From: Eledone cirrhosa
Lineage: Eukaryota
Length of the DNA: 64,000 bases
Direction of reading: 5' to 3'
Assembly (NCBI GenBank): GCA_964016885.1
Contig: OZ024741.1
Coordinates: forward strand, 115,444,001-115,508,000
This document shows positions 1 to 64,000 of this stretch, piece by piece. The position numbers and the translations under genes are program-made. Every line of letters begins with the position of its first letter. Within the stretch, counting starts at the first letter, position 1. The notes below the pieces were generated by a model. The model saw nothing but the letters and a program-made list of their open reading frames with translations. It searched no databases and had not been told where the DNA came from.

Positions 1-3000
1 AGGTAGGGGTTACATTTGTCATAGAATATAGATATAACTCTGATTGAAAGATGTTCTTGGGGTTGGGGGGGTTACATTTGTCATAGAGTATAGATATAAC
101 TCTGATTGAAAGATGAGCTTGAGGTAGGGGTTACATTTGTCATAGAATATAGATATAACTCTGATAGAAAGATGTTCTTGAGTTGGGGTTACATTTGTCA
201 TAGAATATAGATATAACTCTGATTGAAAGATGTTCTGGAGGTGGGGTTACATTTGTCATAGAATATAGATATAACTCTGATTGAAAGATGTTCTTGAGGT
301 GGGGGTTACATTTGTCATAGAATATAGATATAACTCTGATTGAAAGATGTTCTTGGGGTTGGGGGGGGGGGGGGGGTTTACATTTGTCATAGAATATAGA
401 TATAACACTGATTGAAAGAAGTTCTTGAGGTGGGGTTTACATTTGGCATAGAATATAGATATAACTCTGATAGAAAGATGTTCTGGAGGTGGGGGTTACG
501 TTTGTCATAGAATATAGACATAACTCTGATTGAAAGATATTCTTGAGGTAGGGGTTACATTTGTCATAGAATATAGATATAACTCTGATAGAAAGATGTT
601 CTTGAGTTGGGGTTACATTTGTCATAGAATATAGATATAACTCTGATTGAAAGATGTTCTTGGGGTTGGGGGGGGGGGCGGTTTACATTTGTCATAGAAT
701 ATAGATATAACTCTGATTGAAAGATGTTCTCGAGGTGGGGGGTTACATTTGTCATAGAATATAGATATAACTCTGATTGAAAGATGTTCTTGATGCGGGG
801 GTTACATTTGTCATAGAATATAGATATAACTCTGATTGAAAGATGTTCTTGGGGTTGGGGGGGGGGGGTTCATTTGTCATAGAATATAGATATAACTCTG
901 ATTGAAAGATGTTCTTGAGTTGGGGTTACATTTGTCATAGAATATAGATATAACTCTGATTGAAAGATGTTCTTGGGGTTGGGGGGGGGGTTACATTTGT
1001 CATAGAATATAGATATAACTATGATTGAAAGATATTCTTGAGGTAGGAGTTACATTTGTCATAAAATATAGATATAACTCTGATTGAAAGATGTTCTTGA
1101 GGTAGGGGTTACGTTTGTCATAGAATATAGATATAACACTGATTGAAAGATTTTGTTGATGTAGGGGTTTCATTTGTCATAGAATATAGATATAACTCTG
1201 ACTGAAAGATATTATTGAGGTAGGGGTTACATTTGTCATAGAATAATGATATAACCCTGTTTGAATGATGGTCTTGAGATGGGGGTTACATTTGTCATAG
1301 AATATAGATATATCTCTGATTGAAAGATGTACTTGAAGTAGGGGTTACATTTGTCATAGAATATAGATATAACTCAGATTGAAAGATGTTCTTGAGATGG
1401 GGGGGTTACATTTGTCATAGAATATAGATATAACTCTGATTGAAAGATGTTCTTGAGGTGGGGGTTACATTTGTCATAGAATATAGATATAACTCTGATT
1501 GAAAGATATTCTTGAGGTAGGGGTTACAATTGTCATAGAATATAGATATAACTCTGATTGAAAGATATTCTTGATGTAGGGGTTACATTTGTCATAGAAT
1601 ATAGATATAACTCTGATTGAAAGATTTTGTTGAGGTAGGGGTTACATTTGTCATAGAATATAGATATAACTCTGTTTGAAAGATGATCCTGAGGTGGAGG
1701 TTACATTTGTCATAGAATATAGATATAACACTGATTGAAAGAGGTTCTTGAGATGGGGGTTACATTTGACATAGAATATAGTTATAACACAGAATGAAAG
1801 ATGATCTTGACGTAGGGTTACATTTGTCATAGAATATAGATATAACCCAGAATGAAAGATGATCTTGAGGTAGGGGTTACATTTGTCATAGAATATAGAT
1901 ATAACTCTGACTGAAAGATATTATTGAGGTAGGGGTTACAATTGTCATCGAGTATAGATATAACTCTGATTGAAAGATATTCTTGAGGTAGGGGTTACAT
2001 TTGTTATAGAATATAGATATAACTCTGTTTGAAAGATGTTCTTCAGATGGGGGTTACATTTGTCATAGAATATAGATATAACTCTGATAGAAAGATGATC
2101 TTGAGGTGGGGGTTACATTTGTCATAGAATATAGATATAACACTGATTGAAAGATGTTCTTGAGGTGGGGGTTACATTTGTCATAGAATATAGATATAAC
2201 TCTGATTGAAAGATGTTCTTGAGGTGGGGGTTACATTTGTCATAGGATATAGATATAACTCTGATTGAAAGATGTTCTTGAGGTGGGGGTTACATTTGTC
2301 ATAGGATATAGATATAACTCTGATAGAAAGATGTTCGTGGGGTAGGGGTTACATTTGTCATAGAATATAGATATAACTCTGATAGAAAGATGTTCTTGAG
2401 GTGGGGTTACATTTGTCATAGAATATAGATATAACTCTGATAGAAAGATGTTCTTGAGTTGGGGTTACATTTGTCATAGAATATAGATATAACTCTGATA
2501 GAAAGATGTTCTTGAGTTGGGGTTACATTTGTCATAGAATATAGATATAACTCTGATAGAAAGATGTTCTTGAGTTGGGGTTACATTTGTCATAGAATAT
2601 AGATATAACTCTGATTGAAAGATGTTCTTGAGTTGGGGTTACATTTGTCATAGAATATAGATATAACTCTGATAGAAAGATGTTCTTGAGTTGCGGGTTA
2701 CATTTGTCATAGAGTATAGATATAACTCTGATAGAAAGATGTCCTTGAGGTAGGGGTTACATTTGTCATAGAATATAGATATAACTCTGATAGAAAGATG
2801 TTCTTGAGGTAGGGGTTACATTTGTCATAGAATATAGATATAACTCTGATTGAAAGATGTTCTTGGGGTTGGGGGGGTTACATTTGTCATAGAGTATAGA
2901 TATAACTCCGATTGAAAGATGAGCTTGAGGTAGGGGTTACATTTGTCATAGAATATAGATATAACTCTGACAGAAAGATGTTCTTGAGTTGGGGTTACAT

Positions 3001-4980
3001 TTGTCATAGAATATAGATATAACTCTGATTGAAAGATGTTCTGGAGGTGGGGTTACATTTGTCATAGAATATAGATATAACTCTGATTGAAAGATGTTCT
3101 TGAGGTGGGGGTTACATTTGTCATAGAATATAGATATAACTCTGATTGAAAGATGTTCTTGAGTTGGGGTTACATTTGTCATAGAATATAGATATAACTC
3201 TGATAGAAAGATGTTCTTGAGTTGGGGTTACATTTGTCATAGAATATAGATATAACTCTGATAGAAAGATGTTCTTGAGTTGGGGCTACATTTGTCATAG
3301 AATATAGATATAACTCTGATTGAAAGATGTTCTTGAGTTCGGGTTACATTTGTCATAGAATATAGATATAACTCTGATAGAAAGATGTTCTTGAGTTGCG
3401 GGTTACATTTGTCATAGAGTATAGATATAACTCTGATAGAAAGATGTCCTTGAGGTAGGGGTTACATTTGTCATAGAATATAGATATAACTCTGATAGAA
3501 AGATGTTCTTGAGGTAGGGGTTACATTTGTCATAGAATATAGATATAACTCTGATGGAAAGATGTTCTTGGGGTTGGGGGGGGGGGGTTACATTTGTCAT
3601 AGAGTATAGATATAACTCTGATTGAAAGATGAGCTTGAGGTAGGGGTTACATTTGTCAGAGAATATAGATATAACTCTGATAGAAAGATGTTCTTGAGTT
3701 GGGGTTACATTTGTCATAGAATATAGATATAACTCTGATTGAAAGATGTTCTGGAGGTGGGGTTACATTTGTCATAGAATATAGATATAACTCTGATTGA
3801 AAGATGTTCTTGAGATGGGGGTTACATTTTTCATAGAATATAGATATAACTCTGATTGAAAGATGTTCTTGGGGTTGGGGGGGGGGGGGGGTTACATTTG
3901 TCATAGAATATAGATATAACACTGATTGAAAGAAGTTCTTGAGGTGGGGTTTACATTTGTCATAGAATATAGATATAACTCTGATAGAAAGATGTTCTAG
4001 AGGTGGGGGTTACGTTTGTCATAGAATATAGACATAACTCTGATTGAAAGATATTCTTGAGGTAGGGGTTACATTTGTCATAGAATATAGATATAACTCT
4101 GATAGAAAGATGTTCTTGAGATGGGGTTACATTTGTCATAGAATATAGATATAACTCTGATTGAAAGATGTTCTTGGGGTTGGGGGGGGGGGGGTTTACA
4201 TTTGTCATAGAATATAGATATAACTCTGATTGAAAGATGTTCTCGAGGTGGGGGGTTACATTTGTCATAGAATATAGATATAACTCTGATTGAAAGATGT
4301 TCTTGATGGGGGGGTTACATTTGTCATAGAATATAGATATAACTCTGATTGAAAGATGTTCTTGGGGTTGGGGGGGGGGTTCATTTGTCATAAAATATAG
4401 ATATAACTCTGATAAAAGATGTTCTTGAGTTGGGGTTACTTTTGTCATAGAATATAGATATAACTATGATTGAAAGATGTTCTTGGGGTTGGGGGGGGGG
4501 GTTACATTTGTCATAGAATATAGATATAACTATGATTGAAAGATATTCTTGAGGTAGGAGTTACATTTGTCATAAAATATAGATATAACTCTGATTGAAA
4601 GATGTTCTTGAGGTAGGGGTTACGTTTGTCATAGAATATAGATATAACACTGATTGAAAGATTTTGTTGATGTAGGGGTTTCATTTGTCATAGAATATAG
4701 ATATAACTCTGACTGAAAGATATTATTGAGGTAGGGGTTACATTTGTCATAGAATATTGATATAACTCTGTTAGAATGATGGTCTTGAGATGGGGGTTAC
4801 ATTTGTCATAGAATATAGATATATCTTTGATTGAAAGATGTACTTGAAGTAGGGGTTACATTTGTCATAGAATATAGATATAACTCAGATTGAAAGATGT
4901 TCTTGAGATGGGGGGGTTACATTTGTCATAGAATATAGATATAACTCTGATTGAAAGATGTTCTTAAGGTAGGGGTTACA
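1..4980 (+). repeat. Left domain with nested duplications: about 1-1480 repeated at about 3510-4980, and about 2640-3130 repeated at +705 bp
   Basis: GAAAGAAGTTCTTGAGGTGGGGTTTAC occurs at about 414 and about 3928. TTGCGGG occurs at 2691 and 3396. Identical ORFs lie at 19 and 2825. The domain is rich in GGGGTT(G)n and GAGTTGGGG monomers. Confidence 0.75.
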
Positions 4981-5271
4981 TTTGTCATAGAATATAGATA
5001 TAACTCTGATTGAAAGATGTTTCTTGGGGTTGGGGTGGTTACATTTGTCATAGAATATAGATATAACTCTGAGTGAAAGATGTTCTTGAGGTGGGGCTTA
5101 CATTTGTCATAGAATATAGATATAACTATGATTGAAAGATGTTCTGGAGGTGGGGTTACATTTGTCATAGAATATAGATATAACACTGATTGAAAGATTT
5201 TGTTGATGTAGGGGTTACGTTTGTCATAGAATATAGATATAATCTGACTGAAAGATATTATTGAGGTAGGG

Positions 5272-8200
5272 GTTACAATTGTCATAGAATATAGATATAA
5301 CTCTGATTGAAAGATATTCTTGAGGTAGGGGTTACATTTGTTATAGAATAGAGATATAACTCTGTTTGAAAGATGTTCTTGAGCTGGGGTTACATTTGTC
5401 ATAGGATATAGATATCACCCTGATAGAAAGATTTTGTAGAGGTGGGGTTACATTTGTCATAGAATATAGATATAACTCTGTTTGAAAGATGTTCTTGAGA
5501 TGGGGGTTACATTTGTCATAGAATATAGATATAACTCTGTTTGAAAGATGTTCTTGTGGTGGGGGTTACATTTGTCATAGAATATAGATATAACTCTGAT
5601 AGAAAGATGTTCTTGAGGTGGGGGTTACATTTGTCATAGGATATAGATATAACTCTGATGGAAAGATGTTTTCTAGGTAGGGGTTACATTTGTCATAGAA
5701 TATAGACATAACCCTGATCGAAAGATATTCTTGAGATGGGGGTTACATTTGTCATGGAATATAGATATAACTCTTATTGAAAGATTATCTTGAGGTAGGG
5801 GTAACATTTGTCATAGAATATAGATATATCTCTGATTGAAAGATGAGCTTGAGGTAGGGGTTACATTTGTCATAGAATATAGATATAACTCTGATGGAAA
5901 GATGTTTTCTAGGTAGGGGTTACATTTGTCATAGAATATAGACATAACCCTGATCGAAAGATGTTCTTGAGATGGGGGTTACATTTGTCATGGAATATAG
6001 ATATAACTCTTATTGAAAGATTATATTGAGGTAGGGGTAACATTTGTCATAGAATATAGATATAACTCTGAGTGAAAGATGTGCTTGAGGTGGGGGGGGG
6101 GGTTACATTTGTCATAGAATATAGATATAACTCTGATTGAAAGATTTTGTTGAGGTGGGGGTTACATTTGTCATAGAATATAGATATATCTCTGATTGAA
6201 AGATGTACTTGAAGGAGGGGTTACATTTGTCATAGAATATAGACATAACCCTGATGGAAAGATGTTCTTGAGGTGGGGGTTACATTTGTCATCGAGTATA
6301 GATATAACTCTGATTGAAAGATATTCTTGAGGTAGGGGTTACATTTGTTATAGAATTGAGATATAACTCTGTTTGAAAGATGTTCTTTAGATGGGGATAC
6401 ATATGTCATAGAATATAGATATAACTCAGATTGAAAGATGATCTTGAGGTGGGGGTTACATTTGTCATAGAATATAGATATAACTCTGATTGAAAGATAT
6501 TCTTGAGGTAGCGGTTACATTTGTCATAGATTATAGATATAACTCTGATTGAAAGATATTCTTGAGGTAGGGGTTGCATTTGTCATGGAGTCTAGATATA
6601 ACTCTGATTGAAAGATATTCTTGAGGTAGGGGTTACAATTGTCATAGAATATAGATATAACTCTGATTGAAAGATTTTGTTGAGGTAGGGGCTACATTTG
6701 TCATAGAATATAGATATAACTATGATTGAAAGATGTTCTGGAGGTGGGGTTACATTTGTCATAGAATATAGATATAACTCTGATTGAAAGATATTCTTGA
6801 GGTAGGGGTTACATTTGTTATAGAATAGAGACATAACTCTGTTTGAAAGATGTTCTTGAGCTGGGGTTACATTTGTCATAGGATATAGATATCACCCTGA
6901 TGGAAAGATTTTGTAGAGGTGGGGTTACATTTGTCATAGAATATAGATATAACACTGTTTGAAAGATGTTCTTGAGATGGGGGTTACATTTGTCATAGAA
7001 TATAGAAAATAATTCTGTTTGAAAGATGTTCTTGTGGTGGGGGTTACATTTGTCATAGAATATAGATATATCTCTGATTGAAAGATGAGCTTGAGGTAGG
7101 GGTTACATTTGTCATAGAATATAGATATAACTCTGATGGAAAGATGTTTTCTAGGTAGGGGTTACATTTGTCATAGAATATAGACATAACCCTGATCGAA
7201 AGATGTTCTTGAGATGGGGGTTACATTTGTCATGGAATATAGATATAACTCTTATTGAAAGATTATCTTGAGGTAGGGGTAACATTTGTCATAGAATATA
7301 GATATAACTCTGAGTGAAAGATGTGCTTGAGGTGGGGGGGGGTTACATTTGTCATAGAATATAGATATAACTCTGAGTGAAAGATGTGCTTGAAGTGGAG
7401 GGGGGGTTACATTTGTCATAGAATATAGATATAACTCTGATTGAAAGATATTCTAGATGTAAGGGTTACATTTGTCATAGAATAAAGATATATCTCTGAT
7501 TGAAAGATGTACTTGAAGTAGGGGTTACATTTGTCATAGAATATTGATATATCTCTGATTGAAAGATGTACTTGAAGTAGGGGTTACATTTGTCATAGAA
7601 TATAGATATAACTCTGATTGAAAGATTTTGTTGAGGTGGGGGTTACATTTGTCATAGAATATAGATATATCTCTGATTGAAAGATGTACTTGAAGGAGGG
7701 GTTACATTTGTCATAGAATATAGACATAACCATGATTGAAAGATGTTCTGGAGGTGGGGGTTACATTTGTTATAGAATATAGATATAACTCTGAATGCAA
7801 GATATACTTAGGTAGGGGTTACATTTGTCATAGAATATAGATATAATTCTGATTGAAAGATTTTGTTGAGGTAGGGGTTATATTTGTCATAGAATATAGA
7901 TATAACTATGATTGAAAGATTTTGTTGAGGTAGGCGTTACATTTGTCATAGAATATAGATATAACTCTGATTGAAAGATGTGGATGAGGTAGGGGTTACA
8001 TTTGTCATAGAATATAGATATAACACTGATTGAAAGATTTTGTTGAGGTAGGGGTTATATTTGTCATAGAATATAGATATAACTATGATTGAAAGATATT
8101 CTTGAGGTAGGGGTTACATTTGTCATAGAATAGAGATATAACGCTGATTGAAAGATTATCTTGAAGTAGGGGTTACATTTATCATAGGATATAGATATAA

Positions 8201-11200
8201 CTCAGACTAAAAGATGATCTTGAGGTAGGGGTTACATTTGTTATAGAATATAGATATAACTCTGATTGAAAGATGTTCTTGAGGTGGGGGTTACATTTGT
8301 CATAGAATATAGATATAACTCTGATAGAAAGATGTTCTTGATGTGGCGGTTATATTTGTCATAGAATATAGATATAACTCTGATTGAAAGATGTTCTTGA
8401 GGTGGAGGTTACATTTGTCATAGAATATAGATATAACTCTGATTGAAAGATGTTCTTGAGGAGGGGGTTACATTTGTCATAGAATATAGATATAACTCTG
8501 ATTGAAAGATGTTCTTGATGTGGGGGTTACATTTGTCATAGAATATAGATATAACTCTGATTGAAAGATGTTCTTGAGGTGGTGGTTACATTTGTCATAG
8601 TATATAGATATAACTCTGATTGAAAGATGTTCTTGAGGTGGGGGTTACATTTGTCATAGAATATAGATATAACTCTGACTGAAAGATGTTCTTGAGGTGG
8701 GGGTTACATTTGTCATAGAATATAGATATAACTCTGAGTGAAAGATGTTCTTGAGGTGGGGGTTACATTTTTCATAGAATATAGATATAACTCTGATAGA
8801 AAGATGTTCTTGGGGTAGGGGTTACATTTGTCATAGAATATACATATAATTCTGACTGAAAGATCTTCTTGAGGTGGGGGTTACATTTGTCATAGAATAT
8901 AGATATAACTCTGACTGAAAGATGTTCTTGAGGTGGGGGTTACATTTGTCATAGAATATAGATATAACTCTGAGTGAAAGATGTTCTTGAGGTGGGGGTT
9001 ACATTTTTCATAGAATATAGATATAACTCTGATAGAAAGATGTTCTTGGGGTAGGGGTTACATTTGTCATAGAATATACATATAATTCTGACTGAAAGAT
9101 GTTCTTGAGGTGGGGGTTACATTTGTCATAGGATATAGATATAACCTTGATTGAAAGATGTTCTTGAGGTGGGGTTACATTTGTCATAGAATATAGATAT
9201 AACTCTGATTGAAAGATGTTCTTGAGGTGGGGGTTACATTTGTCATAGAATATAGATATAACTCTGATTGAAAGATGTTCTTGAGGTGGGGGTTACATTT
9301 GTCATAGAATATAGATATAACTCTGATTGAAAGATGTTCTTGAGGTGGAGGTTACGTTTGTCATAGAATATAGATATAACTCTGATTGAAAGATGTTCTT
9401 GAGGTGGAGGTTACAGTTGTCATAGAATATAGATATAACTCTGATTGAAAGATGTGGTTTAGGTGGGGGTTACATTTGTCATAGAGTATAGATATAATTC
9501 TGACTGAAAGATGTTCTTGAGGTGGGGCTACATTTGTCATAGGATATAGATATAACTCAGACTAAAAGATGATCTTGAGGTAGGGGTTACATTTGTTATA
9601 GAATATAGATATAACTCTGATTGAAAGATGTTCTTGAGGTGGGGGTTACATTTGTCATAGAATATAGATATAACTCTGATAGAAAGATGTTCTTGAGGTG
9701 GGGGTTACATCTGTCACAGAATATAGATATAACTCTGATTGAAAGATGTTCTTGATGTGGAGGTTACATTTGTCATAGAATATAGATATAACTCTGATTG
9801 AAAGATGTTCTGGAGGTGGGGTTACATTTGTCATAGAATATAGATATAACTCAGACTAAAAGATTTTGTTGAGGTAGGGTTACATTTGTCATGGAATATA
9901 GATATAACTCAGACTAAAAGATTATCTTGAGGTGGGGGTTACATTTGTCATAGAATATAGATATAACTCTGATTGAAAGATGTTCTTGAGGTGAGGGTTA
10001 CATTTGTCATAGAATATAGATATAACTCTGATTGAAAGATGTTCTTGAGGTGGAGGTTACATTTGTCATAGAATATAGATATAACTCTGGTTGAAAGATG
10101 TCGTTGAGGTGGGGGTTACATTTGTCATAGAGTATAGATATAATCTCTGATAGAAATATGTTCTTGGGGTAGGGGTTACATTTGTCATAGAATATACATA
10201 TAATTCTGACTGAAAGATGTTCTTGAGGTGGGGGTTACATTTGTCATAGAATATACATATAATTCTGACTGAAAAATGTTCTTGAGGTGGGGGTTACATT
10301 TGTCATAGAATATAGATATAACTCTGATAGAATGATGTTCTTGGGGTAGGGGTTACGTTTGTCATAGAATATACATATAATTCTGACTGAAAGATGTTCT
10401 TGAGGTGGGGGTTACATTTGTCGTAGGATATAGATATAACCTTGATTGAAAGATGTTCTTGAGGTGGGGTTACATTTGTCATAGAATATAGATATAACTC
10501 TGATTGAAAGATGTTCTTGAGGTGGGGGTTACATTTGTCATAGAATATAGATATAACTCTGATTGAAAGATGTTCTTGAGGTGGGGGTTACATTTGTCAT
10601 AGAATATAGATATAACTCTGATTGAAAGATGTTCTTGATGTGCAGGTTACGTTTGTCCTAGAATATAGATATAACTCTGATTGAAAGATGTTCTTGAGGT
10701 GGAGGTTACATTTGTCATAGAATATAGATATAACTCTGATTGAAAGATGAGGTTGAGGTGTTGGTTACATTTGTCATAGAGTATAGATATAACTCTGACT
10801 GAAAGATGTTCTTGAGGTGGGGGTTACATTTGTCATAGGATATAGATATAACTCAGACTAAAAGATGATCTTGAGGTAGGGGTTACATTTGTTATAGAAT
10901 ATAGATATAACTCTGATTGAAAGATGTTCTTGAGGTGGGGGTTACATCTGTCACAGAATATAGATATAACTCTGATTGAAAGATGTTCTTGATGTGGAGG
11001 TTACATTTGTCATAGAATATAGATATAACTCTGATTGAAAGATGTTCTGGAGGTGAGGTTACATTTGTCATAGAATATAGATATAACTCAGACTAAAAGA
11101 TTTTGTTGAGGTAGGGGTTACATTTGTCATGGAATATAGATATAACTCAGACTAAAAGATTATCTTGAGGTGGGGGTTACATTTGTCATAGAATATAGAT

Positions 11201-12774
11201 ATACCTCTGAGTGAAAGATGTTCTTGAGGTGGGGGTTACATTTTTCATAGAATATAGATATAACTCTGATAGAAAGATGTTCTTGGGGTAGGGGTTACAT
11301 TTGTCATAGAATATACATATAATTCTGACTGAAAGACGTTCTTGAGGTGGGGGTTACATTTGTCATAGGATATAGATATAACCTTGATTGAAAGATGTTC
11401 TTGAGGTGTAGTTACATTTGTCATAGAATATAGATATAACTCTGATTGAAAGATGTTCTTGAGGTGGGGGTTATATTTGTCATAGAATATAGATATAACT
11501 CTGATTGAAAGATGTTCTTGAGGTGGGGGTTACATTTGTCATAGAATATAGATATAACTCTGACTGAAAGACGTTCTTGAGGTGGGGGTTACATTTGTCA
11601 TAGGATATAGATATAACCTTGATTGAAAGATGTTCTTGAGGTGTAGTTACATTTGTCATAGAATATAGATATAACTCTGATTGAAAGATGTTCTTGAGGT
11701 GGGGGTTATATTTGTCATAGAATATAGATATAACTCTGATTGAAAGATGTTCTTGAGGTGGGGGTTACATTTGTCATAGAATATAGATATAACTCTGAAT
11801 GCAAGATATTCTTAGGTAGGGGTTACATTTGTCATAGAATATAGATATAACTCTGATTGAAAGATTTTGTTGAGGTAGGGGTTAAATTTGTCATAGAATA
11901 TAGATATAACTATGATTGAAAGATGTTCTTGAGGTAGAGGTTACATTTGTCATAGAATATAGATATAACTCTGATTGAAAGATGTGGTTGAGGTAGGGGT
12001 TACATTTGTCATAGAATATAGATATAACACTGATCGAAAGATGTTCTTGGGGTTGGGGGGGGGGGGGGTTACATTTGTCATAGAATATAGATATAACTCT
12101 GATTGAAAGATGTTCCTGAGTTGGGGTTACATTTGTCAAAGAATATAGATATAACTCTGATTGAAAGATGTCCTTGGGGTTGGGGTGGTTACATTTGTCA
12201 TAGAGTATAGATATAACTCTGAGTGAAAGATGTTCTTGAGGTGGGGGTTACATTTGTCATAGAATATAGATATAACTCTGATTGAAAGATATTCTTGAGG
12301 TAGGGGTTACATTTGTCATAGAGTATAGATATAACTCTGATTGAAAGATATTCTTGAGGTAGGGGTTACAATTGTCATAGAATATAGATATAACTCTGAT
12401 TGAAAGATATTCTTGATGTAGGGGTTACATTTGTCATAGAATATAGATATAACTCTGATTGAAAGATTTTGTTGAGGTAGGGGTTACATTTGTCATAGAA
12501 TATAGATATAACTCTGATTGAAAGATATTCTTGATGAAGGGGTTACATTTGTCATAGAATATAGATATAACTATGATTGAAAGATGTTCTGGAGGTGGGG
12601 TTACATTTGTCATAGAATATTGATATAACACTGATTGAAAGATTTTGTTGATGTAGGGGTTACGTTTGTCATAGAATATAGATATAATGTGACTGAAAGA
12701 TGTTCTTGAGGTAGGGTTACGTTTGTCATAGAATATAGATATAACACTGATTGAAAGATTTTGTTGAGGTAGGG
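5272..12774 (+). repeat. Higher-order repeat (HOR) copy 1, 7,503 bp, about 127 monomers
   Basis: The marker GTTACAATTG...GTTATAGAATAGAG...GAGCTGGGG...ATATCACCCTG starts at 5272, 12775, 17508, 24949 and 32161. Identical spurious ORFs fall at 6592, 14094 and 18827. Confidence 0.92.
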
Positions 12775-15700
12775 GTTACAATTGTCATAGAATATAGATA
12801 TAACTCTGATTGAAAGATATTCTTGAGGTAGGGGTTACATTTGTTATAGAATAGAGATATAACTCTGTTTGAAAGATGTTCTTGAGCTGGGGTTACATTT
12901 GTCATAGGATATAGATATCACCCTGATGGAAAGATTTTGTAGAGGTGGGGTTACATTTGTCATAGAATATAGATATAACTCTGTTTGAAAGATGTTCTTG
13001 AGATGGGGGTTACATTTGTCATAGAATATAGATATAACTCTGTTTGAAAGATGATCTTGTGGTGGGGGTTACATTTGTCATAGAATATAGATATAACTCT
13101 GATAGAAAGATGTTCTTGAGGTGGGGGTTACATTTGTCATAGGATATAGATATAACTCTGATGGAAAGATGTTTTCTAGGTAGGGGTTACATTTGTCATA
13201 GAATATAGACATAACCCTGATCGAAAGATATTCTTGACATGGGGGTTACATTTGTCATGGAATATAGATATAACTCTTATTGAAAGATTATCTTGAGGTA
13301 GGGGTAACATTTGTCATAGAATATAGATATATCTCTGATTGAAAGATGAGCTTGAGGTAGGGGTTACATTTGTCATAGAATATAGATATAACTCTGATGG
13401 AAAGATGTTTTCTAGGTAGGGGTTACATTTGTCATAGAATATAGACATAACCCTGATCGAAAGATGTTCTTGAGATGGGGGTTACATTTGTCATGGAATA
13501 TAGATATAACTCTTATTGAAAGATTATATTGAGGTAGGGGTAACATTTGTCATAGAATATAGATATAACTCTGAGTGAAAGATGTGCTTGAGGTGGGGGG
13601 GGGGTTACATTTGTCATAGAATATAGATATAACTCTGATTGAAAGATTTTGTTGAGGTGGGGGTTACATTTGTCATAGAATATAGATATATCTCTGATTG
13701 AAAGATGTACTTGAAGGAGGGGTTACATTTGTCATAGAATATAGACATAACCCTGATGGAAAGATGTTCTTGAGGTGGGGGTTACATTTGTCATCGAGTA
13801 TAGATATAACTCTGATTGAAAGATATTCTTGAGGTAGGGGTTACATTTGTTATAGAATTGAGATATAACTCTGTTTGAAAGATGTTCTTTAGATGGGGAT
13901 ACATATGTCATAGAATATAGATATAACTCAGATTGAAAGATGATCTTGAGGTGGGGGTTACATTTGTCATAGAATATAGATATAACTCTGATTGAAAGAT
14001 ATTCTTGAGGTAGCGGTTACATTTGTCATAGATTATAGATATAACTCTGATTGAAAGATATTCTTGAGGTAGGGGTTGCATTTGTCATGGAGTCTAGATA
14101 TAACTCTGATTGAAAGATATTCTTGAGGTAGGGGTTACAATTGTCATAGAATATAGATATAACTCTGATTGAAAGATTTTGTTGAGGTAGGGGCTACATT
14201 TGTCATAGAATATAGATATAACTATGATTGAAAGATGTTCTGGAGGTGGGGTTACATTTGTCATAGAATATAGATATAACTCTGATTGAAAGATATTCTT
14301 GAGGTAGGGGTTACATTTGTTATAGAATAGAGACATAACTCTGTTTGAAAGATGTTCTTGAGCTGGGGTTACATTTGTCATAGGATATAGATATCACCCT
14401 GATGGAAAGATTTTGTAGAGGTGGGGTTACATTTGTCATAGAATATAGATATAACACTGTTTGAAAGATGTTCTTGAGATGGGGGTTACATTTGTCATAG
14501 AATATAGAAAATAATTCTGTTTGAAAGATGTTCTTGTGGTGGGGGTTACATTTGTCATAGAATATAGATATATCTCTGATTGAAAGATGAGCTTGAGGTA
14601 GGGGTTACATTTGTCATAGAATATAGATATAACTCTGATGGAAAGATGTTTTCTAGGTAGGGGTTACATTTGTCATAGAATATAGACATAACCCTGATCG
14701 AAAGATGTTCTTGAGATGGGGGTTACATTTGTCATGGAATATAGATATAACTCTTATTGAAAGATTATCTTGAGGTAGGGGTAACATTTGTCATAGAATA
14801 TAGATATAACTCTGAGTGAAAGATGTGCTTGAGGTGGGGGGGGGGTTACATTTGTCATAGAATATAGATATAACTCTGAGTGAAAGATGTGCTTGAAGTG
14901 GAGGGGGGGTTACATTTGTCATAGAATATAGATATAACTCTGATTGAAAGATATTCTAGATGTAAGGGTTACATTTGTCATAGAATAAAGATATATCTCT
15001 GATTGAAAGATGTACTTGAAGTAGGGGTTACATTTGTCATAGAATATTGATATATCTCTGATTGAAAGATGTACTTGAAGTAGGGGTTACATTTGTCATA
15101 GAATATAGATATAACTCTGATTGAAAGATTTTGTTGAGGTGGGGGTTACATTTGTCATAGAATATAGATATATCTCTGATTGAAAGATGTACTTGAAGGA
15201 GGGGTTACATTTGTCATAGAATATAGACATAACCATGATTGAAAGATGTTCTGGAGGTGGGGGTTACATTTGTTATAGAATATAGATATAACTCTGAATG
15301 CAAGATATACTTAGGTAGGGGTTACATTTGTCATAGAATATAGATATAATTCTGATTGAAAGATTTTGTTGAGGTAGGGGTTATATTTGTCATAGAATAT
15401 AGATATAACTATGATTGAAAGATTTTGTTGAGGTAGGCGTTACATTTGTCATAGAATATAGATATAACTCTGATTGAAAGATGTGGATGAGGTAGGGGTT
15501 ACATTTGTCATAGAATATAGATATAACACTGATTGAAAGATTTTGTTGAGGTAGGGGTTATATTTGTCATAGAATATAGATATAACTATGATTGAAAGAT
15601 ATTCTTGAGGTAGGGGTTACATTTGTCATAGAATAGAGATATAACGCTGATTGAAAGATTATCTTGAAGTAGGGGTTACATTTATCATAGGATATAGATA

Positions 15701-17507
15701 TAACTCAGACTAAAAGATGATCTTGAGGTAGGGGTTACATTTGTTATAGAATATAGATATAACTCTGATTGAAAGATGTTCTTGAGGTGGGGGTTACATT
15801 TGTCATAGAATATAGATATAACTCTGATAGAAAGATGTTCTTGATGTGGCGGTTATATTTGTCATAGAATATAGATATAACTCTGATTGAAAGATGTTCT
15901 TGAGGTGGAGGTTACATTTGTCATAGAATATAGATATAACTCTGATTGAAAGATGTTCTTGAGGTGGGGGTTACATTTTTCATAGAATATAGATATAACT
16001 CTGATAGAAAGATGTTCTTGGGGTAGGGGTTACATTTGTCATAGAATATACATATAATTCTGACTGAAAGACGTTCTTGAGGTGGGGGTTACATTTGTCA
16101 TAGGATATAGATATAACCTTGATTGAAAGATGTTCTTGAGGTGTAGTTACATTTGTCATAGAATATAGATATAACTCTGATTGAAAGATGTTCTTGAGGT
16201 GGGGGTTATATTTGTCATAGAATATAGATATAACTCTGATTGAAAGATGTTCTTGAGGTGGGGGTTACATTTGTCATAGAATATAGATATAACTCTGACT
16301 GAAAGACGTTCTTGAGGTGGGGGTTACATTTGTCATAGGATATAGATATAACCTTGATTGAAAGATGTTCTTGAGGTGTAGTTACATTTGTCATAGAATA
16401 TAGATATAACTCTGATTGAAAGATGTTCTTGAGGTGGGGGTTATATTTGTCATAGAATATAGATATAACTCTGATTGAAAGATGTTCTTGAGGTGGGGGT
16501 TACATTTGTCATAGAATATAGATATAACTCTGAATGCAAGATATTCTTAGGTAGGGGTTACATTTGTCATAGAATATAGATATAACTCTGATTGAAAGAT
16601 TTTGTTGAGGTAGGGGTTAAATTTGTCATAGAATATAGATATAACTATGATTGAAAGATGTTCTTGAGGTAGAGGTTACATTTGTCATAGAATATAGATA
16701 TAACTCTGATTGAAAGATGTGGTTGAGGTAGGGGTTACATTTGTCATAGAATATAGATATAACACTGATCGAAAGATGTTCTTGGGGTTGGGGGGGGGGG
16801 GTTACATTTGTCATAGAATATAGATATAACTCTGATTGAAAGATGTTCCTGAGTTGGGGTTACATTTGTCAAAGAATATAGATATAACTCTGATTGAAAG
16901 ATGTCCTTGGGGTTGGGGTGGTTACATTTGTCATAGAGTATAGATATAACTCTGAGTGAAAGATGTTCTTGAGGTGGGGGTTACATTTGTCATAGAATAT
17001 AGATATAACTCTGATTGAAAGATATTCTTGAGGTAGGGGTTACATTTGTCATAGAGTATAGATATAACTCTGATTGAAAGATATTCTTGAGGTAGGGGTT
17101 ACAATTGTCATAGAATATAGATATAACTCTGATTGAAAGATATTCTTGATGTAGGGGTTACATTTGTCATAGAATATAGATATAACTCTGATTGAAAGAT
17201 TTTGTTGAGGTAGGGGTTACATTTGTCATAGAATATAGATATAACTCTGATTGAAAGATATTCTTGATGAAGGGGTTACATTTGTCATAGAATATAGATA
17301 TAACTATGATTGAAAGATGTTCTGGAGGTGGGGTTACATTTGTCATAGAATATTGATATAACACTGATTGAAAGATTTTGTTGATGTAGGGGTTACGTTT
17401 GTCATAGAATATAGATATAATGTGACTGAAAGATGTTCTTGAGGTAGGGTTACGTTTGTCATAGAATATAGATATAACACTGATTGAAAGATTTTGTTGA
17501 GGTAGGG
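12775..17507 (+). repeat. HOR copy 2, 4,733 bp, with an internal deletion of about 2.77 kb (about 47 monomers)
   Basis: Matches copy 1 at offset about 7,502 up to about 15940, then jumps to sequence matching copy 1 at about 11210 (TACATTTTTC...GAAAGACGTT). ORF offsets 14094->18827 and 12434->17167 are both 4,733. Confidence 0.9.
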
Positions 17508-20500
17508 GTTACAATTGTCATAGAATATAGATATAACTCTGATTGAAAGATATTCTTGAGGTAGGGGTTACATTTGTTATAGAATAGAGATATAACTCTG
17601 TTTGAAAGATGTTCTTGAGCTGGGGTTACATTTGTCATAGGATATAGATATCACCCTGATGGAAAGATTTTGTAGAGGTGGGGTTACATTTGTCATAGAA
17701 TATAGATATAACTCTGTTTGAAAGATGTTCTTGAGATGGGGGTTACATTTGTCATAGAATATAGATATAACTCTGTTTGAAAGATGTTCTTGTGGTGGGG
17801 GTTACATTTGTCATAGAATATAGATATAACTCTGATAGAAAGATGTTCTTGAGGTGGGGGTTACATTTGTCATAGGATATAGATATAACTCTGATGGAAA
17901 GATGTTTTCTAGGTAGGGGTTACATTTGTCATAGAATATAGACATAACCCTGATCGAAAGATATTCTTGACATGGGGGTTACATTTGTCATGGAATATAG
18001 ATATAACTCTTATTGAAAGATTATCTTGAGGTAGGGGTAACATTTGTCATAGAATATAGATATATCTCTGATTGAAAGATGAGCTTGAGGTAGGGGTTAC
18101 ATTTGTCATAGAATATAGATATAACTCTGATGGAAAGATGTTTTCTAGGTAGGGGTTACATTTGTCATAGAATATAGACATAACCCTGATCGAAAGATGT
18201 TCTTGAGATGGGGGTTACATTTGTCATGGAATATAGATATAACTCTTATTGAAAGATTATATTGAGGTAGGGGTAACATTTGTCATAGAATATAGATATA
18301 ACTCTGAGTGAAAGATGTGCTTGAGGTGGGGGGGGGGTTACATTTGTCATAGAATATAGATATAACTCTGATTGAAAGATTTTGTTGAGGTGGGGGTTAC
18401 ATTTGTCATAGAATATAGATATATCTCTGATTGAAAGATGTACTTGAAGGAGGGGTTACATTTGTCATAGAATATAGACATAACCCTGATGGAAAGATGT
18501 TCTTGAGGTGGGGGTTACATTTGTCATCGAGTATAGATATAACTCTGATTGAAAGATATTCTTGAGGTAGGGGTTACATTTGTTATAGAATTGAGATATA
18601 ACTCTGTTTGAAAGATGTTCTTTAGATGGGGATACATATGTCATAGAATATAGATATAACTCAGATTGAAAGATGATCTTGAGGTGGGGGTTACATTTGT
18701 CATAGAATATAGATATAACTCTGATTGAAAGATATTCTTGAGGTAGCGGTTACATTTGTCATAGATTATAGATATAACTCTGATTGAAAGATATTCTTGA
18801 GGTAGGGGTTGCATTTGTCATGGAGTCTAGATATAACTCTGATTGAAAGATATTCTTGAGGTAGGGGTTACAATTGTCATAGAATATAGATATAACTCTG
18901 ATTGAAAGATTTTGTTGAGGTAGGGGCTACATTTGTCATAGAATATAGATATAACTATGATTGAAAGATGTTCTGGAGGTGGGGTTACATTTGTCATAGA
19001 ATATAGATATAACTCTGATTGAAAGATATTCTTGAGGTAGGGGTTACATTTGTTATAGAATAGAGACATAACTCTGTTTGAAAGATGTTCTTGAGCTGGG
19101 GTTACATTTGTCATAGGATATAGATATCACCCTGATGGAAAGATTTTGTAGAGGTGGGGTTACATTTGTCATAGAATATAGATATAACACTGTTTGAAAG
19201 ATGTTCTTGAGATGGGGGTTACATTTGTCATAGAATATAGAAAATAATTCTGTTTGAAAGATGTTCTTGTGGTGGGGGTTACATTTGTCATAGAATATAG
19301 ATATATCTCTGATTGAAAGATGAGCTTGAGGTAGGGGTTACATTTGTCATAGAATATAGATATAACTCTGATGGAAAGATGTTTTCTAGGTAGGGGTTAC
19401 ATTTGTCATAGAATATAGACATAACCCTGATCGAAAGATGTTCTTGAGATGGGGGTTACATTTGTCATGGAATATAGATATAACTCTTATTGAAAGATTA
19501 TCTTGAGGTAGGGGTAACATTTGTCATAGAATATAGATATAACTCTGAGTGAAAGATGTGCTTGAGGTGGGGGGGGGTTACATTTGTCATAGAATATAGA
19601 TATAACTCTGAGTGAAAGATGTGCTTGAAGTGGAGGGGGGGTTACATTTGTCATAGAATATAGATATAACTCTGATTGAAAGATATTCTAGATGTAAGGG
19701 TTACATTTGTCATAGAATAAAGATATATCTCTGATTGAAAGATGTACTTGAAGTAGGGGTTACATTTGTCATAGAATATTGATATATCTCTGATTGAAAG
19801 ATGTACTTGAAGTAGGGGTTACATTTGTCATAGAATATAGATATAACTCTGATTGAAAGATTTTGTTGAGGTGGGGGTTACATTTGTCATAGAATATAGA
19901 TATATCTCTGATTGAAAGATGTACTTGAAGGAGGGGTTACATTTGTCATAGAATATAGACATAACCATGATTGAAAGATGTTCTGGAGGTGGGGGTTACA
20001 TTTGTTATAGAATATAGATATAACTCTGAATGCAAGATATACTTAGGTAGGGGTTACATTTGTCATAGAATATAGATATAATTCTGATTGAAAGATTTTG
20101 TTGAGGTAGGGGTTATATTTGTCATAGAATATAGATATAACTATGATTGAAAGATTTTGTTGAGGTAGGCGTTACATTTGTCATAGAATATAGATATAAC
20201 TCTGATTGAAAGATGTGGATGAGGTAGGGGTTACATTTGTCATAGAATATAGATATAACACTGATTGAAAGATTTTGTTGAGGTAGGGGTTATATTTGTC
20301 ATAGAATATAGATATAACTATGATTGAAAGATATTCTTGAGGTAGGGGTTACATTTGTCATAGAATAGAGATATAACGCTGATTGAAAGATTATCTTGAA
20401 GTAGGGGTTACATTTATCATAGGATATAGATATAACTCAGACTAAAAGATGATCTTGAGGTAGGGGTTACATTTGTTATAGAATATAGATATAACTCTGA

Positions 20501-23500
20501 TTGAAAGATGTTCTTGAGGTGGGGGTTACATTTGTCATAGAATATAGATATAACTCTGATAGAAAGATGTTCTTGATGTGGCGGTTATATTTGTCATAGA
20601 ATATAGATATAACTCTGATTGAAAGATGTTCTTGAGGTGGAGGTTACATTTGTCATAGAATATAGATATAACTCTGATTGAAAGATGTTCTTGAGGAGGG
20701 GGTTACATTTGTCATAGAATATAGATATAACTCTGATTGAAAGATGTTCTTGATGTGGGGGTTACATTTGTCATAGAATATAGATATAACTCTGATTGAA
20801 AGATGTTCTTGAGGTGGTGGTTACATTTGTCATAGTATATAGATATAACTCTGATTGAAAGATGTTCTTGAGGTGGGGGTTACATTTGTCATAGAATATA
20901 GATATAACTCTGACTGAAAGATGTTCTTGAGGTGGGGGTTACATTTGTCATAGAATATAGATATAACTCTGAGTGAAAGATGTTCTTGAGGTGGGGGTTA
21001 CATTTTTCATAGAATATAGATATAACTCTGATAGAAAGATGTTCTTGGGGTAGGGGTTACATTTGTCATAGAATATACATATAATTCTGACTGAAAGATC
21101 TTCTTGAGGTGGGGGTTACATTTGTCATAGAATATAGATATAACTCTGACTGAAAGATGTTCTTGAGGTGGGGGTTACATTTGTCATAGAATATAGATAT
21201 AACTCTGAGTGAAAGATGTTCTTGAGGTGGGGGTTACATTTTTCATAGAATATAGATATAACTCTGATAGAAAGATGTTCTTGGGGTAGGGGTTACATTT
21301 GTCATAGAATATACATATAATTCTGACTGAAAGATGTTCTTGAGGTGGGGGTTACATTTGTCATAGGATATAGATATAACCTTGATTGAAAGATGTTCTT
21401 GAGGTGGGGTTACATTTGTCATAGAATATAGATATAACTCTGATTGAAAGATGTTCTTGAGGTGGGGGTTACATTTGTCATAGAATATAGATATAACTCT
21501 GATTGAAAGATGTTCTTGAGGTGGGGGTTACATTTGTCATAGAATATAGATATAACTCTGATTGAAAGATGTTCTTGAGGTGGAGGTTACGTTTGTCATA
21601 GAATATAGATATAACTCTGATTGAAAGATGTTCTTGAGGTGGAGGTTACAGTTGTCATAGAATATAGATATAACTCTGATTGAAAGATGTGGTTTAGGTG
21701 GGGGTTACATTTGTCATAGAGTATAGATATAATTCTGACTGAAAGATGTTCTTGAGGTGGGGTTACATTTGTCATAGGATATAGATATAACTCAGACTAA
21801 AAGATGATCTTGAGGTAGGGGTTACATTTGTTATAGAATATAGATATAACTCTGATTGAAAGATGTTCTTGAGGTGGGGGTTACATTTGTCATAGAATAT
21901 AGATATAACTCTGATAGAAAGATGTTCTTGAGGTGGGGGTTACATCTGTCACAGAATATAGATATAACTCTGATTGAAAGATGTTCTTGATGTGGAGGTT
22001 ACATTTGTCATAGAATATAGATATAACTCTGATTGAAAGATGTTCTGGAGGTGGGGTTACATTTGTCATAGAATATAGATATAACTCAGACTAAAAGATT
22101 TTGTTGAGGTAGGGTTACATTTGTCATGGAATATAGATATAACTCAGACTAAAAGATTATCTTGAGGTGGGGGTTACATTTGTCATAGAATATAGATATA
22201 ACTCTGATTGAAAGATGTTCTTGAGGTGAGGGTTACATTTGTCATAGAATATAGATATAACTCTGATTGAAAGATGTTCTTGAGGTGGAGGTTACATTTG
22301 TCATAGAATATAGATATAACTCTGGTTGAAAGATGTCGTTGAGGTGGGGGTTACATTTGTCATAGAGTATAGATATAATCTCTGATAGAAATATGTTCTT
22401 GGGGTAGGGGTTACATTTGTCATAGAATATACATATAATTCTGACTGAAAGATGTTCTTGAGGTGGGGGTTACATTTGTCATAGAATATACATATAATTC
22501 TGACTGAAAAATGTTCTTGAGGTGGGGGTTACATTTGTCATAGAATATAGATATAACTCTGATAGAATGATGTTCTTGGGGTAGGGGTTACGTTTGTCAT
22601 AGAATATACATATAATTCTGACTGAAAGATGTTCTTGAGGTGGGGGTTACATTTGTCGTAGGATATAGATATAACCTTGATTGAAAGATGTTCTTGAGGT
22701 GGGGTTACATTTGTCATAGAATATAGATATAACTCTGATTGAAAGATGTTCTTGAGGTGGGGGTTACATTTGTCATAGAATATAGATATAACTCTGATTG
22801 AAAGATGTTCTTGAGGTGGGGGTTACATTTGTCATAGAATATAGATATAACTCTGATTGAAAGATGTTCTTGATGTGCAGGTTACGTTTGTCCTAGAATA
22901 TAGATATAACTCTGATTGAAAGATGTTCTTGAGGTGGAGGTTACATTTGTCATAGAATATAGATATAACTCTGATTGAAAGATGAGGTTGAGGTGTTGGT
23001 TACATTTGTCATAGAGTATAGATATAACTCTGACTGAAAGATGTTCTTGAGGTGGGGGTTACATTTGTCATAGGATATAGATATAACTCAGACTAAAAGA
23101 TGATCTTGAGGTAGGGGTTACATTTGTTATAGAATATAGATATAACTCTGATTGAAAGATGTTCTTGAGGTGGGGGTTACATCTGTCACAGAATATAGAT
23201 ATAACTCTGATTGAAAGATGTTCTTGATGTGGAGGTTACATTTGTCATAGAATATAGATATAACTCTGATTGAAAGATGTTCTGGAGGTGAGGTTACATT
23301 TGTCATAGAATATAGATATAACTCAGACTAAAAGATTTTGTTGAGGTAGGGGTTACATTTGTCATGGAATATAGATATAACTCAGACTAAAAGATTATCT
23401 TGAGGTGGGGGTTACATTTGTCATAGAATATAGATATACCTCTGAGTGAAAGATGTTCTTGAGGTGGGGGTTACATTTTTCATAGAATATAGATATAACT

Positions 23501-24948
23501 CTGATAGAAAGATGTTCTTGGGGTAGGGGTTACATTTGTCATAGAATATACATATAATTCTGACTGAAAGACGTTCTTGAGGTGGGGGTTACATTTGTCA
23601 TAGGATATAGATATAACCTTGATTGAAAGATGTTCTTGAGGTGTAGTTACATTTGTCATAGAATATAGATATAACTCTGATTGAAAGATGTTCTTGAGGT
23701 GGGGGTTATATTTGTCATAGAATATAGATATAACTCTGATTGAAAGATGTTCTTGAGGTGGGGGTTACATTTGTCATAGAATATAGATATAACTCTGACT
23801 GAAAGACGTTCTTGAGGTGGGGGTTACATTTGTCATAGGATATAGATATAACCTTGATTGAAAGATGTTCTTGAGGTGTAGTTACATTTGTCATAGAATA
23901 TAGATATAACTCTGATTGAAAGATGTTCTTGAGGTGGGGGTTATATTTGTCATAGAATATAGATATAACTCTGATTGAAAGATGTTCTTGAGGTGGGGGT
24001 TACATTTGTCATAGAATATAGATATAACTCTGAATGCAAGATATTCTTAGGTAGGGGTTACATTTGTCATAGAATATAGATATAACTCTGATTGAAAGAT
24101 TTTGTTGAGGTAGGGGTTAAATTTGTCATAGAATATAGATATAACTATGATTGAAAGATGTTCTTGAGGTAGAGGTTACATTTGTCATAGAATATAGATA
24201 TAACTCTGATTGAAAGATGTGGTTGAGGTAGGGGTTACATTTGTCATAGAATATAGATATAACACTGATCGAAAGATGTTCTTGGGGTTGGGGGGGGGGG
24301 TTACATTTGTCAAAGAATATAGATATAACTCTGATTGAAAGATGTCCTTGGGGTTGGGGTGGTTACATTTGTCATAGAGTATAGATATAACTCTGAGTGA
24401 AAGATGTTCTTGAGGTGGGGGTTACATTTGTCATAGAATATAGATATAACTCTGATTGAAAGATATTCTTGAGGTAGGGGTTACATTTGTCATAGAGTAT
24501 AGATATAACTCTGATTGAAAGATATTCTTGAGGTAGGGGTTACAATTGTCATAGAATATAGATATAACTCTGATTGAAAGATATTCTTGATGTAGGGGTT
24601 ACATTTGTCATAGAATATAGATATAACTCTGATTGAAAGATTTTGTTGAGGTAGGGGTTACATTTGTCATAGAATATAGATATAACTCTGATTGAAAGAT
24701 ATTCTTGATGAAGGGGTTACATTTGTCATAGAATATAGATATAACTATGATTGAAAGATGTTCTGGAGGTGGGGTTACATTTGTCATAGAATATTGATAT
24801 AACACTGATTGAAAGATTTTGTTGATGTAGGGGTTACGTTTGTCATAGAATATAGATATAATGTGACTGAAAGATGTTCTTGAGGTAGGGTTACGTTTGT
24901 CATAGAATATAGATATAACACTGATTGAAAGATTTTGTTGAGGTAGGG
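17508..24948 (+). repeat. HOR copy 3, 7,441 bp, near-identical to copy 1 but lacking one monomer near 24300
   Basis: Rare variants of copy 1 (TACAGTTG, GTGCAGG, GTCCTAG, GATCTTCTT) recur in the same order. The GTTCCTGAGTT monomer (copy 1 about 12070-12127) is absent. ORF offset 17167->24608 is 7,441. Confidence 0.9.
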
Positions 24949-27900
24949 GTTACAATTGTCATAGAATATAGATATAACTCTGATTGAAAGATATTCTTGA
25001 GGTAGGGGTTACATTTGTTATAGAATAGAGATATAACTCTGTTTGAAAGATGTTCTTGAGCTGGGGTTACATTTGTCATAGGATATAGATATCACCCTGA
25101 TGGAAAGATTTTGTAGAGGTGGGGTTACATTTGTCATAGAATATAGATATAACTCTGTTTGAAAGATGTTCTTGTGATGGGGGTTACATTTGTCATAGAA
25201 TATAGATATAACTCTGTTTGAACGATGTTCTTGTGGTGGGGGTTACATTGTCATAGAATATAGATATAACTCTGATAGAAAGATGTTCTTGAGGTGGGGG
25301 TTACATTTGTCATAGAATATAGATATAACTCTGATGGAAAGATGTTTTCTAGGTAGGGGTTACATTTGTCATAGAATATAGACATAACACTGATTGAAAG
25401 ATTTTGTTGATGTAGGGGTTACGTTTGTCATAGAATATAGATATAATCTGACTGAAAGATGTTCTTGAGGTAGGGTTACGTTTGTCATAGAATATAGATA
25501 TAACACTGATCGAAAGATATTCTTGAGACGGGGGTTACATTTGTCATGGAATATAGATATAACTCTTATTGAAAGATTATCTTGAGGTAGGGGTAACATT
25601 TGTCATAGAATATAGATATAATTCTGATGGAAAGATGTTTTCTAGGTAGGGGTTACATTTGTCATAGAATATAGACATAACCCTGATCGAAAGATGTTCT
25701 TGAGATGGGGGTTACATTTGTCATGGAATATAGATATAACTCTTATTGAAAGATTATATTGAGGTAGGGGTAACATTTGTCATAGAATATAGATATAACT
25801 CTGAGTGAAAGATGTGCTTGAGGTGGGGGGGGGGGTTACATTTATCATAGAATATAGATATAACTCTGATTGAAAGATATTCTAGATGTAAGGGTTACAT
25901 TTGTCATAGAATATAGATATAACTCTGATTGAAAGATTTTGTTGAGGTGGGGGTTACATTTGTCATAGAAAATAGATATATCTCTGATTGAAAGATGTAC
26001 TTGAAGGAGGGGTTACATTTGTCATAGAATATAGACATAACCCTGTTTGAAAGATGTTCTTGTGGTGGGGGTTACATTTGTCATAGAATATAGATATATC
26101 TCTGATTGAAAGATGAGCTTGAGGTAGGGGTTACATTTGTCATAGAATATAGATATAACTCTGATGGAAAGATGTTTTCTAGGTAGGGGTTACATTTGTC
26201 ATAGAATATAGACATAACCCTGATCGAAAGATGTTCTTGAGATGGGGGTTACATTTGTCATGGAATATAGATATAACTCTTATTGAAAGATTATCTTGAG
26301 GTAGGGGTAACATTTGTCATAGAATATAGATATAACTCTGAGTGAAAGATGTGCTTGAGGTGGGGGGGGGGTTACATTTGTCATAGAATATAGATATAAC
26401 TCTGAGTGAAAGATGTGCTTGAAGTGGAGGGGGGGGTTACATTTGTCATAGAATATAGATATAACTCTGATTGAAAGATATTCTAGATGTAAGGGTTACA
26501 TTTGTCATAGAATAAAGATATATCTCTGATTGAAAGATGTACTTGAAGTAGGGGTTACATTTGTCATAGAATATTGATATATCTCTGATTGAAAGATGTA
26601 CTTGAAGTAGGGGTTACATTTGTCATAGAATATAGATATAACTCTGATTGAAAGATTTTGTTGAGGTGGGGGTTACATTTGTCATAGAATATAGATATAT
26701 CTCTGATTGAAAGATGTACTTGAAGGAGGGGTTACATTTGTCATAGAATATAGACATAACCATGATTGAAAGATGTTCTGGAGGTGGGGGTTACATTTGT
26801 CATAGAATATAGATATAACTCTGAATGCAAGATATACTTAGGTAGGGGTTACATTTGTCATAGAATATAGATATAATTCTGATTGAAAGATTTTGTTGAG
26901 GTAGGGGTTATATTTGTCATAGAATATAGATATAACTATGATTGAAAGATTTTGTTGAGGTAGGCGTTACATTTGTCATAGAATATAGATATAACTCTGA
27001 TTGAAAGATGTGGATGAGGTAGGGGTTACATTTGTCATAGAATATAGATATAACACTGATTGAAAGATTTTGTTGAGGTAGGGGTTATATTTGTCATAGA
27101 ATATAGATATAACTATGATTGAAAGATATTCTTGAGGTAGGGGTTACATTTGTCATAGAATAGAGATATAACGCTGATTGAAAGATTATCTTGAAGTAGG
27201 GGTTACATTTATCATAGGATATAGATATAACTCAGACTAAAAGATGATCTTGAGGTAGGGGTTACATTTGTTATAGAATATAGATATAACTCTGATTGAA
27301 AGATGTTCTTGAGGTGGGGGTTACATTTGTCATAGAATATAGATATAACTCTGATAGAAAGATGTTCTTGATGTGGCGGTTATATTTGTCATAGAATATA
27401 GATATAACTCTGATTGAAAGATGTTCTTGAGGTGGAGGTTACATTTGTCATAGAATATAGATATAACTCTGATTGAAAGATGTTCTTGAGGAGGGGGTTA
27501 CATTTGTCATAGAATATAGATATAACTCTGATTGAAAGATGTTCTTGATGTGGGGGTTACATTTGTCATAGAATATAGATATAACTCTGATTGAAAGATG
27601 TTCTTGAGGTGGTGGTTACATTTGTCATAGTATATAGATATAACTCTGATTGAAAGATGTTCTTGAGGTGGGGGTTACATTTGTCATAGAATATAGATAT
27701 AACTCTGACTGAAAGATGTTCTTGAGGTGGGGGTTACATTTGTCATAGAATATAGATATAACTCTGAGTGAAAGATGTTCTTGAGGTGGGGGTTACATTT
27801 TTCATAGAATATAGATATAACTCTGATAGAAAGATGTTCTTGGGGTAGGGGTTACATTTGTCATAGAATATACATATAATTCTGACTGAAAGATGTTCTT

Positions 27901-30900
27901 GAGGTGGGGGTTACATTTGTCATAGAATATACATATAACTCTGACTGAAAGATGTTCTTGAGGTGGGGGTTACATTTGTCATAGAATATACATATAATTC
28001 TGACTGAAAAATGTTCTTGAGGTGGGGGTTACATTTGTCATAGTATATAGATATAACTCTGATAGAAAGATGTTCTTGGGGTAGGGGTTACGTTTGTCAT
28101 AGAATATACATATAATTCTGACTGAAAGATGTTCTTGAGGTGGGGGTTACATTTGTCATAGGATATAGATATAACCTTGATTGAAAGATGTTCTTGAGGT
28201 GGGGTTACATTTGTCATAGAATATAGATATAACTCTGATTGAAAGATGTTCTTGAGGTGGGGGTTACATTTGTCATAGAATATAGATATAACTCTGATTG
28301 AAAGATGTTCTTGAGGTGGGGGTTACATTTGTCATAGAATATAGATATAACTCTGATTGAAAGATGTTCTTGAGGTGGAGGTTATGTTTGTCATAGAATA
28401 TAGATATAACTCTGATTGAAAGATATTCTTGAGGTGGAGGTTACAGTTGTCATAGAATATAGATATAACTCTGATTGAAAGATGTGGTTGAGGTGGGGGT
28501 TACATTTGTCATAGAATATAGATATAATTCTGACTGAAAGATGTTCTTGAGGTGGGGTTACATTTGTCATAGGATATAGATATAACTCAGACTAAAAGAT
28601 GATCTTGAGGTAGGGGTTACATTTGTTATAGAATATAGATATAACTCTGATTGAAAGATGTTCTTGAGGTGGGGGTTACATTTGTCATAGAATATAGATA
28701 TAACTCTGATAGAAAGATGTTCTTGAGGTGGGGGTTACATCTGTCACAGAATATAGATATAACTCTGATTGAAAGATGTTCTTGATGTGGAGGTTACATT
28801 TGTCATAGAATATAGATATAACTCTGATTGAAAGATGTTCTGGAGGTGGGGTTACATTTGTCATAGAATATAGATATAACTCAGACTAAAAGATTTTGTT
28901 GAGGTAGGGTTACATTTGTCATGGAATATAGATATAACTCAGACTAAAAGATTATCTTGAGGTGGGGGTTACATTTGTCATAGAATATAGATATAACTCT
29001 GATTGAAAGATGTTCTTGAGGTGAGGTTTACATTTGTCATAGAATATAGATATAACTCTGATTGAAAGATGTTCTTGAGGTGGAGGTTACATTTGTCATA
29101 GAATATAGATATAACTCTGGTTGAAAGATGTGGTTGAGGTGGGGGTTACATTTGTCATAGAGTATAGATATAATCTCTGATAGAAATATGTTCTTGGGGT
29201 AGGGGTTACATTTGTCATAGAATATACATATAATTCTGACTGAAAGATGTTCTTGAGGTGGGGGTTACATTTGTCATAGAATATACATATAATTCTGACT
29301 GAAAAATGTTCTTGAGGTGGGGGTTACATTTGTCATAGAATATAGATATAACTCTGATAGAAAGATGTTCTTGGGGTAGGGGTTACGTTTGTCATAGAAT
29401 ATACATATAATTCTGACTGAAAGATGTTCTTGAGGTGGGGGTTACATTTGTCATAGGATATAGATATAACCTTGATTGAAAGATGTTCTTGAGGTGGGGT
29501 TACATTTGTCATAGAATATAGATATAACTCTGATTGAAAGATGTTCTTGAGGTGGGGGTTACATTTGTCATAGAATATAGATATAACTCTGATTGAAAGA
29601 TGTTCTTGAGGTGGGGGTTACATTTGTCATAGAATATAGATATAACTCTGATTGAAAGATGTTCTTGATGTGGAGGTTACGTTTGTCCTAGAATATAGAT
29701 ATAACTCTGATTGAAAGATGTTCTTGAGGTGGATGTTACATTTGTCATAGAATATAGATATAACTCTGATTGAAAGATGTGGTTGAGGTGTTGGTTACAT
29801 TTGTCATAGAGTATAGATATAACTCTGACTGAAAGATGTTCTTGAGGTGGGGGTTACATTTGTCATAGGATATAGATATAACTCAGACTAAAAGATGATC
29901 TTGAGGTAGGGGTTACATTTGTTATAGAATATAGATATAACTCTGATTGAAAGATGTTCTTGAGGTGGGGGTTACATCTGTCACAGAATATAGATATAAC
30001 TCTGATTGAAAGATGTTCTTGATGTGGAGGTTACATTTGTCATAGAATATAGATATAACTCTGATTGAAAGATGTTCTGGAGGTGGGGTTACATTTGTCA
30101 TAGAATATAGATATAACTCAGACTAAAAGATTTTGTTGAGGTAGGGGTTACATTTGTCATGGAATATAGATATAACTCAGACTAAAAGATTATCTTGAGG
30201 TGGGGGTTACATTTGTCATAGAATATAGATATACCTCTGAGTGAAAGATGTTCTTGAGGTGGGGGTTACATTTTTCATAGAATATAGATATAACTCTGAT
30301 AGAAAGATGTTCTTGGGGTAGGGGTTACATTTGTCATAGAATATACATATAATTCTGACTGAAAGACGTTCTTGAGGTGGGGGTTACATTTGTCATAGGA
30401 TATAGATATAACCTTGATTGAAAGATGTTCTTGAGGTGTAGTTACATTTGTCATAGAATATAGATATAACTCTGATTGAAAGATGTTCTTGAGGTGGGGG
30501 TTATATTTGTCATAGAATATAGATATAACTCTGATTGAAAGATGTTCTTGAGGTGGGGGTTACATTTGTCATAGAATATAGATATAACTCTGACTGAAAG
30601 ACGTTCTTGAGGTGGGGGTTACATTTGTCATAGGATATAGATATAACCTTGATTGAAAGATGTTCTTGAGGTGTAGTTACATTTGTCATAGAATATAGAT
30701 ATAACTCTGATTGAAAGATGTTCTTGAGGTGGGGGTTATATTTGTCATAGAATATAGATATAACTCTGATTGAAAGATGTTCTTGAGGTGGGGGTTACAT
30801 TTGTCATAGAATATAGATATAACTCTGAATGCAAGATATTCTTAGGTAGGGGTTACATTTGTCATAGAATATAGATATAACTCTGATTGAAAGATTTTGT

Positions 30901-32160
30901 TGAGGTAGGGGTTAAATTTGTCATAGAATATAGATATAACTATGATTGAAAGATGTTCTTGAGGTAGAGGTTACATTTGTCATAGAATATAGATATAACT
31001 CTGATTGAAAGATGTGGTTGAGGTAGGGGTTACATTTGTCATAGAATATAGATATAACACTGATTGAAAGATGTTCTTGGGGTTGGGGGGGGGGGTTACA
31101 TTTGTCATAGAATATAGATATAACTCTGATTGAAAGATGTTCCTGAGTTGGGGTTACATTTGTCAAAGAATATAGATATAACTCTGATTGAAAGATGTTC
31201 TTGAGGTAGGGTTACGTTTGTCATAGATTATAGATATAACACTGATTGAAAGATTTTGTTGATGTAGGGGTTTCATTTGTCATAGAATATAGATATAACT
31301 CTGACTGACAGATATTATTGAGGTAGGGGTTACATTTGTCATAGAATATTGATATAACTCTGTCTGAATGATGGTCTTGAGATGGGGGTTACATTTGTCA
31401 TAGAATATAGATATAACTCAGATTGAAAGATGTTCTTGAGATGGGGGGGGGGGTTACATTTGTCATAGAATATAGATATAACTCTGATTGAAAGATGTTC
31501 TTGGGGTGGGGGTTACATTTGTCATAGAATATAGATATAACTCTGATTGAAAGATGTCCTTGGGGTTGGGGTGGTTACATTTGTCATAGAATATAGATAT
31601 AACTCTGAGTGAAAGATGTTCTTGAGGTGGATGTTACATTTGTCATAGAATATAGATATAACTCTGATTGAAAGATATTCTTGAGGTAGGGGTTACATTT
31701 GTCATAGAGTATAGATATAACTCTGATTGAAAGATATTCTTGAGGTAGGGGTTACAATTGTCATAGAATATAGATATAACTCTGATTGAAAGATATTCTT
31801 GATGTAGGGGTTACATTTGTCATAGAATATAGATATAACTCTGATTGAAAGATTTTGTTGAGGTAGGGGTTACATTTGTCATAGAATATAGATATAACTC
31901 TGATTGAAAGATATTCTTGATGAAGGGGTTACATTTGTCATAGAATATAGATATAACTATGATTGAAAGATGTTCTGGAGGTGGGGTTACATTTGTCATA
32001 GAATATTGATATAACACTGATTGAAAGATTTTGTTGATGTAGGGGTTAAGTTTGTCATGGAATATAGATATAATCTGACTGAAAGATGTTCTTGAGGTAG
32101 GGTTACGTTTGTCATAGAATATAGATATAACACTGATTGAAAGATTTTGTTGAGGTAGGG
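24949..32160 (+). repeat. HOR copy 4, 7,212 bp, more diverged and mosaic
   Basis: ORF offsets 24608->31820 and 25369->32581 are both 7,212. Monomer order is largely conserved, with a deletion junction near 26045 and an extra block at about 31160-31520. Confidence 0.85.
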
Positions 32161-33350
32161 GTTACAATTGTCATAGAATATAGATATAACTCTGATTGAA
32201 AGATATTCTTGAGGTAGGGGTTACATTTGTTATAGAATAGAGATATAACTCTGTTTGAAAGATGTTCTTGAGCTGGGGTTACATTTGTCATAGGATATAG
32301 ATATCACCCTGATGGAAAGATTTTGTAGAGGTGGGGTTACATTTGTCATAGAATATAGATATAACTCTGTTTGAAAGATGTTCTTGTGATGGGGGTTACA
32401 TTTGTCATAGAATATAGATATAACTCTGTTTGAACGATGTTCTTGTGGTGGGGGTTACATTGTCATAGAATATAGATATAACTCTGATAGAAAGATGTTC
32501 TTGAGGTGGGGGTTACATTTGTCATAGAATATAGATATAACTCTGATGGAAAGATGTTTTCTAGGTAGGGGTTACATTTGTCATAGAATATAGACATAAC
32601 ACTGATTGAAAGATTTTGTTGATGTAGGGGTTACGTTTGTCATAGAATATAGATATAATCTGACTGAAAGATGTTCTTGAGGTAGGGTTACGTTTGTCAT
32701 AGAATATAGATATAACACTGATCGAAAGATATTCTTGAGATGGGGGTTACATTTGTCATGGAATATAGATATAACTCTTATTGAAAGATTATCTTGAGGT
32801 AGGGGTAACATTTGTCATAGAATATAGATATATCTCTGATTGAAAGATGAGCTTGAGGTAGGGGTTACATTTGTCATAGAATATAGATATAACTCTGATG
32901 GAAAGATGTTTTCTAGGTAGGGGTTACATTTGTCATAGAATATAGACATAACCCTGATCGAAAGATGTTCTTGAGATGGGGGTTACATTTGTCACGGAAT
33001 ATAGATATAACTCTTATTGAAAGATTATATTGAGGTAGGGGTAACATTTGTCATAGAATATAGATATAACTCTGAGTGAAAGATGTGCTTGAGGTGGGGG
33101 GGGGGGGGGGGGGTTACATTTGTCATAGAATATAGATATAACTCTGATTGAAAGATATTCTAGATGTAAGGGTTACATTTGTCATAGAATATAGATATAA
33201 CTCTGATTGAAAGATTTTGTTGAGGTGGGGGTTACATTTGTCATAGAAAATAGATATATCTCTGATTGAAAGATGTACTTGAAGGAGGGGTTACATTTGT
33301 CATAGAATATTGACATAACCCTGATTGAAAGATGTTCTTGAGGTGGGGGT
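32161..33350 (+). repeat. Partial HOR copy 5 (start of unit), sharing diagnostic variants with copy 4
   Basis: TTCTTGTGATGG, TGAACGATG, TTACATTGTC (1-nt deletion) and GAAAATAGAT are shared with 25150-25980. The right boundary is approximate. Confidence 0.75.
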
Positions 33351-36300
33351 TACATTTGTCATAGAATATAGATATAACTCTGAATGCAAGATATTCTTAG
33401 GTAGGGGTTACATTTGTCATAGAATATAGATATAATTCTGATTGAAAGATTTTGTTGAGGTAGGGGTTACATTTGTCATAGAATATAGATATAACTATGA
33501 TTGAAAGATTTTGTTGAGGTAGGGGTTACATTTGTCATAGAATATAGATATAACTCTGATTGAAAGATGTGGTTGAGGTAGGGGTTACATTTGTCATAGA
33601 ATATAGATATAACACTGATTGAAAGATTTTGTTGATGTAGGGGTTTCATTTGTCATAGAATATAGATATAACTCTAACTGAAAGATATTATTGAGGTAGG
33701 GGTTACATTTGTCATAGAATATTGATATAACTCTGTTTGAATGATGGTCTTGAGATGGGGGTTACATTTGTCATAGAATATAGATATATCTCTGATTGAA
33801 AGATGTACTTGAAGTAGGGTTACATTTGTCATAGAATATAGATATAACTCTGATTGAAAGATGTCCTTGGGGTTGGGGTGGTTACATTTGTCATAGAATA
33901 TAGATATAACTCTGAGTGAAAGATGTTCTTGAGGTGGGGGTTACATTTGTCATAGAATATAGATATAACTCTGATTGAAAAATTTTGTTGAGGTAGGGGT
34001 TACATTTGTTATAGAATATACATATAATTCTTATTGAAAGATGTTGTTGAGGTAGGGGTTACATTTGTCATAGAATATAGATATTACTATGATTGAAAGA
34101 TGTTCTTGAGGTAGGGGTTACATTTGTCATAGAATATAGATATAACACTGATTGAAAGAGGTTCTTGAGATGGGGGTTACATTTGACATAGAATATAGAT
34201 ATAACACAGAATGAAAGATGATCTTGACGTAGGGTTACATTTGTCATAGAATATAGATATAACCCAGAATGAAAGATGATCTTGAGTTAGGGGTTACATT
34301 TGTCATAGAATATAGATATAACTCTGACTGAAAGATATTATTGAGGTAGGGGTTACAATTGTCATAGAGTATAGATATAACTCTGATTGAAAGCTATTCT
34401 TGAGGTAGGGGTTACATTTGTTATAGAATTGAGATATAACTCTGTTTGAAAGATGTTCTTTAGATGGGGATACATATGTCATAGAATATAGATATAACTC
34501 AGATTGAAAGATGATCTTGAGGTGGGGGTTACATTTGTCATAGAATATACATATAACTCTGATTGAAAGATATTCTTGAGGTAGCGGTTACATTTGTCAT
34601 AGAATATAGATATAACTCTGATAGAAAGATGTTATTGAGGTGGGGGTTACATTTGTCATAGAATATAGATATATCTCTGATTGAAAGATGAGCTGGAGGT
34701 AGGGGTTACATTTGTCATAGAATATAGATATAACTCTGATGGAAAGATGTTTTCTAGGTAGGGGTTACATTTGTCATAGAATATAGACATAACACTGATC
34801 GAAAGATGTTCTTGAGATGGGGGTTACATTTGTCATGGAATATAGATATAACTCTTATTGAAAGATTATCTTGAGGTAGGGGTAACATTTGTCATAGAAT
34901 ATAGATATAACTCTGAGTGAAAGATGTGCTTGGGGTGGGGGGGGGTTACATTTGTCATCGAATATAGATATAACTCTGAGTGAAAGATGTGCTTGAAGTG
35001 GGGGGGGGGTTACATTTGTCATAGAATATAGATATAACTCTGATTGAAAGATTTTGTTGAGGTGGGGGTTACATTTGTCATAGAATATAGATATAACTCT
35101 GATAGAAAGATGTTCTTGATGTGGCGGTTACATTTGTCATAGAATATAGATATAACTCTGATTGAAAGATGTTCTTGAGGTGGAGGTTACATTTGTCATA
35201 GAATATAGATATAACTCTGATTGAAAGATGTTCTTGAGGTGGGGGTTACATTTGTCATAGAATATAGATATAACTCTGATTGAAAGATGTTCTTGAGGTG
35301 GTGGTTACATTTGTCATAGTATATAGATATAACTCTGACTGAAAGATGTTCTTGAGGTGGAGGTTACATTTGTCATAGAATATAGATATAACTCTGATTG
35401 AAAGATGTTCTTGAGGAGGGGGTTACATTTGTCATAGAATATAGATATAACTCTGATGGAAAGATGTTTTCTAGGTAGGGGTTACATTTGTCATAGAATA
35501 TAGACATAACCCTGATCGAAAGATGTTCTTGAGATGGGGGTTACATTTGTCATGGAATATAGATATAACTCTTATTGAAAGATTATATTGAGGTAGGGGT
35601 AACATTTGTCATAGAATATAGATATAACTCTGAGTGAAAGATGTGCTTGAGGTGGGGGGGGGGGGTTACATTTGTCATAGAATATAGATATAACTCTGAT
35701 TGAAAGATATTCTAGATGTAAGGGTTACATTTGTCATAGAATATAGATATAACTCTGATTGAAAGATTTTGTTGAGGTGGGGGTTACATTTGTCATAGAA
35801 AATAGATATATCTCTGATTGAAAGATGTACTTGAAGGAGGGGTTACATTTGTCATAGAATATAGACATAACCCTGATTGAAAGATGTTCTTGAGGTGGGG
35901 GTTACATTTGTCATAGAATATAGATATAACTCTGAATGCAAGATATTCTTAGGTAGGTGTTACATTTGACATAGAATATAGATATAATTCTGATTGAAAG
36001 ATTTTGTTGAGGTAGGGGTTACATTTGTCATAGAATATAGATATAACTATGATTGAAAGATTTTGTTGAGGTAGGGGTTACATTTGTCATAGAATATAGA
36101 TATAACTCTGATTGAAAGATGTGGTTGAGGTAGGGGTTACATTTGTCATAGAATATAGATATAACACTGATTGAAAGATTTTGTTGAGGTAGGGGTTATA
36201 TTTGTCATAGAATATAGATATAACACTGATTGAAAGATTTTGTTGATGTAGGGGTTTCATTTGTCATAGAATATAGATATAACTCTAACTGAAAGATATT

Positions 36301-37520
36301 ATTGAGGTAGGGGTTACATTTGTCATAGAATATTGATATAACTCTGTTTGAATGATGGTCTTGAGATGGGGGTTACATTTGTCATAGAATATAGATATAT
36401 CTCTGATTGAAAGATGTACTTGAAGTAGGGTTACATTTGTCATAGAATATAGATATAACTCTGATTGAAAGATGTCCTTGGGGTTGGGGTGGTTACATTT
36501 GTCATAGAATATAGATATAACTCTGAGTGAAAGATGTTCTTGAGGTGGGGGTTACATTTGTCATAGAATATAGATATAACTCTGATTGAAAAATTTTGTT
36601 GAGGTAGGGGTTACATTTGTTATAGAATATACATATAATTCTTATTGAAAGATGTTGTTGAGGTAGGGGTTACATTTGTCATAGAATATAGATATTACTA
36701 TGATTGAAAGATGTTCTTGAGGTAGGGGTTACATTTGTCATAGAATATAGATATAACACTGATTGAAAGAGGTTCTTGAGATGGGGGTTACATTTGACAT
36801 AGAATATAGATATAACACAGAATGAAAGATGATCTTGACGTAGGGTTACATTTGTCATAGAATATAGATATAACCCAGAATGAAAGATGATCTTGAGTTA
36901 GGGGTTACATTTGTCATAGAGTATAGATATAACTCTGATTGAAAGCTATTCTTGAGGTAGGGGTTACATTTGTTATAGAATTGAGATATAACTCTGTTTG
37001 AAAGATGTTCTTTAGATGGGGATACATATGTCATAGAATATAGATATAACTCAGATTGAAAGATGATCTTGAGGTGGGGGTTACATTTGTCATAGAATAT
37101 ACATATAACTCTGATTGAAAGATATTCTTGAGGTAGCGGTTACATTTGTCATAGAATATAGATATAACTCTGATAGAAAGATGTTATTGAGGTGGGGGTT
37201 ACATTTGTCATAGAATATAGATATATCTCTGATTGAAAGATGAGCTGGAGGTAGGGGTTACATTTGTCATAGAATATAGATATAACTCTGATGGAAAGAT
37301 GTTTTCTAGGTAGGGGTTACATTTGTCATAGAATATAGACATAACCCTGATCGAAAGATGTTCTTGAGATGGGGGTTACATTTGTCATGGAATATAGATA
37401 TAACTCTTATTGAAAGATTATCTTGAGGTAGGGGTAACATTTGTCATAGACTATAGATATAACTCTGAGTGAAAGATGTGCTTGGGGTGGGGGGGGGGGG
37501 GGGGTTTACATTTGTCATCG
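32880..37520 (+). repeat. Duplicated block, offset 2,552-2,611 bp (about 32880-34970 vs about 35440-37520)
   Basis: TCATAGAAAA at 33241/35793 (2,552), ACTCTAAC at 33671/36282 (2,611) and AAGCT at 34391/36943 (2,552). This indicates one monomer gained and then one lost. Confidence 0.8.
33096..33113 (+). repeat. G18 homopolymer at a monomer end (longest seen; G16 also at 361-376 and 37489-37504)
   Basis: Direct count from the sequence. Confidence 0.9.
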
Positions 37521-39969
37521 AATATAGATATCACTCTGATTGAAAGATATTCTAGATGTTAGGGTTACATCTGTCATAGAATATAGATATATCTCTGATT
37601 GAAAGATGTACTTGAAGTAGGGGTTACATTTGTCATAGAATATTGATATATCTCTGATTGAAAGATTTACTTGAAGTAGGGGTTACATTTGTCATAGAAT
37701 ATAGATATAACTCTGATGAAAGATTTTCTTGAGGTGGGGGTTACATTTGTCATAGAATATAGATATATCTCTGATTGAAAGATGTACTTGAAGGAGGGGT
37801 TACATTTGTCATAGAATATAGACATAACCATGATTGAAAGATGTTCTTGAGGTGGGGGTTACATTTGTCATAGAATATAGATATAACTCTGAATGCAAGA
37901 TATTCTTAGGTAGGGGTTACATTTGTCATAGAATATAGATATAACTATGATTGAAAGATTTTGTTGAGGTAGGCGTTACATTTGTCATAGAATATAGATA
38001 TAAGTCTGATTGAAAGATGTGGTTGAGGTAGGGGTTACATTTGTCATAGAATATAGATATAACACTGATTGAAAGATTTTGTTGAGGTAGGGGTTATATT
38101 TGTCATAGAATATAGATATAACTATGATTGAAAGATATTCCTGAGGTAAGGGTTACATTTGTCATAGAATAGAGATATAACGCTGATTTAAAGATTATCT
38201 TGAAGTAGGGGTTACATTTATCATAGGATATAGATATAACTCAGACTAAAAGATGATCTTGAGGTAGGGGTTACATTTGTTATAGAATATAGGTATAACT
38301 CTGATTGAAAGATGTTCTTGAGGTGGGGGTTACATTTGTCATAGAATATAGATATAACTCTGATAGAAAGATGTTCTTGATGTGGCGGTTACATTTGTCA
38401 TAGAATATAGATATAACTCTGATTGAAAGATGTTCTTGAGGTGGAGGTTATATTTGTCATAGAATATAGATATAACTCTGATTGAAAGATGTTCTTGAGG
38501 AGGGGGTTACATTTGTCATAGAATATAGATATAACTCTGATTGAAAGATGTTCTTGAGGTGGGGGTTACATTTGTCATAGAATATAGATATAACTCTGAT
38601 TGAAAGATGTTCTTGAGGTGGTGGTTACATTTGTCATAGTATATAGATATAACTCTGACTGAAAGATGTTCTTGAGGTGGGGGTTACATTTGTCATAGAA
38701 TATAGATATAACTCTGAGTGAAAGATGTTCTTGAGGTGGGGGTTACATTTTTCATAGAATATAGATATAACTCTGATAGAAAGATGTTCTTGGGGTAGGG
38801 GTTACATTTGTCATAGAATATACATATAACTCTGACTGAAAAATGTTCTTGAGGTGGGGGTTACATTTGTCTTAGAATATAGATATAACTCTGATAGAAA
38901 GATGTTCTTGGGGTAGGGGTTACGTTTGTCATAGAATATACATATAATTCTGACTGAAAGATGTTCTTGAGGTGGGGGTTACATTTGTCATAGGATATAG
39001 ATATAACCTTGATTGAAAGATGTTCTTGAGGTGGGGTTACATTTGTCATAGAATATAGATATAACTCTGATTGAAAGATGTTCTTGAGGTGGGGGTTACA
39101 TTTGTCATAGAATATAGATATAACTCTGATTGAAAGATGTTCTTGAGGTGGAGGTTACGTTTGTCATAGAATATAGATATAACTCTGATTGAAAAATGTT
39201 CTTGAGGTGGAGGTTACATTTGTCATAGAATATAGATATAACTCTGATTGAAAGATGTGGTTGAGGTGGGGGTTACATTTGTCATAGAGTATAGATATAA
39301 CTCTGACTGAAAGATGTTCTTGAGGTGGGGGTTACATTTGTCATAGAATATAGATATAACTCTGACTGAAAGATGTTCTTGAGGTGGGGGTTACATTTGT
39401 CATAGAATATAGATATAACTCTGATTGAAAGATGTGGTTGAGGTAGGGGTTACATTTGTCATAGAATATAGATATAACTATGATTGAAAGATATTCTTGA
39501 GGTAGGGGTTACATTTGTCATAGGATATAGATATAACTCAGACTAAAAGATGATCTTGAGGTAGGGGTTACATTTGTTATAGAATATAGATATAACTCTG
39601 ATTGAAAGATGTTCTTGAGGTGGGGGTTACATTTGTCATAGAATATAGATATAACTCTGATAGAAAGATGTTCTTGAGGTGGGGGTTACATCTGTCACAG
39701 AATATAGATATAACTCTGATTGAAAGATGTTCTTGATGTGGAGGTTACATTTTTTCATAGAATATAGATATAACTCTGATTGAAAGATGTTCTGGAGGTG
39801 GGGTTACATTTGTCATAGAATATAGATATAACTCAGAATAAAAGATGTTGTTGAGGTAGGGGTTACATTTGTCATGGAATATAGATATAACTCAGACTAA
39901 AAGATTATCTTGAGGTGGGGTTACATTTGTCATAGAATATAGATATAACTCTGATTGAAAGATGTTCTT

Positions 39970-42091
39970 GAGGTGAGGGTTACATTTGTCATAGAATATA
40001 GATATAACTCTGATTGAAAGATGTTCTTGAGGTGGAGGTTACATTTGTCATAGAATATAGATATAACTCTTGTTGAAAGATGTGGTTGAGGTGGGGGTTA
40101 CATTTGTCATAGAGTATAGATATAATCTCTGATAGAAATATGTTCTTGAGGTAGGGGTTACATTTGTCATAGAATATACATATAATTCTGACTGAAAGAT
40201 GTTCTTGAGGTGGGGGTTACATTTGTCATAGAATATAGATATACCTCTGAGTGAAAGATGTTCTTGAGGTGGGGGTTACATTTTTCATAGAATATAGATA
40301 TAACTCTGATTGAAAGATGTTCTTGAGGTGGGGGTTACATTTCTCATAGAATATAGATATAACTCTGATTGAAAGATGTTCTTGAGGTGGGGGTTACATT
40401 TGTCATAGGATATAGATATAACCTTGATTGAAAGATGTTCTTGAGGTGTAGTTACATTTGTCATAGAATATAGATATAACTCTGATTGAAAGATGTTCTT
40501 GAGGTGGGGGTTATATTTGTCATAGAATATAGATATAACTCTAATTGAAAGATGTTCTTGAGGTGGGGGTTACATTTGTCATAGAATATAGATATAACTC
40601 TGATTGAAAGATGTGGTTGAGGTAGGGGTTACATATGTCATAGAATATAGATATAACTCTGAATGCAAGATATTCTTAGGTAGGGGTTACATTTGTCATA
40701 GAATATAGATATAACTCTGATTGAAAGATTTTGTTGAGGTAGGGGTTACATTTGTCATAGAATATAGATATAACTATGATTGAAAGATGTTCTTGAGGTA
40801 GGGGTTACATTTGTCATAGAATATAGATATAACTCTGATTGAAAGATGTGGTTGAGGTAGGGGTTACATTTGTCATAGAATATAGATATAACACTGATTG
40901 AAAGATTATCTTGAAGTAGGGGTTAGATTTGTCATAGGATATAGATATAACTAAGACTAAAAGATGATCTTGAGGTAGGGGTTACATTTGTTATAGAATA
41001 TAGATATAACACTGATTGAAAGATTTTGTTGAGGTGAGGGTTACATTTGTCATAGAATATAGATATAACTCTGATTGAAAGATGTTCTTGAGGTGGAGGT
41101 TACATTTGTCATAGAATATAGATATAACTCTTGTTGAAAGATGTGGTTGAGGTGGGGGTTACATTTGTCATAGAGTATAGATATAATCTCTGATAGAAAT
41201 ATGTTCTTGAGGTAGGGGTTACATTTGTCATAGAATATACATATAATTCTGACTGAAAGATGTTCTTGAGGTGGGGGTTACATTTGTCATAGAATATAGA
41301 TATAACTCTGAGTGAAAGATGTTCTTGAGGTGGGGGTTACATTTTTCATAGAATATAGATATAACTCTGATTGAAAGATGTTCTTGAGGTGGGGGTTACA
41401 TTTCTCATAGAATATAGATATAACTCTGATTGAAAGATGTTCTTGAGGTGGGGGTTACATTTGTCATAGGATATAGATATAACCTTGATTGAAAGATGTT
41501 CTTGAGGTGTAGTTACATTTGTCATAGAATATAGATATAACTCTGATTGAAAGATGTTCTTGAGGTGGGGGTTATATTTGTCATAGAATATAGATATAAC
41601 TCTAATTGAAAGATGTTCTTGAGGTGGGGGTTACATTTGTCATAGAATATAGATATAACTCTGATTGAAAGATGTGGTTGAGGTAGGGGTTACATATGTC
41701 ATAGAATATAGATATAACTCTGAATGCAAGATATTCTTAGGTAGGGGTTACATTTGTCATAGAATATAGATATAACTCTGATTGAAAGATTTTGTTGAGG
41801 TAGGGGTTACATTTGTCATAGAATATAGATATAACTATGATTGAAAGATGTTCTTGAGGTAGGGGTTACATTTGTCATAGAATATAGATATAACTCTGAT
41901 TGAAAGATGTGGTTGAGGTAGGGGTTACATTTGTCATAGAATATAGATATAACACTGATTGAAAGATTATCTTGAAGTAGGGGTTAGATTTGTCATAGGA
42001 TATAGATATAACTAAGACTAAAAGATGATCTTGAGGTAGGGGTTACATTTGTTATAGAATATAGATATAACACTGATTGAAAGATTTTGTT
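39970..42091 (+). repeat. Near-perfect tandem duplication of an 18-monomer block (1,061 bp x 2)
   Basis: AGGTGAGGG at 39971/41032 and CTCTTGTTG at about 40067/41128. TTCTCATAG, TCTAATTG and TTAGATTT...CTAAGAC are all repeated at +1,061. Confidence 0.88.
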
Positions 42092-43454
42092 GAGGTAGGG
42101 GTTACATTTGTCATAGAATATAGATATAACTATGATTCAAAGATATTCTTGAGGTAGGGGTTACATTTGTCATAGAATATAGATATAACGCTGATTGAAA
42201 GATTATCTTGAAGTAGGGGTTACATTTGTCATAGGATATAGATATAACTCAGACTAAAAGATGATCTTGAGGTAGGGGTTACATTTGTTATAGAATATAG
42301 ATATAACTCTGATTGAAAGATGTTCTTGAGGTGGGGGTTACATTTGTCATAGAATATAGATATAACTCTGATAGAAAGATGTTCTTGAGGTGGGGGTTAC
42401 ATTTGTCATAGAATATAGATATAACTCTGATTGAAAGATGTTCTTGATGTGGCGGTTACTTTGTCATAGAATATAGATATAACTCTGATTGAAAGATGTT
42501 CTGGAGGTGGGGTTACATTTGTCATAGAATATAGATATAACTCAGACTAAAAGATTCTCTTGAGGTAGGGGTTACATTTGTCATAGAATATAGATATAAC
42601 TCTGATTGAAAGTTGTTCTTGAGGTGGGGGTTACATTTGTCATAGAATATAGATATAACTCTGATTGAAAGATGTGGTTGAGGTAGGGGTTACATTTGTC
42701 ATAGAATATAGATATAACTCTGAATGCAAGATATTCTTAGGTAGGGGTTACATTTGTCATAGAATATAGATATAACTCTGATTGAAAGATTTTGTTGAGG
42801 TAGGGGTTACATTTGTCATAGAATATAGATATAACTATGATTGAAAGATATTCTTGAGGTAGGGGTTACATTTGTCATAGAATATAGATATAACGCTGAT
42901 TGAAGGATTATCTTGAAGTAGGGGTTACATTTGTCATAGGATATAGATATAACTCAGACTAAAAGATGATCTTGAGGTAGGGGTTACATTTGTTATAGAA
43001 TATAGATATAACTCTGATTGAAAGATGTTCTTGAGGTAGGAGTTACATTTATCATAGAATATAGATATAACTCTGATAGAAAGATGTTCTTGGGGTGGGG
43101 GATACATTTGTCATAGAATATAGATATAACTCTGATTAAAAGATGTTCTTGATGTGGAGGTTACATTTGTCATAGAATATAGATATAACTCTGATTGAAA
43201 GATGTTTTGGAGGTGGGGTTACATTTGTCATAGAATATAGATATAACTCAGACTAAAAGATTTTGTTGAGGTAGGGGTTACATCTGTCATAGAATATAGA
43301 TATAACTCAGACTAAAAGATTATCTCGAGGTGGGGGTTACATTTGTCATAGAATATAGATATAACTCTGATTGAAAGATGTTCTTGAGGTGGGGGTTACA
43401 TTTGTCATAGAATATAGATATAACTCTGATTGAAAGATGTTCTTGAGGTGGAGG

Positions 43455-45110
43455 TTACATTTGTCATAGAATATAGATATAACTCTGATTGAAAGATGTG
43501 GTTGAGGTGGGGGCTACATTTGTCATAGAGTATAGATATAACTCTGATAGAAATATGTTCTTGGGGTAGGGGTTACATTTGTCATAGAATATACATATAA
43601 TTCTGACTGAAAGATGTTCTTGAGGTGGGGGTTACATTTGTCATAGAATATACATATAATTCTGACTGAAAAATGTTCTTGAGGTGGGGGTTACATTTGT
43701 CATAGAATATAGATATAACTCTGATAGAAAGATGTTGTTGGGGTAGGGGTTACATTTGTCATAGAATATACATATAATTCTGACTGAAAGATGTTCTTGA
43801 GGTGGGGGTTACATTTGTCAGAGAATATAGATATAACTCTGACTGAAAGATGTTCTTGAGGTGGGGGTTACATTTGTCATAGAATATACATATAATTCTG
43901 ACTGAAAGATGTTCTTGAGGTGGGGGTTACATTTGTCAGAGAATATAGATATAACTCTGACTGAAAGATGTTCTTGAGGTGGGGGTTACATTTGTCATAG
44001 AATATAGATATAACTCTGACTGAAAGATGTTCGTGAGGTGGGGGTTACATTTGTCATAGAATATAGATATAACCCTGATAGAAAGATGTTCTTGGGGTAG
44101 GGGTTACATTTGTCATAGAATATATATATAACTCTGTTTGAAAGATGTTCTTGAGGTGGGTGTTACATTTGTCATAGAATATATATATAACTCTGACTGA
44201 AAGATATTATTGAGGGAGGGGTTACAATTGTCATAGAATATAAATATAACTCTGATTGAAAGATGTACTTGAAGTAGGGGTTACATTTGTCATAGAATAT
44301 AGATATAACTCTGATTGAAAGATGTGGTTGAGGTGGGGGCTACATTTGTCATAGAGTATAGATATAACTCTGATAGAAATATGTTCTTGGGGTAGGGGTT
44401 ACATTTGTCATAGAATATACATATAATTCTGACTGAAAGATGTTCTTGAGGTGGGGGTTACATTTGTCATAGAATATACATATAATTCTGACTGAAAAAT
44501 GTTCTTGAGGTGGGGGTTACATTTGTCATAGAATATAGATATAACTCTGATAGAAAGATGTTGTTGGGGTAGGGGTTACATTTGTCATAGAATATACATA
44601 TAATTCTGACTGAAAGATGTTCTTGAGGTGGGGGTTACATTTGTCAGAGAATATAGATATAACTCTGACTGAAAGATGTTCTTGAGGTGGGGGTTACATT
44701 TGTCATAGAATATACATATAATTCTGACTGAAAGATGTTCTTGAGGTGGGGGTTACATTTGTCAGAGAATATAGATATAACTCTGACTGAAAGATGTTCT
44801 TGAGGTGGGGGTTACATTTGTCATAGAATATAGATATAACTCTGACTGAAAGATGTTCGTGAGGTGGGGGTTACATTTGTCATAGAATATAGATATAACC
44901 CTGATAGAAAGATGTTCTTGGGGTAGGGGTTACATTTGTCATAGAATATATATATAACTCTGTTTGAAAGATGTTCTTGAGGTGGGTGTTACATTTGTCA
45001 TAGAATATATATATAACTCTGACTGAAAGATATTATTGAGGGAGGGGTTACAATTGTCATAGAATATAAATATAACTCTGATTGAAAGATGTACTTGAAG
45101 TAGGGGTTAC
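43455..45110 (+). repeat. Near-perfect tandem duplication of a 14-monomer block (826 bp x 2)
   Basis: The C of GGGCTAC lies at 43514 and 44340 (826 = 14 x 59). GTCAGAG, TTCGTGAGG and GGTGGGTGTT are repeated at the same offset. Confidence 0.88.
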
Positions 45111-46811
45111 ATTTGTCATAGAATATAGATATAACTCTGATTGAAAGATGTTCTTGAGATGGGGGTTACATTTGTCATAGAATATAGATATATCTCTGAT
45201 TGAAAGATGTTCTTGAAGTAGGGGTTACATTTGTCATAGAATATAGATATAACTCTGATTGAAAGATGTTCTTGAGGTGGGGGTTACATTTGTCATAGAA
45301 TATAGATATAACTCTGATTGAAAGATGTTCTTGAGGTGGGCGTTACATTTGTCATAGAATATAGATATAACTCTGATTGAAAGATGTGGTTGAGGTAGGG
45401 GTTACATTTATCATAGTATATAGATATAACCCTGATTGAAACATTTTGTTGAGGTGGGGGTTACATTTGTCATAGAATATAGATATAACTCTCATTGAAA
45501 GATTTTGTTGAGGTGGGGGTTACATTTGTCATAGAATATAGATATAACTCTGATTGAAAGATTTTGTTGAGGTGGGGGTTACATTTGTCATAGAATATAG
45601 ATATAACTCTGACTGAAAGATATTATTGAGGGAGGGGTTACAATTGTCATAGAATATAAATATAACTCTGATTTAAAGATGTACTTGAAGTAGGGGTTAC
45701 ATTTGTCATAGAATATAGATATATCTCTGATTGAAAGATGTACATGAAGTAGGGGTTACATTTGTCATAGAATATAGATATAACTCTGATTGAAAGATGT
45801 TCTTGAGATGGGGGTTACATTTGTCATAGAATATAGATATATCTCTGAATGAAATATGTACTTGAAGTAGGGGTTACATTTGTCATAGAATATAGATATA
45901 ACTATGATTGAAAGATATTCTTGAGGTAGGGGTTACATTTGTCATAGAATATAGATATAACGCTGATTGAAAGATTATCTTGAAGTAGGGGTTACATTTG
46001 TCATAGGATATAGATATAACTCAGACTAAAAGATGATCTTGAGGTAGGGGTTACATTTGTTATAGAATATAGATATAACTCTGATTGAAAGATATTCTTG
46101 AGGTAGGGGTTACATTTGTCATAGAATATAGATATAACTCTGACTGAAAGATATTATTGAGGTAGGGGTTACAATTGTCATAGAATATAGATATACCTCT
46201 GAGTGAAAGATGTTCTTGAGGTGGGGGTTACATTTTTCATAAAATATAGATATAACTCTGATAGAAAGATGTTCTTGGGGTAGGGGTTACATTTGTCATA
46301 GAATATAGATATAATTCTGACTGAAAGATGTTCTTGAGGTGGGGGTTACATTTGTCATAGAATATACATATAATTCTGACTGAAAAATTTTCTTGAGGTG
46401 GGGGTTACATTTGTCATAGAATATAGATATAACTCTGATAGAAAGATGTTCTTGGGGTAGGGGTTACATTTGTCATAGAATATACATATAATTCTGAATG
46501 AAAGATGTTCTTGAGGTGGGGGTTACATTTGTCATAGAATATAGATATAACTCTGACTGAAAGATGTTCTTGGGGTGGGGGTTACATTTGTCATAGAATA
46601 TACATATAATTCTGACTGAAAGATGTTCTTGAGGTGGGGGTTACATTTGTCATAGAATATAGATATAACCCTGATAGAAAGATGTTCATGGGGTAGGCGT
46701 TACATTTGTCATAGAATATATATATAACTCTGTTTGAAAGATGTTCTTGAGGTGGGGGTTACATTTGTCATAGAATATAGATATAACTCTGACTGAAAGA
46801 TATTATTGAGG

Positions 46812-46854
46812 AATGCACTGGGTAATTGCTGGCCTTGTGCCTAAAGTAGAAACA
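46812..46854 (+). mobile_element. 43-bp non-satellite insertion (AATGCACTGGGTAATTGCTGGCCTTGTGCCTAAAGTAGAAACA) with a 10-bp flanking direct repeat; probable 5'-truncated SINE/LINE 3' end
   Basis: ATTATTGAGG lies at 46802-46811 and 46855-46864. Empty-site monomers GATATTATTGAGGGAGGGGTTACAATTG occur near 44203, 45029, 45619, 47501, 49093, 50803 and 52396. The insertion and duplication are directly visible; the retroposon origin and orientation are inferred. Confidence 0.65.
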
Positions 46855-48899
46855 ATTATTGAGGGAGGGGTAACAATTGTCATAGAATATAAATATAACT
46901 CTGATTGAAAGATGTACTTGAAGTAGGGGTTACATTTGTCATATAATATAGATATAACTCTGATTGAAAGATGTTCATGAGGTGGGGGTTACATCTGTCA
47001 TAGAATATAGATATAATTCTGATGGAAAGATGTTCTTGAGGTGGGGGTTACATTTGTCATAGAATATAGATATAACTCTGATTGAAAGATGTGGTTGAGG
47101 TAGGGGTTACATTTGTCATAGTATATAGATATAACTCTGATAGACAGATGTTCTTGGGGTAGGGGTTACATTTGTCATAGAATATACATATAATTCTGAC
47201 TGAAAGATGTTCTTGAGGTGGGGGTTACATTTGTCATAGAATAGAGATATAACACTGATTGAAAGATTTTGTTGAGGTGGGGGTTATATTTGTCATAGAA
47301 TATAGATATAACTCTGACTGAAAGATGTTCTTGAGGTGGAGGTTACATTTGTCATAGAATATAGATATAACCCTGATAGAAAGATGTTTATGGGGTAGGG
47401 GTTACATTTGTCATAGAATATATATATAACTCTGTTTGAAAGATGTTCTTGAGGTGGGGGCTACATTTGTCATAAAATATAGATATAACTCTGACTGAAA
47501 GATATTATTGAGGGAGGGGTTACAATTGTCATAGAATATAAATATAACTCTGATTGAAAGATGTTCTTGATGTGGAGGTTACATTTGTCATAGAATATAG
47601 ATATAACTCTGATTGAAAGATGTTCTGGAGGTGGGGTTACATTTGTCATAGAATATAGATATAACTCAGACTAAAAGATTCTCTTGAGGTAGTGGTTACA
47701 TTTGTTATAGAATATAGATATAACTCTGATTGAAAGATGTTCTTGAGGTGGGGGTTACATTTGTCATAGAATATATATATATAACTCTGATTGAAAGATG
47801 TGGTTGAGGTAGGGGTTACATTTGTCATAGAATATAGATATAACTCTGAATGCAAGATATTCTTAGGTAGGGGTTACATTTGTCATAGAATATAGATATA
47901 ACTCTGATTGAAAGATTTTGTTGAGGTAGGGGTTACATTTGTCATAGAATATAGATATAACTATGATTGAAAGATGTTCTTGAGGTAGGGGTTACATTTG
48001 TCATAGAATATAAATATAACCCTGATTGAAAGATTATCTTGAGGTAGGGGTTACATTTGTCATAGAATATAGATATAACTCTGATTGAAAGATATTCTTG
48101 AGGTAGGGGTTACATTTGTCATAGAATATAGATATAACGCTGATTGAAAGATTATCTTGAAGTAGGGGTTACATTTGTCATAGGATATAGATATAACTCA
48201 GACTAAAAGATGATCTTGAGGTAGGGGTTACATTTGTCATAGAATATAGATATAACTCTGATTGAAAGATATTCTTGAGGTAGGGGTTACATTTGTCATA
48301 GAATATAGATATAACGCTGATTGAAAGATTATCTTGAAGTAGGGGTTACATTTGTCATAGGATATAGATATAACTCAGACTAAAAGATGTTCTGGAGGTG
48401 GGGTTACATTTGTCATAGAATATAGATATAACTCAGACTAAAAGATTATCTCGAGGTGGGGGTTACATTTGTCATAGAATATAGATATAACTCTGATTGA
48501 AAGATGTTCTTGAGGTGGGGGTTACATTTGTCATAGAATATAGATATAACTCTGATTGAAAGATGTTCTTGAGGTGGAGGTTACATTTGTCATAGAATAT
48601 AGATATAACTCTGATTGAAAGATGTGGTTGAGGTGGGGGTTACATTTGTCATAGAATATATATATAATTCTGACTGAAAGATGTTTTTGAGGTGGGGGTT
48701 ACATTTGTCATAGAATATACATATAATTCTGACTGAAAAATGTTCTTGAGGTGGGGGTTACATTTGTCATAGAATATAGATATAACTCTGATAGAAAGAT
48801 GTTCTTGGGGTAGGGGTTACAATTGTCATAGAATATACATATAATTCTGACTGAAAGATGTTCTTGAGGTGGGGGTTACATTTGTCATAGAATATACAT

Positions 48900-51800
48900 A
48901 TAATTCTGACTGAAAGATGTTCTTGAGGTGGGGGTTACATTTGTCATAGAATATAGATATAACTCTGACTGAAAGATGTTCTTGAGGTGGGGGTTACATT
49001 TGTCATAGAATATATATATAACTCTGTTTGAAAGATGTTCTTGAGGTGGGGGTTACATTTGTCATAGAATATAGATATAACTCTGACTGAAAGATATTAT
49101 TGAGGGAGGGGTTACAATTGTCATAGAATATAAATATAACTCTGATTGAAAGATGTACTTGAAGTAGGGGTTACATTTGTCATAGAATATAGATATAACT
49201 CTGATTGAAAGATGTTCTTGAGATGGGGGTTACATTTGTCATAGAATATAGATATATCTCTGATTGAAAGATGTACTTGAAGTAGGGGTTACATTTGTCA
49301 TAGAATATAGATATAACTCTGATTGAAAGATGTTCTTGAGATGGGGGTTACATTTGTCATAGAATATAGATATAACTCTGATTGAAAGATGTTCTTGAGG
49401 TGGGCGTTACATTTGTCATAGAATATAGATATAACTCTGATTGAAAGATGTGGTTGAGGTAGGGGTTACATTTGTCATAGTATATAGATATAACCCTGAT
49501 TGAAACATTTCGTTGAGGTGGGGGTTACATTTGTCATAGAATATAGATATAACTCTGATAGATAGATGTTCTTGGGGTAGGGGTTACATTTGTCATAGAA
49601 TATAGATATATCTCTGATTGAAAGATGTACTTGAAGTAGGGGTTACATTTGTCATAGAATATAGATATAACTCTCATTGAAAGATTTTGTTGAGGTGGGG
49701 GTTACATTTGTCATAGAATATAGATATAACTCTGATTGAAAGATTTTGTTGAGGTGGGGGTTACATTTGTCATAGAATAGAGATATAACACTGATTGAAA
49801 GATTTTGTTGAGGTGGGGGTTACGTTTGTCATAGAATATAGATATAACTCTGATTGAAAGATGTTCTTGAGGTGGGGTTACATTTGTCATAGTATATAGA
49901 TATAACTCTGATTGAAAGATTTTGTTGAGGTGGGGGTTACATTTGTCATAGAATATAGATATAACTGTGATTGAAAGATTTTGTTGAGATGGGGGTTACA
50001 TTTGTCACAGAATATAGATATATGTCTGATAGAAAGATGATCTTGAGGTAGGGGTTACACTTGTCCTAGGATATAGATATAACCTTGATTGAAAGATGTT
50101 CTTGAGTTAGGGGTTACATTTGTCATACAGTATAGATATAACGCTGATTGAAAGATTATCTTGAAGTAGGGGTTACATTTGTCATAGGATATAGATATAA
50201 CTCAGATTAAAAGATGATCTTGAGGTAGGGGTTACATTTGTTATAGAATATAGATATAACTCTGATTGAAAGATATTCTTGAGGTAGGGGTTACATTTGT
50301 CATAGAATCTAGATATAACTCTGACTGAAAGATATTATTGAGGTAGGGGTTACAATTGTCATAGAATATAGATATACCTCTGAGTGAAAGATGTTCTTGA
50401 GGTGGGGGTTACATTTTTCATAGAATATAGATATAACTCTGATAGAAAGATGTTCTTGGGGTAGGGTTTACATTTGTCATAGAATATACATATAATTCTG
50501 ACTGAAAGATGTTCTTGAGGTGGGGGTTACATTTGTCATAGAATATAGATATAACTCTGACTGAAAGATGTTCTTGGGGTGGGGGTTACATTTGTCATAG
50601 AATATACATATAATTCTGACTGAAAGATGTTCTTGAGGTGGGGGTTACATTTGTCATAGAATATAGATATAACTCTGACTGAAAGATGTTCTTGAGGTGG
50701 GGGTTACATTTGTCATAGAATATAAATATAACTCTGATTGAAAGATATTCTTGAGGTAGGGGTTACATTTGTCATAGAATATAGATATAACTCTGACTGA
50801 AAGATATTATTGAGGGAGGGGTTACAATTGTCATAGAATATAAATATAACTATGATTGAAAGATGTTCTTGAGATGGGGGTTACATTTGTCATAGAATAT
50901 AGATATATCTCTGATTGAAAGATGTACTTGAAGTAGGGGTTACATTTGTCATAGAATATAGATATAACACTGATTGAAAGATGTTCTTGAGGTGGGGGTT
51001 ACATTTGTAATAGAATATAGATATAACTCTGATTGAAAGATGTTCTTGAGGTGGGCGTTACATTTGTCATAGAATATAGATATAACTCTGATTGAAAGAT
51101 GTGGTTGAGGTAGGGGTTACATTTGTCATAGTATATAGATATAACCCTGATTGAAACATTTCGTTGAGGTGGGGGTTACATTTGTCATAGAATATAGATA
51201 TAACTCTCATTGAAAGATTTTGTTGAGGTGGGGGTTACATTTGTCATAGAATATAGACATAACTCTGATTGAAAGATTTTGTTGAGGTGGGGGTTACATT
51301 TGTCATAGAATAGAGATATAACACTGATTGAAAGATTTTGTTGAGGTGGGGGTTACGTTTGTCATAGAATATAGATATAACTCTGATTGAAAGATTTTGT
51401 TGAGGTGGGGGTTACATTTGTCATAGTATATAGATATAACTCTGATTGAAAGATTCTGCTGAGGTGGGGATTACATTTGTCATAGAATATAGATATAACT
51501 GTGATTGAAAGATTTTGTTGAGATGGGGGTTACATTTATCATAAAATATAGATATAACTCTGATAGAAAGATGATCTTGAGGTAGGGGTTACACTTGTCC
51601 TAGGATATAGATATAACCTTGATTGAAAGATGTTCTTGAGGTAGGGGTTACGTTTGTCATACAGTATAGATATAACTCTGTTTGAAAGATGTTCTTGAGA
51701 TGGGGGTTACATTTGTCATAGAATATAGATATAACTCTGATTGAAAGATGTTCTTGAGATGGGGGTTACATTTGTCATAGAATATAGATATATCTCTGAA

Positions 51801-53750
51801 TGAAATATGTACTTGAAGTAGGGGTTACATTTGTCATAGAATATAGATATAACTATGATTGAAAGATATTCTTGAGGTAGGGGTTACATTTGTCATAGAA
51901 TATAGATATAACGCTGATTGAAAGATTATCTTGAAGTAGGGGTTACATTTGTCATAGGATATAGATATAAATCAGACTAAAAGATGATCTTGAGGTAGGG
52001 GTTACATTTGTTATAGAATATAGATATAACTCTGATTGAAAGATATTGTTGAGGTAGGGGTTACATTTGTCATAGAATATAGATATAACTCTGACTGAAA
52101 GATATTATTGAGGTAGGGGTTACAATTGTCATAGAATATAGATATACCTCTGAGTGAAAGATGTTCTTGAGGTGGGGGTTACATTTGTCATAGAATATAG
52201 ATATAACTCTGACTGAAAGATGTTCTTCGGGTGGGGGTTACATTTGTCATAGAATATACATATAATTCTGACTGAAAGATGTTCATGGGGTAGGGGTTAC
52301 ATTTGTCATAGAATATAAATATAACTCTGTTTGAAAGATGTTCTTGAGGTGGGGGTTACATTTGTCATAGAATATAGATATAACTCTGACTGAAAGATAT
52401 TATTGAGGGAGGGGTTACAATTGTCATAGAATATAAATATAACTCTGATTGAAAGATGTACTTGAAGTAGGGGTTACATTTGTCATAGAATATAGATATA
52501 ACTCTGATTGAAAGATGTTCTTGACACGGGGGTTACATTTCTCATAGAATATAGATATAATTCTGATTGAAAGATGTTCTTGAGGTGTGGGTTACATTTG
52601 TCATAGAATATAGATATAACTCTGATTGAAAGATGTGGTTGAGGTAGGGGTTACATTTGTCATAGTATATAGATATAACCCTGATTGAAACATTTTGTTG
52701 AGGTAGGTGTTACATTTGTCATAGAATATAGATATAACTCTCATTGAAAGATTTTGTTGAGGTGGGGGTTACATTTGTCATAGAATATAGATATAACTCT
52801 GATTGAAAGATTTTGTTGAGGTGGGGGTTACATTTGTCATAGAATAGAGATATAACACTGATTGAAAGATTTTTTGGAGGTGGGGGTTACATTTGTCATA
52901 GAATATAGATATAACTCTGATTGAAAGAGTTTGTTGAGGTGGGGGTTACATTTGTCATAGTATATAGATATAACTCTGATTGAAAGATTTTGTTGAGGTG
53001 GGGGTTACATTTGTCATAGAATATAGATATAACTGTGATTGAAAGATTTTGTTGAGATGGGGGTTACATTTGTCATAGAATATAGATATAACTCTGATAG
53101 AAAGATGATCTTGAGGTAGGGGTTACACTTGTCCTAGGATATAGATATAACCTTGATTGAAAGATGTTCTTGAGGTAGGGGTTACATTTGTCATAGAGTA
53201 TAGATATAACTCTGTTTGAAAGATGTTCTTGAGATGGGGGTTACATTTGTCATAGAATATAGATATAACTCTGATTGAAAGATATTCTTGAGGTGGGGGT
53301 TATATTTGTCATAGAATATAGATATAACTCTGATTGAAAGATGTTCTTGAGATGGGGGTTACATTTGTCATAGAATATAGATATATCTCTGAATGAAATA
53401 TGTACTTGAAGTAGGGGTTACATTTGTCATAGAATATAGATATAACTATGATTGAAAGATATTCTTGAGGTAGGGGTTACATTTGTCATAGAATATAGAT
53501 ATAACGCTGATTGAAAGATTATCTTGAAGTAGGGCTTACATTTGTCATAGGATATAGATATAACTCAGACTAAAAGATGATCTTGAGGTAGGGGTTACAT
53601 TTGTTATAGAATATAGATATAACTCTGATTGAAAGATATTCTTGAGGTAGGGGTTACATTTGTCATAGAATATAGATATAACTCTGACTGAAAGATATTA
53701 TTGAGGTAGGGGTTACAATTGTCATAGAATATAGATATAACACTGATTGA
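48900..53750 (+). repeat. Degenerate ~1.5-1.65-kb (26-28-monomer) higher-order repeat, about 3 copies
   Basis: ACACTTGTCCTAGG occurs at 50057, 51591 and 53125 (spacing 1,534 = 26 x 59). AACCCTGATTGAAACATT occurs at 49492, 51143 and 52677. Confidence 0.7.
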
Positions 53751-53829
53751 AAGATATTCTTGAGGTAGGGGTTACATTTGTCATAGAATAGAGATAAAAC
53801 ACTGATTGAATGATTTTGTTGATGTAGAG

Positions 53830-55690
53830 GTTACGTTTGTCATAGAATATAGATATAATCTGACTGAAAGATATTATTGAGGTAGGGGTTACAATTGTCA
53901 TAGAATATAGATATAACTCTGATTGAAAGATATTCTTGAGATAGGGGTTGCATTTGTCATAGAATAGTGATATAACACTGATTGAAAGATTTTGTTGATG
54001 TAGGGGTTACATTTGTCATAGAATATAGATATAACTCTGACTGAAAGATATTATTGAGGTAGGGGTTACAATTGTCATAGAATATAGATATAACTCTGAT
54101 CGAAAGAAATACTTGAGATGGGGGTTACATTTGTCATAGAATTGAGATATAACACTGATTGAAAGATGATCTTGAGGTAGGGTTACATTTGTCATAGAAT
54201 ATAGATATATCTCTGATTGAAAGATGTACTTGAAGTAGGGGTTACATTTGTCATAGAATATAGATATAACTCTGATTGAAAGATGTTCTTGAGGTGGGGG
54301 TTACATTTGTCATAGAATATAGATATAACTCTGATTGAAAGATGTGGTTGAGGTAGGGGTTACATTTGTCATAGAATATAGATATAACACTGATTGAAAG
54401 ATTTTGTTGAGGTGGGGGTTACATTTGTCATAGAATATAGATATAACTCTGATTGAAAGATTTTGTTGAGGTGGGGGTTACATTTGTCATAGTATATAGA
54501 TATAACTCTGATTGAATGATTTTGTTGAGGTGGGGGTTACATTTGTCATAGAATATAGATATAACTCTGATTGAAAGATTTTGTTGAGGTGGGGGGTTAC
54601 ATTTGTCATAGAATATAGATATAACTCTGATAGAAAGATGATCTTGAGATGGGGGTTACATTTGTCATAGAATATAGATATAACGCTGATTGAAAGATTA
54701 TCTTGAAGTAGGGGTTACATTTGTCATAGGATATAGATATAACTCAGACTAAAAGATGATCTTGAGGTAGGGGTTACATTTGTCATAGAATATAGATATA
54801 GCTCTGATTGAAAGATGTTCTTGAGGTAGGGGTTACATTTGTCATAGAATATAGATATAATCTGACTGAAAGATATTATTGAGGTAGGGGTTACAATTGT
54901 CATAGAATATAGATATAACTCTGATAGAAAGATATTCTTGAGGTAGGGGTTACATTTGTCATAGAGTAGAGATATAACACTGATTGAAAGATTTTGTTGA
55001 TGTAGGGGTTACATTTGTCATAGAATATAGATATAACTCTGACTGAAAGATATTATTGAGGAAGGGCTAACATTTGTCATTGAATATAGATATAACTCTG
55101 ATCGAAAGAAATACTTGAGGTGGGGGTTACATTTGTCATAGAATAGAGATATAACACTGATTGAAAGATGATCTTGAGGTGGGGTTACATTTGTCATAGA
55201 ATATAGATATATCTCTGATTGAAAGATGTACTTGAAGTAGGGTTTACATTTGTCATAGAATATAGATATAACTCTGATTGAAAGATGTTCTTGAGGTGGG
55301 GGTTACATTTGTCATAGAATATAGATATAACTCTGATTGAAAGATGTGGTTGAGGTAGGGGTTACATTTGTCATAGAATATAGATATAACACTGATTGAA
55401 AGATTTTGTTGAGGTGGGGGTTACATTTGTCATAGAATATAGATATAACTCTGATTGAAAGATTTTGTTGAGGTGGGGGTTACATTTGTCATAGTATATA
55501 GATATAACTCTGATTGAATGATTTTGTTGAGGTGGGGGTTACATTTGTCATAGAATATAGATATAACTCTGATTGAAAGATTTTGTTGAGGTGGGGGGTT
55601 ACATTTGTCATAGAATATAGATATAACTCTGATAGAAAGATGATCTTGAGATGGGGGTTACATTTGTCATAGAATATAGATATAACGCTG
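53830..55690 (+). repeat. Tandem duplication at offset 1,002 bp (17 monomers)
   Basis: TATAATCTGACTG at about 53854/54856 and ATCTCTG at 54209/55211. GATCGAAAGAAATAC, TGAATGATTTTG and the G6 variant are repeated at +1,002. Confidence 0.78.
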
Positions 55691-56899
55691 ATTGAAAGAT
55701 ATTCTTGAGGTGGGGGTTACATTTGTCATAGAATATTGATATAACTCTGATTGAAAGATGTTCTTGAGGTGGGGGTTACATTTGTCATAGAATATAGATA
55801 TAACACTGATTGAAAGATTTTGTTGAGGTAGGGGTTACATTTGTCATAGAATATAGATATAACTATGATTGAAAGATGTTCTTGAGGTAGGGGTTACATT
55901 TGTCATAGAATATAGATATAACTCTGATTGAAAGATGTGGTTGAGGTAGGGGTTACATTTGTCATAGAATATAGATATAACTCTGAATGCAAGATATTCT
56001 TAGGTAGGGGTTACATTTGTCATAGAATATAGATATAACACTGATTGAAAGATTTTGTTGAGGTAGGGGTTACATTTGTCATAGAATATAGATATATCTA
56101 TGATTGAAAGATGTACTTGAAGTAGGGGTTACATTTGTCATAGAATATAGATATAACTCTGATTGAAAGATGTTCTTGAGGTGGGGGTTACATTTGTCAT
56201 AGAATATAGATATAACTCTGATTGAAAGATTTTGTTGAGGTGGGGGGTTACATTTGTCATAGAATAGAGATATAACACTGATTGAAAGATTTTGTTGAGG
56301 TGGGGGTTACATTTGTCATAAAATATAGATATAACTCTGATTGAAAGATTTTGTTGAGGTGGGGGTTACATTTGTCATAGTATATAGATATAACTCTGAT
56401 TGAATGATTTTGTTGAGGTGGGGGTTACATTTGTCATAGAATATAGATATAACTCAGACTAAAAGATGATCTTGAGGTAGGAGTTACATTTGTCATAGAA
56501 TATAGATATAGCTCTGATTGAAAGATGTTCTTGAGGTAGGGGTTACATTTGTCATAGAATATAGATATAATCTGACTGAAATATATTATTGAGGTAGGGG
56601 TTACAATTGTCATAGAATATAGATATAACTCTGATTGAAATATATTCTTGAGGTAGGGGTTACATTTGTCATAGAGTAGAGATATAACACTGATTAAAAG
56701 ATTTTGTTGATGTAGGGGTTACATTTGTCATAGAATATAGATATAACTCTGACTGGAAGATATTATTGAGGTAGGGGTTACAATTGTCATTGAATATAGA
56801 TATAACTCTGATCGAAAGAAATACTTGAGGTGGGGGTTACATTTGTCATAGAATAGAGATATAACACTGATTTAAAGATGATCTTGAGGTGGGGGTTAC

Positions 56900-59800
56900 A
56901 TTTGTCATAGAATATAGATATAACTCTGATTGAAAGATGTTCTTGAGGTGGGGGTTACATTTGTCATAGAGTATAGATATAACTCTGATTGAAAGATGTT
57001 CTTGTGGTGGGGGTTACATTTGTCATAGAATATAGATATAACTCTGATTGAAAGATGTTCTTGAGGTGGGGGTTACATTTGTCATAGAATATAGATATAA
57101 CTCTGATTGAAAGATGTTCTTGAGGTGGGGGTTGCATTTGTCATAGAATATAGACATAACACTGATTGAAAGATTTTGTTGAGGTAGGTGTTACATTTGT
57201 CATAGAATATAGATATAACTATGATTGAAAGATGTTCTTGAGGTAGGGGTTACATTTGTCATAGAATATAGATATAACTCTGACTGAAAGATGTGGTTGA
57301 TGTAGGGGTTACATTTGTCATAGAATATAGATATAACTCTGAATGCAAGATATTCCTAGGTACGGGTTACATTTGTCAGAGAATATAGATATAACGCTGA
57401 TTGAATGATTATCTTGAAGTAGGGTTTACATTTGTCATAGAATATAGATATATCTCTGATAGAAAGATGTTCTTGAGGTGGGGGTTACATTTGTCATAGA
57501 ATATAGATATAACTCTGATTAAAAGATGTTCTTGAGATGGGGGTTACATTTGTCATAGAGTATAGATATATCTCTGAATGAAATATGTACTTGAAGTAGG
57601 GGTTACAATTGTTATAGAATTTAGATATAACTCTGATTGAAAGATATTCTTGAGGTAGGGGTTACATTTGTCATAGAATATAGATATAACCCTGATTGAA
57701 AGATTTTGTTGAGGTGGAGGTTACATTTGTCATAGAATATAGATATAACTCTCATTGAAAGATTTTGTTGAGGTGGGGGTTACATTTGTCATAGAATATA
57801 GATATAACTCTGATTGAAAGATTTTGTTGAGATGGGGGTTACATTTGTCATAGAATAGAGATATAACACTGATTGAAAGATTGTGTTGAGGTGGGATTTA
57901 CATTTGTCATAGAATATAGATATAACTCTGATTGAAAGATTTTGTTGAGGTGGGGGTTACATTTGTCATAGTATATAGATATAACTCTGATTGAAAGATT
58001 TTGTTGATGTAGGGGTTACATTTGTCTTAGAATATAGATATAACTCTGATAGAAAGATGATCTTGAGGTAGGGGTTACACTTGTCCTAGGATATAGATAT
58101 AACCTTGATTGAAAGATGTTCTTGAGGTGGGGGTTACATTTGTCATAGAGTATAGATATAACTCTGTTTGAAAGATGTTCTTGAGATGGGGGTTACATTT
58201 GTCATAGAATATACATATATCTCTGAATGAAATATGTACTTGAAGTAGGGGTTACATTTGTCATAGAATATAGATATAACTATGATTGAAAGATTATCTT
58301 GAAGGAGGGGTTACATTTGTCATAGGATATAGATATAACTCAGACTAAAAGATGATCTTGAGGTAGGGGTTACATTTGTTATAGAATATAGTTATAACTC
58401 TGATTGAAAGATATTCTTGAGGTAGGGGTTACATTTGTCATAGAATATAGATATAACTCTGACTGAAAGGTATTATTGAGGTAGGGGTTACATTTGTCAT
58501 AGAATATAGATATAACTTTGATTGAAAGATATTCTTGAGGTAGGGGTTACATTTGTCATAGAATAGAGATATAACACTGATTGAAAGATTTTGTTGATGT
58601 AGGGGTTACATTTGTCATAGAATATAGATATAACTCTGACTGAAAGATATTATTGAGGTAAGGTTACAATTGTCATAGAATATAGATATAACTCTGATCG
58701 AAAGTAATACTTGAGGTGGGGGTTACATTTGTCATAGAATAGAGATATAACACTGATTGAAAGATGATCTTGAGGTAGGGTTACATTTGTCATAGAATAT
58801 AGATATAACTCTGTTTGAAAGATGTTCTTGAGATGGGGGTTACATATGTCATAGAATATAGATATAACTCAGATTAAAAGATGTTCTTGAGGTGGGGTTA
58901 CATTTGACATAGAAAATAGATATAACTCTGTTTGAAAGATGTTCTTGAGGTGGGGGTTACATTTGTCATAGAATATAGATATAACTCTGATTGAAAGATG
59001 TTCTTGAGATGGGGGTTACGTTTGTCATAGAATATAGATATAACTCTGATTGAAAGATGTTCTTGAGGTGGGGTTACATTTGTCATAGAATATAGATATA
59101 ACTCTGATTGAAAGATGTTCTTGAGGTGGGGTTACATTTGTCATAGAATATAGATATAACTCTGATTGAAAGATGTTCTTGAGATGGGGGTTACATTTGT
59201 CATAGAATATAGATATAACTCTGATTGAAAGATGTTCTTGAGGTGGGGTTACATTTGTCATAGAATATAGATATAACTCTGATTGAAAGATGTTCTTGAG
59301 GTGGGGGTTACATTTGTCATAGAATATAGATATAACTCTGATTGAAAGATGTTCTTGAGATGGGGGTTACATTTGTCATAGAATATAGATATTTCTCTGA
59401 ATGAAATATGTATTTGAAGTAGGGGTTACATTTGTCATAGAATATAGATATAACTATGATTGAAAGATTATCTTGAAGGAGGTGTTACATTTGTCATAGG
59501 ATATAGATATAACTCTGATCGAAAGAAATACTTGAGGTGGGGGTTACATATGTCATAGAATATGGATATAACTCAGATTGAAAGATGTTCTTGAGGTGGG
59601 GTTACATTTGTCATAGAATATAGATATAACTCTGTTTGAAAGATGTTCTTGAGGTGGGGGTTACATTTGTCATAGAGTATAGATATAACTCTGATTGAAA
59701 GATGTTCTTGAGGTGGGGGTTACATTTGTCATAGAATATAGATATAACTCTGATTGAAAGATGTTCTTGAGGTGGGGGTTACATTTGTCATAGAATATAG

Positions 59801-61660
59801 TTATAACTCTGATTGAAAGATGTTCTTGAGGTGGGGGTTGCATTTGTCATAGAATATAGACATAACACTGATTGAAAGATTTTGTTGAGGTAGGTGTTAC
59901 ATTTGTCATAGAATATAGATATAACTATGATTGAAAGATGTTCTTGAGGTAGGGGTTACATTTGTCATAGAATATAGATATAACTCTGATTGAAAGATGT
60001 GGTTGATGTAGGGGTTACATTTGTCATAGAATATAGATATAACTCTGAATGCAAGATATTCCTAGGTACGGGTTACATTTGTCAGAGAATATAGATATAA
60101 CGCTGATTGAATGATTATCTTGAAGTAGGGTTTACATTTGTCATAGAATATAGATATATCTCTGATAGAAAGATGTTCTTGAGGTGGGGGTTACATTTGT
60201 CATAGAATATAGATATAACTCTGATTGAAAGATGTTCTTGAGATGGGGGTTACATTTGTCATAGAATATAGATATATCTCTGAATGAAATATGTACTTGA
60301 AGTAGGGGTTACATTTGTTATAGAATTTAGATATAACTCTGATTGAAAGATATTCTTGAGGTAGGGGTTACATTTGTCATAGAATATAGATATAACCCTG
60401 ATTGAAAGATTTTGTTGAGGTGGGGGTTACATTTGTCATAGAATATAGATATAACTCTCATTGAAAGATTTTGTTGAGGTGGGGGTTACATTTGTCATAG
60501 AATATAGATATAACTCTGATTGAAAGATTTTGTTGAGATGGGGGTTACATTTGTCATAGAATAGAGATATAACACCGATTGAAAGATTTTGTTGAGGTGG
60601 GGTTTACATTTGTCATAGAATATAGATATAACTCTTATTGAAAGATTTTGTTGAGGTGGGGGTTACATTTGTCATAGTATATAGATATAACTCTGATTGA
60701 AAGATTTTGTTGATGTAGGGGTTACATTTGTCTTAGAATATAGATATAACTCTGATAGAAAGATGATCTTGAGGTAGGGGTTACACTTGTCCTAGGATAT
60801 AGATATAACCTTGATTGAAAGATGTTCTTGAGGTGGGGGTTACATTTGTCATAGAGTATAGATATAACTCTGTTTGAAAGATGTTCTTGAGATGGGGGTT
60901 ACATTTGTCATAGAATATAGATATATCTCTGAATGAAATATGTACTTGAAGTAGGGGTTACATTTGTCATAGAATATAGATATAACTATGATTGAAAGAT
61001 TATCTTGAAGGAGGGGTTACATTTGTCATAGGATATAGATATAACTCAGACTAAAAGATGATCTTGAGGTAGGGGTTACATTTGTTATAGAATATAGTTA
61101 TAACTCTGATTGAAAGATATTCTTGAGGTTGGGGTTACATTTGTCATAGAATATAGATATAACTCTGACTGAAAGGTATTATTGAGGTAGGGGTTACATT
61201 TGTCATAGAATATAGATATAACTTTGATTGAAAGATATTCTTGAGGTAGGGGTTACATTTGTCATAGAATAGATATATAACACTGATTGAAAGATTTTGT
61301 TGATGTAGGTGTTACATTTGTCATAGAATATAGATATAACTGTGACTGAAAGATATTATTGAGGTAAGGTTACAATTGTCATAGAATATAGATATAACTC
61401 TGATCGAAAGTAATACTTGAGGTGGGGGTTACATTTGTCATAGAATAGAGATATAACACTGATTGAAAGATGATCTTGAGGTAGGGTTACATTTGTCATA
61501 GAATATAGATATAACTCTGTTTGAAAGATGTTCTTGAGATGGGGGTTACATATGTCATAGAATATAGATATAACTCAGATTAAAAGATGTTCTTGAGGTG
61601 GGGTTACATTTGTCATAGAAAATAGATATAACTCTGTTTGAAAGATGTTCTTGAGGTGGG
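56900..61660 (+). repeat. Duplicated block, offset 2,706 bp (about 46 monomers; about 56900-58950 vs about 59610-61660)
   Basis: CCTAGGTACGGG (TACG at 57361/60067) and AAAGTAATAC at 58701/61407. GAAAGGTATT, AACTTTG and GGTAAGG are repeated at the same offset. Confidence 0.85.
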
Positions 61661-64000
61661 GGTTACATTTGTCATAGAGTATAGATATAACTCTGATTGA
61701 AAGATGTTCTTGAGGTGGGGGTTACATTTGTCATAGAATATAGATATAACTCTGATTGAAAGATGTTCTTGAGGTGGGGGTTACATCTGTCATAGAATAT
61801 AGATATAACTCTGATTGAAAGATGTTCTTGAGGTGGGGGTTACATTTGTCATAGAATATAGATATAACACTGATTGAAAGATTTTGTTGAGGTAGGGGTT
61901 ACATTTGTCATAGAATATAGATATAACTATGATTGAAAGATGTTCTTGAGGTAGGGGTTACATTTGTCATGGAATATAGATATAACTCTGATTGAAAGAT
62001 GTGGTTGAAGTAGGGGTTACATTTGTCATAGAATATAATTATAACTCTGAATGCAAGATATTCTTAGGTACGGGTTACATTTGTCATAGAATATAGATAT
62101 AACGCTGATTGAATGATTATCTTGAAGTAGGGGTTACATTTGTCATAGAATATAGATATAACTCTGAATGCAAGATATTCATAGGTAGGAGTTACATTTG
62201 TCATAGAATATAGATATAACACTGATTGAAAGATTTTGTTGAGGTAGGGGTTAAATTTGTCATAGAATATAGATATAACTATGATTGAAAGATATTCTTG
62301 AGGTAGGGGTTACATTTGTCATAGAATATAGATATAACGCTGATTGAAAGATTATCTTGAAGTAGGGGTTACATTTGTCATAGGATATAGATATAACTCA
62401 GACTAAAAGATGATCTTGAGGTAGGGGTTACGTTTGTTATAGAATATAGATATAACTCTGAATGCAAGATATTCTTAGGTAGGAGTTACATTTGTCATAG
62501 AGTATAGATATAACTCTGTTTGAAAGATGTTCTTGAGGTGGGGGTTACATTTGTCATACAATATAGATATAACTCTTATTGAAAGATGTTCTTGAGGTTG
62601 GGGTTACATTTGTCATAGAATATAGATATAACTCTGATTGAAAGATGTTCTTGAGGTGGTGTTTACATTTGTCATAGAATATATATATAACTCTGAGTGA
62701 AAGATTTTCTTGAGGTGGAGGTTACATTTGTCATAGAATATAGATATAACTCTGATAGAAAGATGTTCTTGAGGTGGGGGTTACATTTGACATAGAATAT
62801 AGATATAACCCTGATTGAAAGATGTTCTGGAGGTGGGGTTACATTTGTCATAGAAAATAGATATAACTCAGAATAAAAGATTATCTTGAGGTAGGGGTTA
62901 CATTTGTTATAGAATATAGATATAACCCTGATTGAAAGATTTTGTTGAGGTGGGGGTTACATTTGTCACAGAATATAGATATAACTCTCATTGATAGATT
63001 TTGTTGAGGTGGGGGTTACATTTGTCATAGAATATAGATATAACTCTGATTGAAAGATTTTGTTGAGGTGGGGGTTACATTTGTCATAGAATAGAGATAT
63101 AACACTGATTGAAAGATTTTGTTGAGGTGGGGGTTACATTTGTCATAGAATATAGATATAACTCTGATTGAGAGATGATCTTGAGGTAGGGGTTACACTT
63201 GTCCTAGGATATAGATATAACCTTGATTGAAAGATGTTCTTGAGGTAGGGGTTACACTTGTCATACAGTATAGATATAACGCTGTTTGAAAGATGTTCTT
63301 GAGATGGGGGTTACATTTGTCATAGAATATAGATATAACACTGATTGAAAGATGTTCTTGAGGTGGGGGTTACATTTGTCATAGAATATAGATATAACTC
63401 TGATTGAAAGATGTTCTTGAGATGGGGTTACATTTGTCATAGAATATAGATATATCTCTGAATGAAATATGTACTTGAAGTAGGGGTTACATTTGTCATA
63501 GAATATAGATATAACTATGATTGAAAGATTATCTTGAAGTAGGGGTTACATTTGTCATAGGATATAGATATAACTCAGACTAAAAGATGATCTTGATGTA
63601 GGGGTTACATTTGTTATAGAATATAGATATAACTCTGATTGAAAGATATTCTTGAGGTAGGGGTTACATTTGTCATAGAATATAGATATAACTCTGTTTG
63701 AAAGATGTTCTTTAGATGGGGGTTACATATGTCATAGAATAGAGATATAACACTGATTGAAAGATGATCTTGAGGTAGGGTTACATTTGTCATAGAATAT
63801 AGATATGACTCTGTTTGAAAGATGTTCTTGAGATGGGGGTTACATATGTCATAGAATATAGATATAACTCAGATTGAAAGATGTTCTTGAGGTGGGGTTA
63901 CATTTGTCAAAGTATATAGATATAACTATGTTTGAAAGATGTTCTTGAGGTGGGGGTTACATTTGTCATAGAATATAGATATAACTATGATTGAAAGATG

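What the first reader, a model, noticed from the sequence alone, without database searches (positions are those of the whole stretch)
46802..46864. Lone 43-bp foreign insert with a perfect 10-bp target-site duplication inside 64 kb of pure satellite
Seen: the only non-satellite sequence in the window sits between two copies of ATTATTGAGG. At least seven intact empty-site copies of the same monomer variant (about 44.2-52.4 kb) carry a single ATTATTGAGG, so the event added 43 + 10 bp to one monomer only. Established: variable-length TSDs with heavy 5' truncation are hallmarks of target-primed reverse transcription by non-LTR retrotransposons and their SINEs. Inference: this is a minimal retroposition or templated-repair footprint that was not propagated by later duplications, so it is a unique anchor and relative time-stamp in the array.
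Basis: partly seen in the sequence, partly recalled or inferred. Interest (0 to 1): 0.75.

Follow-up and report, generated by a model that had tools for sequence, protein, structure and literature searches.

The report
Truncated SINE tail inside satellite array
The 43-base insert is the exact tail end of one of this genome's most abundant short jumping elements, sitting between two copies of that element's preferred ATTAT landing site in a rare satellite variant, so it is likely an ordinary cut-short retrotransposition, likely made by the enzymes of a long jumping element whose end looks similar.

Summary
Confirmed: 43 bp (46812-46854) between two ATTATTGAGG copies, with seven empty sister monomers. 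The insert is the exact 3' terminus of a ~186-bp SINE-like repeat; the 43-mer has 22,781 exact genome copies. 27 of 29 sampled copies are followed by ATTAT, and duplications start there.

The 389-kb array holds only two foreign inserts. Both are this SINE and both sit in the rare (2%) ATTATTGAGG monomer variant; the other is full-length, 6 kb upstream of the window. Short truncated copies with duplications are common, about 40 loci start at this base, and a sample showed no 43-nt spike.

The likely mobiliser is an intact L1/Tx1-like LINE in (ATT)n tracts, sharing polarity and a CUUGU-loop tail motif. This scan noted that pairing before on other DNA of this genome.

The 'anchor/time-stamp' value is weak: nearest sisters differ by 3% and the array has 594 clusters of unique 31-mers. 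No public run showed the junction. Verdict: an ordinary retroposition scar.

The parts
46802..46811 (+). Left copy of the 10-bp target-site duplication, ATTATTGAGG; starts with the family's ATTAT(T) target motif
   Evidence: a single copy at 7 empty sisters
46812..46854 (+). 3'-terminal 43 nt of a ~186-bp SINE-like repeat, 5'-truncated, blunt 5' junction (0 nt microhomology)
   Evidence: 22,781 exact genome copies; context; junction
46830..46842 (+). Predicted small stem-loop (TGGC / CTTGT loop / GCCT), loop ending 16 nt from the element end, same spacing as in the L1/Tx1-like LINE tails; inferred recognition signal
   Evidence: not the minimum-energy fold of the SINE RNA
46855..46864 (+). Right copy of the target-site duplication
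46872..46872 (+). T>A private to the filled monomer among the 8 members of its sub-variant; the same short motif occurs 62 times elsewhere in the array
46764..46875 (+). Host satellite monomer (112 bp = 59 + 53), rare ATTATTGAGG variant
44206..52408 (+). Span holding the seven empty sister sites (44206, 45032, 45622, 47504, 49096, 50806, 52399)
1..64000 (+). 59-bp satellite; part of a single 388.8-kb array at G000:C2:115432490-115821300 (about 6,590 monomers, one orientation, no N)

Best explanation
The insert is the last 43 bases of a very abundant ~186-bp SINE-like repeat, flanked by a 10-bp duplication that starts at the family's ATTAT target, and it was likely written in by target-primed reverse transcription that stopped early, likely using the endonuclease and reverse transcriptase of an (ATT)n-targeting L1/Tx1-like LINE. 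Shown: the identity of the insert, the family's target motif and duplications, and that both inserts in the 389-kb array sit at the rare monomer variant that carries ATTATT. Also shown: intact LINE copies lie in ATT tracts with the same polarity and a similar tail. Inferred steps: (1) the LINE protein binds the SINE RNA at a CUUGU-loop hairpin 16 nt from its end; (2) it nicks the bottom strand just 5' of ATTATT, and the freed 3' end primes, perhaps pairing with an AUUAU end of the RNA; (3) synthesis or second-strand joining ends after 43 nt; (4) a top-strand cut 10 nt downstream and fill-in give the duplication. A two-base change from the common monomer created a target in an otherwise target-poor satellite. 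The insert has no promoter and is predicted to be inert. Odds: truncated SINE retroposition about 0.92; this LINE family as the mobiliser about 0.65.
For: Identity and ends: 22,781 exact copies, control 0. 28 of 30 printed ends continue 5' into one SINE body (2 are short truncations), and all stop at the same 3' base. Target motif: 27 of 29 ends are followed by ATTAT. In 15 of 30 rows the same ATTAT-like string recurs within about 155 nt upstream, at or next to the copy's 5' boundary; in L029 both sides begin GTTATT, so those letters are target-derived. Short truncated copies: 27 of 41 examined ends have a duplication of 8 or more bases, with inserts of 27-54 nt in 25 of the 27. Array census: 2 foreign inserts among 6,583 intervals, both at ATTATTGAGG (131 sites, 2% of monomers); ATTATT occupies 137 of 777,618 strand positions. 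The second insert is a full-length copy with a 14-bp duplication and a perfect empty sister 4.1 kb away. LINE: APE + RT + zf-RVT, 1,152-codon open frame; closest solved relative is human L1 ORF2p, E 1e-52. 30 of 30 copies end in the tail motif followed by ATT, and 6 of 6 full-length copies have ATT on both sides. Ungapped identity of the last 24 nt to the SINE is 15 and 16 for two LINE subfamilies, 7 for Dong/R4, and at most 12 for 901 non-SINE background 24-mers. The stem is 88% paired, with 3 of 4 pairs changed on both sides and an invariant loop.
Against: No read or contig in 7 public runs spans the junction. The LINE tail was first found by a motif search built on the SINE tail, so the shuffle p-values are optimistic. 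The covariation rests on about three lineages and on a structure I derived from these sequences. The fourth pair is U-U in this insert, and the minimum-energy folds of the insert and of a full SINE do not form this hairpin, whereas the LINE tail does. These LINE copies lie in long ATT tracts while SINE copies mostly use short ATTAT sites. CR1, L2 and RTE families were not surveyed systematically. Short-copy duplications were preselected for an upstream ATTAT and many are low-complexity. ARAGORN and Rfam found no tRNA match in the SINE head.
Confidence: 0.85

Rival explanations
1. Same truncated SINE insertion, but mobilised by another LINE: the abundant (TAA)n-targeting Dong/R4-like element, or an RTE, CR1 or L2 family not examined here.
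For: A Dong/R4-like family (1,141-codon ORF with RT, zinc knuckle and restriction-like endonuclease motifs read by eye) is abundant, intact and sits in the same microsatellites. RTE-related SINEs show duplications correlated with their terminal microsatellite (PMC6007223 abstract).
Against: Dong-like copies insert with TAA on their sense strand, opposite to the SINE, which lies antisense to them in L085 and L088. Tail identity is 7 of 24, at background level. The one RTE-like copy inspected shows no matching tail in the 250 bases printed around its ORF end.
Confidence: 0.25
2. Repair-associated capture: a double-strand break in the satellite was patched with a fragment of SINE DNA or cDNA, without LINE endonuclease.
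For: The insert is very short, there is a private T>A 8 nt downstream of the duplication, and 22,781 templates are available.
Against: The fragment ends exactly at the element's 3' terminus. The duplication starts at the family motif and has the family's length range (8-25). A second, full-length copy chose the same monomer variant and phase.
Confidence: 0.04
3. A full-length SINE inserted and its 5' 143 nt were later deleted by satellite recombination.
For: Satellite arrays turn over, and a full-length copy exists in the same array.
Against: The deletion would have to end exactly at the duplication boundary with no microhomology. Primary truncations of this size are common genome-wide.
Confidence: 0.03
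4. Assembly or library artefact.
For: No junction was found in the runs laid, and the region is a long satellite.
Against: The insert is an endogenous element end with the family's own target and duplication, not adapter sequence. The array assembles without N and in one orientation. The runs are contigs that drop rare variants, or RAD-seq, from samples not shown to be the assembled individual.
Confidence: 0.03

Closest known systems
SINEU / Tx1-Mar pair of crocodilians; Kibi (TC)n and Koshi (TTC)n Tx1-clade LINEs (Kojima 2015, PMC4494074; passages and section 16 read)
   Same: A SINE shares a sequence-specific target with a Tx1-clade LINE and is inferred to be trans-mobilised by it; Tx1-clade LINEs target microsatellites; serial insertions at one target.
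   Different: There the link rests on a shared target and shared heads, and the SINE is snRNA-headed. Here the target is ATTAT/(ATT)n and the SINE and LINE also share a ~24-nt tail with a putative hairpin.
Stringent SINE/LINE pairs with a 3' stem-loop: eel UnaSINE/UnaL2, zebrafish ZfL2 (PMC4176376, abstract); maize/sorghum L1 lineage and Chlamydomonas SINEX-3/L1-1 (PMC3747384, passages). The eel pair's names are partly recalled.
   Same: Conserved loop, variable stem with compensatory changes, close to the 3' end; variable-length duplication; 5' truncation.
   Different: Those pairs are L2-clade in animals or L1-clade in plants and algae, with longer shared tails and, for L2, experimental proof. 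Here the shared part is short and untested.
Octopus tRNA-derived SINEs OK/OR1/OR2 and 'tRNA-Core' SINEs (cited in PMC4824008, PMC4758252, PMC8967140; passages). L1-Tx1, Dong-R4, Penelope and SINEs listed as recently active in O. vulgaris (PMC13282606, part 1 of 3).
   Same: The same cast of abundant young repeats; a short element with A/B-box-like motifs.
   Different: No consensus of these families was available to align, so family identity is untested. That the host is an octopod is my inference from recall and from this repeat cast; no call names it.

Membership tests
SINE (non-autonomous non-LTR retroposon) | Short, high-copy, interspersed element with fixed 3' end | tested here: met
   ~186 bp; 22,781 exact copies of the last 43 nt, on both strands
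SINE (non-autonomous non-LTR retroposon) | Variable-length target-site duplications and 5' truncation | tested here: met
   15 of 30 rows; 27 of 41 short ends with 8-25 bp duplications (preselected for ATTAT)
SINE (non-autonomous non-LTR retroposon) | Head derived from a Pol III RNA (tRNA) with A and B boxes | tested here: inconclusive
   A- and B-box-like motifs seen by eye against recalled consensus; ARAGORN 0 hits in 3 loci; Rfam 0 hits at E<=5
SINE (non-autonomous non-LTR retroposon) | Pol III transcription and trans-mobilisation by a LINE | not testable with these tools
   needs RNA data and a retrotransposition assay
SINE/LINE stringent pair | 3' tail shared with a LINE, with conserved stem-loop | tested here: inconclusive
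   15-16 of 24 identical, same spacing, 3 of 4 pairs covary; but short, selected post hoc, and not the minimum-energy fold in the SINE
SINE/LINE stringent pair | Same target sequence and polarity as the LINE | tested here: met
   SINE 27 of 29 ATTAT; LINE 30 of 30 3' ends and 6 of 6 5' ends in ATT
L1/Tx1 group LINE (candidate partner) | ORF1 plus ORF2 with APE endonuclease, RT and C-terminal zinc motif | tested here: met
   PF03372, PF00078, PF13966; upstream ORF without Pfam hit; best PDB hit human L1 ORF2p
Tx1 clade proper | RT phylogeny with named Tx1-clade elements | not tested
   homologue search returned 35 proteins, none named; Atlas unavailable; the label 'Tx1-like' rests on L1 affinity plus target specificity
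MetaSINE / CORE-SINE superfamilies | Central Meta or CORE domain | tested here: inconclusive
   by-eye comparison only with bivalve members in the PMC4824008 supplement: no extended match, only a ~15-nt A-rich GTACC motif; cephalopod members are in figures not held
Dong/R4-mobilised element | Tail and polarity shared with the Dong/R4-like LINE | tested here: not met
   7 of 24 identity; opposite strand of the microsatellite

The most novel reading that the evidence does not exclude
An animal L1/Tx1-group LINE recognises its RNA stringently through a CUUGU pentaloop hairpin at a fixed 16 nt from the end, and a SINE with tens of thousands of young copies mimics it. Because the pair's endonuclease needs ATTATT, a two-base satellite variant acts as the only landing pad in a 389-kb array, so satellite point variants decide where retroposons can enter. 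The 43-nt scar carries the whole putative tail signal.
Probability: 0.5. Interest if true: 0.5.

Novelty: new member of a known kind. Interest (0 to 1): 0.25.

Why it matters
The insertion itself is routine. It is useful as a clean read-out of target choice, because the empty site is present many times over: both SINE entries into a 389-kb array chose the 2% of monomers that carry ATTATT. That fits sequence-driven targeting, and it explains part of the array's low SINE density (2 in 389 kb against 14 in 160 kb of nearby DNA; ATTATT 0.35 against 1.66 per kb). If the tail-sharing partnership with an L1/Tx1-like LINE holds, it would be an animal case of stringent RNA recognition in the L1 group. 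My five literature searches showed such recognition only for plants and algae. The scan has already noted this pairing several times on other DNA of this genome, so this locus adds an example rather than the idea.

Tried and rejected
Truncation hotspot at the 5' hairpin: the insert starts at the loop of an upstream CCAGT/ACTGG inverted repeat, but 0 of 27 duplication-flanked short copies were 43 nt; 6 were 39-42 and 10 were 51-54 nt, the latter near the edge of the search window. No spike was seen, though the sample is small and covers only the first 40 loci of the list.

Dong/R4-like LINE as partner: rejected on polarity and tail.

Penelope-like family as partner: it contains a tail-like 41-mer, but internally and between two copies of an ATTATT-starting 16-mer, so it is a passenger insertion and not a shared end.

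L007 and L027 as LINE 3' ends: their upstream sequences differ from each other, so they were read as short truncations.

MetaSINE membership, recalled from memory: not borne out by eye.

Public runs: 11 were listed and 7 laid (X1, X5, X6, X7, X9, X10, X11). None bridged a junction. X5 showed the empty form (skip of 53), and depth at 100% identity was zero at 46785-46808 and 46869-46890. This is no evidence either way, because contigs drop rare variants and RAD-seq samples little.

The homologue search gave no names, and the Atlas was unavailable.

Full report
OBSERVATION. The window is one 59-bp satellite. Splitting it into monomers gave 1,081 intervals, of which one is 112 bp and the rest 57-72 bp. 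The long one holds ATTATTGAGG at 46802-46811, 43 foreign bases at 46812-46854, and ATTATTGAGG again at 46855-46864. Seven empty sisters of the same sub-variant lie between 44206 and 52399.

WHAT THE INSERT IS. The window is G000:C2:115444001-115508000 in a 3.0-Gb genome. The 43-mer has 11,467 + 11,314 exact copies and the reversed control has 0. In 30 fetched loci it is the 3' terminus of a ~186-bp element whose head carries A- and B-box-like motifs. Those motifs were judged by eye against recalled consensus; ARAGORN and Rfam gave nothing. Of 29 distinct ends, 27 are followed by ATTAT (19 by ATTATT), one by ATTAAT and one by GTTATT. In 15 of 30 rows the downstream string recurs within about 155 nt upstream, at or next to the copy's 5' boundary, as a 9-30 bp duplication, some of them low-complexity. 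L029 has GTTATT on both sides, showing that these letters come from the target. Our duplication fits this: 10 bp, starting ATTATT, with a blunt 5' junction.

HOW UNUSUAL IS IT. A pattern for short copies with an upstream ATTAT gave 1,932 raw matches, overlaps included. I fetched the first 40 loci: 27 of 41 ends had duplications of 8-25 bp, with inserts of 27-54 nt in 25 cases and none at exactly 43. These were preselected for ATTAT, so they show that such copies are common, not how common. A pattern for copies starting at the same base gave 63 rows, which I count by hand as 46 places or 40 loci including ours; their duplications were not checked. The insert is therefore one of many.

THE ARRAY. 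I read the whole array: C2:115432490-115821300, 388,809 bp, 6,584 monomer anchors, one orientation, no N. It holds essentially all genome copies of a diagnostic 31-mer (2,416 of 2,417). Six intervals exceed 80 bp. Four are dimers with a missed anchor and two are inserts: ours, and a full-length copy of the same SINE about 6.2 kb upstream of the window with a 14-bp duplication ATTATTGAGGTAGG. Both sit at the same base of the ATTATTGAGG variant, which makes up 131 monomers (2%). ATTAT covers 1,047 and ATTATT 137 of 777,618 strand positions. Two random hits would both fall on ATTAT with p about 2e-6, and both on ATTATT given ATTAT with p about 0.017; n is only 2. SINE tails number 14 in 160 kb of nearby non-array DNA against 2 in the array, and ATTATT is 4.7-fold rarer in the array.

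TIME-STAMP. The full-length copy is well bracketed: an empty sister 4,112 bp away is identical over 576 bp left and 848 bp right. The 43-bp insert is not. Its nearest empty sisters differ at 8 of 250 and 21 of 490 positions, so it only post-dates a ~3% divergence. Its perfect match to a very common SINE variant suggests it is young. As an anchor it is one of 594 clusters of unique 31-mers.

WHICH ENZYME. Two intact LINE families occupy the same microsatellites. A Dong/R4-like family (RT by Pfam; clade label from motifs read by eye and recall) ends in TAA on its sense strand, opposite to the SINE, and shares 7 of 24 terminal bases. An L1-group family (APE, RT, zf-RVT; 1,152-codon frame; best PDB hit human L1 ORF2p, E 1e-52) has the SINE's polarity. 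30 of 30 copies end in a fixed tail followed by ATT, and 6 of 6 full-length copies have ATT on both sides. A second subfamily has a related tail; a related ORF2 lies upstream in 7 of 12 fetched loci, 2 were SINEs and 3 had no ORF match. In SINE and LINE alike, a CTTGT loop ends 16 nt before ATTAT, closed by C-G, with stems AACC/GGTT, AGCC/GGCY and TGGC/GCCW. On 25 hand-picked ends the stem is 88% paired, 3 of 4 pairs change on both sides, and slid controls give 14-51%; I left out 3 of 28 candidates (one non-family, one with 17-nt spacing, one degraded SINE), and the window insert stood in for its identical row. Terminal identity is 15 and 16 of 24, against at most 12 for 901 background 24-mers after setting aside 16 SINE copies among 917. 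Against this: the tail was found by a motif search, the covariation reflects about three lineages, the minimum-energy folds of the SINE pair these bases differently, Tx1-clade placement was not tested by a tree (one search gave no names), and other LINE clades were not surveyed.

MECHANISM. Target-primed reverse transcription with early termination is established knowledge for non-LTR elements; its application here is inferred from the anatomy above. The inferred order is: tail recognition, bottom-strand nick at ATTATT, priming, 43 nt of cDNA, top-strand cut 10 nt downstream, fill-in. Sequence alone cannot say whether the first 5-6 bases of the right-hand repeat were templated by target or RNA.

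READS. No record in 7 laid runs bridged a junction; one sample's contigs showed the empty form. The insert is neither confirmed nor refuted by these data.

LITERATURE SEEN. PMC4824008: passages, section 9, supplement part 1 of 4 and a search in it; its figures and the remaining supplement parts could bear on superfamily assignment. PMC4758252, PMC3747384, PMC3531059, PMC8967140: passages. PMC4494074: passages and section 16. PMC13282606: part 1 of 3. PMC6007223 and PMC4176376: abstract and outline. Five searches returned no paper describing this SINE-LINE pair; the library lacks most subscription papers and Repbase reports.

EARLIER NOTES OF THIS SCAN. After forming this reading I found that several unreviewed notes on other DNA of this genome report the same SINE, target and LINE pairing; none concerns this locus. 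They are not independent support.

VERDICT. A real, ordinary, 5'-truncated SINE insertion, with a neat in-array demonstration of target choice. Interest 0.25.

Noticed in passing
L031:1376-1585 (G000:C2:115437814, about 6.2 kb upstream of the window): Full-length SINE in the same array and monomer variant, 14-bp duplication, with an empty sister block identical over about 1.4 kb lying 4,112 bp away: a better time-stamp than the finding itself.
   Followed up: yes
L132-L141, L041, L091 (e.g. G000:C1:329465912): A Penelope-like family (GIY-YIG-like ORF read by eye; often in inverted pairs) carries a fixed ~41-nt older SINE tail between two copies of an ATTATT-starting 16-mer: the same kind of mini-insertion, but propagated as cargo.
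   Followed up: partly
G000:C5:2111680-2112364: Seven copies at 108-bp period, each containing a SINE tail truncated at the same base as the finding: a mini-insert that was amplified in tandem.
   Followed up: no
L056:1500-2100 (G000:C10:24928101): Tandem array with ~120-bp period made of a truncated SINE plus its duplication: a SINE-derived minisatellite.
   Followed up: no
L007:1100-1545, L020, L033: Head-to-tail stacks of SINE copies sharing one duplication; each insertion re-creates the ATTAT target. An older subfamily has an extra C-rich segment in the tail.
   Followed up: partly
L082-L091: Abundant young Dong/R4-like LINE with intact 1,140-1,141-codon ORFs in (TAA)n tracts (64,557 first-look candidates); it shares microsatellites with the L1/Tx1-like family but on the opposite strand.
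   Followed up: partly
window 1-37500: Monomers with variable poly-G runs (62-72 bp) recur in multi-kilobase duplicated blocks, e.g. at 12005, 16740, 24240 and 31035; run lengths may partly be sequencing error.
   Followed up: no
G000:C2:115432490-115821300: The 59-bp satellite is a single-locus, single-orientation 389-kb array on a 416-Mb contig, with mean 2.6-3.7 differences per monomer from the consensus; function unknown, possibly a chromosome-specific marker.
   Followed up: partly
L040:1900-2010: Two SINE tails in inverted orientation joined at the hairpin region, resembling a fold-back or twin-priming product.
   Followed up: no
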